In this document: positions 1 through 64,000 of the stretch, piece by piece
Position numbering within the stretch: position 1 is the stretch's first letter
Layout of the letters: every line of letters starts with the position of its first letter
Virus record (IMG/VR): IMGVR_UViG_3300030060_002740
Span: 1-64,000 of that record
Reading direction: 5' to 3' (one strand)
Source of the DNA: a virus
DNA: 64,000 nucleotides
Position numbers and translations under genes: made by a program
The notes under the pieces: generated by a model
Told to the model about the DNA's origin: nothing
What the model saw: the letters and a program-made list of their open reading frames with translations, nothing else
Databases searched by the model: none

Positions 1-2
1 TG

Positions 3-3000
3 CAAGATGGAACTACTGAATCGAGAAAGGCTGCGTCTGAGATAAAACTGTCTTACTTCAACAACGATGCTAATTGGAACAACTACGTACACCCAACCGG
101 AGCAGGTAATAATCACATTCCAAGTGGAGGCAGTGCAGGTGAATTCCTGAAATACAGTTCAAGCGGAACAGCAGTTTGGGCTACTCCAAGTTACACTACG
201 GAAGAACAAGTAGAGGACTTTATCGCCGCAATGATTACTGCGGGTAGTAATATTGCACTGAATTATGATGATGCAGCAGGGACATTAACCATAACTGGAA
301 CAGATACAAACACTTTCAGAACAGTTAGACTGACTGACGGAAACATACTAGGAGGAACAGAAGTTCTATCTTTCACTGCGGGTAGCAATATATCTCTAAG
401 CGAAAGCGGTGGAGAAATAACAATAGCAACTACTGCTAATAACTACTCAATCTCATCTGATTTGTTAGATGAAGATAACATGGCTTCTAACTCAGCAACT
501 AAGGTAGCCAGTCAACAGTCAATAAAAGCATATGTTGACGCAGAAGTAGCAGGGGTAATTTCTTCTGCTCCGGCTGCACTTGATACGTTAAATGAACTAG
601 CGGCTGCTCTTGGTGATGACGCTAACTTTGCTACGACTACTTCAACAGCACTAGGTAACAGACTAAGAGTTGATACAAACAGTCAGGGATTAACTGCTAC
701 TCAACAAGGATACGCATTAGACAACTTAGGAATAACTGCATCATTAGCGGAGATAAACATACTAGCCAGTGGTCTATCTGCTTCTGATATACCTGCCTTA
801 CCTGCTGGAAAGATTACTAGTGGAACATTAAGTCAGAACACTACTGGAACTGCGGCGGGTCTATCTGCAACATTAGCAATAGCAAGTGGAGGAACAGGAG
901 CAACTAGTGCATCCGGTGCGAGAACCGCTTTAGGGCTAGGAGCGGCGGCAGTAAAAGCAGTTGCAACTGATGGTTCAAGCGGAGTTGCCGATGGAGAAGC
1001 AGGTTTAGTTACTGGAAACGCAGTTTATGATTACATTGCCGCACAAGGATTCGGAACTGCTACGGGAGATATAACGGCAGTAACAATACAAACAGATTCA
1101 GGTTCAGGTGCTAAAGCATCAGATATAGGTGGCTCTGCTGATTTCATATTACAAGGAAGCACTGGAACAGATGTTACAAACAGTGGAACTACGATTACTG
1201 TTGGACTCGATTTAGCAGAGTTACCAGATGGAGGAGATGATGTTGTTGGTAGTGCAGACGAACTAATCTACCTAGATGACGGAACACAGAAGAGAAAACT
1301 CATCAGTGAGATTAAACTAAGCCAATTCAACAATGACGCTAACTTCAACAACTACCAACTCTCTAACATTGTAGACAGTGGAGCATATGGAAGTTCATCT
1401 AATCCTATTGTGCATCTAGTAACAGTAGCAAGTAAGACATCTGCTCATCCTTACAACGGAGATGGTAGCGGTTCTGCATACTTCTTAGATGGAATAGAGT
1501 CGCCAGTTCTTACATTGAATGGTGTAGACTCTGTAACTAGCAACTCAGAATACTATTACAGATTCCAACAGACAGACAATTCTAACAGTGGACATCCTCT
1601 TAGATTCTACTTAGATGCAGATAAAACAACTGCATACACTACTGGTGTCACAACTGCGGGAACGCCGGGTAGTGCAGGTGCTTACACTCAAATTGCAGTT
1701 ACAAAGGATACTCCTAACATACTGTATTACCAATGTTCTGCACATGGGTACATGGGTAATCATGCAATAGTTGCGGGTTCAAACAAGATAAACAACAACG
1801 ATGCTCTAATCAGTTTCCCAACTACTACTGGTACTTTGGCTCTATCAGGAGCAAATGTGAATTATTCACAACTCACTGGAACAATACCTACATGGAATCA
1901 AAATACAAGTGGAAGTGCAGCAAGCCTATCTTCCACTTTAGCAGTATCAAGTGGTGGAACTGGACAAACAAGTTACACCAATGGACAACTGCTTATAGGA
2001 AACACAACTGGTAATACATTAGCAAAGGCAACGTTAACTGCCGGAAACAACATAACAATCACTAATGGTGCAGGTTCAATAGAGATTGCGGGAACTGCTA
2101 ATGACGATGTTTCAGTTACTAACCTTGAAACTAGACTAGGGCAAATAGATTCTAATGTTACTATTGGTAATGCCAATACAGTAGATACTACTATTTCAGG
2201 AGATTTGACTGTAACAGGCGATTTGCTTGTGAGTGGAGATACTGTAACACTCAATACTGCAACACTTGATGTTGAAGACTTAAACATAACAGTGGGTAAA
2301 GGTGCTACTTCCTCTTCTGCTACAAATGGTGCAGGGTTAACTTTTGGTGCTTGGTCAAGTGGTACTATTCCTACTCTAACATGGGTTCATGCAGATAGTA
2401 GATTAGCAGTGAATAAGCCCCTTTATTCTAGTGGTGGTTTTGTTGGTGCATTAACGGGTAATGTAACAGGTAATGTAACTGGTAGTTCAAGTTCAACAAC
2501 AGGTAATGCTGCAACTGCTACTGCCCTTGCCGGAACTGCAAATGCTAATGTTGTATATGCAGGGCCAACATCAGGTAGTGCAACCGCACCTGCATTTAGG
2601 GCATTAGTAGCCGGAGACATACCCGATTTATCGGGAACATACTCTACTACTGATACAGTAGATATGGGTGATGGTTTCGTACTTAGAGATGATGATAATG
2701 ATAACTTCATCATTACTGAAAATAAATTCATCAAGTTCACTGCGGCAACAGGGACAGCAGGTACTAATCTATCAGGTTCGGGTACAACAACCGACCCATA
2801 TGTAATGGCGATTACACTTCCTAACGATACTATCGCTAATACATTTAGGACAGTCACAGTTGATACAAATGGTGATGGGACTGCTGATAATACATTAGGA
2901 GGAACTGAAACTCTAATGATAAAGAAAGGTAATGACATTACTTTAGCAGAATCAGATGGTGTTGTAACTATCACTAACAGTTCTCCACACGTTGCAACGA

Positions 3001-4757
3001 ACTTAACCCAAACAAATGCTGCTAGTACACTTTCTATTCTAAGTAGCACAGGGACTAATGTATTGATTGTAGAAGCAGATGGGACTAAAGCAGGTGTTAT
3101 GACTGTTGCTCATCATAATAAGTTAGATAGTATTGAAGCATCTGCAACAGCAGACCAAACAGCAGCAGAAATAACTGCTCTACTAGATGATGTTGCTAGT
3201 TATACTCTTGGTACAGTAGGTTCAGGAACAATAACTATTGCTAATGATTTAGTTGTTACCGGAACTACAACTACCAATAATGTAGAAACTGTAAGCACAA
3301 GCAATGGAGTTGTGTTTGAGAGTAACGCAACAGGCTCACATGTAGATAAAGAAACACTACTAACAGGAGTAACAGGACTTACTTCTGACATAACAGTAAC
3401 TTTACCATCCACAACAGGAACATTAGCATTATCAGGAGCATCAGTAAACTACTCTCAATTAACAGGGACAGTTCCTACATGGAATCAAGACACTAGTGGA
3501 ACGGCAGCAGGTCTTTCTTCGACATTAGCAGTTAGTAGTGGTGGAACTGGTGTTACATCTGTTCCTATGGTTGGGCTAATCACTGCGGCAAATGTAGCGG
3601 CAGTAAAGACAATCTTATCGTATGGCAATTTAGCGGCTTTAGATTCGGTAGGGGCATCACAAATAACTGATAACTCAGTTGGTGCGGCTGAATTAAATGT
3701 TAGCGGAAATGGAACAAATGGCTATGTTCTTTCTTCTGATGGAGATGGGTCATTTAGTTGGACTGCTCAATCAGCAACAGGAATAGCGTTAACTGCCTTA
3801 TCTGCAAATGATGGTAGTGCTTCCGGTAGTGGAGGTTCATTAGCATACAATAATACTAATGGTGAGTTTACCTTTACTCCGGCTCTCAACATAGCAGGTA
3901 ATTCTGCAACTTCAACTGTTACAGCAAATAATAGCACTGATGAAAATAACTATCTTACCTTTGCGGCAAATGCTACGGCTTCAGGTAGTTTAGGATTAGA
4001 AACAGATAGTACGTTATATTTCAATCCTTCACAAGATAAGTTGTATGTTCCTTATGTTTCTGCAACAAACTTAACTGCTAGTAATTTAATAAGTGCTGTT
4101 AATGGAATAAACATAACTGGTAATAGTCAAGGGATTAATCTGTCAGGTACAAGTAACTTCGTTAAAACTGACAACCTAAAAAATGACACTTTATTGGCAA
4201 TCTCAACTACTGCAAATAATGCTAATATTACATTAAACCCACATGGAACAGGACAAATTGCAGAAAAGGGGCTAAAGACAAAGACTGGAACATATGTCGA
4301 AACAAGACATCCTGATACTGGAACACCTGCTGCAAATAACGCAACTTATGCACAAACACACGGTATAACTAAGGTTCAAGGAAGCCAAAGTCAATTCGGT
4401 GTAATTGCTAATGGCTCTGCTATAACGGTTACAGGAATATTGCCAAATGGTTCAGTTACAGGTGGTAGTAGTGGGTATAGAGCAGTAAGGGGAACTATTC
4501 ACATAGACGCAGGGCTAACAAGTAGTAACATAGTGATGACTCAAGACTTTATTGCAAACGCAAATGATGGTAGTGGAGGATTTACATTTACATCATACGG
4601 TATGGTGTTTGATGGTCAAACAGACCCTCCATTCAAGATAGCATGGGATGATATTGGTACAAATGATTTGGCTTTGAAGGTAATTAATAACATGGGAACT
4701 TCTACAACTAACACACTAAGAATATGGTGGGATTTGACTTTGTTCCCCCAAGTCTGA
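3..4757 (+). CDS. Long tail fibre / adhesin-like virion protein, 5'-truncated by the window; Gly/Thr/Ser-rich with internal repeats and a cupredoxin-like domain
   Basis: The frame is open from position 3 (QDGTTESRKAASEIKLSYFNNDANWNNY...), in frame with ORF 231..4757. Contains tail-fibre motifs (APAALDTLNELAAALGDD, repeated LAVSSGGTG) and a YYQCSAHGYMGN domain. Confidence 0.8.
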   Translation, partial: QDGTTESRKAASEIKLSYFNNDANWNNYVHPTGAGNNHIPSGGSAGEFLKYSSSGTAVWATPSYTTEEQVEDFIAAMITAGSNIALNYDDAAGTLTITGTDTNTFRTVRLTDGNILGGTEVLSFTAGSNISLSESGGEITIATTANNYSISSDLLDEDNMASNSATKVASQQSIKAYVDAEVAGVISSAPAALDTLNELAAALGDDANFATTTSTALGNRLRVDTNSQGLTATQQGYALDNLGITASLAEINILASGLSASDIPALPAGKITSGTLSQNTTGTAAGLSATLAIASGGTGATSASGARTALGLGAAAVKAVATDGSSGVADGEAGLVTGNAVYDYIAAQGFGTATGDITAVTIQTDSGSGAKASDIGGSADFILQGSTGTDVTNSGTTITVGLDLAELPDGGDDVVGSADELIYLDDGTQKRKLISEIKLSQFNNDANFNNYQLSNIVDSGAYGSSSNPIVHLVTVASKTSAHPYNGDGSGSAYFLDGIESPVLTLNGVDSVTSNSEYYYRFQQTDNSNSGHPLRFYLDADKTTAYTTGVTTAGTPGSAGAYTQIAVTKDTPNILYYQCSAHGYMGNHAIVAGSNKINNNDALISFPTTTGTLALSGANVNYSQLTGTIPTWNQNTSGSAASLSSTLAVSSGGTGQTSYTNGQLLIGNTTGNTLAKATLTAGNNITITNGAGSIEIAGTANDDVSVTNLETRLGQIDSNVTIGNANTVDTTISGDLTVTGDLLVSGDTVTLNTATLDVEDLNITVGKGATSSSATNGAGLTFGAWSSGTIPTLTWVHADSRLAVNKPLYSSGGFVGALTGNVTGNVTGSSSSTTGNAATATALAGTANANVVYAGPTSGSATAPAFRALVAGDIPDLSGTYSTTDTVDMGDGFVLRDDDNDNFIITENKFIKFTAATGTAGTNLSGSGTTTDPYVMAITLPNDTIANTFRTVTVDTNGDGTADNTLGGTETLMIKKGNDITLAESDGVVTITNSSPHVATNLTQTNAASTLSILSSTGTNVLIVEADGTKAGVMTVAHHNKLDSIEASATADQTAAEITALLDDVASYTLGTVGSGTITIANDLVVTGTTTTNNVETVSTSNGVVFESNATGSHVDKETLLTGVTGLTSDITVTLPSTTGTLALSGASVNYSQLTGTVPTWNQDTSGTAAGLSSTLAVSSGGTGVTSVPMVGLITAANVAAVKTILSYGNLAALDSVGASQITDNSVGAAELNVSGNGTNGYVLSSDGDGSFSWTAQSATGIALTALSANDGSASGSGGSLAYNNTNGEFTFTPALNIAGNSATSTVTANNSTDENNYLTFAANATASGSLGLETDSTLYFNPSQDKLYVPYVSATNLTASNLISAVNGINITGNSQGINLSGTSNFVKTDNLKNDTLLAISTTANNANITLNPHGTGQIAEKGLKTKTGTYVETRHPDTGTPAANNATYAQTHGITKVQGSQSQFGVIANGSAITVTGILPNGSVTGGSSGYRAVRGTIHIDAGLTSSNIVMTQDFIANANDGSGGFTFTSYGMVFDGQTDPPFKIAWDDIGTNDLALKVINNMGTSTTNTLRIWWDLTLFPQV

Positions 4758-4818
4758 TAAACTAATATGATATGCGAGGTATAGGACATAGTGGATAGTG
4801 AAATTATGGTGATTGTAA

Positions 4819-6798
4819 ATGTCAACAGATGCTAATTTTGTAATAAAGAAAGGACTTAACGTTCAAGATGGAGATATCTCCATAAAAGGAAGTAACAAAG
4901 AACTCAGATTTTATGAGGGTTCTAACTATGTAGGGTTTGAAGCCCCTGCTCTTTCTGCTGATAAGATATGGGTTTTACCTGCTGCCGATGGTTCAACTGG
5001 TCAAGCGTTGAAGACTGATGGTAGTGGTAATCTTGGTTGGGTTTCAATTAGCAGTGTTTCTGCTCTTGATGATTTATCAGATGCAATTACACTTTCTAGC
5101 AGAAACTTAGGTCTTGGTACTAACGCAGGTGTGGCTTGGGTAAGTGGTGCTAATCAGAATGTAGCAGTAGGTGAAGATTCGGGTAAAGCAATAACTACCG
5201 GAGATGGAAACATATCAGTAGGTGCTTTTTCGCTACAAACGGCTACAACATCCGGTTATAATACAGCAATAGGCGACCAAGCGGCATCTTCTGCAACAGG
5301 TTGGAGAAATGTTATGGTTGGTGCTTCATCGGGTCAGAACATAACAACTTCTGATTCAGTATTTGTTGGTTATCAAGCGGGGCAAGCCGTTACAAGTGGT
5401 CTTTACAATGTCGCATTAGGCTCAGGTGCATTAAATGATGTAACAACAGGTAATAGAAACATCGGTATTGGTTATGGTGCAGGTGATGGTTATGATGCAG
5501 AATCAGATAACATAGCAATTGGTTATGATGCTTTAGGTGGTGCTATTAACGGTGGAGAATACAATGTCGCTATTGGAAACTATGCGGGAGATGCAGTCAC
5601 AACAGGTGATGGTCATGTCTTGATTGGGCATCAAGCGGGAACAACTATGTCTACTGCACAGAAATGTGTGTATATTGGTTATCAAGCAGGTAAAGACACT
5701 ACTTCTGCACAAGAGAATGTAGGCATAGGCGACCAAGCCTTAGAGAACAACACAGATGGTGGGGCCAATACAGCAGTAGGACATTACGCTATGAAAGACA
5801 CAGACAGTGGTTATAACAATACAGCCGTAGGTTCTTTTGCTTTGTACTCAAATACCGGAGGACAAAACAATACAGGCGTAGGTGTTGACTCATTGAGAGT
5901 CGTGGACGGAGGACACAAGAACATCGGTATTGGAAGTACGGCGGGGAATAACATCACTTCCGGTTCATACAATGTAGTTATTGGTGCGGCTGATGTTCCA
6001 AGTGCAACAGGTAATAGTCAATTATCTATCTCAGATGGCGATGGTGGAGTTACTTGGATAACAGGAACTTCTGATGGTTCAGTGCAGATAGGAACAGGAA
6101 CACAACCAATTACCGCAGGTCAATTGACTGTTGTTCAAGAGGATAATGAAGCAGCACATACTCTTCTTTTGATGGATAACGAGGATGATGCCACAAGAGG
6201 GCCAATACTAACCATGTATAGAAATACTGCATCTCCGGCGGCAGATGATAGATTAGGTTCTATCAGATTTAATGGTGAAGATGCTGGCGGTTATGCAAGG
6301 GACTATGCTAAAATAGAAGGAAAATCTGTTGCAGTTGGAGCAGGTTCACATACAGGAGCATTAATCTTCTCGACAACTATCGGTGCTAGTATAACTGATA
6401 TTATTACAATGGATGGTACAACAGGTGGTGCTTATGGTGGTATTGTATATACTGAAACAGGAATAAAGACGCTGAGTAATTCTGTTTCTGCAACAAGCAC
6501 TGCAAACGATGGTTACATTACTTTACTTGCAGTACCTCATGCTACATTCAAGGCGGTTAAAGCATCAATTCATATTACAGATTCTTCATCTAATGAAGTA
6601 CAGACAATGGATTTAATCTGTCATTATGATGGCTCTGCTGCTAATTATACTACTTACGGTATAATTTACGATGGGGATGCACCAATAGGAGATGTAGAAG
6701 TTGACATTAATAGTAGTAATATTAGAATAAGATTTCAAAATACACAAGGTTCAACAGTGAATCTTGCAGGGAGCATACACGCAGTATGTCATCCATGA
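4819..6798 (+). CDS. Tail fibre / adhesin with YadA-like beta-roll repeats
   Basis: Many ~14-aa N(V/T)A(V/I)GxxA repeats; N-terminal LPAADGSTGQALKTDGSGNLGW fibre motif. Confidence 0.75.
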   Translation: MSTDANFVIKKGLNVQDGDISIKGSNKELRFYEGSNYVGFEAPALSADKIWVLPAADGSTGQALKTDGSGNLGWVSISSVSALDDLSDAITLSSRNLGLGTNAGVAWVSGANQNVAVGEDSGKAITTGDGNISVGAFSLQTATTSGYNTAIGDQAASSATGWRNVMVGASSGQNITTSDSVFVGYQAGQAVTSGLYNVALGSGALNDVTTGNRNIGIGYGAGDGYDAESDNIAIGYDALGGAINGGEYNVAIGNYAGDAVTTGDGHVLIGHQAGTTMSTAQKCVYIGYQAGKDTTSAQENVGIGDQALENNTDGGANTAVGHYAMKDTDSGYNNTAVGSFALYSNTGGQNNTGVGVDSLRVVDGGHKNIGIGSTAGNNITSGSYNVVIGAADVPSATGNSQLSISDGDGGVTWITGTSDGSVQIGTGTQPITAGQLTVVQEDNEAAHTLLLMDNEDDATRGPILTMYRNTASPAADDRLGSIRFNGEDAGGYARDYAKIEGKSVAVGAGSHTGALIFSTTIGASITDIITMDGTTGGAYGGIVYTETGIKTLSNSVSATSTANDGYITLLAVPHATFKAVKASIHITDSSSNEVQTMDLICHYDGSAANYTTYGIIYDGDAPIGDVEVDINSSNIRIRFQNTQGSTVNLAGSIHAVCHP

Positions 6799-6809
6799 GG
6801 TGATTAAAT

Positions 6810-7544
6810 ATGGGTAGACAAGCATTTAGAAGAAGAAAAGCAGACGGAACAATAGACGATGGAACAGGTGGTGGTGGTACTTCCGCAACATTCAGTCCAA
6901 TAGTATTCAAGAACAGTGGAAATAGCACTGCAACAAATAGCACTTTCATGCCCCCTCAACCCACTGCTGGAAGCAATTCATTCCAAGCAAACTATGTTTT
7001 CTATCATGCTCGGAAGATTCACATGATTCCATTTTACAGTGGGTCAGGTGGAACCCTCAATAGAATTGTTCTAAGAGCAACAAGTGATTTACCAACTCAG
7101 GGAACTGATGAATGGAGCATCTGTCTATACGAAGCAGATGCAAATGGATGGCCTAAGACAAAGTTATCTTCGACATACCAATGGGTTCCAACGAGTGCAT
7201 GGGGCAACACAATGGCGAGCATCTATGCAACTGATGGAAGCAGTCAAATAACCCTCACCGAAAACACATGGTATTGGCTTGGTTATCTCAATGCTTCAAC
7301 ATCGAGTGGTGGTGGGGTACAAATGGGTGCAGTATCGAGAACCGATATTATGCCTTTGCAATTTGCTGGAACTATCAACTTCAACAATATTCTTTACTGG
7401 AATGCGGGAAGTCAAACTTCCTTCCCATCAGACTTCACCGTGTCGAGTTCGACAAACAGGTGGGTATCTTCTCAGGTTAATTACCTACCGAGAATCGCAT
7501 TCGATTATTCGATAATTAGTGGAAGTTCAAACTGGAAGGCGTGA
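6810..7544 (+). CDS. Putative virion structural / fibre-tip protein
   Basis: GAGGTGA RBS; beta-rich composition; lies between fibre genes and the chaperone. Confidence 0.5.
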   Translation: MGRQAFRRRKADGTIDDGTGGGGTSATFSPIVFKNSGNSTATNSTFMPPQPTAGSNSFQANYVFYHARKIHMIPFYSGSGGTLNRIVLRATSDLPTQGTDEWSICLYEADANGWPKTKLSSTYQWVPTSAWGNTMASIYATDGSSQITLTENTWYWLGYLNASTSSGGGVQMGAVSRTDIMPLQFAGTINFNNILYWNAGSQTSFPSDFTVSSSTNRWVSSQVNYLPRIAFDYSIISGSSNWKA

Positions 7545-7822
7545 TGGATATGGTTGAATGGTTTATGGAAGAAGTAATTGATGCAGAAGGAAACAGAACT
7601 CAGGCAAGAGTTCTATCAGAAGATGAAGCAATAGAAATGCTCAGACAAATCAGAACACCGTTGTTAAAAGAAACAGACTTTTGGATGTCGGTTGATAGAT
7701 ACAATGCTCTCAGTGCAGAAGCACAAACAGAACTTACAACCTATCGACAAGCATTAAGAGATGTTCCACAGAGTCCTGACCCATTCAATCCTAATTTTCC
7801 TAATCCTCCATCTTGGTTATAA
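7541..7822 (+). CDS. Tail fibre assembly chaperone-like protein
   Basis: IRTPLLKETDFW...YRQALRDVPQ...FPNPP matches the phage tail-fibre assembly chaperone pattern. Confidence 0.75.
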   Translation: MMDMVEWFMEEVIDAEGNRTQARVLSEDEAIEMLRQIRTPLLKETDFWMSVDRYNALSAEAQTELTTYRQALRDVPQSPDPFNPNFPNPPSWL

Positions 7823-8317
7823 TGGATTAGTAGGTCAATCACCAATCATCTAAGTCTTCAAACATTTCAGTTAAGCACCTGACGAACATTGCACAAGTAG
7901 AAAATAGTCTTTCCGTTACGTTTACCCCCCCTTATTTGTTTATATTTTATTTTGTAAAATGAACTCATAGACGAATTTTACTCCACGCCCAAAGCCCTCT
8001 AATTAGAGAGACTAACAATCAAATCCCTCCAATTGTGCTTCCCAATAGTCCCAATCCCAATCAGGATTTTTTCTTTTGAGATTATCTAATTTGCTATTAC
8101 CCCTACTATTTTTAACACCCAATACCAAGACCTCGTAAGTTCTACGCTAATACCGTCATCTTCCATCCCGAATCAACTGGTGCAAAAAAAACACCGAGGG
8201 TTAATTTACTTTTTGCACTGCTAAGTCAGTTGTTGCTACTAATCACGTAATAGGGAGTATGCGAATTTTGAGGGGCCGAAATTTTTGCATAAAAAAAAGT
8301 TGGCCCTATGGCCGAAT

Positions 8318-8455
8318 TTAATTATCCGACCATAAGGCTTTACATTCCCTACATTGCCATATCTTGATTTGCTCAAGACTACCAACATAAGTTCCTTTGA
8401 TGCGTTTTGCAATAGTTGGTTGATTGCAGAATCTACAAGTTTCTTTGAGAGCCAT
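8318..8455 (-). CDS. 45-aa zinc-ribbon protein (not in ORF track)
   Basis: Manual translation: MALKETCRFCNQPTIAKRIKGTYVGSLEQIKIWQCRECKALWSDN, with two CxxC pairs. Confidence 0.6.
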   Translation of the reverse strand: MALKETCRFCNQPTIAKRIKGTYVGSLEQIKIWQCRECKALWSDN

Positions 8456-8600
8456 CTCTCTGCCTCTCTTCTTCAATCAACTTCTCCATATACTCTTCAA
8501 TACTTTCCTCAGAATATTTACTGTTTCCAAATGCAGCAAAGAAAAGAAGAGAAATCACCAACACAAATACAAACCATGCTAACCATTCAAACGGGGTCAT
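8433..8600 (-). CDS. 55-aa single-pass membrane protein (not in ORF track)
   Basis: MTPFEWLAWFVFVLVISLLFFAAFGNSKYSEE...; TAATG coupling to the upstream exonuclease. Confidence 0.6.
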   Translation of the reverse strand: MTPFEWLAWFVFVLVISLLFFAAFGNSKYSEESIEEYMEKLIEEERQRDGSQRNL

Positions 8601-9193
8601 TACCACTCTACCTCCAATGTCTTTACAATTTCTTCGTCGAGGGAGAATCCTTTAACCATTTTGTTAGAAACCCCATATTTCCACAAGTCATAGACCAATT
8701 CGCAGTCTTTTAGGCAGTATTCTGCTACCTCTGAATATCCACCTGCTTTCCAAACTATTGGTGCATCAGCACTATCCATTATCTTATCACTACCCAATGT
8801 ATGTTGAACTAAGTTAGAAAGAGAATATCTCTCACCATGCTCCTTAGAGAGTATTGCACTAGTATCAATGTATGACTCATTATCCAAATACTTCTTGATA
8901 CAATAGATGTCCATAGCATTTTTCAATACAGGTAAGTCGAAGTTGCGGATATTATGTCCTAGCAACACACCACCCTTTTGGAAGTGTTCATCTAAATCAA
9001 ACTTCAAATCAGATAGCGGTTTAATCTGAACATTACTTTTGACTAAATCATCTACTGCTTTGTCTATGTATATTGTTCCTTTGTCACCATCCCATGTGCA
9101 AACAGTTGACACAAGAAACATATGGGTGTTATCCCAACCTCCGATTTCATAGGAGAAGTTCTTCGTTTCTAAGTCAATGGCTAGAACAGACAT
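8600..9193 (-). CDS. DEDD / RNase H-like 3'-5' exonuclease
   Basis: Exo I IDLET, Exo II GHNIRNFDLP, Exo III YCLKDC. Confidence 0.85.
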   Translation of the reverse strand: MSVLAIDLETKNFSYEIGGWDNTHMFLVSTVCTWDGDKGTIYIDKAVDDLVKSNVQIKPLSDLKFDLDEHFQKGGVLLGHNIRNFDLPVLKNAMDIYCIKKYLDNESYIDTSAILSKEHGERYSLSNLVQHTLGSDKIMDSADAPIVWKAGGYSEVAEYCLKDCELVYDLWKYGVSNKMVKGFSLDEEIVKTLEVEW

Positions 9194-9441
9194 TACTCAT
9201 CATCCTTGTTTGATGCAGTCCATATAGATGCTATTTTATCTGCTTCTGATTGTTTTGGATTGGGTGAATCCTTTCGATTTTCTTTTGTTAGGAAACCTAC
9301 TAGTTGTGTTTCTCCAACGTTCAACATTGCTGCTAACTTCCAACCGTCTGCTCCAAATGCGTTCAGTTGTTCAATTATCACTTTTGGGCCTTCTCTTACA
9401 TCAAATACTAGGTACTGATTTTCTACCGTTACTTTACTCAT
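9193..9441 (-). CDS. Small DUF4177-like protein
   Basis: EQLNAFGADGWKL pattern; TAATG coupling. Confidence 0.45.
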   Translation of the reverse strand: MSKVTVENQYLVFDVREGPKVIIEQLNAFGADGWKLAAMLNVGETQLVGFLTKENRKDSPNPKQSEADKIASIWTASNKDDE

Positions 9442-11018
9442 TAGTTTTCACTCCTTTTTAGTTTAACATATCCGTATCTTCCGACCCTCTTCTCCTCAAA
9501 ATGTTCTGATACTTCCTTGTAATTTCTATACACTTGTGCTTGTCCTCTCCTTGTTGAAGTCATGATATGCTGAAATAGTGTGGTTTTATTTATCCATCTC
9601 TCCCCGTCAATTGTTCTTGCTTCGGGTGTTTGTGATAACTTAACAAACGCTTTCTTAAACTCTCCTAGCATGGCTCTCTCTTGAAGTGACTTCCGTTCAG
9701 CCTTTAGTGCTAAGTCAAGCCACGACACAAGCGACTTATAGCATTGTCGAGTAAGATATGCGCCCTGCCTAACGTGTTTTTCAGTCACGATAAACCTCTT
9801 GTTTTTGTTTTTGATAACTGTCCCTGATTCAGCAATACAAGAAATAACTGCCATTTTAACCATCATTCCCTGCATACGTGTAATGAAGTTATTTGCAACT
9901 TCCATTACTGCGGGTCTGCTATTCTGCACAAACTGTTGAAATTTGTATGTTTCATTCTTTATTGCTTGATTGAATCCTTTTGCAAATGTTACAGTTTTTA
10001 ATGGGTCTTCTCCATTTTCTATGTAGTGTTCTCTCAACGTTTCATAGATTTTAATGAAAGCATCAGAATACTGTTGAATTGGTTTGGCATCATCAATAAT
10101 AACACCATAATCATCAGCAATAGTTTCTCTAATCATATTCTGTTCTTCGATTGGAACTTCTCTGATGTAGATAATAGAACGTTGCATAGCCCCTGTTTCT
10201 GAAATAGCAGTAGTTAGGGTCTTTGGTATGTATGTTGTAGCCCATGAGGATAGTCTTGCATTGCAGGTAAACTCTCCACCTTCCAACTTCTTCTTTCTAA
10301 TTCTCCAATTCTGACCCCAAAGGGTATTCATTAGAGTGTTTAGATAGTAAATGATGTTGTTTCTATGTTGTGTCTTGCTAAAAACACCCGAATCATGAAA
10401 CTCATCGAAGATTAAAAGTCCCTCACCTTCAAGTTGACCATAATTCTGGACTGGAACTTGTATTGTTCTTGTTTGTCCTGTATCATCATCAACAATAGTC
10501 TCATCTTCTTCTCCCATACTTCCGACCATACCTGCATCTGTTGATTCTCCAACCTCGATTACCTGATAACCCGCTCCTTGCCGGTTATGTTCACCAATAG
10601 TCTTGAATCCCTTCTCAAAATCATTGATATCTGTTCCATATTTACGATTTATTTCGTCAAATACCAATTTTGATACAGGCCCAAAGAAATTATACATCTC
10701 AGTTTTACCTGTTCCTGATGTTTGCATCCAAATAACTTGAACTCTTGTGTCAATTCTTCTTTTTCCGGCAGGGATACATACCATATCCTTACAAATCTGC
10801 CCTAAAAGCAAATAAAATGACAACATAGCGGGAACTTCGTTATTTATCGAAACTTCTACTGCATCTTTTACATATTTTTCCACAACAGATGGTATTCTAC
10901 TTGCTTTTGAGTATTCTCTTCCTTCTTGTAGCGACTCAAAGTACAATCTGTCTATTTCTGCTTCATATTCATCGTCTTGACCTAATTTTAATTCATTTTC
11001 ATTATCACTCATGTTCAT
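9441..11018 (-). CDS. MCM-like AAA+ replicative helicase (divergent)
   Basis: Walker A QTSGTGKT, Walker B LLIFDE, possible Arg finger GAMQRS; replication-module context. Start placed at the ATGA overlap at 11018. Confidence 0.65.
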   Translation of the reverse strand: MNMSDNENELKLGQDDEYEAEIDRLYFESLQEGREYSKASRIPSVVEKYVKDAVEVSINNEVPAMLSFYLLLGQICKDMVCIPAGKRRIDTRVQVIWMQTSGTGKTEMYNFFGPVSKLVFDEINRKYGTDINDFEKGFKTIGEHNRQGAGYQVIEVGESTDAGMVGSMGEEDETIVDDDTGQTRTIQVPVQNYGQLEGEGLLIFDEFHDSGVFSKTQHRNNIIYYLNTLMNTLWGQNWRIRKKKLEGGEFTCNARLSSWATTYIPKTLTTAISETGAMQRSIIYIREVPIEEQNMIRETIADDYGVIIDDAKPIQQYSDAFIKIYETLREHYIENGEDPLKTVTFAKGFNQAIKNETYKFQQFVQNSRPAVMEVANNFITRMQGMMVKMAVISCIAESGTVIKNKNKRFIVTEKHVRQGAYLTRQCYKSLVSWLDLALKAERKSLQERAMLGEFKKAFVKLSQTPEARTIDGERWINKTTLFQHIMTSTRRGQAQVYRNYKEVSEHFEEKRVGRYGYVKLKRSEN

Positions 11019-11713
11019 ATCTCCATTTTTTCTTCTGAATTTAGTGTGTCGTGTATTCTTTTTGCTAATACACTGCCAATTCCATCTAACGCACACAATT
11101 CATTAGATGAGGCTTCTCCAATTTCCATTATTGAGCCGAATGTGTCAATGAGAGCCTTTGCTTTCTTCTCACTGACACCTTTTATTGTTGTTAGCACATC
11201 AATTCTTAAATCAGTAGTGCTAATCTTACGTTTCTTTACTATTCGGGGAGTATAAACTTCCCTATCGTGGGGTTGCATCTTACAGACAACACAAATTAGT
11301 TGTGCTGCTATTTTTTCGTTCTTAACCCATAATAATGTGCAATCTGTATCTAAAATTATCTTTCCCATTGCACCATAGAACTTTTTCTTTAGTATTACGC
11401 TCTGTGTTGCTTTAGGCATAGTAGATTTAGAGTGCGATAGTTGCGTTTGTAGTGCATCTTCTACTGTTCCGTATAGAATAACTATGTTATTGTCAAACGC
11501 TCTATCCATGTTGTCCATTTGATTCCAAAGTCTGTTATTGACAATAGACTGCAAGAAATCAAAAGATGACTTTGCTTCAAAACAAACATCGTTGAAAATA
11601 TAATCACCAATATCCAACCATTCCTTTTCAGTTGGTATATTCAGTTCAGATGCTTTTTCTAACACTTGTTTTGTTAACTCAGAGTTTTCTCTACTGTCTA
11701 TCTTTAGTTTCAA
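11015..11713 (-). CDS. ERCC4/XPF-family structure-specific nuclease with C-terminal HhH
   Basis: IDSRE, GDYI, FEAKS motifs; HhH IKGVSEKKA...DGIGSVLA. Confidence 0.85.
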   Translation of the reverse strand: MKLKIDSRENSELTKQVLEKASELNIPTEKEWLDIGDYIFNDVCFEAKSSFDFLQSIVNNRLWNQMDNMDRAFDNNIVILYGTVEDALQTQLSHSKSTMPKATQSVILKKKFYGAMGKIILDTDCTLLWVKNEKIAAQLICVVCKMQPHDREVYTPRIVKKRKISTTDLRIDVLTTIKGVSEKKAKALIDTFGSIMEIGEASSNELCALDGIGSVLAKRIHDTLNSEEKMEI

Positions 11714-12708
11714 TCTACATACCTCCAACACTTTCCTACACAATACCCCTGTGCAATTAGTTTATTGCAACTCGGAGTATGATATCCTTTAGAAACTATG
11801 CCACTAACATACATCTTGGTAACGTCATAATTCCAATCCAACCAGACTTCATCAAGTGAAGCAATCTTCTGTAACTCAACCATAATAGTACCAATTACTT
11901 TTTCTTGTTGTTCAAGCGAAATGTTTCTTTCTCTTCCGGTAAGTAAATCTCTCCACCAATGTATGAGATACACTCTTGCATTATGACTTGGGTTTTCAAC
12001 CATAACTGAATTATGCAAGCAAGGTAGTATCGGTAAACTACCAACAGACTTAGGCATCTCAACCTCTATGTCAGAAGCCTCTATTGGTACTACTGATGGA
12101 AACTTAATTCTCTTTGAGCCGTATCTAATGTCTAGTGGTACAATGTTCTTTGCTGATTGTAGTATCAAATCTAAATCTTCTAACTTGTAGTTGATTGGAA
12201 TACAGAAGTAAGATTTGTCTTCATCATAGGTAGTGCTGAGATTCATCGAATTGGGTATTCTTCTCAAGCGATTTATCTGAATACCACTACTATCCAAAGT
12301 AGGATGGTCTTTAGCCAACTCGGTATAATACTGCTGAATGCACCGGATATCATTTACTTGCTCTCCTAGTGCAATTATGTGGAAGCCTTTACCACTAAAG
12401 TAACTTCTGAACATGATGTCTTGTGATTCTAACTTTTTAGCAACTTCAACGAAGTCTTTGTGTGCTAGTTCAAGTGGTTTACCATGTGCATCAAAATCCA
12501 AAAACATCCTGTCTAATATAACAGAGGAATCAATCTGAGTATTATCGTTGATATCTGCGAAATCATAGACTGTTGTATAGCAGTTCATCTTCCCGTTGAA
12601 TTGGTTGAACCAATCGAGAAACTCACTTTTTGTTTTTACTACCCTTCTTCTCATTTGTGGTGCGTGTCTTAGATGACTTCCCGCCCACACTACTCTCGGA
12701 AACTTCAT
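11710..12708 (-). CDS. Archaeo-eukaryotic primase, PriS-PriL(Fe-S) fusion
   Basis: FLDFD, FSGKGFH, RLRRIPN; C-terminal LPCL...HNARV...PSC...C...C cluster as in PriL. Confidence 0.85.
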   Translation of the reverse strand: MKFPRVVWAGSHLRHAPQMRRRVVKTKSEFLDWFNQFNGKMNCYTTVYDFADINDNTQIDSSVILDRMFLDFDAHGKPLELAHKDFVEVAKKLESQDIMFRSYFSGKGFHIIALGEQVNDIRCIQQYYTELAKDHPTLDSSGIQINRLRRIPNSMNLSTTYDEDKSYFCIPINYKLEDLDLILQSAKNIVPLDIRYGSKRIKFPSVVPIEASDIEVEMPKSVGSLPILPCLHNSVMVENPSHNARVYLIHWWRDLLTGRERNISLEQQEKVIGTIMVELQKIASLDEVWLDWNYDVTKMYVSGIVSKGYHTPSCNKLIAQGYCVGKCWRYVD

Positions 12709-13021
12709 TTGTATTATCCTCCTTTTTATTAAAATTAATTTTAGCAGTTGTCAATTCTAACTTAACTGCATTTGCAACTGATTCTTTTAACTTAGTTGAT
12801 GCAATAGAATAGAATTCCTGTCCTATATCTTCCCATACTAAATCCAACTTTTCCTTAGCGGATAGTTCTGCGTAAATAGCATTTGCGAATCCTTCTACAA
12901 CACTGGTCATATTCTGCAATTCGGCAAAAGTCCAGTCTTTGTCTTTCAACATTGTTTTTACCCTTTCATCAATTGTTATTGTTTCATCACTCATTTCTTT
13001 TTCTTCCTTCATTATAGCCAC
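12623..13021 (-). CDS. Hypothetical protein
   Basis: ORF on the operon strand; no motif recognised. Confidence 0.4.
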   Translation of the reverse strand: MAIMKEEKEMSDETITIDERVKTMLKDKDWTFAELQNMTSVVEGFANAIYAELSAKEKLDLVWEDIGQEFYSIASTKLKESVANAVKLELTTAKINFNKKEDNTNEVSESSVGGKSSKTRTTNEKKGSKNKK

Positions 13022-13902
13022 CCCGATGACTGCGCTTCGTCACAAATTGAGTAGTATGAACAGTTGGGACAACTGCGAGGTTTGTAATCTGTTGGGAATA
13101 CTCCTCTTTCATATGCGTGAACAATATTTGCTAATCTCTTCAACAGAGCAGTAGTGCTTGCCTTCTTTACTTCTTCAAGGTGCATAACGTTATTCTTAGG
13201 AAAGAACCAAGCCCAATGCGTTATTTGTTTATCTCTTGTTAGACCCAATGCTTCTATATCTTCATCTGTCGCATTATCAAACAATAACTTGTAGAAAGCC
13301 ATTTCCAATCTCATATTAGATGCTTTACTACTATGATTGTACTTTCCTGTTTTTAGTTCCATAGGTATGTATCCTTCTTCGACTTCAAACATTCTATCTA
13401 TAATTCCTTGCAGATGAACGATGTAATCTCCTTCTAATCTAATCGAAGGAAAGTCCTCACGCCTTATCTCAAACTTGGCATTCAAAGTTGCCTCGTTAAT
13501 TACAGGTAAGAAAGAATCCAATGTTCCTTCTTCTTTAGCATCTAAGAATCTATTTGCTTCAAATGAAGCAATAGTTTCATACATGTAACTCATCTCATCT
13601 AAAGGAAAGAGAGTGTAACAATAATTCAACAACTCGTCGGATGAAAGATTCTCAGCCTTAGCAATGTCAAAATCATTAAAGAAGTCCTCTCTTGCATTGT
13701 GAACTAAAGTTCCTTGATACATTGCTTCTGTTGTATCTTGTGGCTTCTGTTCAATGTAATTAAACTCATATTTCTTAGGACACCATTTGAACCCCATAAA
13801 CGAGGATTTGGTTATCTTAAGTATAGGTAAACTATCATCACCATATGTTTTAGGATTCCATTGGTATGTGTATTCATTTGTATTACTGCTTGGTCTGCTC
13901 AT
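13012..13902 (-). CDS. Cas4-like PD-(D/E)XK exonuclease
   Basis: WCPKK, GTLVH, GIIDR, ELKTG, C-terminal CPNCSYYSIC (four-Cys cluster). Confidence 0.85.
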   Translation of the reverse strand: MSRPSSNTNEYTYQWNPKTYGDDSLPILKITKSSFMGFKWCPKKYEFNYIEQKPQDTTEAMYQGTLVHNAREDFFNDFDIAKAENLSSDELLNYCYTLFPLDEMSYMYETIASFEANRFLDAKEEGTLDSFLPVINEATLNAKFEIRREDFPSIRLEGDYIVHLQGIIDRMFEVEEGYIPMELKTGKYNHSSKASNMRLEMAFYKLLFDNATDEDIEALGLTRDKQITHWAWFFPKNNVMHLEEVKKASTTALLKRLANIVHAYERGVFPTDYKPRSCPNCSYYSICDEAQSSGWL

Positions 13903-14320
13903 TTCTTATTCTCTCCATATATTTTTTTCTTCTTTCTATTGCGTTTAGTTTTTCTAATTCTGAACTATTGTTTCTTCGATTCATCTTTCTTTGTTTTATA
14001 ACCTTATCAACTTCCTCTAAGTTACTTACGATACAATCATTGCACTTGCAACCTTCGGGACATTCAGTTGATTCAGTTAATTCAGGTGCATCAACCAACC
14101 CCATCTTAGGCATTCCCTTTTCTACATACACTTGATATCCTATTACATATTTAGGTTTATCAAACATTATAGTTTGGGCTATGAAGTCTTCCTTTAATTC
14201 TACTACTTCTCTTGTAGAAGTTACTTTTGGTGGTCTAAACCTTTGATAGAGTTTGATTAACTTATCAACTCTTTTTTGGTTAGACCATGATAGGGATTTG
14301 TATATTCTCTTCAAAACCAT
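13883..14320 (-). CDS. Hypothetical protein with Cys cluster
   Basis: CPEGCKCNDC; overlaps both neighbours. Confidence 0.45.
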   Translation of the reverse strand: MVLKRIYKSLSWSNQKRVDKLIKLYQRFRPPKVTSTREVVELKEDFIAQTIMFDKPKYVIGYQVYVEKGMPKMGLVDAPELTESTECPEGCKCNDCIVSNLEEVDKVIKQRKMNRRNNSSELEKLNAIERRKKYMERIRNEQTKQ

Positions 14321-15231
14321 TCATCCAACTCCGTTTGATTGTTATCTTTCATTATCTTAGATACATCCCACCCCATTGCTTCATAGATAGGTTCGGCTTT
14401 ACTTACAATAGAAGAAGCATAATGCCTGTAATCAGGTGTGTATCCTTCCAACTCAGCATAGGTGCTTTTTGAGATGTACCTTGGACTGACATATGTTTTA
14501 TTCATAGGATGGTAATACGTATCTGTAATATTGACTATTTTCAGATACAAGTACGAGTCATCTATCTCGTTGTCAGGATTTGTGTAATTGTGATAGATTA
14601 CTCCTTCTATACCTGAACCTATAATTGCTCTCTTGCCTTCTAATGTTACATATGTAGGATTATTGCAACAAACTTTAGTTGGGTCATTTACTAAATCCAT
14701 CAGCGATATCTTAGGGTTCTTTCTCTTAGAATAGAATCCTTCCTTTGTACAATTACTACATTTGACGTTGAACCTTTCTTCACGATATCTACTTCGTTGT
14801 GCAAGTTTGGATATTTCAATATCTCCACTCAAAACTCTTCGATACTCAGACTGTAAGAAAGAAGTTATCTCTTCTTCTGTCTGTTCTTTAACCCATCTGT
14901 CTAAGACTTCTAATTGAATCTCCTTAGCAAGAGGAGTGATTGCTACTCTCTTTGCCGTGAATCCTGTCATTGTGAATTGTAACTCATCGAGAAACTCTCC
15001 GTCTTTCCATGATATCAGACCTGCATTTCTATTCTTTTTACATCCCACACCCAACGTCTTGAAGAACTTCTCAAACTCTAAGGTTACAGGGTGTTCCTCT
15101 AATCCCAACAAGTTTGGAAACTTCTCCCTGACATGAGCATTGAGAATCTGTAAAACATCTTCTGCCTTACTAATATCATCATCTCCCATCTCTACATAGA
15201 TGGAATCTGTGTGTCCATAAACTACTTTCAT
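14311..15231 (-). CDS. polB: Family B DNA polymerase, C-terminal subunit (motif C + thumb)
   Basis: Begins KVVYGHTDS (motif C variant), LEFEK, KKNRNAG; Zn-finger-like insert. Confidence 0.85.
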   Translation of the reverse strand: MKVVYGHTDSIYVEMGDDDISKAEDVLQILNAHVREKFPNLLGLEEHPVTLEFEKFFKTLGVGCKKNRNAGLISWKDGEFLDELQFTMTGFTAKRVAITPLAKEIQLEVLDRWVKEQTEEEITSFLQSEYRRVLSGDIEISKLAQRSRYREERFNVKCSNCTKEGFYSKRKNPKISLMDLVNDPTKVCCNNPTYVTLEGKRAIIGSGIEGVIYHNYTNPDNEIDDSYLYLKIVNITDTYYHPMNKTYVSPRYISKSTYAELEGYTPDYRHYASSIVSKAEPIYEAMGWDVSKIMKDNNQTELDEWF

Positions 15232-16925
15232 TATAATTCCCTCACTTTGAATGCCGCTTCTCTGATAGCCTCTCTTGCACTTGCAGTGATACTTGCGGCT
15301 AAATCAACGTTAGCCCAACCAAACCCCTGATATGCAATAATACCATAGAAAGAGGCCATCAATCTCTTTACTGCTAACTGGTTGTTATTCCACTTGTTAA
15401 ACTCTGATTTGTCTTTAGCACTCTTCATGTTTTTCTTATACTCATTACGAAGTTTTTTCAGTTCCAATACCGCTTTTGGTAAAAGACCTAACCTATCCGT
15501 TTTGAAATACATCATCCTCTTTTCTTTGACCTCGGAGAAATCTCTTGGTATTGCCAAATTGACTGCGAACTCTGTTGGTTCAAGTGAAATTGTTTCCCAA
15601 GATATATTTCGTGATACAATCATACTTGGATATAGACCTGCAAAATCAAATGCGGCAACATTGTTGTGAATGCCATTTGTGCCTTGTGTGAGGGGATTGT
15701 ATATCATAGCCCCGTCATAGTCCTTGCGTTCCCCTTTGCGTCCCGTAGGAGCCTTCCAAGAGGCATTACGCATGAAATATATTCCACCCATGTTACTTGC
15801 ATAGAAGCAAGCGTCAAATGGAGCAATCAGGAGTTTCTGCAAAGCCAAAACCGCATCAATACAATGATTATTCTCATCAATCTTTACTAACAACTCAACG
15901 TCCTTCTCAGCATATTCTAAGTAAGTATCTGCATCTTCTGTCCATGCCTTCTTGAAGAAGTCATTCTTATCAGGAAACTTTTCACTTACTAACTTCTTTT
16001 CACCCAAAATGGTTTCTGAAACATAGTCCAATGAAAGAGAAGGCAATGTTCCCTTCTGTGCATCATTCCATTGACGCTCAAAGACCAAATCTAATGCCAC
16101 TGTGATAACACCCTTAATTGGTTGATTGATAGGTGAGAACCTTTCTACTCTTGATTTCCAAATACTAGGTGAATTATTCTTCCAACCTATACCTGTAATC
16201 TCCCCAAACGGAGACATTACTCTTGGGTCTAATTCATGGTGAACCATGCGTATCAATAACTTAGGTAAGTCGAACTTCCACCCGAACCAAGAGATAAGCA
16301 TATCAGGCTCTTTATCTACAAACATAGCCATGAATCTTGAGAGCATATGCCTTTCGTTTCTACAAACTATTAGTTCGCTTGAGTCAACAAACCTTTCTTC
16401 ATTGATATCAACATTAGATGGATACCATACAAACGTGTAGTATTTTTCATCAAAGTTATCGTAAACTACGATACAGGTGATTGCTTCATTGTACTCTCCA
16501 CTTTGCATCCACTCCATATCCCAATACCATTTTCTTGGTTTCTGTTCAGGAATATCATCTAGTTCATCAACTGCATATCTGTAATAATGGGCAACATCTG
16601 CTTCATATGTATCAATGCCCATCTTATCTAATGCAGTCCTAATGTCCTTAGCATATCTAGGATGATTAGGAGTCCATGTGACTTTATCCAAAGGTTCACC
16701 GTAGAGATTATTCTCTTCCGTTCTTTCAGAACTAACTTCTAACCTAAAACTACCATGATTGTCTTTACAGGGTATAGATATATCTCTATCAACAGTCCCT
16801 CTATCAACATAGAAGTATGGTCTAAACTCTGAATGAGACACAATCTTAGATTGAATCTCACCATCAGTGTTTCTCCACCTTACTCCTATTCCTTCTTCTA
16901 AATTACATATTATCATTATTATCAC
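15231..16925 (-). CDS. polB: Family B DNA polymerase, N-terminal subunit (exonuclease + motifs A, B)
   Basis: WDMEW, FGWKFDLP, YAEKD, DFAGLYPS, KRLMASFYG. Confidence 0.9.
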   Translation of the reverse strand: MIIMIICNLEEGIGVRWRNTDGEIQSKIVSHSEFRPYFYVDRGTVDRDISIPCKDNHGSFRLEVSSERTEENNLYGEPLDKVTWTPNHPRYAKDIRTALDKMGIDTYEADVAHYYRYAVDELDDIPEQKPRKWYWDMEWMQSGEYNEAITCIVVYDNFDEKYYTFVWYPSNVDINEERFVDSSELIVCRNERHMLSRFMAMFVDKEPDMLISWFGWKFDLPKLLIRMVHHELDPRVMSPFGEITGIGWKNNSPSIWKSRVERFSPINQPIKGVITVALDLVFERQWNDAQKGTLPSLSLDYVSETILGEKKLVSEKFPDKNDFFKKAWTEDADTYLEYAEKDVELLVKIDENNHCIDAVLALQKLLIAPFDACFYASNMGGIYFMRNASWKAPTGRKGERKDYDGAMIYNPLTQGTNGIHNNVAAFDFAGLYPSMIVSRNISWETISLEPTEFAVNLAIPRDFSEVKEKRMMYFKTDRLGLLPKAVLELKKLRNEYKKNMKSAKDKSEFNKWNNNQLAVKRLMASFYGIIAYQGFGWANVDLAASITASAREAIREAAFKVREL

Positions 16926-17698
16926 CTATTGATGTACGGTGCTTTCAAAAGCATTCTTGTCGGTGTTACAAACAAGATTGGTGCGTCATCTTTAATGTAA
17001 AGACGAACTGTTCCTTTGAGGAACTTGGAAACTTGACCATTGAACTCAACAGTAGCATCTTCGCCTTCTGACATTGTAGTTTCAATAACTACATCAAACT
17101 TATCGGTTATGCTTTTCCTACTTGACATGATTAGACTTTCTTCTTGTTCATCATAATCAAACTTGTATCGTGCAAGCCCAACAACATCACAACTCTTACT
17201 TGCTGAAAGTATCTCGTCTTCCGATATAACTACCTCAGTCTTGTATTCTGTTTTGCCGAAGGTAGGCATACCTTCACCCATACTACGCAATGTCTTGTGA
17301 AAGACTTCTCCTCTACTAATCATATTGGGTGTAGGGTGTTCTTCTACTAACGGAACTCTTGCAGTTGAACTATCGTTCTTTATCGTCAGATAGTCTCCGA
17401 ACTCCAAAGTAACTAGTCCTGTAAACCCCTTGAGATACTTTACAGTTTTCTCAATATCAATTATAGTTCTACCACTTGTAGTGAGTTGGCCCTCATCTAA
17501 TCTTAGACGGATAACTGCCATGTTTATGTTATCTGCATTGTATGCTACAAGATAATCTCCCTCTGTCTTCAATAGTGCATAGTTACTAACCTGTCCATTC
17601 TTGGAAGTATCACCACTATTGTATTTACCTTTAACCGCAATCTCTTCAATTAATTCTCTAAATATATTTACTTCTATTTCTAATTCCATTTTAATCAT
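16922..17698 (-). CDS. PCNA-like sliding clamp (putative)
   Basis: 258 aa with a two-domain alpha/beta pattern ending DDAPILF...MLLKAP as in PCNA; adjacent to polB, with RFC genes nearby. Confidence 0.6.
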   Translation of the reverse strand: MIKMELEIEVNIFRELIEEIAVKGKYNSGDTSKNGQVSNYALLKTEGDYLVAYNADNINMAVIRLRLDEGQLTTSGRTIIDIEKTVKYLKGFTGLVTLEFGDYLTIKNDSSTARVPLVEEHPTPNMISRGEVFHKTLRSMGEGMPTFGKTEYKTEVVISEDEILSASKSCDVVGLARYKFDYDEQEESLIMSSRKSITDKFDVVIETTMSEGEDATVEFNGQVSKFLKGTVRLYIKDDAPILFVTPTRMLLKAPYINR

Positions 17699-17753
17699 CT
17701 CTTTTGTGAAGATATCCCTACCCCTTTCAGGGTAGGAGATACCTTCTTTGTGT

Positions 17754-18047
17754 TCATCCCCAAATGAACTTCTGTTCTTTTCTCATGCTCAATATCCTTT
17801 CTGAACATGAAGGGCAGAAAAACTGATTCTTACCCAAAGTCTTCAAGAAACGCCAACCTTGTGCTTTTGCTACTTGTTTAATTTCAGTAGCATTACGCGC
17901 ATCAATTACTTTCAGGTCTATACATTTCTTGCATTTTATTCGTTCCCCCTTTACTGCAACTGAAGGATGACCAACACACTCCAAATGTAGCATTGTTGTG
18001 TATTGTCTAATCCTCTCAACGTTCATCCAATCTTCGCTTTCACTCAT
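17754..18047 (-). CDS. Small zinc-finger protein
   Basis: CKKC...GW...FCPSC. Confidence 0.5.
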   Translation of the reverse strand: MSESEDWMNVERIRQYTTMLHLECVGHPSVAVKGERIKCKKCIDLKVIDARNATEIKQVAKAQGWRFLKTLGKNQFFCPSCSERILSMRKEQKFIWG

Positions 18048-18883
18048 TACATTTCACCTGCCTTTATCTCCTCAACACCCGTCCAATCAATTTGACCATC
18101 TTTGATGGATAGAACCAACCTTCGTGAACCAATCAATTGTGGCTTTCTCGCACTTGCCTCAAAGAGAGCATGGTACTCAGCACCATTCTTTCTGATATCT
18201 CGGTTCATTCGTATTGTGGAAGTAAAGATGTCTTCTGTTGAAGAATGCCAATTAGCCTCTACACCAACAGGATTTGGATTACCCGAATACTTATCTTTAG
18301 AATGAGCAATCACTATTCGATGGCAAGGCATCTCTAATATCTGCTTATGCAAGAAGTTCTTGTAAGGAGTGTTTCTATCTCCCCAAACGTAAGGAGGTTG
18401 CTTGATAACTGCATCAGCATCCATCTTGTGCTTTTCACGCATCTTTGTTTCGCAGACATCTGTAAGTAGTTTATCTGCTCCATCTAAGATAACCGCTTTT
18501 AGTTTACCTTCATTCAAACATTCCATAGCCATTTCATAGAAGGTTCTTGCATTTTCCATAGTAGCATCAAAGTCAACTAAACTGTCTTCCTTACGCTCTA
18601 TTGGATTATCAACAACAATATTATCTATGTTCTTGTAATGATTTCTTTTCACATCAATAGCACGATTATCGAAATCAAAAACATATACTTTCATGCCGTT
18701 TGCAATATCCTCTTCTGTTAAGATATCTAATGCAATAGCAGTCTTAGCAGTTTTAGGTTCTCCCCATATGCCAAGACACATGAAAGATATAGCAACTTGT
18801 GCTTTATGTCTTATCTTCTCTAATCGTTCTTTCTTTCTTTCTTCAAACGTTTTGGTTGTTCTAGTATTTGCGTTCCAACTCAT
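18047..18883 (-). CDS. Sak4/RadA-like (AAA_24) ATPase, probable recombinase
   Basis: GEPKTAKT Walker A, VFDFD, VILDG Walker B, IVIAH. Confidence 0.7.
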   Translation of the reverse strand: MSWNANTRTTKTFEERKKERLEKIRHKAQVAISFMCLGIWGEPKTAKTAIALDILTEEDIANGMKVYVFDFDNRAIDVKRNHYKNIDNIVVDNPIERKEDSLVDFDATMENARTFYEMAMECLNEGKLKAVILDGADKLLTDVCETKMREKHKMDADAVIKQPPYVWGDRNTPYKNFLHKQILEMPCHRIVIAHSKDKYSGNPNPVGVEANWHSSTEDIFTSTIRMNRDIRKNGAEYHALFEASARKPQLIGSRRLVLSIKDGQIDWTGVEEIKAGEM

Positions 18884-19148
18884 TGTAATCCCTATTCCTA
18901 TACACTACTAACGGATTTCCTATTGCTTCTAATATCTCATTCAATCCATTATAGTCAACTTTTATTCTTATTTCCTTTCCTGAAAGAGTATGTAATTTAA
19001 GCCAATATTCATTACTCTTGTTTTGGTTTTGTTTCCACGTAGTAAAATCTACATTGCTTGCTCTGATTGCATAACTCTGACCATGTATAACACTGTCATC
19101 ATCAGCATAAGAGGTTATTTTATATTCATCATAATATCCTTTATTCAT
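18861..19148 (-). CDS. Hypothetical protein
   Basis: AGGAG RBS upstream; no motif recognised. Confidence 0.5.
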   Translation of the reverse strand: MNKGYYDEYKITSYADDDSVIHGQSYAIRASNVDFTTWKQNQNKSNEYWLKLHTLSGKEIRIKVDYNGLNEILEAIGNPLVVYRNRDYNELERKY

Positions 19149-19226
19149 GTTTATTTCTCCTTTTTATAGTAAGGGGCGTTGCACCCCTAAGACCAACAAT
19201 ATGTGTATGGCTACACCTTTAGGTAA

Positions 19227-20480
19227 TCAGACTGGCATCCAGTCATCATCGAAGTCATCGTCATTCTCATCAATGTGAGTGATTTCTTCGGGGCTTCCGC
19301 CTCTTGCCTTTGTTACAAGAATACCTGTAACGTTGATGGAGATGGGTCTTAGGTTTCCATCTTCATCTGTTCCTTGTGATGTTCTTCCTACAACAACCAC
19401 GTTAGAACCCGTACCGAAATCTATGTCTATATGTGGTGGTGTCCAACAGGTAATAGAATCATCCCATGAAAAGTCAGCAACATTTTCCAAGTTGTAATCT
19501 GACATATGGAACAATCTGTTTCCGTTCTTTGTTGGGTTCATGTTAACAGTTGTTACTTGTCCATCACTGAAGATGTATCTATCGTTGTAGTTAGTCTTGG
19601 TTTGTAACTCATTGTGAGCCAACTCTAAATCAACCACTGCGAAGAAATTGTCTCCACTATACTCCATGAGTGATTCCCTCATGTCTACTGTTGACATATC
19701 CTTCTTACGGGCATCTTCATCAGAAAGTTCACTGTTATATGCAAGAGTTCCAAGAGTGTGTGCCTTGCCCCCATGTATCTTAGTATTATCACTTGAGTTT
19801 ATGATACACTCAAAGTGAACCCACTCAAACGTCTTAGGGTTGAAATCCTTAGACGACGGGCCTTTGTAGTTGAAGTAATACTTCCCCATGTTACCTTCAA
19901 CTTCTCCGATAAACACTGCTGACCTTCTCCACTCGGAAGCGGGTAGTGGCTTACCATAGCGAGCCTTATTCCATTCAGCATCGTTAGTATCAAGAGGAAC
20001 TACAAAGGTTCCATCTTCCATATCAACACTATTAGCAGGTAGACTCACCATCATCTTCATCAGTTCTTCTCCTTCTCTTACCATTCTTGCTTGATATTTA
20101 CCATCATCAGTTAGAGTAAACACTGCAACTTGTCCTAAGTTGTAGGTTGTATCCCTATCTCTACGATAGTCTGCTACTATTCTTTCATTCTGCATAGCAA
20201 GCATATCTCTTGCATCATCAACACTTACAAAATAACCGAATGCCGTCTTATACCATCCACCGGATGAACCCGATGTGTTGGCAGTGGTAGTGTTCTTCTG
20301 CGCCCTTAACGCATTGTTGTAGAACTCCTTCCACAAGTTTAGAGCCAACATAGGCTCTACACTCACATTGACGTTGTTCTTGGAACATATCTCCTCAAAC
20401 CTCGCCAACGCTTCTGCTTCGGTATAACCGATAGCATCAGCAGTTTTTGCTATTGCTTGTCTTACTTCATTTTCATTCAT
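19227..20480 (-). CDS. Putative single-stranded DNA-binding protein (RPA/OB-fold)
   Basis: C-terminal OB-fold-like strands (GSNVVVVGRT...INVTGI); acidic tail DENDDDFDDDWMPV; near the recombinase. Confidence 0.6.
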   Translation of the reverse strand: MNENEVRQAIAKTADAIGYTEAEALARFEEICSKNNVNVSVEPMLALNLWKEFYNNALRAQKNTTTANTSGSSGGWYKTAFGYFVSVDDARDMLAMQNERIVADYRRDRDTTYNLGQVAVFTLTDDGKYQARMVREGEELMKMMVSLPANSVDMEDGTFVVPLDTNDAEWNKARYGKPLPASEWRRSAVFIGEVEGNMGKYYFNYKGPSSKDFNPKTFEWVHFECIINSSDNTKIHGGKAHTLGTLAYNSELSDEDARKKDMSTVDMRESLMEYSGDNFFAVVDLELAHNELQTKTNYNDRYIFSDGQVTTVNMNPTKNGNRLFHMSDYNLENVADFSWDDSITCWTPPHIDIDFGTGSNVVVVGRTSQGTDEDGNLRPISINVTGILVTKARGGSPEEITHIDENDDDFDDDWMPV

Positions 20481-20736
20481 TTTCTTTTTCCTCCATTTGT
20501 CGCTTTCGCTTTTTTTCATATTTTATTTCCACTAATCCTTCTGTCAGCATGACTAAGCCACACATTATCCAAAAGAAATTGGAATCTACGCTGATATAAT
20601 TTAGCGTGTTTAGTATAGGTAGCACTATCAGCAAAGCACCACCTAACGCTATTATCTCATATCGAAGCAGTAGATGTTCTACATCTTGTAGGTCTACTAC
20701 TCCGTCTTCATTAAAGTCTAATCTTGACATTACCAT
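20473..20736 (-). CDS. Small membrane protein with EF-hand/dockerin-like loop
   Basis: DFNEDGVVDLQD followed by two hydrophobic segments. Confidence 0.55.
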   Translation of the reverse strand: MVMSRLDFNEDGVVDLQDVEHLLLRYEIIALGGALLIVLPILNTLNYISVDSNFFWIMCGLVMLTEGLVEIKYEKKRKRQMEEKENE

Positions 20737-20815
20737 TTTCTCCTTCTTCTTCCTGTAAGGTCTATTCTTAATATAAATCTCAATACAATATACCCAAGTA
20801 AAACTATCTCAACCA

Positions 20816-21736
20816 TTATACCATCTGTCCTATCATCCAAGATGCCAACACTTTAGGAGTCATATTACTACTTCTCCATTCGGCTTCCCCAACTACACGG
20901 AGTAACTTGAACTTAGACTGTCGCCCTACATCCGTCTTCAAAATAATATCGTGTAGATTTACACAGATGGTTTTCATATCAGTAGACGTGTGTATCAATT
21001 TATGCACCTTCTCCAAAGCATTAGTATGGTTATTCTCAATTATCATGTTTATTATTTCAGAGTATGGCTCAAGGCTCTTGTCTATCTGACTTTGTAGGCT
21101 TCTATTTGAAGAGGATGAAGCCTGTAATTCGTTAATCCCTCGTCTTAAATCACCCTGCAAATAGGTAATGAAGGTTTCTAAGTCTTCATCTGAGTACCTA
21201 TTAATGTTTTCAGAATCCAAGATATTTCTCAAAATACTGAACATATTATCAGAAGAAATCCTCTTGAATCCATAGTTAGCACACCTTGAAAGCAAGGGTG
21301 AGATAATCTTGTGTCTATCATTGCAAGTGATGATGAATCTACAATTGTCAGAGTATCTCTCCATCACTCTCTTGAGAGCATTCTGAGCATCCTTCGTCAT
21401 ACCATCCATCTCATCAAGAAGTATAATCTTGAATGGTGCTTCACCCAATCTCTTAGTTGTTGCAATATCCTTAATCTTCGTTCTTACAGTTTCTAATTTT
21501 CTGTCATCAGAAGCATTGATTTCAAAGAAATTACCTTCCCTGTCCTCTCCTAATATATCATTCACTAGTGAGATGGATGCTGCGGTTTTACCTGTTCCCG
21601 CAACACCATACAAAATCACATTAGGCATATTTCTGTTTAGCACCCAATGTTCAGCATCGTGAACAAAGTTACTCTGTCCTACTATACCACTCAAAGCGGT
21701 TGGTCTATATTTTTCAGTCCATAACATTTTCATCAT
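20816..21736 (-). CDS. rfcS: Replication factor C small subunit (clamp loader)
   Basis: WTEKYRP, GVAGTGKT, EINASD, LDEMD, AQNALKR, SRC. Confidence 0.95.
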   Translation of the reverse strand: MMKMLWTEKYRPTALSGIVGQSNFVHDAEHWVLNRNMPNVILYGVAGTGKTAASISLVNDILGEDREGNFFEINASDDRKLETVRTKIKDIATTKRLGEAPFKIILLDEMDGMTKDAQNALKRVMERYSDNCRFIITCNDRHKIISPLLSRCANYGFKRISSDNMFSILRNILDSENINRYSDEDLETFITYLQGDLRRGINELQASSSSNRSLQSQIDKSLEPYSEIINMIIENNHTNALEKVHKLIHTSTDMKTICVNLHDIILKTDVGRQSKFKLLRVVGEAEWRSSNMTPKVLASWMIGQMV

Positions 21737-22334
21737 TCTCCATTATCATTAATTCATCTAACCAATTATCATCATTGTCTTCATCAACATCTACTACATC
21801 TTTCTGCATTCTTTTTAAGAAAAAAGAGTCCTCTGGTTTTCTTCCAGTGTAATTCTCATAACACCTTGGACAAGTAAAGGTTCTGTTGAAATACCTCACT
21901 ATACCTTTTTTACTAATTTCTACCTTTACATTGATTGGAATCCCACAATCAAAACAAGATACTTTACTAATCTTATTATCTAATTTAATATACACTTTTT
22001 TAGCATACTTATCCTTAATGTCTGCTTTCCAACGACCCTTTACTATAATTGATGGCGCATTTGTAGTTCTGTAATCTTCAATTGCTAATCTAAGTATTCG
22101 TCTAAAGAAGGTAGTGTCTCCATATCTATTCTTTCTAGATACTCCAACTTTCTCACTTTTTGAAGCCTTCACGTCTTTTAACAAATGTGGTGGTAACGGA
22201 ACTATGTAATCCATCACATCATCCATAATAAAAGGAACACCATACGGATATTTGTTCAAGAAGGTAAGTAGTGCCTCTTTACATTTATCATGGTTATAGC
22301 GAGTAGTTGCTCCATATGTCCCCATTAGAGCCAC
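21714..22334 (-). CDS. Hypothetical zinc-ribbon protein
   Basis: CFDC...CPRC; acidic tail. Confidence 0.5.
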   Translation of the reverse strand: MALMGTYGATTRYNHDKCKEALLTFLNKYPYGVPFIMDDVMDYIVPLPPHLLKDVKASKSEKVGVSRKNRYGDTTFFRRILRLAIEDYRTTNAPSIIVKGRWKADIKDKYAKKVYIKLDNKISKVSCFDCGIPINVKVEISKKGIVRYFNRTFTCPRCYENYTGRKPEDSFFLKRMQKDVVDVDEDNDDNWLDELMIMENDENVMD

Positions 22335-23176
22335 GCTCCTAATCCCTGTTGTGGAACAATTCTATCTGTTTTCTTTCTCCTTTTCTTTTCGCCTAAGTTT
22401 AGAAGTCTACACTCTGCGTTATTGTATTTGGTTTTAGCAAACTGCTTAAAACTTTCATCTTTCAATAAGTCCATTAACAGATAAGACTCTTTAGGTTTTA
22501 ATCCAACTCTTCTCGATAGACTTGGCAACTTAGAATAGGAACCGCGCTTAGGCATTTCCATCTTTCTAGCCATTCTACCATCATGTGAATACGCTAACAG
22601 TTCATAGAAATAATCATTTGACCATCTTCTCTTAACTGAGAAATCAACGAATGATAATCTGTTAGGATGCAAGTTAGGAGCAAGCCAAGATAGCAAATGA
22701 ATATCTGATGGCTTAGATAACTTCAGCATCGTTGCAACTTCATCTCTATCATAGTTCTTCAGATACTCTCTAACCATAGGATAGATATCAATATCAAACT
22801 CCTTTGGTTCATCTGCTCTTGATGTTTCAACATCATGTTCTATCTTCTTACTCGCTCTTTTCAGTTGGCATAATGAGAACAAGTCTTTTGGTACTGACTT
22901 CTGGTTATCAGAAATCAATATCACTTGACCCCTGTACTCTAACAGAGTCTTCTTTATTAAATCAGTATTAGGCTTGTAGTGAACCTCGTCAATTATTATT
23001 CCTCTTTCTTTAGGAATGCTAAAGTTGTCTTCTATATCATATTCATTAGCAAACATCACTATTGCATCTTCTGATACAAATGACTTAGCCCTCTTCATTT
23101 TATCTAATGAAGCATTGCCTACTACAATCATAGGTTTAGTTTTCTTGTGTTCCATTGCCGTTTTTATTAGACTCAT
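22325..23176 (-). CDS. Degenerate RFC large-subunit-like protein (putative)
   Basis: Eroded Walker A (IVVGNASLDK), IIIDEVH Walker B, C-terminal PIP-like QQGLGAWL. Confidence 0.5.
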   Translation of the reverse strand: MSLIKTAMEHKKTKPMIVVGNASLDKMKRAKSFVSEDAIVMFANEYDIEDNFSIPKERGIIIDEVHYKPNTDLIKKTLLEYRGQVILISDNQKSVPKDLFSLCQLKRASKKIEHDVETSRADEPKEFDIDIYPMVREYLKNYDRDEVATMLKLSKPSDIHLLSWLAPNLHPNRLSFVDFSVKRRWSNDYFYELLAYSHDGRMARKMEMPKRGSYSKLPSLSRRVGLKPKESYLLMDLLKDESFKQFAKTKYNNAECRLLNLGEKKRRKKTDRIVPQQGLGAWL

Positions 23177-23477
23177 TTATTCTCACTTCCAATATTTCCT
23201 TATAATTAGTATTGCAGTCTTTGCAACTTATCATGGCTACATACCATAATAATTCATTTTCTTCTTGTATGCCTATTTCGTATCCGAATGTTTTACTTCC
23301 ACATTCTCTACAACCATCAAATTGTAATCTAATAATATGATGTGTTGCTATCTCTTCTTCATTCATGTGTTCTGTTTCTGTACCTTCCAAGTCACGTTTC
23401 AGTAATTGGTTTCTACAAACAGTGCATAAATGAGAATATGATGCAGTATGGTTCCTATTACAACGAGAGCAAATCAT
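23136..23477 (-). CDS. Double zinc-finger protein
   Basis: Four CxxC pairs. Confidence 0.55.
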   Translation of the reverse strand: MICSRCNRNHTASYSHLCTVCRNQLLKRDLEGTETEHMNEEEIATHHIIRLQFDGCRECGSKTFGYEIGIQEENELLWYVAMISCKDCNTNYKEILEVRINESNKNGNGTQEN

Positions 23478-23956
23478 TCAATTAGCCCCTTGAGTCGGAA
23501 TACTTCATCTAAACCTTTAGCAGTCAAATGCTTTTTAGTTTCAACATTCATTAGAATTAGTAGAAAGGTAAGCCACGTTTCTTTACTATCTTCTTTACCT
23601 GCATAGATAATATTGCTTTCATCTAAAGCATCTTGTAAGTAAGACTGTTGAAAATTACGTATTTGCTCTATTCTACCTATTCTAAGGATGGGTCTTGGTC
23701 TAACCTTTGACTCAAACTCCTTTAATGTAGAATAGATTCCATTTTGTGTGAAAACTCTCTGCAATTTGCTAAGTAGAAACATATCTCCTCTAAAATCAAT
23801 AGAGAGTTTGACTTTGTAGCCTAAATCGTGACGACTATCTTTGTTTATCCTGACTATTGGCTTGGCTAACACCGCACATATTCCTGATACTGCGTCTTTA
23901 TTCAGCCCTTCAACCGATATCAAGTTCCACATAGCACTTCGTAGGCAATTTAGCAC
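23474..23956 (-). CDS. LAGLIDADG-derived protein lacking catalytic acidic residues
   Basis: LGYKVKLSIDF and KKHLTAKGLDEV match single-motif LAGLIDADG proteins; the motif helix reads AVSGICAVLA. Confidence 0.55.
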   Translation of the reverse strand: MLNCLRSAMWNLISVEGLNKDAVSGICAVLAKPIVRINKDSRHDLGYKVKLSIDFRGDMFLLSKLQRVFTQNGIYSTLKEFESKVRPRPILRIGRIEQIRNFQQSYLQDALDESNIIYAGKEDSKETWLTFLLILMNVETKKHLTAKGLDEVFRLKGLIE

Positions 23957-23969
23957 ATAATAATTTGCC

Positions 23970-25526
23970 CTAAGACATCATTTGTATGTCTAAAATCGAG
24001 TTACAGTCTTTCGGGAACTTGTCATTGCGTATCTTTACGACTCTCGGAAATCGTAGTCCATACTCACCTTCACTATCTTGAGTAATAACATCACAAGTAA
24101 CCTCAAGAACTATTCTCGGTAAGATATGGAATGTATCTCCTGAATACTTCTCTACTACTTTCTTCAACTCGGTTGTAAGATATGCTAAATCACCATCAGA
24201 CAGTCCTGTTCCTACTGAGCCAACTGACTTGTAGCCACTAGATGAGGATGAATCCAGTACAGATATACCAAACGTACCAAACACGTTTCTTCTCTTGCCG
24301 TCACCATATTGAGCAGATGTAATTACAACATCCAAATCAATTCGTGGTGGTTTATGTTTTACCATAGCAGAAGTTCTTTTTCCCGCCTGATACGTTGCTC
24401 CTAAATCTTTAATCATAATTCCCTCAAAGCCATCGTTGATAGCCATATTGTATGCTCTTTCAACATCACCGTCAGTATATGCTCTAACTCTATTCCACGA
24501 AGGGAAGTCAGGTAAGTGCATTAGCCTCTCACGGTATGTCTGTTCGATTAATGGTACATCCATATAATGTAGGATATCAAATATTACCATATGAACTGGA
24601 CAATCTTCAACTGCTTTTTCAATGTCTTTAGAGTGTACTCTTGTTGCTAGTTTCTTATGTTCAGCCGGAACATCGGAACCTACGCGAACAACTGGATATA
24701 TCTCAGTATCTAATATGAAGTTAGAGGCATTGAATCTCTTCGCTAACTCTACGATATCAGGATATTGATATGTTACAATCTTACCTTTACGATTGAATAT
24801 AATTACACTATCCCTATCTCTATGAATTTGATATCTATTACCATCATACTTGACATCTATGATGTAGTCATTAGGTAACTTGTAGGGTGATTCGTGCTTC
24901 TTCGCTAAAGAACATGGGATGAACTTACCAACGCCTGTCATACAGGGTGGTTCATTTCCGTTTGATAGGTATCTGTATATCTCAACAGGACTATGATATT
25001 TCACATACTTTTTGATGTCTGAGTTGGGATATCTCCTTTTCAGAAGTCTTTCCACTGCCTTTTCACCTATGCCGTTTCTTGGGCTTCTCAACCAATATCT
25101 CAAAAACCACTTCAATTCAAGAGCAGACATAACATTTGTTCTTTCTTGAAAGACTGAGTAGGCATCACTATTGATAGAGGAACAGTCTGTGATTAACAGA
25201 CTATGAAGTTCCTTCAATGTTATATTAGAATCAACAGTGAACTCATCAGATAGAAACTGCATCATGCCTTCTGATAAATCCCCCCAAACATCTGCTTGTG
25301 TTTTTACTTCATCTTCAAACATACCAAAGGAATTAGCAATCCATGTTATTGCTCTTTTCTGACCAATGTTGTTCACTTCATATTCCAAAGATAATATCTC
25401 AAGAAGAATATGGGGGTCTTTGAAGGCGTTCAATGATTCGTCTATAATACGAATCTTGTCTACTGTTCTATTTTGTTGTTCTATTGCTTCACTCATTCTT
25501 GCAAATCTAATCAGACTCATTCTCAT
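23970..25526 (-). CDS. lig: ATP-dependent DNA ligase (replication module)
   Basis: KYDGNR, ILDTE, FDIL, EGIMIK, VGSVGTG, LRFPR. Confidence 0.95.
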   Translation of the reverse strand: MRMSLIRFARMSEAIEQQNRTVDKIRIIDESLNAFKDPHILLEILSLEYEVNNIGQKRAITWIANSFGMFEDEVKTQADVWGDLSEGMMQFLSDEFTVDSNITLKELHSLLITDCSSINSDAYSVFQERTNVMSALELKWFLRYWLRSPRNGIGEKAVERLLKRRYPNSDIKKYVKYHSPVEIYRYLSNGNEPPCMTGVGKFIPCSLAKKHESPYKLPNDYIIDVKYDGNRYQIHRDRDSVIIFNRKGKIVTYQYPDIVELAKRFNASNFILDTEIYPVVRVGSDVPAEHKKLATRVHSKDIEKAVEDCPVHMVIFDILHYMDVPLIEQTYRERLMHLPDFPSWNRVRAYTDGDVERAYNMAINDGFEGIMIKDLGATYQAGKRTSAMVKHKPPRIDLDVVITSAQYGDGKRRNVFGTFGISVLDSSSSSGYKSVGSVGTGLSDGDLAYLTTELKKVVEKYSGDTFHILPRIVLEVTCDVITQDSEGEYGLRFPRVVKIRNDKFPKDCNSILDIQMMS

Positions 25527-25731
25527 TCACCTTATTTTTTATTTTTATTAACGCTTTCAACAATGTGTCTAATTCACCCATGTTGATTCTAATACCCTTT
25601 TTGGTGGGCTTACCATCACTATACCATCTAACATCTACAACTTCTGTCTTCCAGTAATTACCTTTTTTAATCTGTAATTCAGTTGTAGCGTTTCTTGGTA
25701 TTCTTGCTATTGTTTCAAATTTATCACTCAT
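25507..25731 (-). CDS. PC4-like ssDNA-binding protein
   Basis: VDVRWY...KPTKKGIRI signature. Confidence 0.75.
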   Translation of the reverse strand: MSDKFETIARIPRNATTELQIKKGNYWKTEVVDVRWYSDGKPTKKGIRINMGELDTLLKALIKIKNKVNENESD

Positions 25732-26129
25732 TCATACCATCCTTCCTTAAATCTATTCAAATCTTTCAAACTGGTAAAAGTCCTAATTCCTTCTACATCA
25801 TCTACTCTTGTAGCAATATAGACAACACCCCCAATACTACTTATCTTAATTATCTCATAAGTCCTATTTTCAGGATGCTCAAATACTTCCATCGTTTCTA
25901 CTTCGGGAACTAACCCGTAAGTTTTTGATAACTCAGAACTAATTGATGATAAGTTGTTTGCTATGTACTTTAGAATTAATCCTTTCTGTATGGGTACTTT
26001 GGCATCAACAGTTACTTTGATTTTACCCGTCATATCACAGACAACGCATTTATTCCCTAAACAGATAGGACATTCTATTTCCGCAGGTAGCGGGGCAGGG
26101 AATTGAACAGTTACCGCAGGTTTACTCAT
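25728..26129 (-). CDS. Hypothetical protein with DnaJ-like Zn knuckle
   Basis: CPICLG..CVVCDMTG. Confidence 0.5.
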   Translation of the reverse strand: MSKPAVTVQFPAPLPAEIECPICLGNKCVVCDMTGKIKVTVDAKVPIQKGLILKYIANNLSSISSELSKTYGLVPEVETMEVFEHPENRTYEIIKISSIGGVVYIATRVDDVEGIRTFTSLKDLNRFKEGWYE

Positions 26130-26599
26130 TCTCTACCATTCCATACACGATATGTTGCACTGTAATCAACAGTAACATCAAACGGATAAGATGGGAATAC
26201 CAAAGAAACATTTCCGAACCCAAGTGCAAAACCACTATTCCAAGTGTAACTTAGATTGTCTATGGTTTGGTGGTAGTATCCTGAGATATCATAAGAGTAA
26301 TTATTGAATATAACAGTATTGTTTACTATGTCAAAACTAAGATGGGTCATATTGTACGTAAAGTCCCCACACTCAATAAAACCGTATGTAGTGTTGGTAT
26401 CCAACCAAACTGTTTCGTATGTTGTGTTATTCATATCCTCATGTAAGTATGTGAAAGAACCTGTTACTGTAACCCAATCGGGTTCAGTGGATACAACTTC
26501 CTCCTCAAACACTTCATCAGGGTCAGGTATAGTACAACCCGCTAGTAAAACTGATATCATCAGTAAAGCCATTGCTTTCTTCATTGAAATCACTCCCAA
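26126..26599 (-). CDS. Predicted lipoprotein
   Basis: MKKAMALLMISVLLAGC lipobox; multiple N-x-T/S sequons. Confidence 0.7.
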   Translation of the reverse strand: MGVISMKKAMALLMISVLLAGCTIPDPDEVFEEEVVSTEPDWVTVTGSFTYLHEDMNNTTYETVWLDTNTTYGFIECGDFTYNMTHLSFDIVNNTVIFNNYSYDISGYYHQTIDNLSYTWNSGFALGFGNVSLVFPSYPFDVTVDYSATYRVWNGRE

Positions 26600-27361
26600 T
26601 TGTTGTGTTCTTCGTGTGGGTCATGTGCTTCTTGTGTTTGATGAATAAAGGATGGGTCTACTGTTTCTGTTTCAGGTTCGGCATACAATGCTGCCTCTAA
26701 CAGATGTGTAATAACTTCCTTTACAGTCTTTCCTTCATCCAATGATATTTGGACTATTTCTTCAAACATTTCATTTCTTTCCAGTTCAATCTTAAACATC
26801 TTCATATTTCTTCATCTCCGTAAAACTCGTCTATTGATGGCTCAGACTCGCTACCAAAGGCAATCTCCCCCTGCACATGAAGGTTATCATTCTTTTTCTC
26901 CTTCGCCAAATCCTTCTCATGTTGTATTTCCATCATAATAACGAATGCTCTTTCTAGTTTTTTGTTGCTAAAATCAATGGGTTCGCCATTGTTACGCATA
27001 CAATTGTCAAGTAATCCACGCATATAGAATACTAATCCGGCTAATTCCTTATTTTCATTGACTAAGGTTTTAACTCCCTTAGCAAGACTTGTTGCATTTT
27101 CTACTATTGTCTGTCCTTCGGTTTTCATACTATCTTCTTCCTATCAAGCGTGTAGTCTGCTATATCTAACAGTGCTATACCTTCCTTATCTGCAATGTAT
27201 TGTCCAGTATCTCTAATCATGTCATACAACTTACCCAAGTTACTACCGATACGGAAGATTTCTTCGTAATCACTTTCAATACTGATAATTCTGGTTTCCA
27301 ATTCTTTCACTTTCAATTCTAGGTCTTCTATTCTTTTGTTATACATATCTCTATCCTCCAT
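26590..27361 (-). CDS. Three small hypothetical proteins (26590-26805, 26802-27128, 27125-27361)
   Basis: ATGA-coupled ORFs on the operon strand. Confidence 0.5.
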
Positions 27362-27363
27362 TC

Positions 27364-27867
27364 TTACTCTTCCTCCTGATGTTTCTCAGGGTCTTGCTCT
27401 AATAATCCATAATACACTTTCTTCGCACGAATTGTTTCAGGCTCGTATGCCAAATACTGATTATCCCCAATAACAATTGCAGACTTTAGTATGGGCTTCC
27501 ATGTCTTGATTGTCTTCCAGTCCGTTCCACTAAAATAAGCCTCACCAAACGGATGAGTATGAATCCAACACTTAATCGGTATTCTCATTGGTGAACCGTT
27601 AACTAACTCATCCTCATGTCCCTCAAAGGATACGAATGATGCTGAACCACTGCTGATATACAAATCGTCTTTGTCGTCAACAATAACTTGTACTTCTTTA
27701 TCTCCAAGTATCTCGGTTGACATCTTCCATATAGCCCAAATGAACGCTTCTGTTTCGTTGTTTGGGTAAAGGAACTCCGCCTTATCTTTGATATCCACAA
27801 AGACTTCTCTGATATGTCCCTTCCAATCAAACTCTTCTTGTTCTTCTAATTTTATTTCTTCTTCCAT
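27364..27867 (-). CDS. JAB/MPN+ metallopeptidase (deubiquitinase-like)
   Basis: E...WIHTHPFGEAYFSGTD fits the JAMM E-xn-HxH-x7-S-x2-D motif. Confidence 0.85.
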   Translation of the reverse strand: MEEEIKLEEQEEFDWKGHIREVFVDIKDKAEFLYPNNETEAFIWAIWKMSTEILGDKEVQVIVDDKDDLYISSGSASFVSFEGHEDELVNGSPMRIPIKCWIHTHPFGEAYFSGTDWKTIKTWKPILKSAIVIGDNQYLAYEPETIRAKKVYYGLLEQDPEKHQEEE

Positions 27868-28019
27868 ATTTATTCCTCTTCTATTTTTTTCATTTTTGCT
27901 GACGTTTTCTCCAATTGAATCCAATCGGAAAACGTTAGACTTTGATTTATTGTTCCATCAAGTAACGCTTGTTCGTAAGAATCACGCATTTCTTGAAACC
28001 TTCTGCCCATCTTCCCCAT

Positions 28020-29068
28020 TCAAGCACCACCCATTTCTTCGGCTATCAAATCTTGAGCATTCTCAAACTCATGATATGCTTTGTGACCTGCAATGAAACC
28101 ACCTGCATGTCTTTTCGTTCCTAAGAACTCTTCACCGCAAACGGGACAAGTAACCTTTACTATCTCTGCTTGCTCATAAAATCCATCAGTGGATATTGCA
28201 GTTATCATTTCGCCTATCATTTCTTCGTCTAAATTATCTATTTCTTCACTCATAATTTCACCTTTAGGTAATGTCTCAGTGGTTTTATTGCTTTAGGTGT
28301 AGAGACAACTTCCTTCACCTTCTCCTGTTTTGGTACGGAGATGCCGGAGAGAACTCTCCTTCTATACTGTTCCTTCCACATCACTTGAACACAGTCATTG
28401 CAGAACCTTCTGCTATCTGCCAAGTGTTCGGGAACAGGCTCATCCTCTTTACCACAAAGAGTCTTTCCTAGTATTGAGAAGTGAATGTACTTCACTCCTC
28501 CTCCTCCATCTTAATCTTTACATCTTTTATCTCTCTAACTAACCACTTCACAGTAGCAGAGTCAACATCTCTTCTATTGACTATGTTCAGAGCCTTTTCC
28601 AATCCTCTTAGTTTACCCATGAGATAGAACTTGTAGTCAGGAGTCAAGACATAGCCCTCCTCAATCTCTCCGGTAGAACGACTTCATTCTGACACTTATC
28701 ACAACATCTACCAACTACAATCGGTTCTGCATTGTGTCCATCTGCCCAATAGGGAGTTCCATCTTCCTTGTAGTGGATATCAATGGGTTTTCCACAGATA
28801 TCACATGTCTTCATCTCAATCTTCATTCTTCTTTCCCCCTATATGCCGGATGTTTCTTTGGTAAACGGTGTAGTCTACTTGTGATTAGTTTCTGCATTTG
28901 ACGAGCAATCTCACCACTTCCATCTTCCCAACGCTTTACCAATCTAGGGTACTTATCATCTTCTTTGTATTGATGTACCATCTTCTCCTCTAACTCAGAC
29001 AAGTCAATCTTATCCATTAGATGTTTAAGCACTTCATACTCAACGTGAATCTTTGAACCTGCTCTCAT
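28020..29068 (-). CDS. Cluster of small proteins, three with Zn-binding motifs (28020-28253, 28250-28495, 28644-28826, 28823-29068)
   Basis: CPVC...H..H (C2H2-like); H..C..CNDC; CDIC...H...CCDKC. Confidence 0.55.
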
Positions 29069-29655
29069 ACGTTCAACACCATCTTATCTGCAACATTCTC
29101 ATTATCAATGAACCATCTTTGAATCCACTGAGAAGCAACACCTGCAATTGCAATCTGCATACAGTTCACTTGTTCAGCACTACCATCCCAATCTCCACCT
29201 TGACAGGAGAAAGAACCTTCTGAACCTGCTAACAAATCATCAACTAGATTCTCGTTGACCTTGTAAGAGATTAGTGCGGCGTTTCTGCCTTGCGCTCTCA
29301 AATCTAACCACTTGAGTTTAGCGTCATCACCGTATCCTTGACGGTACAACATTCTTCTTACGGCTAAGTTATCTGCACAACAGATTACCAAATCATATCC
29401 TTTCAGTTGCTTTTCGACTAAAACCAAAAAGGGCTGTTCATCTACTAATTTCAACCCATTGACCTTCAATCTTTCATTGACGGCACTTACTTTGGTTTGA
29501 CCCACTGTATCGGGGATGTAGTTCTGATATGTCAGATTCTTCTCTTCTAACTTATCATCGTCAAATACTGTTATGTCGTATATTCCTATGCGGGAAAGGG
29601 AGTCAATCAAATAACTACCAATTCCACCTGCTCCTATTATCATTATCTTTCTCAT
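29065..29655 (-). CDS. ThiF/MoeB/E1-like adenylating enzyme
   Basis: IIGAGGIGS, FDDDKLEEKNLTYQ, GQTKV, DLVICCADN; candidate catalytic Cys in SFSCQ. Confidence 0.9.
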   Translation of the reverse strand: MRKIMIIGAGGIGSYLIDSLSRIGIYDITVFDDDKLEEKNLTYQNYIPDTVGQTKVSAVNERLKVNGLKLVDEQPFLVLVEKQLKGYDLVICCADNLAVRRMLYRQGYGDDAKLKWLDLRAQGRNAALISYKVNENLVDDLLAGSEGSFSCQGGDWDGSAEQVNCMQIAIAGVASQWIQRWFIDNENVADKMVLNV

Positions 29656-29664
29656 TTTTATTCC

Positions 29665-30576
29665 TCAAATTACTATTGCATTTTGCATTATATCATTCAA
29701 TCCATATAGATGAATGTTCTTTCTTTCTATTCCCAACATCTCACAAATAATATCAGTGTGATTACGTAGTGTTACCTCTGATACACTGAAATGTTGCTTT
29801 ACGTCTATTTGCCTTATCGGTGTGTTAGTCAGTTTACCTACCATCCACAGTGTTGTTGCTAATTGGCTATCGGCAAACCTCAAATCTCTTTCATTGTATT
29901 TGTTCTGAATAAACTCAACGAAATTGAAGTAGTCTCTTCTATCTTTAACCGACTGATAGTTTGATTCAAACCAATCCAAGAACCCCGTCACCATGTTGTG
30001 TATATCTCTTTCAGCAAAGATATGTGACTTCCTGTAAAACTTGGCAACCTTCTTTGCTATTCTTGAAACCCTTCTCATCTCTATACCGCTTGTCTTAACA
30101 AAGTCCTTCAATGAAACATTGCCATTATCCATCAACATGAAATATGCTAAACCTGCTGCCCTGTCATCTATCGAATGCCCCCGAAATATCTGATGTTGCA
30201 TTAGCCGTTGGTATAGGTATATTACATGGTCAACGTCTATTGCATCACCACTCTTGTAAGGAGACATGAACATAACACACAAACGATGTGCTTGAGCATC
30301 GGTTTTACTATGGTACTGTTTATCTGAAACAACTCTTCTTTGAAGTTTAGATAGCATATGCTTTCTTGTCAGTATGTTCTGCTCGTTGAAATTACCGACA
30401 AATGACCCCAAGGTTCTGTTATTATCAATAGAGTGTGTAAATTCACTGTTATGTGTTGCACGAACAGTCTCCTCAAACATATCGCAATTCAAGACTAAAC
30501 CACAATCAGAACATATTGTATATCCTAATCGCTCATCGAACTCAGACGAGTTTGAACCGCACTCCGAACACTTCAT
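29665..30576 (-). CDS. tfb: Transcription factor B (TFIIB)-like protein
   Basis: CSECG...GYTICSDCGLV zinc ribbon; cyclin-fold repeats; C-terminal HTH VSEVTLRN. Confidence 0.85.
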   Translation of the reverse strand: MKCSECGSNSSEFDERLGYTICSDCGLVLNCDMFEETVRATHNSEFTHSIDNNRTLGSFVGNFNEQNILTRKHMLSKLQRRVVSDKQYHSKTDAQAHRLCVMFMSPYKSGDAIDVDHVIYLYQRLMQHQIFRGHSIDDRAAGLAYFMLMDNGNVSLKDFVKTSGIEMRRVSRIAKKVAKFYRKSHIFAERDIHNMVTGFLDWFESNYQSVKDRRDYFNFVEFIQNKYNERDLRFADSQLATTLWMVGKLTNTPIRQIDVKQHFSVSEVTLRNHTDIICEMLGIERKNIHLYGLNDIMQNAIVI

Positions 30577-31889
30577 TTTGAAGCCTCCCTTTTGCGAGCG
30601 ATGTATAGGTTTTCCTTCTCTCTAGTCCAAGACTTGAGTTTTGACATATCTAAACGATATTCAGGGTCTTCTCCACGTTTAACTGCTGAATCCACGTGAG
30701 TTCTTATAGTGTATATTTGTTTAGCAGATGAAACATCATTCATCAAAGCCAATGCTCTTGCAGTTAGTTGGTCGCCAATGCTTGAGTTCCTATGGATGTT
30801 ATCAATACAGATAGAACCACTAAGAGCATGTCCTTTCCAAGAACCTGATTTGTTGGCTTGACCTTCAACCATTTTACCAATCATGTATGTGTTAACATTC
30901 TGATGTCCTTGCTTCATTCCCCTTTTCTCGTCAACAACAACCCAATCTGCAACCTTGCCTCTAACAAAGAGAGCCTTGTTCAATGGATTCCTAAACTGAA
31001 CTAGGCGAATCTGAGGGTATTCCGCATCCATCTCATGTAGTAACTGTGTTGCTCTATCCTCAACCATGTCCTGTTTCCTGTTTTGCATTAACCATGCTAC
31101 ACAGAGTTTGTTCTGAACATCAGTTGGTGGTTGACCCATAAGCAGTCTCCATAACTTAGCGGGTGTTGCTCTATACCAAACCTTAGATTTAGATTGATTG
31201 TGTCTGAAAGTGTTCAAAAACACATTCAAATCCTTTAGTGTGATAGCACCCCACACACCTTCTGAAATCTCCAAAGCACATTCATCATTGCTAATCAATT
31301 TTGTATTGATTAACACTTCTTGTCTTGTTCCTTCACTGTAAAAGTGATAGGGTGAACGGTTCTCAATAGCATGAAGAACATTAGGTGGGAAATGTATAAC
31401 CTTCTCGATGTAGTCATCCATTGTGTCTACATTACGAACAAATGCTCCCCTCATGATTATCTTAGCAAGAGTAACTGCCAAATCCTTCTTTGGTATTCTC
31501 TTACCATCTATGTGATGTTGTGTTCCCTTTCTACCGTATACAATGAAACACTCTCCATCTCTGTACTTGAATCCCATAGTACACATGTAATTGTCATTGT
31601 TGGTTTTAGGAATGAGGTTCATTGCAACACTATCCGCAAGTATCTTCTGAACAGGATTATCGTATTTACCATGTTCTAGGGATGGTCTTGACGATTGAAG
31701 TGAAAACTCACCAAATTGATTCAGGTTACTTGGTTTGTATCTTACTCTGCTTTGACCATCAACTGTACGACTCACACCCGCTCTATACAAGGATGTAAAG
31801 TGTTTCTTCTGTCCTGTTCTGAACAAGAAACTACTTGTCACCCAACCCTTTTCGTCGCCTATTGATGGGATTCTGTATTTTATTTTCAT
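30573..31889 (-). CDS. Protein with C-terminal E2/UBC-like domain (putative)
   Basis: HQNV...GSICIDNI resembles E2 HPN(V/I)...GxICLD (Cys codon at 30807-30809); same operon as E1, JAB and Ubl. Confidence 0.5.
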   Translation of the reverse strand: MKIKYRIPSIGDEKGWVTSSFLFRTGQKKHFTSLYRAGVSRTVDGQSRVRYKPSNLNQFGEFSLQSSRPSLEHGKYDNPVQKILADSVAMNLIPKTNNDNYMCTMGFKYRDGECFIVYGRKGTQHHIDGKRIPKKDLAVTLAKIIMRGAFVRNVDTMDDYIEKVIHFPPNVLHAIENRSPYHFYSEGTRQEVLINTKLISNDECALEISEGVWGAITLKDLNVFLNTFRHNQSKSKVWYRATPAKLWRLLMGQPPTDVQNKLCVAWLMQNRKQDMVEDRATQLLHEMDAEYPQIRLVQFRNPLNKALFVRGKVADWVVVDEKRGMKQGHQNVNTYMIGKMVEGQANKSGSWKGHALSGSICIDNIHRNSSIGDQLTARALALMNDVSSAKQIYTIRTHVDSAVKRGEDPEYRLDMSKLKSWTREKENLYIARKREASK

Positions 31890-32193
31890 TATTATTTTCC
31901 TCCTTTTTCCAAAATTCTGTATCGCCATAATTGTGATGATACCAACAATCTCTTTCGATTGCTTCTGCAAGTTCTTCCATTGATTTGAAGGTTGAATGAC
32001 CTCCAATAATGATACGTTTCATACCTCTGTAAAGATATCTGTAAGTACATTGACCCGTCTTATACAGGGTAAATTTACGATGTAGTTGCGATACTTGCGG
32101 AACGCCAATACAACTTTCTTTCATTCTATTTTCATAGAAGACAAAATCTCTTGGTTTGATTAGTATTTCAGATTTCACAAACTCCACCGGCAC
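31831..32193 (-). CDS. Hypothetical protein
   Basis: ORF on the operon strand; start uncertain. Confidence 0.4.
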   Translation of the reverse strand: MPVEFVKSEILIKPRDFVFYENRMKESCIGVPQVSQLHRKFTLYKTGQCTYRYLYRGMKRIIIGGHSTFKSMEELAEAIERDCWYHHNYGDTEFWKKEENNNENKIQNPINRRRKGLGDK

Positions 32194-34060
32194 AGGCTAG
32201 TTCGCCTTGTAGATTGGTGGAGTCTTCGTATTCTTTAACCTCACTCAAGTCAATTGAGTGGAGTTTACTAACGAGACTGTCGTATTCCAATAGGGTTATT
32301 TCTTCCATAGGTGCTTGTTCGTATGTACCCCCATCATAAGGTAGGAAGGCCATACCATTGTAGTATTCTCTGTTATCCCAAAGCCACTCGGTAACTCTCT
32401 TCCATTCAACATCACGAACATACACTGTTGCTGATACGTTATGTGTATTATTTCCACGAACATGTCCAGTCTTTACCCATCCCTTTGATACTGCCTTAAT
32501 CCTGTTAAGCATACCAATAGCATCTTCATCACTACGAATTATCGCGGAAGTGTCGGGTATCTTTTGTGGGATAGTCAGCACTGCATCTCCATATGACATC
32601 CTATCGTCCTCAATAAGTTCGGGCAGTTTCTCAACAAGATAAGGATATATTGCTTCTCCCTTGCCTATACGGATTCTTCTTGCATAGTAATATCCATACC
32701 ATGCGTGAATACCACTTGATGTACCTAACACACAACTGGTTGTTCCGGCAGGTTTGACACAAGTAGTTCTTGCTGCCGTATTAATACCAAACATTCTTGC
32801 AAATCGTTGATTGATTATCTTAACCATATTCGCCCCATCTGATAACCACTCATCCTTTACCTTCTGACTAGCAATGCCAGTCATAGAAACACCAATCAGA
32901 GCATCCTTCTCTGTTGTTCTTTGCCATATGCCTCTAAGGTAGTGGAAGTCGGTGTATGTTGCTTGTAATGTACCCAAGAAAGATGCTGCCTCTACTCTTT
33001 GGAGGAAGTCTTCTTTTGACATTACACTCGATACGTTCACTTCACACAAATTACAAAATTGATAGGGTCTAAGTGCTATCTCACAACAGGGGTTAGTTCC
33101 CCAATCCTTGTCGTTGGATAGGTAAATACCGGGTTCACCGCTACCACTCTTTTCTATCTTCTTCATCAAAGACTTGAATGTGTCTTTGTCTAACTTATGG
33201 CGTAGTAGAACTGCTGAATTGTTTGCTCTACCTCTTTGTGGGTTTAGTTCCCACCAACTTCCTGATTTGCATAGAGCCATCTCTTCATCATCAGCACTGA
33301 ATAGGCTGATTAACGCTGCTCTGCGAATACCACCTGCTAAAACTGAATCAGCAATATGACAAACCATATCGTGAACTTGTATGGATGTCATCTTGTGACC
33401 ATTAGGCATATCTCTCAACATACCTTCAATGATAGTAAGGCATATTCTAAGTGGTTCAGGACCGGGTGCTTTTCCTCCACTTGTCTTCAGTCTTGCACCC
33501 TTTGCTCTTATGTCTGAATAATCGAATCTTGGGCTTGCAGTTCTCTTGCCAGTATAACTGTTGAAAAGAACCTTAATTGCGTCAGCCCAACCTTCTATTG
33601 AATCTTGAATCTTATATCTGTAAGTTCTATCAGATAGTGGTTGTTGAATATGTGGTAGTTTAGCCACATGATGTCTCTGAACAGAATAACCTACACCTGT
33701 TCCACCTAATAGTAAGAACATTGCTTCACTGAAAGATGTAATGTTATCAATTGGCATGTACGCACAATTGTATATTCTGTTCGGAGACAATTCAACTGGT
33801 TTACCTGCGAATTGCATTGACCTCATTGAAGGCAATACTTTCTTAGTCATCACAAAGTTATCATATACATAGTGTATCTGTTTTTCAACAACAGTTCTGT
33901 TTGTCTGACTAATTGGAAGTGCCTTAATATGCTTAAGGTGCATATCTCGGTTCCTGTTACATATCTCTTCCCAAGTTTCCTTCCTTTCTTCTGCTTCGTT
34001 CCATTTTGCGTATTTGGTATTAACCACTATTTCTGATAATACTTCATTTCCTAATTTCAT
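32168..34060 (-). CDS. nrdJ: Class II (B12-dependent) ribonucleotide reductase
   Basis: YNCAY, GGIRRAA, TNPCCEI, VKPAGT, C-terminal CAGGVC. Confidence 0.92.
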   Translation of the reverse strand: MKLGNEVLSEIVVNTKYAKWNEAEERKETWEEICNRNRDMHLKHIKALPISQTNRTVVEKQIHYVYDNFVMTKKVLPSMRSMQFAGKPVELSPNRIYNCAYMPIDNITSFSEAMFLLLGGTGVGYSVQRHHVAKLPHIQQPLSDRTYRYKIQDSIEGWADAIKVLFNSYTGKRTASPRFDYSDIRAKGARLKTSGGKAPGPEPLRICLTIIEGMLRDMPNGHKMTSIQVHDMVCHIADSVLAGGIRRAALISLFSADDEEMALCKSGSWWELNPQRGRANNSAVLLRHKLDKDTFKSLMKKIEKSGSGEPGIYLSNDKDWGTNPCCEIALRPYQFCNLCEVNVSSVMSKEDFLQRVEAASFLGTLQATYTDFHYLRGIWQRTTEKDALIGVSMTGIASQKVKDEWLSDGANMVKIINQRFARMFGINTAARTTCVKPAGTTSCVLGTSSGIHAWYGYYYARRIRIGKGEAIYPYLVEKLPELIEDDRMSYGDAVLTIPQKIPDTSAIIRSDEDAIGMLNRIKAVSKGWVKTGHVRGNNTHNVSATVYVRDVEWKRVTEWLWDNREYYNGMAFLPYDGGTYEQAPMEEITLLEYDSLVSKLHSIDLSEVKEYEDSTNLQGELACAGGVCEI

Positions 34061-34223
34061 TTCTCTCCCTCTCTTGAGTGTGTTGATAAGGGCTTCTCAC
34101 CCTCTTGGCATCTTACCCGATACTAGGATTATGTAGGCTTAACCTAAGCCTAATAATAGTTACCACTTGTGCATATAAATACCCACAAATGGGTTACGTG
34201 TTTCGACATTGTTACTTGCTTAT

Positions 34224-34427
34224 TTAGCAAGAGCCGCCGACGATGGCAGGTACAAGGTTAACGGAATCAACGGCTGACCAATCAATGCTTGTCACATTTT
34301 CTCGGCTTACCATATCTCCATCAACATACACCCAATGAGTTGGGTGGTCTGCTATCTGCTCAATCATCTCAGCACTGGTTACTTCCAGTTCTGTGTGGCC
34401 TGTTTCATTCAATATTCTCAGTTTCAT
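34224..34427 (-). CDS. Ubiquitin-like (beta-grasp, SAMP/ThiS-like) protein with C-terminal GG-SC
   Basis: 67 aa: MKLRIL...VYVDG...DSVNLVPAIVGGSC*; matches the ThiS/SAMP C-terminal DxVxLxPxxxGG. Confidence 0.8.
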   Translation of the reverse strand: MKLRILNETGHTELEVTSAEMIEQIADHPTHWVYVDGDMVSRENVTSIDWSAVDSVNLVPAIVGGSC

Positions 34428-34454
34428 TCTTATTACCTCTGTTATGTTTTTTTT

Positions 34455-34697
34455 CTACTGTTGTAGTTGTTGTTGTTGTACCGCAATCGTCTTGTTGAGT
34501 TCTTGGACTCTGCCCGAAAGGACATTGATTGTTTGCTCATAGTGAGCGCACAACGCCATGTACTGCTGCAACTGGCTTATCGCCTGTTGTGCAGTCTGTT
34601 GGAGTTGAGCGTTGTTTGCTTGCATTGCCGCAAGAACCTCACTCGCATCCGACTCTTCTTCTGTTTGCTTTACTTCTGTTTCTTTTTTCTTACTCAT
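34455..34697 (-). CDS. Gln-rich coiled-coil protein
   Basis: Composition and heptad pattern. Confidence 0.55.
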   Translation of the reverse strand: MSKKKETEVKQTEEESDASEVLAAMQANNAQLQQTAQQAISQLQQYMALCAHYEQTINVLSGRVQELNKTIAVQQQQLQQ

Positions 34698-34701
34698 GTT
34701 T

Positions 34702-35868
34702 TCATCTCCTCTCGTTTAACAGTGCGTCAATAAACTTAGATGCACTCTCTTTTGTTAGCGAGTCTGTTTCTCCTTCATAGCCCAATCTTCGTAAGTACCT
34801 AACTTGCTTCTCAGTAGCAGGTGTCTCCTCCGCAGTATTGGCAGTATTGTCTGTAAAGAGTATACGCTTTAGGGTTTCGGATTGTTTCTCTGTTGGTTCT
34901 GCACCACGAATGAATCTCCTTTTCATATCTCTGAGGAAGTTCCTTTCCCATCTGTTAGAGCCATCTTCATGAGAATCAAACACTGGTAGTCCAAAGTAAA
35001 GACAGGCTTCAAGGAACTTACGCTCCCTCCAATCTTCTTCCATAAGACCACGCATCTTATCCTTAATCTCCAAGTCAAGAGTCTCCAAGAACACCTTTCT
35101 ATCCTCAATATACTTGTCTTCAACTTCAATCTGTTTTAGATAGTCGTCAATCAGTATAGAGAACAAATCCATATCTTTCAGAAGTTTATCATTAGGATAC
35201 CCTCTTGTGTTAATCTGAGCCTTCTTGTTGTCGGGATGATTCCATCTCCAAACAATAGAAGCCATCTTGTAATCTTCTCGACCAAACTTACCCGAACCAG
35301 TTTTCCTGATGTATGTTACAGGGCGATACTCTTTCAATTCGTCATCATAGTATTGTTTACCTGTCTGCCTTACATTCAACCTCAAGTCCAAGTCTTTGAT
35401 TTCATCGAATAACTCAGTGAAACCATCACCATTCTCAATCCACCACGCTTCTTTGATTAGAGTTTCAACTGCTTGCTTTTTCCATTGCTCAATCTTTTCC
35501 TCTGTAATAGCGGATAGTGGCATGTTCAAGGTTTCAGCCATGTGTCTGAGAACCATCCAGTTGTTGATACAGGTTGAACCTACAATCTCCAATGTTCCAT
35601 TCTCAGTGTTCTCAATCTCAAAGTTGTAAACAATGTCCTTACCACAAAGACAGTGATGTGGATGATTGCTTGGGTGATTCTCGATAATGTGTCTATGAGT
35701 TCCATAGATGGTCTTACGCCAAACTCTACCTGTTATCCTCCATTCCTTCTTTGCCTCTTCGTAGTTGTCTGATACAGACAAATCAAGAAGCCTTCTTGTT
35801 AGTGCCGGATAGTGGTGACTTGTTTCAGCAGTGTTATCTACCATTTGTATATCACTAATACCATTCAT
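34702..35868 (-). CDS. Hypothetical protein with Zn-binding motif and C-terminal TEKQ repeats
   Basis: HCLCGK...VGSTCI; PTEKQ and ATEKQVRYLRRLG. Confidence 0.55.
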   Translation of the reverse strand: MNGISDIQMVDNTAETSHHYPALTRRLLDLSVSDNYEEAKKEWRITGRVWRKTIYGTHRHIIENHPSNHPHHCLCGKDIVYNFEIENTENGTLEIVGSTCINNWMVLRHMAETLNMPLSAITEEKIEQWKKQAVETLIKEAWWIENGDGFTELFDEIKDLDLRLNVRQTGKQYYDDELKEYRPVTYIRKTGSGKFGREDYKMASIVWRWNHPDNKKAQINTRGYPNDKLLKDMDLFSILIDDYLKQIEVEDKYIEDRKVFLETLDLEIKDKMRGLMEEDWRERKFLEACLYFGLPVFDSHEDGSNRWERNFLRDMKRRFIRGAEPTEKQSETLKRILFTDNTANTAEETPATEKQVRYLRRLGYEGETDSLTKESASKFIDALLNERR

Positions 35869-36899
35869 TGTAAATCCAACCGCTCGTTGTTCCTCTGTTC
35901 TTTCAAGAATCCATCAAGGAGATGGTCTATCTTACCATAAAGTGCTTCAGGTAGACCACCTATTGTTTTTCTGTTCAGCGATAGCCAAATCAAAAAACGT
36001 GTGTTAAGTATTACCTTAACTTCATCATTCTCATTCATCGTTATTACCATAGGTGGCATTTCTTCATCAGTTACCATCCTAAATTCTACATTACTTTCTT
36101 GTTTTATCATTTTTATTCCTCTTTATTCATCGTGTTCAAATCTGTCGCCAGTTGTCCATTTTAGTGGGTTGGCTATTCTATACAGTGTTCCTAATATTCC
36201 TAACATTATATTCTTCCTCCTTCATCTATCAGTTCTTTTATTATGCCATCCATTGTTACCATGATGACGTGCATCGCGTCTTCCAAAATCTGCTTCCTTA
36301 CAGGTTTCAGTTCGGGAAGACCCTCGTATCCTTCTACCATATCATTGAAGCCATTCTTCATCTTCTCGATGTTAATTGCAATCTCTTCGTAGATATCCAA
36401 CTTTCTAGGTTCAGGCATAATGCTCAACCTCAGTGTGTAGTTGTTTGAATCTGTGTCTCATTTTCTCCATGTTGTTCTTCGTGCAAGCGGTAACAAAGTT
36501 CTGACCACCACGAAGGAAAATAACCAACTTGAAGTATTTCTTCTCCTCTTTACCATTCATTTGATTCTTGAATAAGTTAGAAAGAGACTCTGTTTCCTTC
36601 AAGGTTGACCACGTAAAAGCCTGAATATCATTTAGGTTAACAATCCCGTTTATGAATCTGATATACTGCTTCTTCGGGTGTTCCATAACCTCTTGCTGAG
36701 AGGCTACGGTAGTAATATTTTGTTCTTCATCAATCCCATGCAAACGAAAGAAGTCATCTTCTGCGAGGCACAAACAAGGTTCTTGTTCATGTTCTCCCCA
36801 TTTGTTTTGGAATACTTTTATCCCCGTTCCTGAGCAAATACGACAAGTGGAAACTTTTGCTGCGTTTTTATTTTCATTAACTTGTTTATTTCTAATCAT
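35865..36899 (-). CDS. Three hypothetical proteins (35865-36110, 36206-36427, 36411-36899)
   Basis: ORFs on the operon strand; the last has CRICSGTG...CLC. Confidence 0.5.
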
Positions 36900-37123
36900 T
36901 TTATTACTTCCATTTATTTCTATTATGAATATAATTCAAATAAACTACTTTGTGTAAATTCTTTACGCTGCTTAAATAATCTGGACAGAAAATAGGGCAT
37001 TGTCAGAGTTTTTTACATCAAGTTGTTTATTTTGGTCGGGGAGTGATATGCGGGAGAGAGCAACGTCTACTTTGGGAGAATCTCACTCATTACCGTAGCA
37101 AACCGACACGAATATACATTCAA

Positions 37124-37654
37124 TCAGTAATTAACCGCCATTTGTGTGTACCACTCAGGCGGATAATGAGGCCACTTCCAAGAAGCGAACCATTTCTTAT
37201 CATGTATGTAGTAGGCACGATACTTTTCGACAACTGAAAGGTCATCGAAATTCTCAACCTTTTGCCTACATAGTTGGTTGTGGGATATTGCAACTGCAAA
37301 GGGCGTTAGCCCAATATCAGGAAGCATTTCCTCAACCTTATCGAAAACATCGGAATACTCTTCCAATGTCATTGCGACTTTGTGTGTGTTACCAGTGTAC
37401 CAGTAACGTTTTGCGTATGTGTCAAGCAATCCTTCAAGATGGCTTCTCAACCACTGGAAGTTCTGTCTTGTTTCTCTTGCCCAAATAGTGCAAGGATGGT
37501 TTAACATTATGGGGTCATAAGGACTATCCAAACCTAAGTGGTCTGCAATAGTGGACATCATCTGCATTGATTCAAGTGGCATCTTCACGGAATGTTTGTC
37601 TATTACCAAACTTGCCGCTACTTTAGGGTCTTCGTCAAGGATGAATATGTTCAC
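37124..37654 (-). CDS. Pyrimidine-dimer DNA glycosylase-like protein
   Basis: MNIFILDEDP...DKHSVKMPLESMQM...NHPCTIW...YRAYY...PPEW. Confidence 0.75.
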   Translation of the reverse strand: MNIFILDEDPKVAASLVIDKHSVKMPLESMQMMSTIADHLGLDSPYDPIMLNHPCTIWARETRQNFQWLRSHLEGLLDTYAKRYWYTGNTHKVAMTLEEYSDVFDKVEEMLPDIGLTPFAVAISHNQLCRQKVENFDDLSVVEKYRAYYIHDKKWFASWKWPHYPPEWYTQMAVNY

Positions 37655-37980
37655 TCTTCCTCACCTGCCATTGCATCAATATAATTCATACGAAGTGCCT
37701 CCTCAAGACTCTTTATTCTCTTGTCCATTGCAATTAAGACAGAACGAACAGAGTCGAATTTAGCATCGTATTCATCTATCTTATTATCATAAGACTTCAT
37801 CATCTTATCAACGAACTTTGCCTTCTTCTCAATCTTAGCATCAACCGCTCTCCTGTTTCTGGAAACACCAGAATCGCAGTCGTGACAAAACTTGAGATGA
37901 CTTGTGTTAGTTCTAACATAGAATTGCTTGTTGCATCTATGTCCATCTTTCATTACTTTCTGACAATATTTGTAAGGCAT
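37651..37980 (-). CDS. Zn-finger / coiled-coil protein
   Basis: C..C..CHDC followed by heptad repeats. Confidence 0.5.
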   Translation of the reverse strand: MPYKYCQKVMKDGHRCNKQFYVRTNTSHLKFCHDCDSGVSRNRRAVDAKIEKKAKFVDKMMKSYDNKIDEYDAKFDSVRSVLIAMDKRIKSLEEALRMNYIDAMAGEEE

Positions 37981-37989
37981 TATTATTTC

Positions 37990-38700
37990 TCTCCATTCTC
38001 ATTTGTTGGTTTAGGCAAGAAAGCGTAGGGCAAAATAAGTCCCTTTAACCAAAGGTAAATGACTTGTGCTTTTTTACTTGGTAAACTTGCCTCATAATCC
38101 CCGCCCAACAGTAGGGGTTTGAGTGTAATAGTAAGGTGAAGACATTGCACCGCAACTGGTTTCGTCTTCATTAAGTTCGTATTGCCTCGTCAGGACTTAC
38201 GCAATTGAACGCCTTACTCTTGTGTGATAACATGAGTGTGTTGGGAGTGCAGTTTTACCTGCACCCCCGTTATCAGGGTTTGAGTCCTGATTGTTTTGTG
38301 TGATATTTGTGAGTGTGTGTTGTGGGGATGAATAACGTACTGTGCCGTCTATCTCGGAGAGCATACAAAAAGTAAAGGTAACTCTTCCAATTTATTTACC
38401 GCAATGCCGACTACTCTTTTTTATAGCGCAAAGTAACCCAATGGTATGTTCAAAGGGTTAGGCAACTCATTAACATCTTTCTAAATCTCACCCGCCTAAA
38501 CGGGGCTTGACTTGTCCAGTGCCAAAGGCGAACTCCTGTATCTTAAATTCAATTACTGATAGATACCCACAATCCCAACTGTGCCGTTACTAGGTCACTC
38601 CGTCATTCCTCCTAAGAGTCACTACTTCGCTTGTCAGATGACAAACCGCTAAGTTTGCCAAACGCTTTTCACGTCCTTCCACAAATGTTGAGTATGTTCA
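37990..38700 (-). ncRNA. Candidate large structured non-coding RNA or leader
   Basis: About 700 nt with no credible ORF, multiple stems and CA-rich linkers on the minus strand. Confidence 0.35.
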
Positions 38701-39110
38701 TTTATCATCCATTTCTCACGCCGATGATAAATATTAATCTGCGTAAACAATACCGTTTCGCAGGTTTTTGGCGTTCATTTCTCGTTTCTCACGTTTATCA
38801 TCACCCCTAGTAATAATAATAGGGGGTATAATATATTAGAGAGAGTGTGTGTGTAGTAGTAATAATATAATGATAATAATGATAAATGATAATTGAATAT
38901 CAAAAAATATTGATTCTATCCAAGAATCCCAACTTTCTACCCCTCGACCTTTCTCATTTCTATGATAATCGGTGAGAAATGAAAGGAGAAATCAGAACTC
39001 ATATCAGATAGAATATAACTATACTAAATCTCATACTAATATTAGTATAATATATTATATTATATTATGACCCTGTTTGATACCCGATAAATTATAGTGA
39101 TATTTAGGGA
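38695..39110. other. Candidate replication origin
   Basis: Very AT-rich, with repeated TTTCTCA/TGAGAAA and TTATCAT/ATGATAA words, at the switch of the coding strand. Confidence 0.45.
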
Positions 39111-39277
39111 GCAAACCTTTCGTGATGAACAACTAGTGTTCGTTAAGTAGCACATTAGGTAATGACTACGCTGAAGGGGTCGGATTCTACAATATGAAAT
39201 CCACCTCCGAGGGTATATGTACCCTGCCCGACCACGCTGACCCCTCTGCCGACTTTATTTCCAATGCGTGTCTAACA

Positions 39278-39309
39278 ACCATATGGTAGGCTACTTTGTC
39301 AGACACCCC
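39278..39309. repeat. Spaced palindrome copy 1 (right half only)
   Basis: ACCATATGGT 39278-87, ACTTTGT 39293-99, ACCCC 39305-09. Confidence 0.85.
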
Positions 39310-39623
39310 ATATGAACCTTAGATTGGTCAGGGCTTACATCCCAAGTAGCCTTGTGAATGCCTGTTGTGAGAATATATGGGGCATCGGAACATTGACGCC
39401 AGTGCTATATGAGTTTTCAAGGTCATCTAAGATTCACTGTCCAGTCAGTGTCATGAGTAACTGAACCATTTGCCCGAAGAACTTTCCGTTCTCGCATTCC
39501 ACTTGTGTTTTACTCCTCTCATTAACTCTATTGTTTGTTCGTCAGCCCCATATGGGAATAGGTCGAGGATGAGAATGCGAACTATTCTCATAAATCATCT
39601 TCGCTGATGAAACCTCGTTATGT

Positions 39624-39806
39624 TTATTGTCTAAGGATGGTATTGAATACCTTCAATGCTGAATCTAATTGTTCTAATGCACTGGGTAGGTCATCACTAC
39701 GAACCTTAAGGCTCTTGATGATTAGAACGTGGTCTTGACCCGACTTGGAGTGAGCCACTTCTAACTCGTATGGGTATAACTTGCCCTCAACTATCTGTGC
39801 TGTCAT
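39624..39806 (-). CDS. Small hypothetical protein, probably leaderless
   Basis: ATG lies 27 nt from the GGGG of palindrome copy 2. Confidence 0.6.
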   Translation of the reverse strand: MTAQIVEGKLYPYELEVAHSKSGQDHVLIIKSLKVRSDDLPSALEQLDSALKVFNTILRQ

Positions 39807-39828
39807 ACCTTGTACCTACGAAGTGAGA

Positions 39829-39898
39829 TATATGGGGTCTTTCCTACAAAGTGTCACTACCATATGGTTGGTATACTTTGTCAGATAAACCCCATATA
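39829..39898. repeat. Spaced palindrome copy 2 (symmetric, 70 bp)
   Basis: TATATGGGGT-N7-ACAAAGT-N6-ACCATATGGT-N6-ACTTTGT-N7-ACCCCATATA. Confidence 0.95.
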
Positions 39899-39971
39899 GT
39901 TAATATCCGACTAATACAGTGCTTAGAAGGGTTTGAGAAAATCCGATTGTTTTGAATAAAGGTGATAAAAG

Positions 39972-40442
39972 ATGGAATGGAAAGAATTTTCAGGTACAAC
40001 ATTAGCATGGCTAAAGAATGACAAGACTGTTGATGAAGCAGACGCTTCAACTATCAGCAGAATGATTGAGAAGGGTAACGCAAACCCTACACGACAGGTT
40101 CGTATTTCGACCACAATCCGAGAGATTGCGAGAGATTACGCAACTGCCCCATATGGACAGAGAGGATACGCTCTACCCACAAACGCACAAAGCATTGTAA
40201 ACGATGTGACTGCAATAGTGAATGAGATGGCTTCTCTCTTTGATAACGGTGGAGATGCTATTAGAGCATTGCTTCTACCTAACCAAAGGAGCAAGGTCAA
40301 GCATTACCCTAACGGGTCTGCTTGGGCCTCTTCAGTTCTAAAGAACGTGAACGGCGTAGCAGTCAAACTATCCAAAGACGGAACTTGGGATGGTTCGGCT
40401 GAGAGTCTATCCGCTACAATTTCGGAGGTAACTTCGGAATAA
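39972..40442 (+). CDS. Hypothetical protein, paralog A
   Basis: AGGTGA RBS; aligns with 41623..42153. Confidence 0.75.
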   Translation: MEWKEFSGTTLAWLKNDKTVDEADASTISRMIEKGNANPTRQVRISTTIREIARDYATAPYGQRGYALPTNAQSIVNDVTAIVNEMASLFDNGGDAIRALLLPNQRSKVKHYPNGSAWASSVLKNVNGVAVKLSKDGTWDGSAESLSATISEVTSE

Positions 40443-40480
40443 GCGGGTAACTCTCATTGCCCTTCTAAGCACCCGTTCTT

Positions 40481-40543
40481 TGGGGTTTGAGATTACAAAG
40501 TATCTCTTACCATATGGTTTTGCACTTTGTCGTTAGAACCCCA
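40481..40543. repeat. Spaced palindrome copy 3
   Basis: TGGGGT..ACAAAGT(40495)..ACCATATGGT(40509)..ACTTTGT(40524)..ACCCCA. Confidence 0.95.
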
Positions 40544-40571
40544 CTTATACCTCAGTTAGAACCTAATTAAC

Positions 40572-41493
40572 ATGAGTAGCAATCTATTTACAAAGAGACA
40601 TTACGAATGGCTTGTTGATATGGCTTTATCCTTACAACTAACCCAAGAACAATGCAGAGAATTGGCTGATATGTTAGAGAAAACGAATCCTAAGTACAAT
40701 AAGGCTAAATTCATTACCACCATTGTCCATACAAGAAATACGAGGAGTGGAGGAATATGATAAGGGACAACATAATGAAAGTTTGCAGAGGATGCCTATA
40801 CGTAATGGAACATAAGTGGACAAGGAAAGGGTATGCCTGTAAAAGATGCCTACATATAACAACGGAGAGATATTAATGTATAAAATAATAAGATTTAGGT
40901 TTGATGGAAATCATAGAACAATGAAGAGAGGACTTACTCTTGAAGAAGCAAAAGCACATTGTCGCGACCCTGCAACTAGTGGCGACGGTTGGTTTGATGG
41001 ATATACGGAGGAGTAAGATATGATAGAGTGCATACGGTGCAAAGAATGCGGAAATATAACAATCAAGCCGGAGGATGAAGAGTTCTTCAGTGAATGGGAT
41101 GAATGTATGTGTAGAGTAAATGAAATATTGGAGGAATACGAATTATGAGTATAATAACAAGTTGGAGAATTGAAGTAACGTTAGAGAATGGAGAAACAGT
41201 GTATGTATCAGACATGCCTAATGACGTTTCTAGTGTGGTTGATGAATACCTCACTGAGTTGGAGGCTGATTAAATGATGAAATTAGTTTTGAGAGTAGAA
41301 ACAGAAGAATACATCTTTGAAAGGTGGGTCTATGCGTGAGAGAAGTAACGCATTACCGGAGGATAGTTTGCCCTCTTGGGTTTTCTATATGGAGGAATGC
41401 CCTAAATGCGATTGTGTAATCAATGAAGGCCATGACTACGCTGAATATGATATTGAAGTGTGTGACCCCGATGAATGCGGAGAAGAGGAATAA
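40572..41493 (+). CDS. Operon of seven micro-ORFs (40572-40760, 40757-40876, 40876-41016, 41020-41148, 41145-41273, 41274-41339, 41332-41493)
   Basis: Overlapping or abutting start/stop codons, mostly with GGAG(G)-type RBSs; three are Cys-rich. Six are below the ORF-track cutoff and were translated manually. Confidence 0.7.
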
Positions 41494-41509
41494 ATCTCTT
41501 ACTCCCATC

Positions 41510-41571
41510 AGGGTATTATGACAAAGTATCCTACCATATGGTATGAACTACTTTGTGAATTTGAATACCCT
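41510..41571. repeat. Spaced palindrome copy 4
   Basis: AGGGTATT..ACAAAGTA..ACCATATGGT(41533)..TACTTTGT..AATACCCT. Confidence 0.95.
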
Positions 41572-41622
41572 AATACCCTAAATAGAGACATAATACCGTC
41601 TAAAACGACAGGAGAAACAAAT

Positions 41623-42153
41623 ATGACCGAAAACAAATGGACTGAGTTCACTGAGAAGATAACACAATGGAAAAGAGCGAATAAGGGATGGAACGACCCC
41701 GAACATAAGTCGTATCAAGAGGATTTAGATTCTCTTGACCGAATCATGAAGAAGGGTAGGAAGGATGAAGGCCGAAGGGCTAGAATCATGTCTACTGTTC
41801 GCACTCTCTTTATGGATATACCAACATCACCATTCAGAACAGGCAAAGCCTCTTCGATTGATGCGGGTATGCTTGCAAAATACAACAAAAGCCGAATTGA
41901 TGCCCGAACTGCCTTGATTACTGCATGGAATGCGTCAAAGTTCCTTCAGATGTATGAAGTAAAGAGCAAAAGAGGCGGAGGCGGAGTTTTCGCCACTGCT
42001 GAAGAGTATGCTGACTATCAATTGAGTTCATCGGACTCAAGAGTTCACTCAGCAATGCGTGGAACATCAAAAGACTATCAGTTCGCTGATGGTAAGCCTC
42101 TAATCAACCTTATACCTCAAAAGGTAGTACCTCTATCAGAGTTATTTGATTAG
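41623..42153 (+). CDS. Hypothetical protein, paralog B
   Basis: AGGAG RBS before the ATG at 41623; aligns with 39972..40442. Confidence 0.75.
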   Translation: MTENKWTEFTEKITQWKRANKGWNDPEHKSYQEDLDSLDRIMKKGRKDEGRRARIMSTVRTLFMDIPTSPFRTGKASSIDAGMLAKYNKSRIDARTALITAWNASKFLQMYEVKSKRGGGGVFATAEEYADYQLSSSDSRVHSAMRGTSKDYQFADGKPLINLIPQKVVPLSELFD

Positions 42154-42213
42154 ACGGACCAAAAGTAGGGGGGGACACCCTAAAACTCGCCTCAGTCCCC
42201 CTCTACACCCTTC

Positions 42214-42278
42214 GGGGTCTTATGTTCGCAAAGCAATTACAACCATATGGTTGCTACGAACTTTGTGACGTTAAACCC
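42214..42278. repeat. Spaced palindrome copy 5 (between convergent genes)
   Basis: GGGGT..GCAAAG..CAACCATATGGTTG..ACTTTGT..ACCC, flanked by UUCG-loop hairpins. Confidence 0.9.
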
Positions 42279-42304
42279 TGAGAGGATGCCCGAAGGCAAT
42301 CCAA

Positions 42305-42568
42305 TCAGTATCCGTCCTGAACCCTAATTGTCTCAACGAAATACTTTGGGTTTTTGAGCATCTCACGGATTTGGTGCATCCTTTCAACGCCCTTACCACG
42401 AATAGCACCATTGAGGGTTGCAATTTCAGCAGTCAATCTGTCTATCTGTATTGCATTCATTCTTTTTACTTCCCGAATTGCACTTCTCTCATATTGGTGG
42501 TATTCTGTGATTCTAACTGTGTCATCTGCGTAGTTTCTGCTCTTTATTGCATACATTGTTCTTGTCAT
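42305..42568 (-). CDS. Small hypothetical protein, probably leaderless
   Basis: MTRTMYAIKSRN...; ATG lies 32 nt from palindrome copy 6. Confidence 0.6.
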   Translation of the reverse strand: MTRTMYAIKSRNYADDTVRITEYHQYERSAIREVKRMNAIQIDRLTAEIATLNGAIRGKGVERMHQIREMLKNPKYFVETIRVQDGY

Positions 42569-42596
42569 GTAGTATATATCCACCTTTTCGGGTATA

Positions 42597-42664
42597 ATTA
42601 GGGTTCTTTCTGCAAAGCATAGAACCATATGGTAGTATATACTTTGTAGAAATGCTACCCTAAT
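42597..42664. repeat. Spaced palindrome copy 6
   Basis: ATTAGGGT..TTTCTGCAAAG..ACCATATGGT(42624)..CTTTGTAGAAA..ACCCTAAT. Confidence 0.95.
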
Positions 42665-42687
42665 ACCCACAATATCTTGATAATACC

Positions 42688-43452
42688 ATGAGCGTAACAT
42701 ACGAACAAACAGCGAAATACACATACAGCGAAGAGAAGTTTAGCGACAAAGCATTCTGCAAGGTTGCTAAGAAACTAATGGACAGAGGGTTGACTTTAGT
42801 TGGTTGGCACTATTCAGCATCGCCACCAGAGATAGTTTATGGCGAAGTCGAAAAGGAAACAGTCGCAACCGACTATGAGATTACTATTGGTGGTAAATCT
42901 GCATTCACTACTCAGTACCGTTCAACTGCTAACGATATTGTAGCGGAGTTGGAAGGCAATGGTTTTGATGGTGGTATTTCAGAGGTCACTAGGAAGACCA
43001 CTAAGATGGTGTGGCAACAGCCAAAAGGCTCTAAGATGTATATGCAAGTCTCAAACTTTGAGGGTGAATTGTCATACTACAAGCAGTATCTCACATACAG
43101 TATAGTCCATCCAAGGAATGACGGCATGGAAGATGACTTGGCTGAAGTGGAACTAGTACCTAAACTCACTAACTCAAACGATGGAGTCATACTGACTATG
43201 AAAACGATTCTAAAGTTAGATAGGGTTCTGAGGGCTGACAGAGTAAAACCGAGTATGGTTGATATTACTCTACATGACTTTGGCCTAATCAAGAGTAAGG
43301 TCGAAGACGCACTCGGTATTCGTAATGCTATATTGAAGGACTGTACTTTCAATGTGAATACCCTCAGTGAAACTGAGTGTTCACCCGATATCATTTACCA
43401 AAGGGAAGTAGCGACCCAATCAGCGAGGGATGGCCCACAAGAAGAAGAATGA
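42688..43452 (+). CDS. Hypothetical protein, probably leaderless
   Basis: ATG lies 27 nt after the ACCC of copy 6; followed by a GAAA-loop hairpin. Confidence 0.7.
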   Translation: MSVTYEQTAKYTYSEEKFSDKAFCKVAKKLMDRGLTLVGWHYSASPPEIVYGEVEKETVATDYEITIGGKSAFTTQYRSTANDIVAELEGNGFDGGISEVTRKTTKMVWQQPKGSKMYMQVSNFEGELSYYKQYLTYSIVHPRNDGMEDDLAEVELVPKLTNSNDGVILTMKTILKLDRVLRADRVKPSMVDITLHDFGLIKSKVEDALGIRNAILKDCTFNVNTLSETECSPDIIYQREVATQSARDGPQEEE

Positions 43453-43474
43453 ACGTAAACCCATTGTCCCGAAA

Positions 43475-43517
43475 GGGGCTTTGTGGTCGTTTATACAAAG
43501 TTATCCAACCATATGCT
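43475..43517. repeat. Spaced palindrome copy 7 (left half only)
   Basis: GGGG..ACAAAGT(43495)..ACCATATGCT(43508). Confidence 0.75.
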
Positions 43518-43592
43518 TTGCATTGCAAAATTTTTTTGTTTCATTGTTTCTATTACCCAAAGTTAATTTGTATAACCTCTTAGCGAACACCA

Positions 43593-45982
43593 ATGACCGA
43601 TGAGGCTGTTATTTTAGAACTGGTAAAAAACGCCAATAAGATACTGTCCTCAATACGAGAAGAAATTGACAACATAAAGGTTCAAGGCAAGTTAGACCCT
43701 TCTTTGGATAAGAAATTAGTTGCAATAAAAACCGCTACAAAACAACTCGGTAGTGAGATATTAAACAAGGTATTCAGACAAACACGCTTAACAGATTATG
43801 AGGGCTTTGGCACTAAATGATTTTTATTCTGGTTATAGGTGAAAAAGATGGAAAAAATTTTTGCTAGTCCCGAAAAAATTCCAGCCCATTTTTTGAAAAA
43901 AGACGGGGTAGAATCTTTTGACCTATGGTTTGATACACTTCACAAGGACTTTCAGATGGCTAAGACCGAAGGTGGTGTTGATGATGCTATTGATGAGTTA
44001 GAGGAAGTAGTGGAAGAGTTCGACTTGACCGAGAATGAATGGGCTTCGGTTGATGATGCGTCTGATTACCTCTTTGAGCATAAGTACAAAGATAAGATGA
44101 AGAAGAGTTGGGCCGATATCATAAAAGCCACTATGAAAGCACCCCGTATTCCAAGAAAGAAAGGACAGAAAAGAAACTCAAAGGAGCATTCTGATTTGTA
44201 TACAGATGAAAACCCAAAAGGAACTATTCATGGTTTGGGATTCAAGGATGAGGAGAAGTCTAGGAAGTCTGTTTCTAAGATAAAGAACAGTAACAGAAGT
44301 CATGCACATAAAACACAAGCCGCAATAGCAATGGAGCAAAGAGCAAGGGAAATGGGTAAGACCAAAGAAGCAGCGATATACAGGAAGTTCATAGAACAGC
44401 AGAAAAAGAAAACCGAGGCTAGAAAATGAAACAGTGGTTGATTAGAAAGTTGATTGCCTTAATGGGTAACACCTATGTTTGGTTGGACAAGAAGTTAGTT
44501 CATCCTGATGGGCCAGTTCTAGGTTTGGAGATTGATGATGACTTTGCTAAGATGAGCAGATATGAGTTATGTTGTCACATTGAGGATAAGTTCGGATTAG
44601 AGAGAGATTCTTTTTGGAAGTTGGAATCTACACAGAAGATAAGGTTCTGTTCTCAAACTGCAAGGAACATACTTACGCCAAAAAAGAGGAAGAAGAAATG
44701 AGTAACTTAAGCAAGTTTGATAGTCTTCATCATAGTGCGACTATGCAGGGTTCACTAAGCACCGATGATGATTCTTGGTTTAACATACTAAGAATGGGAG
44801 GGGCGGTAACGTCAACCTCAAGTGGTACATCGGCATTATTCAACAATAAAACGGGAGGGGGAAAAAGACGTGGTAAAAAGAAAAAGAGTCTCAAAAGACA
44901 AAGGTATCAAGACGAAACTACCAGACGGGACAGACGCTACAATCAACGTAAGTAAAAGGTCTTTTGGACAGAATTTCCAAGAGTGGGAAAGAAAAGCCGG
45001 AGGACTTTCAGGTGATTCAATTGGGATGATTAGTCCTGAAGCCAGTAACATGACTTTACTCGATGTAGTGAAAGAACAAGGAGTAATTGGAAGAATCAAG
45101 GGAAAGAAGGGAAGTAAGATAAAGGGCAAAGGTGGAGTTGCTATCTTCAAGGCGTTGAAAACTATCTTCAATAAACCTGATATGTCCAAAGGACAGTTAC
45201 CTGCCTTGAAAGCATTGGATACACTAATGAATGCGATTGAGGGAAGTTCTGCTGACCCTCGTAATATTGTATTCTCTAATCCGGTGGATTGGTCAGAAGA
45301 CACTGGAAGAGTCTTGGATACTGAACCTGTTTATGGACATTATAGAACTGATGAGTATGAAACTGTTAGAGATTTGAAAGACGAGGATGTTCCCGCAGTT
45401 TCATCAGAATGGTATAATGATTCCAAGAATGCTGCCACACCACCATTTTGGCAAGCACTTTATGGTAAGGGAACTAATGCTCCTTTCAATTCTCCAAGCC
45501 TACATATGATAATTAAACAGGCTATCAAAGATATTGGGGATGCCCCAATAATTATCAACAAGGACAACCCTGTTCCCATCGAGGGTAAGAAGGCTGCAAC
45601 TACTGCCCTCACAATTTCTGTATTGAGAGGCATAGTGGAAACAGAGTTGAATAATGGAAAAGAGGGTAAGTCATTTCCTGATAGTAAAGTTAGAAGATTG
45701 ATTATGGGGCAACCGTTTGATATTAGAACGGAAAAGGAATCCGAAGCAGTCAAGTCCCTCAAGAAACTGAACATTCCAAATGACATCGAGGAGTGTTGGT
45801 TCAAGTTATCAAGAAGACAAGTTAAGTTGATGGCTTTTGAACTTGCTAAGAGAAAAGGCGTGAAGATGCACTTCAGACAAGCAAGTGGAGATATTGCAAG
45901 AAGCCCATTGGTCTTCGGAGAAAGACCTGACCCTGATACTGAGAAGAAATCTCTTGATTGGAAAGGGATGTTAGCGAGGTGA
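43593..45982 (+). CDS. Five hypothetical late genes (43593-43820, 43839-44429, 44426-44701, 44698-44955, 44870-45982)
   Basis: Coupled ORFs, several Lys/Arg-rich; 43839 carries DLYTDENPKGTIHGLGFKD. Confidence 0.55.
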
Positions 45983-46147
45983 TTAGTGTTGAAGTGTTGT
46001 AAAATAATAGGTTCATTTGATAATTGGTCTAATACAATGTGTCCTTATTGTGGGAATTACATAGAGAGGTGAGAGTTTGTTTTGGGGAGTCTGTTGTTTT
46101 TGTTTAGCAGTAACTCCCTTTGAGTCATCAACTTCTTCCGGTGATTT

Positions 46148-46843
46148 TTGTGTTACATGTGGAACATACGAGGGGGCGTTATTTTGACTGTAACAAGAAA
46201 AAGATGTCGTCTTTGTATGCACGAAGACAGGGAAATCTTTGAGAGAGATTTGGAGAGTATGCACCTTCACCCTGATGACTTGGACAGTAGGATGAACTGG
46301 CCTAGTGGGACATCTGCCAAACATCAGAGAAATCACATGGGAGGTTATGCTGATGCCTCTAACCCCAAGTGTGCATTGTGTGTTTATGAGAATCGTTCAG
46401 AAATTGAACAGGAATTGTATTCGGGAGATATGACTCCTGAACTTGCCGCCAAGATAGTGGGTTGTTCAAAGGAGCAAGTTGTTAGACACATCAAGAAACA
46501 TACACAACCATTGGTGCAAAAAGCAGCAGCACAAATATTGGCGACAAAGGAAGTCAATGAGATTGATACCCTAAGTGGTAACATCACTAACCTTGAGAGA
46601 AAGTTGGAAGCCTTGTTTGAGATAGAAGACTTAGACCACAAATCAATTGATTCACTGACAAAGTTAGCGAAGGAAGTAAGAGAGTCGCTAAAGTATCTAA
46701 TGGAGTTCAAGGGTAAACTCGTTCACAGAAGACAAGACACAATCATTGTTCATCAAATGCAGATTATCAAAGAAGTGTTAGCACAAAACCATCCCGAAGT
46801 TTGGTTGGATGTCAGAAAACAAATGGAGGATAAGTTACAATGA
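46148..46843 (+). CDS. Putative terminase small subunit / DNA-binding protein
   Basis: Two CxxC+HTH-like repeats (CRLCMH..., CALCVY...) followed by a coiled coil; upstream of terL. Confidence 0.45.
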   Translation: MCYMWNIRGGVILTVTRKRCRLCMHEDREIFERDLESMHLHPDDLDSRMNWPSGTSAKHQRNHMGGYADASNPKCALCVYENRSEIEQELYSGDMTPELAAKIVGCSKEQVVRHIKKHTQPLVQKAAAQILATKEVNEIDTLSGNITNLERKLEALFEIEDLDHKSIDSLTKLAKEVRESLKYLMEFKGKLVHRRQDTIIVHQMQIIKEVLAQNHPEVWLDVRKQMEDKLQ

Positions 46844-48639
46844 GTTGGTCAAGGGTTCTGAAGAGAAAGACTCTACGGGATAAGGTAGTTCAAGCATCCA
46901 AGGATGGTAACTTCGATGAACTTCTTCAGAACCATAAACCCGCACAATTGCGTAGAGCAGTAAACGAATTATTAGACATTGATATGCCACAAGAGAGGTT
47001 TCAGCCTTTGTTGGATAAACTTGGAACTGCTAAGAGGGTTGATGGTAAAAGAAACCCTGAATATGAAGACCCTAATACTAAGGAAATAGAAATGTATGAA
47101 TCCTTCATGAAAGGTAATCACGAAGAATTACTTACATTCCTAACAGAAGGAGGAAGAAGCACAGTAACAAATAGAATTTCACGCTTGATGAAATGGAACT
47201 CTGAGAACGGAGATGCACTTCTGAAATACGTCAAGGATAAACCCGAACTCTATGGCTACATCACTAAGGACATAACACTCACACTACCCAATAACTTTGA
47301 TAGGGATATTTTGGATGATTACCAATTTGTAATGGAGAGAGGTATCAAAGTAACTTTACCTGAGTTCCTAACAATAGAACAAGGAAAGGCACTTGCAGGT
47401 GGTCAGCCATCACAACCAATTGAGAGAACTGCTTTTGCTAGAATCTTCAAAGCCCCTGAATACAAGGATAAGATTGTAGCAACTTCTGTCAAATTAGAGG
47501 AAAGCACAATTGATGGTGGATTTGCAGCAGATTATCTGAACATGGTTGTAACAAATCTACGTGGTAATACAAGAGAACCATTCATGCCTACATTCTCAGT
47601 ATCAGAAGCCCCTTCTTCGGGACAAATTAGAGAAGCACAAAAGTTGTTCTTCGGTGCTAAGACTGGTGGAGGCACAAGTAGGATGTATCCCGCAATGGAG
47701 TATATTCTAAGAAATGAGAAGTTGGACTTGGATGTTGGTTTTGTTAGAACTCAAACTAAGGAAACACTACAAGAAGTGGAGTTGGCTAATAAGTTCCAAA
47801 GGGCAGAGATAGATGATGAGGAATTGAATAAGTTATACAATAAGTTTGTAAAAACCAAGACTGATGAGGATGGTAATGTAACAAGCGTTACAGGTTATGC
47901 TAACTTCAAACGAGCAGTTGTTGATGCAGGGCTTGAAGACAGGTATAACAAGTTCTTGAAAGAAACCCAAGTCAGACGCTATACTCTACCTGTTGAAGTT
48001 AGAGATGCTTTAGTTGCTATGATTGACAATGAAGCAGATGATAAACAAGTTAAATTGGTAAAGGCCAAATTAGGGCATCTATTCTCAAAGGTTGGTTTCA
48101 AGCGTTCAGTCAGAGAGATGCGTAAGAAGAAGGTAAACTACGGCGACCCTGATAAGATAAAAGAGGCTCTACTTTCTATGGAAGAAAAAGCAGAGGGAAC
48201 TGTTTCTATAACAGACAAACTATTCCTTGAGAGAGTTAACTTCCTATTCGATGATGTAGACCAAGACCCATTGGGTAATTTCCTTTCGGGAATGGATAGT
48301 GGTGGTAAGTTTAGATTAAGGGATATGCAACTTTCTTCTAAGCAGGTTCTACAATTTTCAGATTTATTGGTTATGGTTCTACAATTATCGAGAAAGATGT
48401 TGAGGGATTCTAAGTTGCAAATGTCCTTGAAGAGATTACTTAGAGAAACAGATGCTAAGAAAAAGAAAGAAACGGAAGACGAGTTTAAGACAAAACTATC
48501 AGAATCATATTCTAAAATACATAAAGGTGTATTAGACGCAATAAGAAGAAAGATGGTGCAAGTGATGGAAGAACCATTGCTACACAATAAATCAGGAGCG
48601 ATTCAACCATACGATTGGATTAACGAGAACAGGAGTTGA
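46840..48639 (+). CDS. Large hypothetical protein (possible internal virion protein)
   Basis: Begins MSWSRVLKRK; head-module context. Confidence 0.5.
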   Translation: MSWSRVLKRKTLRDKVVQASKDGNFDELLQNHKPAQLRRAVNELLDIDMPQERFQPLLDKLGTAKRVDGKRNPEYEDPNTKEIEMYESFMKGNHEELLTFLTEGGRSTVTNRISRLMKWNSENGDALLKYVKDKPELYGYITKDITLTLPNNFDRDILDDYQFVMERGIKVTLPEFLTIEQGKALAGGQPSQPIERTAFARIFKAPEYKDKIVATSVKLEESTIDGGFAADYLNMVVTNLRGNTREPFMPTFSVSEAPSSGQIREAQKLFFGAKTGGGTSRMYPAMEYILRNEKLDLDVGFVRTQTKETLQEVELANKFQRAEIDDEELNKLYNKFVKTKTDEDGNVTSVTGYANFKRAVVDAGLEDRYNKFLKETQVRRYTLPVEVRDALVAMIDNEADDKQVKLVKAKLGHLFSKVGFKRSVREMRKKKVNYGDPDKIKEALLSMEEKAEGTVSITDKLFLERVNFLFDDVDQDPLGNFLSGMDSGGKFRLRDMQLSSKQVLQFSDLLVMVLQLSRKMLRDSKLQMSLKRLLRETDAKKKKETEDEFKTKLSESYSKIHKGVLDAIRRKMVQVMEEPLLHNKSGAIQPYDWINENRS

Positions 48640-48643
48640 GCAA

Positions 48644-51430
48644 ATGATATCAGATGAAGAATTATACAACGCATTTAGGATTTTAATGCTTGAGCCTGAT
48701 GAGTTCGATGAGTTTACTGAGAGGATGGTTGCTGAACAGTATAAGGATGAAGACCCTAAAGCAATAGCAGATAAGGTTGAATTAGAAGCCGATGATAGAG
48801 CAGAAGACTATCTTAGGTCTTTCAAGCCTGAGTTCCTATACAACTTGATTAAAGATGATGCAGACTTCATGGAGAATGGGAAGTTATCTTCTAAGTATCA
48901 GAAGTCAGGCAAACAATTGGGAGAACTAACTCAATTACTGATAGAGGACATTTCTTCCAAACACGAAGAGTTTGAAGAAATACCCGATGCTATCAGAAAT
49001 AGCATGATTAAGAAATTATTAGAGTTAGGCGGTGTATCAGGTAGAGTTCTGACTACTGACTTAGAAGAAGCAACAACTGACCCTAGTAGGTCTATTGCAG
49101 TTGATGTTAAGAAATTGGATAAGGTTTTGAGGGCTTTTTTAGATGAAACTGGTAAACAGTTAACGTACAAGAATACAATAGAGAGTGGTGTAAAGAAAAG
49201 AAGTGATTTTGCCTCAACAGAAGCATATGAGGAATACTTAGAATCAATAAAAGGTAAACCACGTCAAGAAAGAGATTTAAGCAGAGTTTCGTTGAAGAAT
49301 AGAAACATAAGGAAGAAAGAAGTAGAACAGATGAAGTTTATTCTTGAGAATCAAAAGCCTTCTGTCAGAGACAGGCTTTCACCGTTAATGGTTGTATTGA
49401 GACAATTCGATAAGGTAGAAGAGAGAATAATTCAATTAGACGCTGACCAAATAATTGGTGAGTTGGATTTGAAGATGCTGAATAGAAGAAACAGAATCTA
49501 TTCCTTTTGGAAAGACCATCAAGGTAAGTATGGTGATTTCAAAGAAGCGTATAACAATTGTAGGACTGCATTCGCTAAAATACTAGCACCCTTGATTGAA
49601 GAGAATAAGGAAAACAAAGAAATCCAAGAGTTCAAAAAAATATTAGATAATTTCTTGGGATTTGCATCAGCAATAAACAATGACGAAATGAACTATGTTG
49701 TTAAGTTCAAACCAAAGGACATGGAAGTTTACTTTAGGAATCACAAGGGACTTGCTCTATATGAGAAGTTCATGGAAGATAGTGGTTTAGTTCGTGGTGA
49801 AACAAGGGAAGACGAAGATAGGAAAGCGAGAAGCGAGGGGTACTATGATGAGACAACTGGTGAATTCAAGGAAACCGTTTCCGTAGAAGGTGTCGAAACT
49901 CTTGATTCTGAGGAAGAAGTAATGGAAGCAGAGAGGAAAAAGGAAATGGAAGAACTCTCATTGTTTGGAGCAAAACTCAAGAGGCTTGAAAGCAAGAAAG
50001 TAGACCCACTATACTATCACGCATTCACTAAAGAAACAGGAGCGTTCAAGGATACTGTTGCCTTTGCCCAAGATATTCAAGCAATTCGTGAAGCCATGTT
50101 AGGTGCGGGAGCAGTTAGAGAAATGGCTACTGGTATTGATATGGATGACGAGATAAATGATTACGTCAACCAATTAGAAAGAACATTAGCAAGAGGAGGA
50201 AATGGCCCGTATTATCTACCATTATCTGAATCTGTTAGTAAGTTTGCAATCGAAGAGAACTGGAATGCTGACCCTATAAGTCTGAATACTGCAAGGGGAA
50301 TCAACAATCGTCTTAGACAGATTGGAGACTTCTTGGATAATCTCAGCCAAATCTTAGATGCAGGGGATGATTTGGATAGAGCGTCAGCACCCAGTTCCGC
50401 AATTGCAGATAAACAGGGAGAAGGTGTACCAAGTCAGAAGATGCCGCACCTTGGAACAAAGAACAGAAAAGACCATCTCGATAAAATCGAAGAGGCAAGA
50501 GAAGAGTTTGATGATTTGATAGAAGCAGTGTTAGATTACTTCGTAGTTCCTATGAGCGGTTCAAACAAACCATTCGATGACCCTCTACCTTTCGACACAA
50601 AGACAAACAAGACCCGTAGGATTTTCAGAGCATTAGCAACAGGAAAAACCGACACTGCATTGTTCAAGGTATTAGCACTGGAAGGCAGAGCAGGTTATAC
50701 AATGGTGAAAGCCTCAGAGTTAGAAAGCCTAACGAGAATGTTGGAGTTCTTACAAGATATAGAAGGTAGGAAAGACTTGCCTACTTTGGTTAATGAATTG
50801 GAAAAGGGAATCAAAACTGTCAATTTCATAATGCTAAACAAAAAAGGTTCTGCACTAGCAGAGGAAACTATGGTAGAGTTTGGTCATTATCTACATGAAG
50901 TCTTAGAGGCTAACGATATATCTTGGCCTTCCGACATGAAGTTCCCGAATAACAGTAGAGGCAAGACTCCCGAAGAGTGGAGTCAGATGTATGATACTGG
51001 TAAGGTGTATCCGTTTGAAGCAATAGAAACTCACATCAAGAGGAACATTGGAGGATACTCAGACAGTATGAGAACAATGGTTAGGGGTAGTGATAGAAGA
51101 GGAAAAGGCTCTAACACTATTGTTCAAAGATTCATCAATGCGATAAATGGAATGAAGATTCTAAGAAGTGAAAAGGAAAACACAATCCTATCGGTTCATG
51201 ACGAGATTCGTAAGATGATGGGTAAACCCGTATACTACAACAATGCTAAGTTGGACAACTATGACCATGTAAATAGTGCAATTGGTCTGATGAAATCAAG
51301 ATTCAAGGTTGATGTAACTGCACATGAAGTGGAGTCCATTGTAGGTGAATTGAACTCAATGGAAGAACTGAGCAAAAAGCATGGTGTTCCAAAGGAAGGT
51401 GTATATTTCTTGAAGGCTAATTTCAGGTGA
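48644..51430 (+). CDS. Large acidic helical hypothetical protein (928 aa)
   Basis: Long ORF; no motif recognised. Confidence 0.55.
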   Translation: MISDEELYNAFRILMLEPDEFDEFTERMVAEQYKDEDPKAIADKVELEADDRAEDYLRSFKPEFLYNLIKDDADFMENGKLSSKYQKSGKQLGELTQLLIEDISSKHEEFEEIPDAIRNSMIKKLLELGGVSGRVLTTDLEEATTDPSRSIAVDVKKLDKVLRAFLDETGKQLTYKNTIESGVKKRSDFASTEAYEEYLESIKGKPRQERDLSRVSLKNRNIRKKEVEQMKFILENQKPSVRDRLSPLMVVLRQFDKVEERIIQLDADQIIGELDLKMLNRRNRIYSFWKDHQGKYGDFKEAYNNCRTAFAKILAPLIEENKENKEIQEFKKILDNFLGFASAINNDEMNYVVKFKPKDMEVYFRNHKGLALYEKFMEDSGLVRGETREDEDRKARSEGYYDETTGEFKETVSVEGVETLDSEEEVMEAERKKEMEELSLFGAKLKRLESKKVDPLYYHAFTKETGAFKDTVAFAQDIQAIREAMLGAGAVREMATGIDMDDEINDYVNQLERTLARGGNGPYYLPLSESVSKFAIEENWNADPISLNTARGINNRLRQIGDFLDNLSQILDAGDDLDRASAPSSAIADKQGEGVPSQKMPHLGTKNRKDHLDKIEEAREEFDDLIEAVLDYFVVPMSGSNKPFDDPLPFDTKTNKTRRIFRALATGKTDTALFKVLALEGRAGYTMVKASELESLTRMLEFLQDIEGRKDLPTLVNELEKGIKTVNFIMLNKKGSALAEETMVEFGHYLHEVLEANDISWPSDMKFPNNSRGKTPEEWSQMYDTGKVYPFEAIETHIKRNIGGYSDSMRTMVRGSDRRGKGSNTIVQRFINAINGMKILRSEKENTILSVHDEIRKMMGKPVYYNNAKLDNYDHVNSAIGLMKSRFKVDVTAHEVESIVGELNSMEELSKKHGVPKEGVYFLKANFR

Positions 51431-51434
51431 TAAG

Positions 51435-51935
51435 ATGTTAGAGTTTCAAGAGATGTCTGAGGATGATGCCGTTAGAGTATTCTTAGATGATGGGTATTAT
51501 GAATACCAAAAAAGAAGAGAGCGTTACCAAAAAATATCTCCTAATTCATCTTGGGCTACTGCACCCGCAAGAATGTTTGTTGGTTTTTTAGAAGATAAAC
51601 CAGTAGGAGTTATTGGTTTTTCTAAATACAAAGGAGTTTTGTTAGGAGCAGGTATTCACGTTAGAAGAGGATTTAGAGGTAGAGGACTATCACAATTATT
51701 AGTTCAAAAACTCATAGAGGAAAAAGGAGGTCAAACTCTTTTTGTTAATATCGGCAACCCAAGAATTGCTAACACATATAGAAGATACGGATTCAAAGAT
51801 ATGAATGAAGAAGAGTTACCCGATGAATCAAGAAATGCTATTCAAGGATTAGAATTTGCCGACCAAGTTCAGAAGTGGGTTTGGGGAGTTCATCGAGATG
51901 TTTGGTTTGATGTGGTGAAAAATGGAATTAGATGA
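51435..51935 (+). CDS. GNAT-family acetyltransferase
   Basis: IHVRRGFRGRGLS (motif A), N..IANTYRRYGF. Confidence 0.8.
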   Translation: MLEFQEMSEDDAVRVFLDDGYYEYQKRRERYQKISPNSSWATAPARMFVGFLEDKPVGVIGFSKYKGVLLGAGIHVRRGFRGRGLSQLLVQKLIEEKGGQTLFVNIGNPRIANTYRRYGFKDMNEEELPDESRNAIQGLEFADQVQKWVWGVHRDVWFDVVKNGIR

Positions 51936-53355
51936 TTTAGATTTTGTTTCAGCAATGGATATGGAACTATCTAAAACTTCATTTCCATACTTTTTTCAGA
52001 ATGTTCTTGGAATGATGTTTCCCCCATACATGCAAGAATGGCTAGAGACAATGGAAAAAACAGATAGAACTGTTATTGTTTGTAGTCGTGACCACGGAAA
52101 ATCTGTTTTTATGCACAGTTGGGTAGTATGGAATCTTGTCTTTCAAGAACCACCATATCAAATGCTTTACATTTCCTCTAACCAAAAGCAGACTCTTGTT
52201 CACATGAGAGAGATTGACAGATACTTCAATCACCCTGCTCTTAAGAAATACAAACCCAGTAGAGGTTGGGCTATTGGAAATATACAATTAACAAACGGTA
52301 ACGCTATCTTGGAGCGTTCCGTTGGTTCTCAAATCAGAGGACTTCACCCACAGGAGATTATCATTGACGACCCTTTGAAGGAGTTCAGTCTTGCAGGTAT
52401 TCAACGAGTTACTGATTGGTTCTTCGGAGATATGATACCAACACTTCATCATACATCTAAGTTGAGGATGATTGGAACTCCATTTACCTATACAGATATC
52501 TTTGCTCAGTTAGAGGAAAATGAAGCATATTCTGTTCAGAAGTATCCATGTCTAAACTCTTTGAATGAACCACTATGGCCTGAGCGTTGGGACTATGACG
52601 CACTAATGAAGAGAAAAGCAGAAATAGGCTCTCTCAAGTTTACAAGAGAATATCTTTGTGTTCCTATATCTACGGGAACTGCTCTATTCAATCCTGAGTT
52701 TATCGAGAAGTGCAAGAACAAGGACTATGTTTTGAAACTTGGACATCGTAAGGAGAAGGGATACAAGTATTATGTGGGCGTTGACCCTGCCATCTCAACA
52801 GATGGAGACTACAATGTAATCACGGTTTTGGAAGTTGATGATGAGAAAAATAAAACCATAGTCCATGTAGATAGGGCCAAGAATGTAGAGTTCAGAGAGA
52901 ACATAGAGAAGATTAGATTAATTGGTAAAATCTTTGAACCAGAAGAAATACTCTATGAAACCAACACGTTTGCAAAAGCATTCACACAGGAACTAAGAAA
53001 CATATCCGATTTGAATGTTAGAGATTTTACCACTACAAGAAAAAAGAAGCAAGAGATAATTCTGAGTCTTCAAATGAACATAGAAAATGGAAAAATAAAC
53101 TTTCCATATGGCGATAATGCAAGCAGAAGATTGACGAATGCTTTGATAGAGGAACTGTCTATGTTCTCTATTACCACTGCCGGAAAGTTTGAGGGTGTAG
53201 GAGCGCATGACGACTTAGTTATGAGTTTAGCATTGGCAGTGGCTTGTGCTACAAAGACATCAGATGTGTTCCTGTTGTTAGATGATATGGGAATATTTGA
53301 TGAGCCTAAACCAATGAACAGGTCTTTAGGCGGAATGATGGGGCTGAACTTCTAG
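51922..53355 (+). CDS. terL: Terminase large subunit
   Basis: SRDHGKS, IRGLH, IIIDD, IGTP, GVDPA, HDDLVMSLALA. Confidence 0.93.
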   Translation: MELDDLDFVSAMDMELSKTSFPYFFQNVLGMMFPPYMQEWLETMEKTDRTVIVCSRDHGKSVFMHSWVVWNLVFQEPPYQMLYISSNQKQTLVHMREIDRYFNHPALKKYKPSRGWAIGNIQLTNGNAILERSVGSQIRGLHPQEIIIDDPLKEFSLAGIQRVTDWFFGDMIPTLHHTSKLRMIGTPFTYTDIFAQLEENEAYSVQKYPCLNSLNEPLWPERWDYDALMKRKAEIGSLKFTREYLCVPISTGTALFNPEFIEKCKNKDYVLKLGHRKEKGYKYYVGVDPAISTDGDYNVITVLEVDDEKNKTIVHVDRAKNVEFRENIEKIRLIGKIFEPEEILYETNTFAKAFTQELRNISDLNVRDFTTTRKKKQEIILSLQMNIENGKINFPYGDNASRRLTNALIEELSMFSITTAGKFEGVGAHDDLVMSLALAVACATKTSDVFLLLDDMGIFDEPKPMNRSLGGMMGLNF

Positions 53356-53366
53356 GGGGGTAGTGC

Positions 53367-54695
53367 GTGACGGAGGAAGATAGCGAAATCTTGGAAGATA
53401 TTCTTGAGCGAACAAAGCGAAGAGAGACTTTAGACCAAGAAATCGAAGAACGCACTAAGGATTTGAAACGCGCTTGGCTATCCAGTGTTCCAATAGAAGA
53501 CCACAGTATTTTGGAAAAGAAATACGCAGAAGATTTCAGAATGAGCCTATCTGATGCAAGAAAGGAATTGAAGTATACTCTGACTAAGTATGAGATTGAG
53601 GGTTCTGATATTCCAAAGACAATAAAGGAATTGAAAAAATACCGAAGGACTCTCAAAGGAGAGGACAAGGTGAAGATTACCAATTCGATTGAGAATTTAA
53701 TCAAGGCATATTCTGACCACTTGGATAAGAGTATGGATGACATTTACTGGATTAGTAAGTATAAACCAGTTCTCAAAGACATGACTTGCTCGGAAGATAA
53801 TCTAATCAAACTATCATATGTTGATGATGCAAGTACAAGGCGAGAACTAGTTGATACTCTCTGTAAATATTGGGAAGCAAAAATAGAGAAGGAGGGTATG
53901 CCCTTCAATTCTGACTACTCAAGATTAACAAAGGAAATGACTAACACAAAAAGACAATTCAAAAGATTGCTGAAGAAGCATATGAAAACCACTTCTCCAA
54001 AGGATAAAATCAAACATCACATTCTAAAATCAATATGTGAAGAACCCGGAATATCAGCAAGGCAGATACATGAGAGACTACCGAAGAGTCTCTTTACTAG
54101 AACAACACCAAACGTTATTGCTAAAATGGCTAAACAGGAAAACATCACCACTGTTAATGGTGCTTTCTACAAGTTTAGTGATGAGATAAAGAAAGACATC
54201 TATGCCTATACTGCTGCGTTTATTGATTCTGATGGCTACATTACAATGGATAAGAATTACAATCCAAGAGTCGGTTTGGTTGCAACAGGAGAAAGAGGCA
54301 AGGCTTTCATGATGGAGATGCACAAGTCATTGGGATGTGGCAGATTGCATCTTGACCAAAAATCTCCACAGGACACAAGACCAGTAAACAGGTTGAACTT
54401 TTATTCGGGTGCTGATGTTACAGAACTACTCACAAAATGTAGGCCACATTTCAGAATGAAAGGTAAGAATGCTGACATTCTATTAGAGTTAATCAGAATG
54501 AAGAAATCGCATAAGAAGGCTGATTGGTACAAAGAAAGAAGGGAAGAACTATTCAAGTTGATGAAATATGAGAATCATAAAGACCACGTAGGTTATGATT
54601 TCACACGATATGATATTGATATTGATAGTGTTGCCAAGTTACATGATAATTGTAAGATGGGTGCAATGGATGTTATTGAGGGGGTGATTGCATGA
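53367..54695 (+). CDS. LAGLIDADG endonuclease-domain protein with helical N-terminus and HTH
   Basis: YTAAFIDSDGYI; PGISARQIHERL wHTH-like segment. Confidence 0.7.
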   Translation: MTEEDSEILEDILERTKRRETLDQEIEERTKDLKRAWLSSVPIEDHSILEKKYAEDFRMSLSDARKELKYTLTKYEIEGSDIPKTIKELKKYRRTLKGEDKVKITNSIENLIKAYSDHLDKSMDDIYWISKYKPVLKDMTCSEDNLIKLSYVDDASTRRELVDTLCKYWEAKIEKEGMPFNSDYSRLTKEMTNTKRQFKRLLKKHMKTTSPKDKIKHHILKSICEEPGISARQIHERLPKSLFTRTTPNVIAKMAKQENITTVNGAFYKFSDEIKKDIYAYTAAFIDSDGYITMDKNYNPRVGLVATGERGKAFMMEMHKSLGCGRLHLDQKSPQDTRPVNRLNFYSGADVTELLTKCRPHFRMKGKNADILLELIRMKKSHKKADWYKERREELFKLMKYENHKDHVGYDFTRYDIDIDSVAKLHDNCKMGAMDVIEGVIA

Positions 54696-55587
54696 CTTGG
54701 TTTGACGTTCTAAAAAGAAAGTCTGGTAGGCGAGGAAAAAAGGCTCGCAAGAAGAGAAAGAAAGGTAAGTCAAAGGTGAATCAGGCTGGTAATTACACAA
54801 AGCCCACTATGAGGAAGAAACAGTTTGCAAGAATCAAAGCAGGTAGCAAAGGTGGCCCTGCGGGTAAGTGGTCAGCGAGAAAGGCACAGTTGCTTGCTCG
54901 GAGATACGAGAAAGCAGGTGGTGGCTATCGTGACTGATTGGTTTGATATCATTAGGAAAAAAAGTAAACCCCGAAGAAGAAAGGGTGCTAAGTCTAGTAA
55001 GAAAAAACTTAGGCGTAGAAAACAAAAGAAAAATCTGAAGCAGGGTCAACAGGCTCTTGTAGAATGGACTGATGAAGAGTGGGGAAGTGCAGAACAACAC
55101 AGTGCCAAAGAAAAAGGAAAAAAAGCACCCTCCAAGACAAAGGGCAGATATATGCCAAAGGCTACTTACAAAAGAACTCCTAAATCTAGGTTGAAGTATC
55201 AAGATAAAAAGAAAAAAGAGGGACGTAAGAAAGGAAAGCAAAACGTCCCAACAGGAAAGAAATTCTCTCAGAAGTGATATTATGGATTGGTTTGAAGTTC
55301 TAAAGAAAAAGGGCAAGCACCCTGCTTTGAAGAGAGCGGGTGTTAGTGGTTTCAGTAAACCAAAAAGAACTCCTAAGCATCCTAAGAAATCTCATGTGGT
55401 TGTCGTCAAAGATGGCAAAAAGGTAAAGACTATTCGCTTTGGGCAACAAGGTGCTGATACAGTAACCGAGAAAGACCCAAAGGGAAAAAGAAAAAAGAAA
55501 CAAGCATCATTCAAGGCTCGCCATGCTAAGAATATTAAGCGGGGGAAAATGTCTGCGGCGTATTGGGCTAACAAGGTAAAGTGGTAA
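54692..55587 (+). CDS. Three very basic small proteins (54692-54937, 54930-55277, 55282-55587), candidate DNA-condensing core proteins
   Basis: Extreme Lys/Arg content; GKWSARKAQLLARRYEKAGGGY and IRFGQQG...SFKARH...AAYWA motifs. Confidence 0.65.
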
Positions 55588-57248
55588 GTATGGTAGAAGA
55601 AAGAAGAAGATTTAGTTTAACAAATTTGTTTAGGCAAACTACGCCTAAGCCCGCAGATAGAACAGTATACAATCCGGGTATACAAGAGAGAGATAATTCA
55701 TATCTTTTGACTAGTCCAATCATCTATCACATAGTATCTCAATCAACTATTGTTAGAACCTGTATCACTCAGTTGAAACAGGAGATATTCAGAAGAGGAT
55801 ATCATTGGGATTCTAAGTTTGCTCTAAAATGTAGAAATTGTGGTAAGGAACACGAAAACACAGTAAAGCAATGTGTTGAATGTGAAAGCACTGATTTGGC
55901 AAAGCCTAATGTTGAACAACTAAAATATGCTAAAGAGTTCTTAGATGGGTATGTGAATTGCTCAGAGCAGATGTTTATTGATGTCCTAAAGGAACTTGAA
56001 GATGACTTGAATATAATGGATGACGCATACTTGGTAATGGTAAAGGAATACTATGCCGATAACAACTCCAAGGTCAGGATGCACAGAATAAAGGAAGTAT
56101 ACAGAGGCGACCCAGTTACTATGCACATCTATTCAAACGATTTGGGAGAAAGAGGCAAAGCCGGATATACTTGTTTAAGACATAGAGATAGAGTATATTC
56201 AAGTCCAACTGAACTTTGCGAAACTTGTAATTCAGAACTCTATCCTATTCATTATGTTAACAGGGTAAATGGTGAAGAACAGTATTTCGTAAAGGGAGAA
56301 GTTCTACACTTCAGCAAATACTCTCCAAGTAGATTATATGGACTTTCACCTATAATCACTCTATGGAATAATGTTACAACATTGATTGCTATGGAGAATT
56401 ATGTTAACTCATCATATACCAAAGCAAGAATGCCGAAGGGACTTCTTGCTGTTCAAACAAGAAACATGGATTCGATGAAGTCATTTTGGCGTGGTGTCAA
56501 AGAAAAGATGGAGCAAGACCCACACTTCATACCTGTAATGGGAATAGAGGGAGAAGGCGGTAAGGGTTCTGTTGAATGGGTCAAGTTCATGGACAGTCTA
56601 AAAGAAATGGATTACATACAAGTTAAGGATGATTTGAGAGATAGGATTTCAGCATTCTATGGTGTGAGTAAAATCTTCATGGCAGATAACTCTGCAAGTG
56701 GTGGATTGAACAATGAGGGTATGCAAGTATTAGTTACTAATAGAGCAGTTGAAATGGCTCAAACAATTTGGAATAACTATGTGTTCCCATTTATGACGGA
56801 AGAATTTGGTATAACTGATTGGCGTTTGAAACTACCACCATCCGAAGAAGAGGATGAAATTGCAGTTCTACGTAAAAGAGAGATAGAAGTGAATGTCGCT
56901 GCTGCAATTAAAAACTTAGGATTTGAAGTAGACATGGATGATGAAGGTGGATTCATTTACACAAAACCTGAACCTAAAGAACCAACAGAAGGAGAAGGTG
57001 AAGAAGGTAGCGAAGAAGTTGAATTAGACCCATACGCCGGAACTGATATTGATGCCTCTCAACTAGGACAATTACAAGAACAAATGATGGGTGGTGGAAA
57101 TAAGTCTGAGAGCAAACCTCAAGAGAACCCCCCCGCTACGAGAAACAAACCATCTATGGCAACTGGGCCGGATAAAAGATTTACAGGATTACCAAGAGAA
57201 GCCGGAAATGAAAATGTTGACGAAAGAACAGAGAGGAGAGTAGGATGA
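55581..57248 (+). CDS. Portal protein with zinc-ribbon insertions
   Basis: LYGLSPI, PKGLL, ISAFYGV; CRNC/CVEC and C..CETC inserts; downstream of terL. Confidence 0.85.
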   Translation: MVSMVEERRRFSLTNLFRQTTPKPADRTVYNPGIQERDNSYLLTSPIIYHIVSQSTIVRTCITQLKQEIFRRGYHWDSKFALKCRNCGKEHENTVKQCVECESTDLAKPNVEQLKYAKEFLDGYVNCSEQMFIDVLKELEDDLNIMDDAYLVMVKEYYADNNSKVRMHRIKEVYRGDPVTMHIYSNDLGERGKAGYTCLRHRDRVYSSPTELCETCNSELYPIHYVNRVNGEEQYFVKGEVLHFSKYSPSRLYGLSPIITLWNNVTTLIAMENYVNSSYTKARMPKGLLAVQTRNMDSMKSFWRGVKEKMEQDPHFIPVMGIEGEGGKGSVEWVKFMDSLKEMDYIQVKDDLRDRISAFYGVSKIFMADNSASGGLNNEGMQVLVTNRAVEMAQTIWNNYVFPFMTEEFGITDWRLKLPPSEEEDEIAVLRKREIEVNVAAAIKNLGFEVDMDDEGGFIYTKPEPKEPTEGEGEEGSEEVELDPYAGTDIDASQLGQLQEQMMGGGNKSESKPQENPPATRNKPSMATGPDKRFTGLPREAGNENVDERTERRVG

Positions 57249-58578
57249 GTTGGGAAGATACGATAAGAAAGAATGTGTTTGATAAAAACCCTAATGATAT
57301 GACTGACTTTATGAATGTCAGTCCTAGAATGGAAAGGGAAGCAGAAAAGAGAACACAGGGGGAAAATAGATACAAGATAGAGAGAATGTTACTGGATGCT
57401 TCTGTTGCTTTAGGTAATGCAGAAAAGTTGTTAACTGAGTTAAATAGAGAACATAAAGATGAATTAAACTCTACTGAATATATGAAAGGAGATAGATTAA
57501 AGAATAGTATGTCTAAACTCATAAGAAGAAGTGTAAAGAACATCTCAGTTGTTGAAAAAGAATTGTTTAGGTGATTTAGAATGAGTTGGCGGGTTATTCT
57601 GAAAGAGGTTTCTTGTCCTTTAGCCACTCAAGATTTAATGTTGAATACAAAAAATAGAGATGCTTCAGTAAAAAATCCTAACATCAGATATGGCCCACTT
57701 AATCTTGAAGATGAAGATTATTGGGTAGAATATGGAAAGAGATGGAATACTACTGCTGATGTAGCAAAAGAATCTAATTGTAGCAATTGTGTTGCTTTTG
57801 ATATATCACCGAGAATGGATGACTGTATGCCGTTGACTACTGATGAAGATGGATATTTAGGTTACTGTTGGATGCACCATTTCAAATGTCATTCAGCAAG
57901 AACATGTTATACTTGGGCTAAAGGTGGCCCAATAGATGATGATGCAACATCAAAAGAAAATCAAATGAGGGGTAAACAATGAATTGGTTCGATGTATTAA
58001 AGAAATTAAAAGGTAAACAAAAACTACTTGACAAAGATGATGATGGAGATATTGATGAAGAAGACTTCAAAGCACTAAGGGAGGAGAAGGAATGAGTTGG
58101 CAAGATATACTAAAAAACGAGATGGACATAAAGACATTAGAAGAAATAGCAGGTGAATTGGAGAAAGCAGTTGAAGCACATGGTTCTCAAGCAAAGAGAA
58201 TCAGAGAGATAATTTCTCAATACAAGAAAGAACCACCCACAAAAATGCCCTCACCACAATACATAACCAATAGGCCAAAAACCGCAGGGCAACAGTCTAT
58301 GATAGATAGAGCAACTAGGAACTTGAGAGAACAAGAGAGAAGGTGATTACATGAGTGAAGAAAAAACAGTAAGAGAGTTAGAAAGAGAATTGAAGGCAGC
58401 AAGGGTTAGAGAAAGAAAGGAACACACCGATAAGGTGACTGTTAGTAGAGACTATTCTATTGGTGGTATTGATAGAGATACCACAGTAGAAAAGAAAAGT
58501 CCTGATTCTGCTGATATACCTGATGCTATTCTGCTACCTAAGAGTAAGAGAAACCGAAGAGAGAACATACCTTTCTGA
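57245..58578 (+). CDS. Five small head-module proteins (57245-57574, 57581-57982, 57979-58095, 58092-58346, 58351-58578)
   Basis: Coupled ORFs; four begin M-[SN]-W. 57581 has CSNC..C..C; 57979 has an EF-hand-like DKDDDGDIDEED. Confidence 0.6.
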
Positions 58579-58587
58579 GTTGGTTAC

Positions 58588-60417
58588 ATGACATGGACTA
58601 GTATTCTCAAGAGAAGCGAAATCCATGCTGATGTTATGTGGGCTTACAATCAAGCCCAACAACAAGAATCAACCAAGTTTCCTATTGCAGATTTGCGTGA
58701 GGCGCATCGTGCATTAGACGATGCAGCCGAAAAAGACGCAGAAGAAAGAGATGAATCGGAGGCTAAGGTTACAAATATTTTGAGTAGAGGTTTTTTCTCT
58801 AACTCAAGGGATAGGTTAACTCCTGTTGAGTTTGAGAAGGATAAAAGAAAGTTCGTCAACAGAATAAATAATTTAGAAAGATTACTAAACAAAAGAAGTA
58901 CAGAATCTATGAAACTTCCCGAAGGACAGACATTGAACATAAGAGATTTAGATGCTATAAGAGAAGAAAACTCTTTGCTAGAATTATTGTTTGAGGGAGA
59001 GAAAAAAGTTCTCGTTAAACTAAGAGAAGGATTAGGAGAAAGAAAAGATGCTGCCATTGACTTTGCAGAAAAACTTACTGATGCAATGGAATCATGGGAT
59101 AGGTACGGAGATAATACCCGTAGTAGAAATCTTGCTGATAACCTAAGACCACGACTATCATCAGGAGCAAAGAACCTACAAGCATATTTGTTAGAGGGAA
59201 AGGGTCGAATTAGAACTGAGGTTTCTTCTGTATTTCACGAAAAGAATGCAGAGTTCGATGATGAAAGTAAAACTTGGAGTCCTCTTAAGGTATATCCAAA
59301 GGGAAACACTTCCTTGGAATTACTTGAGCAAATATACTCTTATCTTAGAATACCAATAAAAATATCAGGAGAAGATGAAGCCGGAGAGAAGGCAATACGA
59401 AGTTATTTCTCATTGGATGTGGATGGTTTTGTAGAAGAGATTCATGATATGATAGGCAGTGATGACCCAAAGATTCACGCTAAATTATTCTTTAACAAGG
59501 ATGATGTTTTGAGAAAGATATACAGAATAGTTCCTGAAATCATACAGATTGCAGAGGAAAAGATGGATGAGAAGGAAAAGAGGGATTTGCTTACTAAGCA
59601 TTTTGACGTGTTGGAGTATCTGATTAGGATTAATTCTTTGACTGGTGATTATAGTAGACTCAAAGAAAGCAGGTTGGACAAGGTGAAAAGATTTGCTCAT
59701 ATGCGAAAGGGAAAAAGAAATCTCAGTATGAATAGAAACTTCCCGATGTTAGAAGATGCGTATGAGGAGTATGAGGCAAACCCAAGTGAATATCATGAAA
59801 GTGGTAGAAAACAAAGAAGGGCAGGGAAAGACGCTTCTTCTCTACAAACCCTTGGATTGAAACCAATACCTGACGGAGCAGTTAGGGGAACTTACCCTAA
59901 GAAAAAGAAGGTAGAAGACTTACAAAGAGAAATTGTTTCTTTCGGGGAAAAAGCAAGGGAAGCAATCAAAGAAGAACAAAAGAAACTTGCTGTTAACAAG
60001 CCTAAGACAGAAAAAGAAAAAATTCAAGCAGAGAGAACTTTCTTACTTCCTCTCAAGAGGCAGATAGAGAGATACACGAAAGAAGTAGAAGAACTAGGGT
60101 TACTGTTTGAGGATACTCCTGAGTCTGCTGCCGAGTTCCATGACTATGGAGATTTAAGTTCTGATAACTTAGATGAAAAAATAGAAGAAGCAAAGGAGCA
60201 ATTGAAACTCGCAGAGGAGGCAAAATTGGAAGAAGAGGAATTAGAAACATACAAGGATTATGTTGTTACTCTGCAAACTATCAAGAAACTCCCCCAAATT
60301 AGAGAAACAGTTGGTAGGATTCAAAGCATAATAGATTCTGCTAAATATCCTATAATGTCTGAGCAACAATCATTAGATGAACCCTCATCTGAAGATGCAA
60401 AGGAGGAGTCTGCATGA
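58588..60417 (+). CDS. Large helical hypothetical protein (possible internal virion protein)
   Basis: Begins MTWTSILKRS. Confidence 0.55.
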   Translation: MTWTSILKRSEIHADVMWAYNQAQQQESTKFPIADLREAHRALDDAAEKDAEERDESEAKVTNILSRGFFSNSRDRLTPVEFEKDKRKFVNRINNLERLLNKRSTESMKLPEGQTLNIRDLDAIREENSLLELLFEGEKKVLVKLREGLGERKDAAIDFAEKLTDAMESWDRYGDNTRSRNLADNLRPRLSSGAKNLQAYLLEGKGRIRTEVSSVFHEKNAEFDDESKTWSPLKVYPKGNTSLELLEQIYSYLRIPIKISGEDEAGEKAIRSYFSLDVDGFVEEIHDMIGSDDPKIHAKLFFNKDDVLRKIYRIVPEIIQIAEEKMDEKEKRDLLTKHFDVLEYLIRINSLTGDYSRLKESRLDKVKRFAHMRKGKRNLSMNRNFPMLEDAYEEYEANPSEYHESGRKQRRAGKDASSLQTLGLKPIPDGAVRGTYPKKKKVEDLQREIVSFGEKAREAIKEEQKKLAVNKPKTEKEKIQAERTFLLPLKRQIERYTKEVEELGLLFEDTPESAAEFHDYGDLSSDNLDEKIEEAKEQLKLAEEAKLEEEELETYKDYVVTLQTIKKLPQIRETVGRIQSIIDSAKYPIMSEQQSLDEPSSEDAKEESA

Positions 60418-61281
60418 GTTGGCAAGATGTTCTAAAGGAAGAGGGATTCTACTTCGCTCCTGTTTTCATTGAGAAACTCGACGGTAAGCAGAAAAAGAAG
60501 TTGAAGAAACTCATACAGAAGGCCCAACCAACAAACATGATGGGTCAAGACATGACTCAACTCTCAGATATAATCGAAGAACTGAAAGATATGGATTTAG
60601 TAAAATCCGACAAGAAACTAAGTAAAACCGTAGAAGGGTTTGATGAGAAGAACTTGGATATCCTCGCTTCTGCCTCTGAGTTGAGGAAAGACTACGAAAC
60701 ATTATTCACACAACTAAGGAAAATGGTTTATCCACCATCAAAGAAAGGTAAGCAGTGATACAATGAATTGGAAAGAAGAACTAAGAATACGGATTAAAGA
60801 AAGTTTATCTAAAATGTATGAGGAGGAAGCATACAATGAGTGACGAGATGTTGATGCTGATGAAAGAATTGGTAGACAAAGTGAAAGCCTTAGAGCAAGC
60901 AGTTTACCACAAAGACAACCTATTGATGAAATCAGGATTTGTTGTTTACGATTCACCTACACCCACAATGAATAGTAAAGATGTTGTAGGTAGTAGTACG
61001 ATAAAAAAGAGTATGGATTGGGAAGACATACATGAATTAGTAAAACAGATGGAGTGAGCGATATGCCGGAGAGAGTAACAAAAGAAGAGAAAGTAGTCGA
61101 ATTGGCTATTGCAAAAGCAAAAGAAGTATTGCAAGAGGCTAAACACCTTGGGCAGTTAGAGTTAGATGAGCCTCTTACTGGTGAAGAAGTAAAAGTAAAA
61201 AGACCAAAGAAGAATCCTTCGGAAGAACCTTTGCCAAAAACAAGTAATGTCGAAGGAAAAGAAGATAAGTTAAATGACTGA
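60414..61281 (+). CDS. Small head-module proteins (60414-60758, 60763-60843, 60836-61057, 61054-61281)
   Basis: Coupled ORFs; first two begin MSWQDVLK and MNWKEELR. Confidence 0.55.
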
Positions 61282-61296
61282 ATCCCTACGAAAGAC

Positions 61297-63900
61297 TTGA
61301 GGGGTCAGATGCCGCAAACAGGAATAGAGTTTGAAAAAGAAACTAGTGGCCTCACAAAACAGGTCTTAGATTTCTTTGAGAAGGTTCGTTATTCCTATCT
61401 TTCAGCAAGAGAAAATCCCGATGACTACGGGGATGCTTGGAAAAAAACAGTAAAGGATATCAGAGAACAATTAGATTCTCTTGATGATTTCAGCAATGAG
61501 TTGAAAACTTATGTCAAGGAAGACTTGGCTCAATCTGATGAAGCATACAATCCAAAGTCAAGACAAGCAAAAGAATTGTACGAAGCGGTAAAAGAACTTA
61601 GGTTCAAATCCGAAAAAGTCAGTGACCCGTTTTCAAAACAACTTGGTGATGATGTAATACCTAAGTTGTTGAAGAATGAAGCATTATTCGCTTATTTTAT
61701 TCATTATGCACTACGCTCTCATGCAAATGCTTTACCTGAAAAAGCGTGGAAGGCAGTGGAACTCAAACCTGACAAGATAACTCAAAACGTGATGGGTTTG
61801 GATTTAGAGCCAAAGGACATACCGCTATACATCATAGAACATTATGGCGGGGAAGAGGAAGACACAAGAAGAGTAGAGAGTAAGTTCAAGGGGGCTTACA
61901 AATTATTGGAGAAGGTGTATGCCTCTCAATATGATGAGGGTAAATGGGAGAATCTTGTTGAGTTAGATATTGCTAAGAGTGAGCAAAAGCAAGAAATTGA
62001 TTTTATCGTTCCCAACAAACCAATGTATAGAATCTTTGAGATAGATGACATGAAGGAAATCAAGGGTCTTACTGGTGAGTACATTGTCCAAGAGAAGTAT
62101 GACGGGATGAGAATACAACTTCACAAGTTCAATGGTAAAGTCAGAATATACTCTTTCAATGAAAAAGACATTACAGATAAGTGTTCAAAACAAGTTAAGC
62201 AATTAGAAAAGAAAGCATTTGGGGATTGTATCTTAGATGGAGAACTCATGTTGTTTGACGGTGATGAACCACTACATAGAGCAGATACAATAGCCCATGT
62301 TTTCAAGAACAAAAAGGGTGGTGAACTAAAAGCACACGTCTTTGATATTATGGTTCATGAAGGAAAGAACATCGCTGATGAAACCCTAAGAGAAAGAAAT
62401 AACATTCTTCTGTACCAATACGCTCAACATTCATCAGAAGACTTAGCATTCCCATCTAAGAAAGATACAAGGATTGCTGACTCCATAAAAGAAGTAGAAA
62501 CCTATGCTAAAGAAATAATGCAGTTACCTGCATCAGAAGGTGTGGTAATCAAGGATATAGAATCAACATACTACATTGGGGTTAAGAAAAATCCTAAGTG
62601 GATTAAGTGGAAGAAGTTCGTTGACTTGGATGTTATAGTTTTAGATGATAAGAAAACAAAGAGCAACTTACATTCCTACACAATGGGAGTTGGGCCAGTA
62701 AATGCTGAAACTGCTAGGAACTACAAGACTGTTGAGTTTGAGGATAAAGACTACTTAGAAGTAGGTAAGGCTCTCAATACAAAACAATCAGTAAAGATTG
62801 GTAGCATAGTCAGAGTGAAAGTTGACGAGGTTAAAAAAGGAAAGGACGGTTTCAAATTGTTCTCTGCTAAAGTTATAGAGATACCTGAAGTAACACAATC
62901 GGATACTGTTGAAACATTAGAGCAATTAGCAAGTAAGACAAAGAAATCTCTCAATGCAATCGGATACACCTTTGGAGAAACAGTAGGCGGTGCATTTGAA
63001 GTTACATCAGGAATGAAGAACCCAAGAGGTCAGACTAAGAAAGATGTAAAGAAAGGATATTACATTACAGACCACATACATGGAACTGCTGAGATTATTC
63101 TAAAGGAGGACATGGATGGTTTCACAATCTATGGGTTTGAGGGAGATTCTCTTATGCAGAAGAATGCTCTATACAACATAGATATGTGGAAAGAACAAGT
63201 GGTTAGTATAATGAAAAGTAAACGTTCTACCTTTAGATTGGCTATCCGCAATGAGATATTAGACAGTGGTAGAGATAATCTAAGGTTTGAGCAGATATTA
63301 GATTATGTCAAAGACAAACATCAAGGAACCTTTGAGGATTTATTCGACTCAGATGAAGGAAGATTAATGTCTTGGATGAAACAACAAGAAGATTTGGTTT
63401 ATCTTCATCCCAACAAGTTTACTGCAAGAGAAGACGTATTGGAAAAGGATGTTGAAGAATTACAAAAAGAAGAAATGGGAAAGTATACAATTAATCTTAG
63501 AGAAGATAATAATGTTGATTTAATCATAGAATACAAAGACGAGCGTATGGGTTGGACTATTGATATTGAAGAGTCAGAAGACATATACGAGTTGTTTGGT
63601 AAATCAGGTAAGTATCCGGCTATTGTTATGAAGAATGCAGGTGAGCCTAAGAAAGTCTTAGATAAAGGAAATATAGAATTAGGAATTCAAAAAGATGGAT
63701 ACCATGAATATAGATTAGATGGAGATAAGTTCCAAACAAGAATGCACTTTAGAGTAATTCCTTTAGATGAACAAAAGAGTTGGATAGCATGGACAGGAAA
63801 GAAACAGGAAATGTTAGACGATGAAGAGAACCCAAATAAATGGAATCTGAATGAAGACTCTTATGCTCAATTACCTTTCCCTTCGGATAAAAAAGAGTAA
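61297..63900 (+). CDS. Second ATP-dependent DNA ligase with long N- and C-terminal extensions
   Basis: EKYDGMR, LDGE, FDIM, EGVVIK, WIKWK; the C-terminal LDKG..ELG...YRLDGDKF segment recalls the LigD phosphoesterase fold. Confidence 0.85.
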   Translation: MRGQMPQTGIEFEKETSGLTKQVLDFFEKVRYSYLSARENPDDYGDAWKKTVKDIREQLDSLDDFSNELKTYVKEDLAQSDEAYNPKSRQAKELYEAVKELRFKSEKVSDPFSKQLGDDVIPKLLKNEALFAYFIHYALRSHANALPEKAWKAVELKPDKITQNVMGLDLEPKDIPLYIIEHYGGEEEDTRRVESKFKGAYKLLEKVYASQYDEGKWENLVELDIAKSEQKQEIDFIVPNKPMYRIFEIDDMKEIKGLTGEYIVQEKYDGMRIQLHKFNGKVRIYSFNEKDITDKCSKQVKQLEKKAFGDCILDGELMLFDGDEPLHRADTIAHVFKNKKGGELKAHVFDIMVHEGKNIADETLRERNNILLYQYAQHSSEDLAFPSKKDTRIADSIKEVETYAKEIMQLPASEGVVIKDIESTYYIGVKKNPKWIKWKKFVDLDVIVLDDKKTKSNLHSYTMGVGPVNAETARNYKTVEFEDKDYLEVGKALNTKQSVKIGSIVRVKVDEVKKGKDGFKLFSAKVIEIPEVTQSDTVETLEQLASKTKKSLNAIGYTFGETVGGAFEVTSGMKNPRGQTKKDVKKGYYITDHIHGTAEIILKEDMDGFTIYGFEGDSLMQKNALYNIDMWKEQVVSIMKSKRSTFRLAIRNEILDSGRDNLRFEQILDYVKDKHQGTFEDLFDSDEGRLMSWMKQQEDLVYLHPNKFTAREDVLEKDVEELQKEEMGKYTINLREDNNVDLIIEYKDERMGWTIDIEESEDIYELFGKSGKYPAIVMKNAGEPKKVLDKGNIELGIQKDGYHEYRLDGDKFQTRMHFRVIPLDEQKSWIAWTGKKQEMLDDEENPNKWNLNEDSYAQLPFPSDKKE

Positions 63901-63945
63901 ATATTACTATTACTTCATATAGTAAGAGTGTAAAACTTACCGACA

Positions 63946-64000
63946 ATGCTGATGATGGGTACTCCTTTACTAAAGGCTGAGAGTAACCATGAGTTTAGTA
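63946..64000 (+). CDS. Start of next late gene (truncated), possibly the prohead protease
   Basis: MLMMGTPLLKAESNHEFS...; product guessed from position only. Confidence 0.25.
   Translation, partial: MLMMGTPLLKAESNHEFS

Follow-up and report, generated by a model that had tools for sequence, protein, structure and literature searches.

In T4-like phages, promoter-early stem-loop (PeSL) motifs lie between the small ORFan genes of a hyperplastic region and have been proposed to serve as linkers for modular shuffling (Arbiol et al. 2010, PMC2839356; Comeau et al. 2014, PMC4122927). For the haloarchaeal tailed virus HGTV-1, a 'TATA-like box + inverted repeat' has been described before many ORFs (Sencilo et al. 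2013, as summarized in PMC3950731). Here, we analyzed an array of spaced palindromes in a 92,413-bp viral record (IMG/VR IMGVR_UViG_3300030060_002740), the first 64,000 nucleotides of which constitute the window to which all coordinates refer. The genome looks like that of a group-B magrovirus, since the hallmarks given for this group (PMC5434244), that is, a tailed archaeal virus of about 90-100 kb with a split family-B DNA polymerase, RFC, RNR, and two ATP-dependent ligases, one of them in the structural module, were all found in it (cf. Table 1). A limited search of the magrovirus literature revealed no description of such an array. We consider it probable that the array comprises six self-contained, exchangeable gene cassettes of a group-B-like magrovirus, with exchange taking place at a 10-bp core.

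The core, ACCATATGGT, is present in six exact copies (copies 1 to 6), and copy 7, ACCATATGCT, differs from it by one mismatch. Nine cores with at most one mismatch were observed versus 1.9 expected, a number that none of 100 shuffles reached, while the complete pattern CAAAG-N-core-N-CTTTG was observed five times with 0 expected and is confined to the array within the entire record. Outer GGGT and ACCC boxes were read from the sequence at copies 2 to 6, with a GGGT-to-ACCC span of 60-66 bp, and the spacers around the boxes are not conserved. Copy 1 consists of a right half and copy 7 of a left half only, both pointing into the array. The initial annotation had listed seven palindromes of about 65 bp with conserved boxes and unconserved spacers, of which the first and the last were inward-facing half-sites; all of this was borne out, as were the divergent (2 and 6), tandem (3 and 4), and convergent (5) junctions, which agree with our ORF calls.

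Table 1. Sites and cassettes of the array, and genes of the magrovirus type found in the window.
Feature	Position	Composition	Setting and remarks
Copy 1, left terminal half-site	39278-39309	core 39278-39287, ACTTTGT 39293-39299, ACCCC 39305-39309	outer side without CAAAG box
Copy 2, full palindrome	39834-39893	GGGGT 39834, ACAAAGT 39846, core 39859-39868, ACTTTGT 39875, ACCCC 39889	divergent; TATA-like sequence on either side
Copy 3, full palindrome	40482-40542	core 40509-40518	tandem; left, CCC..GGGG hairpin; right, TATA box 28 nt before ATG at 40572
Copy 4, full palindrome	41511-41571	core 41533-41542	tandem
Copy 5, full palindrome	42214-42279	core 42242-42251	convergent; TATA box on neither side
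Copy 6, full palindrome	42601-42661	core 42624-42633	divergent
Copy 7, right terminal half-site	43475-43517	GGGGC 43475, ACAAAGT 43495, core 43508-43517	single mismatch in outer half; no CTTTG box beyond; T7 tract next
Cassette A	39288-39858	571 bp; fam1 gene 39624-39806 (-)	further ORFs: 46 aa, 39451-39591 (-); doubtful, 50 aa, 39312-39464 (+)
Cassette B (+)	39869-40508	640 bp; fam0 gene 39972-40442, 156 aa	
Cassette C (+)	40519-41532	1014 bp; operon of six small ORFs, 40572-41493	
Cassette D (+)	41543-42241	699 bp; second fam0 paralogue 41623-42153, 176 aa	
Cassette E (-)	42252-42623	372 bp; fam5 gene 42305-42568 (-), 87 aa	basic product
Cassette F (+)	42634-43507	874 bp; fam4 gene 42688-43452, 254 aa	
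Split PolB	15231-16925 and 14311-15231		
Ligases	23970-25526 and 61297-63900		
RNR	32168-34060		
RFC-like AAA	20816-21736		

The working unit of the array is the cassette between two cores rather than the palindrome. Its layout is a half-core (ATGGT), N4-9, CTTTG, N, ACCC, the genes, and then the mirror image of these elements. The palindromes of about 60 bp arise because the ends of abutting cassettes meet, and the inward-facing half-sites at the array ends are explained by the same unit. This architecture was found in more than 100 related viral contigs, in which more than 119 stretches contain arrays with up to 11 cores each; the loci were retrieved by a pattern requiring the core and both boxes, so that conservation of the boxes across the group is partly ascertained. 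Among these relatives, the first copy has its right half only in 55 of 81 arrays and the last copy its left half only in 55 of 74, while 291 of 406 inner copies are full palindromes. The median segment between cores is 600 bp long (n = 506), 392 of 422 cassettes (about 93%) are one-directional, and mini-cassettes without boxes, bounded by bare cores, were also found. Mismatches are present in 36 of 110 terminal cores versus 24 of 379 inner ones, and 35 of those 36 fall within the outer two bases. No one gene family is common to the flanks of all arrays in the relatives. When 596 Gb of cellular genomes were scanned, no array was detected except on one mis-binned viral contig; we rejected the idea that the motif stems from the host, since the 47 matches in these genomes are, with the same exception, single and at chance level.

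The cassette proteins matched no family in Pfam or PHROG. Several of the six ORFs of cassette C are CxxC zinc-ribbon-like, and cassette E is oriented opposite to its neighbors. The fam0 protein of cassette B is acidic and all-helical, without a known family. AlphaFold modeled it with confidence (pLDDT 89); Foldseek found no match to the model in the PDB at E<=0.001, VIA-align gave generic three-helix-bundle matches only (Z<7), and a PDB profile search, the ESM Atlas, and a search of 5.8 billion proteins yielded unnamed metagenomic relatives only. Since fam0 or its homologue fam11 is present in 37 of 37 complete arrays, fam0 was considered as a protein binding the core, a candidate we set aside because its median pI of 4.9 argues against DNA binding.

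Related viruses differ by insertion, replacement, translocation, and inversion of cassettes, with the break in homology inside the core and its central CATATG in common. In one relative (L031), the homologue of the fam5 cassette has been moved and inverted relative to the window. Between two contigs with flanks that are 89-96% identical, a cassette of about 280 bp is inverted and another of 385 bp is present in one and absent from the other, the ends lying at cores in both cases. The closest relative (L178; 77-93% identity) has a 96-bp box-less mini-cassette inserted at copy 6, with the core duplicated, and retains the order and orientation of the cassettes, which implies that rearrangement is not frequent and that shuffling is evident on an evolutionary time scale only. 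Furthermore, cassettes at least 85% identical had non-homologous neighbors in 39 of 112 comparisons. Identity across such junctions stays at 0.8-0.9 as far as the core, reaches 1.0 over its positions 1-8, is 0.95 at position 9 and 0.92 at position 10, and drops to about 0.5 beyond. Plain microhomology-mediated recombination would likewise place breakpoints at the sole shared 10-mer. The initial annotation had suggested recombination or shuffling at these sites and held that identical gene order in relatives, with no breakpoints at the motif, would speak for regulation alone; cassette content, order, and orientation do vary, with breakpoints at ACCATATGGT, and it is the closest relative that has the same order.

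The read data consisted of assembled contigs of public runs and indicated one arrangement: contigs over the region have no joint at any core, some of them stop at cores, and an independent sample has the same order across 39917-43307 at the contig level. Two contig joints inside cassette A (39366>39690 and 39617>39325) are probably attributable to related strains of 90% likeness.

The 5' ends of the cassettes carry CCC followed by T-A-W-W-A (TATA box), with the ATG a median of 32 nt downstream, and their 3' ends often carry a CCC-UUCG-GGG mini-hairpin, the CCC-GAA-GGG (sense strand CCCTTCGGG) adjoining the stop codon. RNA contigs cover 39383-39616 (cassette A), 40016-40359 (cassette B), and 42321-42486 (cassette E); at least three of the six window cassettes are represented in a metatranscriptome, and stretches without RNA contigs are no evidence of silence. 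Such expression of cassette genes would also be compatible with a purely regulatory operator, in which the palindrome binds a di- or multimeric viral or host regulator that switches early promoters and insulates the units, shuffling being an incidental by-product of the repeats. The sites do lie about 10-35 bp upstream of the TATA boxes at every cassette 5' end, their boxes are conserved while the spacers are free, and among the proteins of the virus is one that is TFB-like and has a TFIIB zinc ribbon. Nevertheless, we judge this reading unlikely for the following reasons: (i) full sites are kept at 28 of 36 convergent junctions, with no promoter on either side, and on the 3' side of tandem junctions; (ii) half-sites stand at both array ends, one of them 3' of the last gene; (iii) bare cores bound the box-less mini-cassettes; (iv) the spacing between boxes varies from 4 to 12 bp across sites, which is awkward for one rigid DNA-binding protein; and (v) the homology breakpoints fall inside the core. 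Because the sites persist at convergent junctions and 3' ends, they are not only promoters, as had been noted at the outset; what holds of the promoter or insulator role then considered is the TATA box that follows ACCC at the 5' end of cassettes and the frequent 3' mini-hairpins.

A role in RNA, in which the transcript of the palindrome would fold into a long, interrupted hairpin and either terminate transcription in both directions or mark a processing site between units, appears highly improbable. Folded as single-stranded RNA, the full copies each reach -22 to -29 kcal/mol (z -3.6 to -5.4), but complementarity of the spacers over 304 sites is that of chance (mean MFE -7.59 versus -7.69 when permuted, z = +0.76) and the boxes are conserved by sequence rather than covarying. 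Likewise, the sites are found at transcription-unit ends, and short hairpins followed by T-rich runs occur at 3' ends, but the terminal half-sites cannot form the hairpin and Rfam recognized no family in 37500-44000. Scarcely credible is a replication origin, packaging, or DNA-entry signal where the replication module borders on the structural one: the array lies at a strand switch and cumulative GC-skew minimum (about 38-40 kb), with an AT-rich, gene-poor stretch of about 900 bp directly to its left, but the minimum falls together with the change in transcription direction and hence is not independent evidence, copy number (2-11) and spacing follow the cassettes and vary freely among relatives, and of 103 related regions only 2 have conserved the left non-coding flank, rejected also as a constant partner of the array. 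The DNA-entry or terminus signal suggested in the initial annotation thus found no support.

In the preferred reading, that of exchangeable cassettes, each cassette is one transcription unit, with an archaeal TATA box directly after ACCC at the 5' end, an mRNA that is in many cases apparently leaderless, and frequently a short CCC-loop-GGG hairpin at the 3' end. Both ends bear the same terminal inverted repeat of about 25-30 bp, made of half-core, CTTTG box, and ACCC box, which yields the palindrome of about 60 bp where ends abut and the inner half alone at the array ends. DNA would be exchanged at the 10-bp core, specifically at its central CATATG, giving rise over evolutionary time to insertion with core duplication, replacement, movement, and inversion of cassettes. 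Since the site is palindromic, either orientation of a cassette is possible, which fits with each bringing its own promoter and terminator. The architecture and its conservation, the promoters and terminators of the cassettes, and the position of the breakpoints at the core were observed here; that exchange goes on actively and repeatedly, and that a protein recognizes the core, we infer. The 4-12-bp range of the spacers weighs against this reading as well, since it would be awkward for a single rigid protein on the DNA.

As to the enzyme, the virus's own recombination proteins (a RadA/Sak4-like AAA_24 ATPase and a Cas4-like PD-(D/E)XK nuclease) may act on the shared core, or an unrecognized sequence-specific recombinase or nuclease may do so. 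Scanning of the ORFs with Pfam revealed no tyrosine or serine recombinase or LAGLIDADG enzyme: in the 92-kb genome, PF00589 had no match at E<=1, with positive controls, PF00239 was absent, and three LAGLIDADG models had no match, in agreement with the initial annotation, which had recognized no recombinase in the window. The LAGLIDADG gene reported for the structural module in the magrovirus literature was not located in this genome, and the gene families flanking arrays in relatives included no tyrosine recombinase. The possibility that the core is a restriction-modification target was rejected, since the genome shows no avoidance of CATATG (46 observed versus 30 expected). More tentatively, and with some doubt on our part, the array might represent a new site-specific recombination system of archaeal viruses, an orientation-free integron, in which an unrecognized enzyme of the virus or host would cut AC/CATATG/GT within a palindromic att site and thereby insert, excise, and invert promoter-bearing cassettes, allowing magroviruses to trade early, host-takeover, or anti-defence genes across an ocean gene pool.

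Magroviruses infect Marine Group II archaea (Poseidoniales), which rank with the most numerous microbes of the surface ocean; to our knowledge, neither the viruses nor these hosts have been cultured. The array is a conserved, sharply bounded hot spot at which small genes without a known function are acquired, lost, and inverted by magroviruses, and its core with the flanking boxes offers a sequence handle to catalogue the accessory gene pool of this virus group. It also defines testable archaeal viral promoters and terminators and raises the concrete question of which protein recognizes the core. A dedicated enzyme, if there is one, would represent a recombinase or nuclease family not described before, its target being a palindrome of 10 bp; if there is none, the array would be the clearest archaeal counterpart to PeSL-mediated modular shuffling.

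Among known systems, shufflons and multiple-inversion systems (e.g., R64 Rci/sfx, Min, Gin/Cin) likewise contain segments between short inverted repeats that take either orientation or order. However, they rearrange parts of one gene by means of an adjoining dedicated recombinase, whereas the array is made up of whole independent genes and its 92-kb genome lacks a serine or tyrosine invertase (PF00239, PF00589). With integrons, which had been considered as a model in the initial annotation, the array shares cassettes of about 0.5-1 kb, n+1 sites for n cassettes, a terminal site unlike the internal ones, and a cassette content that varies among relatives. This part of the shuffling proposal did not hold: the 92-kb genome has no IntI-type tyrosine recombinase (PF00589, E<=1), and whereas attC sites are imperfect hairpins of variable sequence with pairing arms, recognized by structure, the array sites are conserved in sequence and lack attC-type complementarity, spacer pairing being at chance (304 sites). 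Moreover, integron cassettes are promoterless, in one orientation, and served by a common Pc, whereas those of the array have their own TATA boxes and both orientations, and reside in a virus of archaea.

The closest analogues appear to be the PeSL cassettes of T4-like phages and the promoter/inverted-repeat motif of HGTV-1. The latter is likewise a repeated TATA-like and inverted-repeat motif of an archaeal tailed virus, for which regulation and genome shuffling have been proposed (PMC3950731); its sequence is different, the ACCATATGGT core being no commoner in HGTV-1 than by chance (4 matches versus 4 in the control). As with PeSL, a composite promoter and terminator motif lies between ORFans in a variable region, each gene carries its own expression signals, and close relatives differ by insertions, deletions, and replacements that lie at the motifs. 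In contrast, PeSL combines a sigma-70 promoter with a stem-loop, the array signals being of the archaeal TATA type, and PeSL crossovers are scattered across some 100 bp and have been attributed to homologous recombination, whereas the array breakpoint is the 10-bp core, the only contiguous sequence shared. Finally, PeSL copies are direct repeats preceding co-oriented genes, whereas an array junction is a true palindrome of two cassette ends, half-sites terminate the array, and the cassettes stand in both orientations, with documented inversions.

The palindromic 10-bp core, ACCATATGGT, was found as six exact copies and one copy with a single mismatch in the window, and these match the seven core coordinates of the initial annotation. 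When one mismatch was allowed, 9 core matches were obtained versus 1.9 expected, and 0 of 100 shuffles reached that number. The pattern CAAAG-N4-12-core-N4-12-CTTTG occurred five times versus 0 expected, and a scan of the complete 92,413-bp record found it nowhere outside the array. Direct reading of the sequence revealed that copies 2-6 carry outer boxes, GGGT and ACCC, with spacers that were not conserved; copy 1 is a right half only and copy 7 a left half only. The ORF calls agree with the junction types proposed earlier: copies 2 and 6 lie between divergent units, copies 3 and 4 between tandem units and copy 5 between convergent ones. Two more CCATATGG octamers lie within the array (cf. 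Table), and that in cassette A might be the decayed remnant of a core at which two cassettes have fused; genome-wide, this octamer occurs 11 times versus 1.1 expected, with 8 of the 11 in the array region.

Related arrays were collected by scanning IMG/VR for the motif itself, so that the sample carries an ascertainment bias; the scan yielded at least 119 stretches, mostly in contigs of 60-100 kb, with up to 11 cores per array. Among the matches listed, in arrays with at least 3 cores and enough flank, the first copy was a right half only in 55 of 81 arrays and the last copy a left half only in 55 of 74, while inner copies were complete in 291 of 406 cases. This is expected if every inter-core segment bears an inverted repeat at both ends, and the unit is thus the cassette, not the palindrome. 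A cassette would have the layout ATGGT-N-CTTTG-N-ACCC ... GGGT-N-CAAAG-N-ACCAT, and the palindrome would arise where two neighboring cassette ends abut. Among the matches listed, the inter-core segments (n = 506) had a median length of 600 bp, with the mode at 650-700 bp, and 392 of the 422 that carried ORFs were one-directional. Some contigs also contain box-less units, in which bare cores lacking CTTTG bound gene-free tandem units of ~90-100 bp or ~300 bp. In each of the ~98-bp ones, the minus strand shows a GGAGG-like site together with an ATG and an ORF of 6-7 codons (MFFDDDE, MFDDDE, MFDDCE); these units may represent either micro-ORFs or small RNAs.

When the ORFs of all cassettes were grouped into protein families (fam0, fam1 and so on), the same families appeared, among the matches listed, in differing orders and in both orientations. 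A comparison of the window with a related locus, L031, indicates that the fam5 cassette has moved and flipped, and its homology extends from end to end, including the promoter side and the 3' hairpin. Furthermore, two contigs whose flanks are 89-96% identical show two differences, a 385-bp cassette that only one of them has and the inversion of a ~280-bp cassette, both bounded by cores. Among the matches listed, cassettes at least 85% identical had a non-homologous neighbor in 39 of 112 comparisons. The proposal that the sites serve shuffling is therefore supported on an evolutionary time scale, as judged from sequence comparison, by differences in content, order and orientation with breaks at the cores; however, the closest relative among the matches listed (L178, 77-93% identity) keeps the order and orientation of the window, and no joints at cores were seen in public data, where assembled contigs only were covered. 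At copy 6, L178 carries an inserted 96-bp box-less mini-cassette with the core duplicated on either side.

The position of the break was profiled by core-anchored, ungapped comparison at junctions of at least 85% identical cassettes with non-homologous neighbors. Among the matches listed, identity was 0.8-0.9 on the shared-cassette side right up to the core, 1.0 at core positions 1-8, 0.95 and 0.92 at positions 9 and 10, and dropped to ~0.5 within five bases beyond it. One-base core mismatches were present, again among the matches listed, in 36 of 110 terminal cores versus 24 of 379 inner cores, and 35 of the 36 terminal ones affected the outer two bases of the half-core facing away from the array. 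Together, these data point to an exchange inside the core, whose central CATATG both partners would share; the core could correspond to an overlap region or a staggered cut. We consider it fairly probable that the array is a row of self-contained, exchangeable gene cassettes with DNA exchange at the core.

The best-surviving alternative, that the sites are regulatory or promoter elements, accounts for one part of the element. Cassette 5' ends carry, among the matches listed, a C-run followed by T-A-W-W-A (first two positions 87-93% A/T), with the start codon a median 32 nt downstream. The TATA-to-TSS distance of archaeal promoters is established, and the 5' spacing appears to be that of an archaeal TATA box before a leaderless or short-leader mRNA. 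On the sense strand of the 3' ends, the C-run is commonly, among the matches listed, CCCTTCGGG(T), a few bases past the stop codon, a predicted mini-hairpin with a UUCG loop that in the window is followed by T-rich runs. The outer box, next to TATA at 5' ends and in the hairpin at 3' ends, would thus be in double duty. Contigs from one metatranscriptome run, which give the presence of a transcript and not its ends, matched cassettes A, B and E, whereas several neighboring stretches had no match, which argues for RNA and not DNA carry-over. However, full sites are kept, among the matches listed, at 28 of 36 convergent junctions and at tandem junctions, so the sites are not merely promoters, as the initial annotation had stated, and a promoter role is not the whole explanation.

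As to the enzyme acting on exchangeable cassettes, viral recombination proteins (AAA_24, Cas4-like nuclease) could act on the common core, as proposed for PeSLs, the promoter early stem-loop cassettes of T4-like phages. The variation in box spacing (4-12 bp) argues against one rigid protein contacting all boxes. Among the matches listed, a fam0-type gene (fam0 or fam11) was present in 37 of 37 complete arrays, but its product is not favored as the enzyme, since the fam0 protein is acidic (pI 4.9), all-helical and without known fold or relatives in structure and sequence searches; an effector seems a better description of it than a DNA enzyme. A search of the genome for LAGLIDADG enzymes was negative. 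An integron or shufflon was rejected because tyrosine and serine recombinases are absent from the 92-kb genome, extending the earlier failure to recognize a recombinase. As single strands, the palindromes are predicted to fold stably; attC-like sites or an RNA structure under selection were ruled out, as spacer complementarity over 304 sites did not exceed that of permuted pairs. A host element was likewise discarded, given that 596 Gb of cellular genomes contained only chance-level single matches and one mis-binned viral contig with an array. This contig, from an 'Altibacter sp.' MAG (L154), has fam0 and fam4 genes that match their counterparts on magrovirus contigs at 88-96% identity and is almost certainly viral, mis-binned into a flavobacterial MAG. 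A restriction-modification target was also rejected.

Pfam analysis of the 92-kb genome identified a family-B DNA polymerase split over two ORFs, two ATP-dependent DNA ligases (one within the structural module), ribonucleotide reductase, an RFC-like ATPase, a Cas4-like PD-(D/E)XK nuclease and an AAA_24 (RadA/Sak4-like) ATPase, together with terminase, portal, prohead protease, capsid and tail tube. Split PolB, two ligases, RNR and RFC constitute the published signature of group-B magroviruses, whose hosts are Marine Group II archaea (PMC5434244). The array is located at a strand switch, between a leftward replication block and a rightward structural block. The AT-rich stretch beside copy 1 could serve as a site of DNA unwinding, as an origin-like region or as a zone of strong promoter activity. 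Further left, a metatranscriptome contig matched with 0 differences at a depth of ~207, roughly 8-25x that of cassette-gene contigs; blocks of this stretch are well conserved in the relatives L031 and L077, Rfam gave no match, and the stretch could represent an abundant non-coding RNA or a leader. The zinc-ribbon protein (31.5 bits versus a Pfam cut-off of 29; weak TFIIB cyclin-repeat match, E 0.03) is a possible virus-encoded TFB-like factor that could redirect host RNA polymerase to viral promoters. Right of the array, a gene segment is 70-74% identical in nucleotide sequence to hypothetical genes of the cyanomyoviruses P-TIM68, S-SM2 and Bellamy and of a Pelagibacter phage; its contig depth in marine metagenomes was 97-179 versus ~7 for its neighbors, and it appears to be common to bacterial and archaeal marine viruses.

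Table. Positions of the array and of other features in the window and in related contigs
Record	Position	Feature
Window	29665-30576 (-)	303-aa ORF with TFIIB-type zinc ribbon
Window	38342-38581	Metatranscriptome contig match, in ~900-bp gene-poor region left of array
Window	38830-39070	Very AT-rich, short ATAAT/TGATAA-type repeats; just left of copy 1, at strand switch
Window	39278-43517	Array; order fam1-, fam0+, fam3.. +, fam0+, fam5-, fam4+
Window	39548	CCATATGG octamer within cassette A
Window	40149	CCATATGG octamer within fam0 gene, cassette B
Window	44142-44413	3' part of gene 43839-44429
L031		Array; order fam1-, fam5+, fam0+, fam3.. +, fam0+, fam4+
IMGVR_UViG_3300030012_002828 (L024)	91552-91840	Bare-core tandem units
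3300025110_000009 (L061)	6108-7032	Bare-core tandem units
NZ_NZTP01000027.1 (L154), 14.7 kb		Complete array, 9 cores, terminal half-sites

The likeness to PeSLs suggested initially holds, in that these promoter/stem-loop cassettes are among the nearest known systems (PMC2839356, PMC4122927). Another is a motif of the haloarchaeal virus HGTV-1 that combines TATA with an inverted repeat, as summarized in PMC3950731; in the HGTV-1 genome, the core is no commoner than expected by chance. The magrovirus papers examined do not mention repeats, palindromes or promoters, and in the papers searched the core sequence was found within primers only. Several features look new: cassette ends that abut to form a palindromic junction, arrays that terminate in half-sites, cassettes that occur in both orientations and for which inversion is documented, and a 10-bp crossover core.

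Follow-up and report, generated by a model that had tools for sequence, protein, structure and literature searches.

A short peptide shared by the ends of unrelated head-module proteins of magroviruses, a candidate capsid-targeting tag

Introduction

Why should a series of unrelated proteins in a viral head module begin with the same eight residues? The question is raised by a 92-kb magrovirus genome, which includes a stretch of 64,000 nucleotides (IMG/VR record IMGVR_UViG_3300030060_002740, positions 1 to 64,000; the window). Magroviruses rank with the most abundant viruses of archaea in the ocean, and both virus and host are uncultured. A preliminary description of the window noted the word W-x-x-[ILV]-[LI]-[KR] at the start of about ten proteins and proposed, by analogy with phage T4, a portable tag that loads cargo into the prohead and/or marks a prohead-protease cut after the lysine.

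Terminal peptides of this kind are known from several shells. In encapsulins, unrelated cargo proteins carry a short peptide at one free terminus, which may be either end, and are docked by it inside the HK97-fold shell. Duda et al. are said to have described in 2013 that in HK97-type systems the protease or scaffold enters the procapsid by way of its C-terminal end, which binds the capsid protein. The capsid-targeting sequence (CTS) of T4 ends in a gp21 site, L/I-x-E. This CTS is the sole common feature of the T4 internal proteins; it brings them into the scaffolding core and is cut off by the prohead protease, and among the proteins that bear it are an enzyme and anti-defence proteins delivered together with the DNA (PMC3012670; PMC7411985). 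In P1, the first 30 residues of DarB direct a reporter to the capsid, and the Dar proteins have no shared consensus (PMC9024508). Cargo fused to the coat-binding part of the scaffold enters procapsids in the P22 VLP (PMC9962691), and scaffold ends contact the N-arm helix of the capsid protein (PMC12749128). We found no published description of the magrovirus tag in the literature; if it directs proteins to the capsid, it would be the first such signal described in an archaeal virus.

Results and discussion

The tag occupies free protein ends within the head module

The consensus M-x-W-x-x-[IVT]-[LI]-[KR] opens ten genes between 46.8 and 60.8 kb (Table 1), against a chance expectation of 0.05 N-terminal matches computed from the composition of the proteome (107 genes). 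All ten strong copies listed earlier were recovered. In the gene-caller set the tag is present on 8 of 14 genes inside 46.8-60.8 kb and on none of the 93 genes elsewhere in the genome (Fisher p = 9e-9); the caller overlooked two real tagged genes, which brings the true inside count to 10 of 16. The motif is thus enriched in this module rather than equally frequent in other genes, and its reported absence from replication-module proteins is borne out. The copy at 60763, described from the outset as weaker, heads an ORF of just 26 residues that is conserved only in the relative L003; it stays weak, and its status as a tag is uncertain. The PSSM by which sites are ranked was trained solely on tags from other genomes and scanned over 26,247 positions of this one.

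Table 1 Tagged sites and neighboring head genes (positions in the window unless given as genome positions)
Feature	Position	Strand	Carrier or remark
MKKSWADIIK	44097-44126	+	within ORF 43839-44429; eighth-best PSSM site
DWKGMLAR, degenerate C-terminal tag	45956-45979	+	386-aa protein (44822-45982)
MSWSRVLK, N-terminal tag	46840-46863	+	conserved 599-aa protein (46840-48639, family 16)
VWFDVVK, C-terminal tag	51900-51920	+	GNAT acetyltransferase (51435-51935), Pfam Acetyltransf_1
Large terminase subunit	51922-53355	+	phrog_38 at 1e-55; Terminase_6C
MTWFDVLK	54692-54715	+	tag of very basic 81-aa protein (54692-54937)
M-TDWFDIIR, GTG start	54930-54956	+	tag of very basic 115-aa protein (54930-55277)
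MDWFEVLK	55282-55305	+	tag of basic 101-aa protein (55282-55587)
Portal protein	55581-57248	+	centre of tagged region; phrog_18178 at 4e-64; PF04860
MSWEDTIR	57245-57268	+	tag of 109-aa protein; ATGA overlaps portal stop codon
MSWRVILK	57581-57604	+	tag of Cys-rich 133-aa protein
MNWFDVLK	57979-58002	+	tag of 38-aa protein with DxDxDGxID loop
MSWQDILK	58092-58115	+	tag of 84-aa protein; top PSSM score of the whole proteome
MTWTSILK	58588-58611	+	tag of conserved 609-aa protein (family 18)
MSWQDVLK	60414-60437	+	tag of conserved 114-aa protein (family 3, in 73 loci)
MNWKEELR, weak tag	60763-60786	+	26-aa ORF
MDWEDIHE, scaffold-type C-terminal word	61013-61036	+	conserved 79-aa protein (60818-61057)
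Prohead protease (Peptidase_S78)-scaffold fusion	from 63946, past the window to genome position 65187	+	
PLLK site	63964-63975		protease-scaffold fusion
SILK-S site	63997-64011		protease-scaffold fusion
MSWEDIHALTRGD	genome 65146-65187		C-terminus of protease-scaffold fusion
Major capsid protein	genome 65190-66584		after protease-scaffold fusion

The figure of about ten proteins holds for this genome and understates the motif. Across 80 related loci the tag heads 354 ORFs of 154 families unrelated by blastp, and all of these ORFs lie on the portal strand at no more than about 15 kb from the portal gene. Five genomes that are 94-100% complete gave 46 pattern matches, every one on the portal strand and near the portal; the reversed pattern gave none in the same five. 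A scan of IMG/VR as a whole for the tag pattern returned almost only magrovirus-like contigs, and the locus of one relative has about 25 consecutive tagged genes. The original observation is confirmed and is stronger than first stated.

Position within the protein is equally restricted. N-terminal copies number 354 (0.8 expected) and C-terminal copies 34 (1.4 expected), while the 45 internal copies are scattered and occur at the chance rate (about 45 expected over all positions). Chance was rejected as an explanation. C-terminal copies are conserved in the GNAT family, in which 23 of 27 members end W-x-x-h-h-[KR], and in families 23 and 27; in the family of the 386-aa protein, 9 of 12 members end DW[RK].I[IM]K... 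The additional copies named in the preliminary description, namely VWFDVVK of the GNAT protein, SWADIIK (44109) and SWFNILR (44776), are all present. At the point of MKKSWADIIK the homologues in L027 and L030 begin MTWFSLVRK and MAWFSLVRK, and a comparison with them suggests that this internal methionine is probably the true tagged start of a conserved basic domain.

The tagged proteins share a consensus that can be summarized as MSWxDILK and more fully as M-[S/T/N/D]-W-x-[D/E/N]-[I/V/T]-[L/I]-[K/R]. In the alignment of family 16 (A4; about 600 aa, most sequences 15-31% identical to the first), few columns are invariant or nearly so, and M1, W3 and L7 belong to them; in relatives of family 18 the tag reads MTFMDVLK or MSYMDILR. 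In agreement with the early remark that the signal resides in the peptide, all six leucine codons are in use and lysine is encoded by AAA and AAG in a ratio of 151/100. Every synonymous codon is used at tag positions 6-8, with the amino acids fixed. As synonymous codons vary freely, selection acts on the peptide. A signal in the mRNA or for translation initiation is ruled out by this synonymous variation and by the copies at C-termini and in the scaffold.

The tag is an add-on to otherwise unrelated proteins

Could the tagged genes be diverged paralogues that have kept an ancestral N-terminus? Some local expansions are true paralogues, such as the ...ILKNIQISSQRTSSKDYV series in L189. With the tag masked, however, the 154 families are left without detectable similarity and span 29 to 822 aa, and the bodies include a GNAT enzyme, a PAP2-like domain, Cys-rich and DxDxDG-loop proteins, and basic PHROG families that have untagged phage members, so that common descent appears to us hardly credible. 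Two of these basic proteins are informative. For the 81-aa protein, phrog_17747 covers residues 20-80 only, and gp59 of the Roseobacter phage CRP-1 is a full-length match that has neither the tag nor the K/R linker. For the 101-aa protein, phrog_7595 covers residues 10-101 (profile positions 3-96 of 96), and gp31 of the Lentibacter phage ICBM2 matches over its full length without a tag. As judged from these alignments, the tag is an add-on that is absent from the bacteriophage homologues of two tagged proteins.

The junction between tag and body is variable. Relatives of the 115-aa protein retain VTDWF..[IL]K, which is followed by an indel-rich K/R linker, and family 3 has an indel hotspot immediately past the tag. 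In the AF2 model of the 599-aa protein the tag helix (residues 3-8) has a pLDDT below 50, which argues that the tag is not packed on the body. The tag would form an amphipathic helix of two turns at a free end of the protein, tethered by a flexible and often K/R-rich linker.

The tagged proteins are enriched in K/R, their median length is about 100 aa, and the turnover of their genes is high between near-identical genomes. No TM-like segment is found in 153 of the 154 families. A signal peptide or membrane anchor was ruled out on this ground and on hydrophilic character. Pfam, PHROGs and NCBIfam gave no match for the 599-, 609-, 928-, 114- and 133-aa proteins; of 20 large tagged proteins from relatives, 19 were likewise without a match and one matched PAP2. 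Profile searches of the PDB with the cargo gave weak helical matches only, and a search of the ESM Atlas for the identity of the cargo gave nothing usable. The AF2 model of the 599-aa protein (pLDDT 74) found no PDB match at E <= 0.001 and just unnamed viral matches. In a phage collection the nearest cultured relatives are the haloviruses HVTV-1, HCTV-1 and HCTV-5, whose proteases are about 29% identical. HVTV-1 lacks such tags, and its protease C-terminus differs, so no cultured model carries the system. The sole find in a scan of genome contigs was a magrovirus contig binned in a Maricaulis MAG.

The first half of the tag matches the C-terminal word of the scaffold

A word of the form (E)M[SD]W.[DE]I[HN].L lies 8-10 residues before the stop in every homologue of the protease-scaffold fusion, and is found as well in some distant S78 protease-scaffolds of 26-54% identity. 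In the PSSM scan its site in this genome ranks 10th, right after the tags; AF2 models it as a short terminal helix behind a helical hairpin. The scan also picked up, blind, the C-terminal word of the 79-aa protein, a member of a 60-member family in which KM[DS]W.[DE]I[HNR] is present in all C-termini listed. The protease-scaffold and the 79-aa protein thus have M-S/D-W-x-D/E-I in common, just before their C-termini. Scaffold word and cargo tag differ at the last two positions (I-H-x vs I-L-K), and for this reason a receptor common to both is something that we infer. A sister clade keeps the scaffold word, yet its genes are not enriched for the tag at the N-terminus, and cargo loading therefore does not follow from the word by itself.

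The first half of the tag (hydrophobic, small, W, x, acidic, I/V) appears to copy the C-terminal word of the protease-scaffold fusion and of the scaffold-like 79-aa protein. It follows that the tag probably uses the docking site of these two proteins in the procapsid under assembly. Judging from other scaffolds, this site would most likely be the inner face of the HK97-fold capsid protein, or otherwise the scaffold core.

Recognition by a hub other than the procapsid interior has to be weighed against this: the portal or terminase, a chaperone, or enzymes of the virus itself (ubiquitin-like conjugation or GNAT) that would modify the tag, its lysine for instance. Short terminal motifs common to unrelated proteins can be enzyme-recognition sites, the GNAT gene adjoins that of the terminase, and lysine is strongly favored at the last tag position (138 families with K vs 16 with R). 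Yet those same counts leave arginine in about 10% of families, and the tag-rich loci L016, L020, L034 and L039 have no GNAT gene between the 928-aa gene and the terminase. The GNAT protein is itself C-terminally tagged and so resembles cargo more than a reader of the tag. The tagged genes are confined to the head module, and the protease-scaffold fusion carries the same word C-terminally, distant S78 proteins included; both points likewise speak against such a hub, which we consider unlikely.

The second half of the tag resembles candidate protease sites

The capsid protein has a conserved [ILV]-L-K-[SA] at about residue 28 (K28 invariant, L26 and L27 at least 90%), and the same word is conserved directly ahead of the protease domain, in an N-terminal segment of low pLDDT (AF2). 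Both sites are kept in the tag clade and in the sister clade, with different flanks in the latter. These hydrophobic-L-K sites in flexible N-terminal segments are, on the pattern of conservation, probably cutting sites of the prohead protease. The tag ends in the same hydrophobic-L-K, a short word whose recurrence was spotted after the fact; the residues that follow differ, being S or A in the capsid protein and protease and most often K, N, R, A or E after the tag lysine. The S78 prohead protease would probably cut the tag there as well, and the cut would free N-terminally tagged cargo inside the head. A cleavage role is weakened by the C-terminal tags, which a cut after the lysine would not release. 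The N-terminus of the capsid protein is tag-like, MSGY-x-x-T-[MIL]-K; the sister clade has Y-V-R-T-I-T, without the lysine.

The word shared with the capsid protein and the protease, together with the sharp end of conservation past the tag lysine, could also mean that the tag is a protease recognition or degradation signal and nothing else (a propeptide or degron), with no loading and with tagged proteins that are not virion cargo. The prohead proteases of this family work within the procapsid, however, and their substrates must therefore enter first. A cut site does not explain the M-S-W-x-D half, which is common to the scaffold end, where L-K is lacking, and C-terminal copies would shed just 0-5 residues. 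This alternative is accordingly quite improbable in our judgment. The initial proposal of a prohead-loading tag with a cut after lysine is partly supported, both of its halves having gained independent support from sequence.

A candidate cargo-loading peptide

We lean towards the view that the tag is a portable capsid-targeting (cargo-loading) peptide of one magrovirus clade, in which a docking half that mimics the scaffold is joined to a protease-site half. The cargo would be fast-changing soluble proteins, mostly small and basic, along with some enzymes (GNAT, PAP2-like), and would be delivered together with the DNA. The size of the load counts against this: up to about 25 tagged genes per genome, some encoding proteins of 600-870 aa, would be large for a capsid of about 95 kb unless the copy number is low.

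The T4 CTS (IPI-III, Alt) is one close parallel, as a short N-terminal peptide on diverse, fast-evolving proteins that are encoded near the head genes; the magrovirus tag also seems to be built of a docking part followed by a candidate protease-site part. The two have no sequence similarity, and the protease here is a Peptidase_S78 of the HK97 type, not of the gp21 type. Unlike the CTS, the tag belongs to an archaeal virus, is found at C-termini as well, mimics the C-terminal word of the scaffold, and is far wider in distribution (154 families; as many as about 25 genes in one genome), although it is known here from sequence alone. By these comparisons it is an analogue of the T4 CTS and not a member. 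The conserved short C-terminal helix on the S78 protease-scaffold, apart from the catalytic domain, is of the kind found in the HK97 protease tail, P22 gp8, 80alpha, lambda C/Nu3 and herpesvirus scaffold ends. There the signal serves the scaffold or protease itself, whereas here unrelated accessory proteins appear to carry an N-terminal copy. Encapsulin peptides likewise act at either end of cargo encoded near an HK97-fold shell gene (the capsid protein gene of the magrovirus is 3-20 kb downstream). Their consensus differs, and encapsulins lack the portal, terminase and protease, all three of which the magrovirus has; its shell is that of a DNA-packaging virus. The P22 scaffold fusion is synthetic, and, in contrast to the P1 Dar proteins, more than 150 magrovirus families share a single consensus.

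Should the tag load cargo, it would identify which dark-matter genes encode virion-borne and probably host-directed proteins, and the principle of the T4 internal proteins would extend to archaeal viruses by a simple evolutionary route, in which the docking end of the scaffold is copied. On the practical side, eight residues that act at either terminus would offer a compact means of loading proteins into HK97-fold shells.

Breakpoints between relatives fall at or near tag-coding starts

Comparison of this genome (G000) with five relatives (L003, L005, L006, L009 and L010) places the breaks of insertions, deletions and reorderings 0-25 nt from tag-coding starts. Among 271 distinct tag sequences, 217 start with ATGA and serine is AGT in 133; AGT makes up just 23% of serine codons overall. 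These features would suit an element conserved chiefly as a joint for DNA recombination, at which cassettes are exchanged, with the peptide as by-product. The ATGA bias, however, comes from stop/start overlap, the C-terminal and scaffold copies lie away from gene starts, and synonymous usage at positions 6-8 is free while the amino acids are fixed; we regard this reading as very improbable. As a part of the capsid-targeting reading, the tag-coding sequence (ATGAGTTGG...) probably doubles as microhomology for gain, loss and reordering of tagged cassettes.

The fullest form of the proposal, which we offer tentatively, is that magroviruses load into the capsid, and probably deliver, an extensive arsenal in rapid exchange (from more than 150 families, with as many as about 25 in a genome) by means of a two-part eight-residue tag that mimics the capsid-binding end of the scaffold and a protease cut site, and that the tag DNA is also the recombination joint by which cargo genes are shuffled. 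If the tag loads cargo, a protein address label would be tied to the way in which the labelled genes are exchanged at the DNA level. For the insertion relative to L003, the left breakpoint is the 57245 tag and the right breakpoint the 58092 tag.

Restriction of the tag to the head module

The window covers bases 1-64000 of a 92,413-bp record, in which replication genes form a minus-strand block at 8-38 kb (an RFC-like clamp loader, split PolB-like ORFs) and the morphogenetic module a plus-strand block from ~40 kb on, with the tail genes also lying beyond the window. The preliminary description listed ten strong N-terminal copies of a peptide tag, and each was confirmed at its gene start, in the form M-x-W-x-x-[IVT]-[LI]-[KR]; six of these starts overlap the upstream stop codon as ATGA. 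An eleventh copy, at 60763, is present and heads a 26-aa ORF, but it stays weak. The proposed enrichment in the head region also holds: 8 of 14 called genes within 46.8-60.8 kb are tagged vs 0 of 93 outside (p = 9e-9). The gene caller missed real genes at 54692 and 54930, both omitted from this count, which brings the real figure to 10 of 16; proteome composition predicts 0.05 tagged N-termini in 107 genes by chance.

Features of the morphogenetic module (positions in the record)
Feature	Position	Strand
GNAT acetyltransferase	51435-51935	+
Large terminase subunit	51922-53355	+
HNH-like protein	53367-54695	+
Portal	55581-57248	+
ATP-dependent DNA ligase	61297-63900	+
Peptidase_S78 prohead protease fused to scaffold-like C-terminal half	63946-65187 (runs past window)	
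HK97-fold SU10-type major capsid protein	65190-66584 (beyond window)	

The backbone order is fixed across related loci: family 16 (599 aa; 46840-48639), a 928-aa protein, GNAT, terminase, HNH and portal, then a 75-aa protein, family 18 (609 aa; 58588), family 3 (114 aa; 60414), a 79-aa protein, ligase, protease and capsid protein. Variable tagged genes occupy three slots, namely upstream of family 16, in the HNH-portal gap, and after portal and family 3. In sister-clade loci L099, L108, L136 and L087 one protein of 1,800-2,140 aa lies between portal and protease, where this genome has many small tagged genes.

Two side observations concern single genes. ORF 43839-44429 has tag-like words in two places, at 43920 (DLWFDTLH) and at 44097 (MKKSWADIIK). 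The 38-aa tagged protein (57979-58095) consists of little else than the tag and a conserved loop, D-x-D-x-D-G-D-I-D-x-x-D-F, that resembles the calcium-binding loops of EF hands, and may be a tagged calcium-binding miniprotein; its relatives occur in L009, L060, L070, L071, L074, L027, L030 and L046.

Distribution among relatives

A portal protein search returned 369 relatives in IMG/VR, and the best 80 loci were analysed, each together with the 10 kb to its left and right. These 80 loci hold 354 tagged ORFs, every one on the portal strand, which fall into 154 unrelated blastp families once the tag is masked. Position by position the tag reads M-[S>N,T,E,D]-W-[F,E,K,Q]-[D>N,E,S]-[I>T,V]-[L>I,V]-[K 138 / R 16], with W at residue 3 in 308 of the 354 tags. 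Conservation ends one residue past the K, and family members outside the strict pattern carry relaxed forms (F or Y instead of W; LQK, LLK). A degenerate DNA pattern gave 46 matches in five genomes (94-100% complete by CheckV), all on the portal strand and at most roughly 15 kb from the portal, vs 0 for the reversed control in the same genomes. A pattern scan across the whole of IMG/VR returned nearly exclusively magrovirus-like contigs, and 69 of 78 loci have genes in common with this genome. At L189:1091-13921 (IMGVR_UViG_3300025151_000019), ~25 consecutive tagged genes stand within 14 kb.

The tag is a property of the whole virus clade. It is not enriched in the sister clade, whose protease is 42% identical (11 matches per strand in 947 kb from 74 loci), and a search of the cultured halovirus HVTV-1 found none. 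The magrovirus papers and the literature on capsid targeting in archaeal tailed viruses, as searched, do not mention the motif.

The L189 series includes seven successive paralogues, one as long as 806 aa, in which ...ILKNIQISSQRTSSKDYV follows the tag. In sister-clade locus L136, three adjoining post-capsid genes carry AW[RS][VI]LK close to a terminus. Some family 3 members (L052, L062, L063, L069, L075, L081) have a tag split by a 10-12 residue insertion, e.g. MTW-DYYGKGENF-ILKE. A MAG that bears the name of a bacterium, Maricaulis sp., includes L160 (NZMJ01000101.1), a 29-kb magrovirus contig with a portal 72% identical, probably through a binning error.

A peptide at free protein ends

Selection targets the tag peptide, at free protein ends. 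The codon variation noted in the preliminary description is extensive, with all six Leu, all Ile and Val and both Lys codons occurring at conserved tag positions. Among 1,539 plus-strand ORFs the N-terminal motif was observed 354 times vs 0.8 expected, and the motif in the last 14 residues 34 times vs 1.4, while scattered internal copies number 45, against roughly 45 predicted from composition for all positions; in addition, the capsid protein and the ligase each have a conserved internal site. The C-terminal copy reported on GNAT was found in 23 of 27 family members, and C-terminal tags are likewise kept in 9 of 12 members of the family of the 386-aa protein (44822-45982) and in 7 of 9 members of a 177-aa family absent from this genome. 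Use at both ends excludes a role in translation initiation, in N-terminal processing or as a signal peptide; the tag behaves like a docking peptide.

The tag is also an add-on to proteins that already existed. For two small basic proteins, PHROG profiles start past it (residues 20-80 of the 54692 protein, 10-101 of the 55282 protein), and their homologues in bacteriophages, gp59 of Roseobacter phage CRP-1 and gp31 of Lentibacter phage ICBM2, match over their whole length without the tag and K/R linker. The alignments show an indel hotspot immediately past the tag. Family 16 proteins are mostly 15-31% identical to the one in this genome, and the few columns that hardly vary include M1, W3 and L7. 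In the AlphaFold2 model of this 599-aa protein residues 3-8 form a helix with pLDDT below 50, which argues that the tag helix is not packed on the body. Tagged proteins are enriched in K and R, with a median length of ~100 aa, and they are soluble, TM-like segments being absent from 153 of 154 families.

Likeness to the end of the scaffold

All homologues of the protease-scaffold fusion share a word, (E)-M-[S/D]-W-x-[D/E]-I-[H/N]-x-[L/M], 8-10 residues upstream of the stop; in this genome the C-terminal sequence is MSWEDIHALTRGD followed by the stop. For an unbiased check, a position matrix built from the tags of other genomes only was scanned against all 26,247 positions of this proteome. Ranks 1-9 are tagged starts, among them the probable internal start at 44097, and rank 10 of 26,247 is the scaffold word. 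The next-ranked terminal sites are the GNAT C-terminus and MDWEDIHE near the C-terminus of the 79-aa protein (60818-61057), whose family (60 members) has K-M-[D/S]-W-x-[D/E]-I-[H/N/R] in all C-termini listed. AlphaFold2 divides the fusion into four parts: a protease domain modelled with confidence (23-175), a linker that is acidic and disordered (201-296), a hairpin of helices (303-385) and, at 403-412, a short terminal helix that contains the scaffold word. Some of the distant S78 protease-scaffold proteins, at 26-54% identity, have the word too, as does the sister clade, which lacks the tag; the word is therefore older than the cargo tags.

In HK97, P22, 80alpha, lambda and the herpesviruses, it is with its C-terminal end that the scaffold or protease binds capsid protein inside the procapsid. 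Such binding is reportedly described by Duda et al. 2013 (cited in PMC12749128 and PMC7411985). Scaffold ends touch the N-arm helix (PMC12749128). The simplest reading is that cargo tags imitate the docking end of the scaffold, so that a tag would dock in the procapsid like the C-terminal end of the protease-scaffold. Capsid targeting would explain scaffold mimicry, head-module restriction and either-terminus use jointly better than any of the rivals weighed; binding to a different hub, or reading by a modifying enzyme, accounts less well for the three together.

A candidate cleavage half

The capsid protein has a conserved [L/V]-L-K-[S/A] near residue 28 (K28 invariant, L26 and L27 at least 90%) in a Gly-rich stretch that is variable just upstream, and the sister clade has LLK[A/S] at the equivalent place despite different flanks. 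The protease has [F-S/T]-I-L-K-S directly ahead of its first strand, within a low-confidence N-terminal segment (AlphaFold2), and many protease homologues of both clades have a second LLK[A/S] further upstream. These LK sites look like S78 protease maturation sites. The same hydrophobic-L-K word closes the cargo tag, at the place where the scaffold word has I-H-x. These short motifs, noticed after the fact, suggest a two-part tag with a docking half and a cleavage half. The capsid targeting sequence of T4 likewise joins docking to cleavage (PMC7411985), the halves of the magrovirus tag being putative. The residue after K is K, N, R, A or E in cargo vs S or A in the capsid protein and protease. 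A protease-only signal would share the LK word, but it is poorer than capsid targeting as a joint account.

The capsid protein N-terminus (genome 65190-65216), MSGY-[IT]-x-T-[MIL]-K-DLEAATYG, fits a relaxed tag pattern with Y for W; the sister clade has Y-V-R-T-I-T-D-M-E, without K. The last strand of the protease domain (residues 169-173, genome 64450-64462), A-K-F-D-I-L-K, resembles the tag core W-F-D-I-L-K. Distant S78 proteases end the domain in [AS]-[KR]-F-[DE]-[IV]-L, and the likeness may be coincidence.

Cassette breakpoints at tagged starts

Compared with L003 (portal 95% identical), homology breaks at 57248, in the ATGA of tagged gene 57245, and restarts at 58092, on the start codon (ATG) of the next tagged gene that is retained. 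Two tag-coding starts thus flank an insertion or deletion of three tagged genes. Against L005, L006, L009 and L010 the breakpoints lie 0-25 nt from tagged starts, with one reordering. The shared ATGAGTTGG... sequence therefore appears to serve as microhomology for cassette exchange. ATGA begins 217 of 271 distinct tag sequences, the tag Ser is encoded 133 times by AGT, which makes up 23% of all Ser codons, and the S/N/T preference at residue 2 stems largely from the stop/start overlap that ATGA provides. A primary role at the DNA level would suit the breakpoints, but synonymous sites vary and non-start copies exist, so the DNA role comes second to the peptide function; a primary DNA role too explains the three features jointly less well than capsid targeting.

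The small basic tagged genes (window 54784-54928 and 55378-55603) show 69-80% nucleotide identity over 100-200 nt to genes that marine bacteriophages carry, namely Roseobacter phages SIO1 and CRP-1 and Lentibacter phage ICBM2, which suggests that bacterial and archaeal viruses of the same waters share genes. At L064:10322-11122 one reading frame joins a soluble, tagged domain of the PAP2 superfamily (Pfam 2.6e-13) to a copy of the small basic protein, with KWQDILHKK as the surviving internal remnant of the tag that this copy once had.
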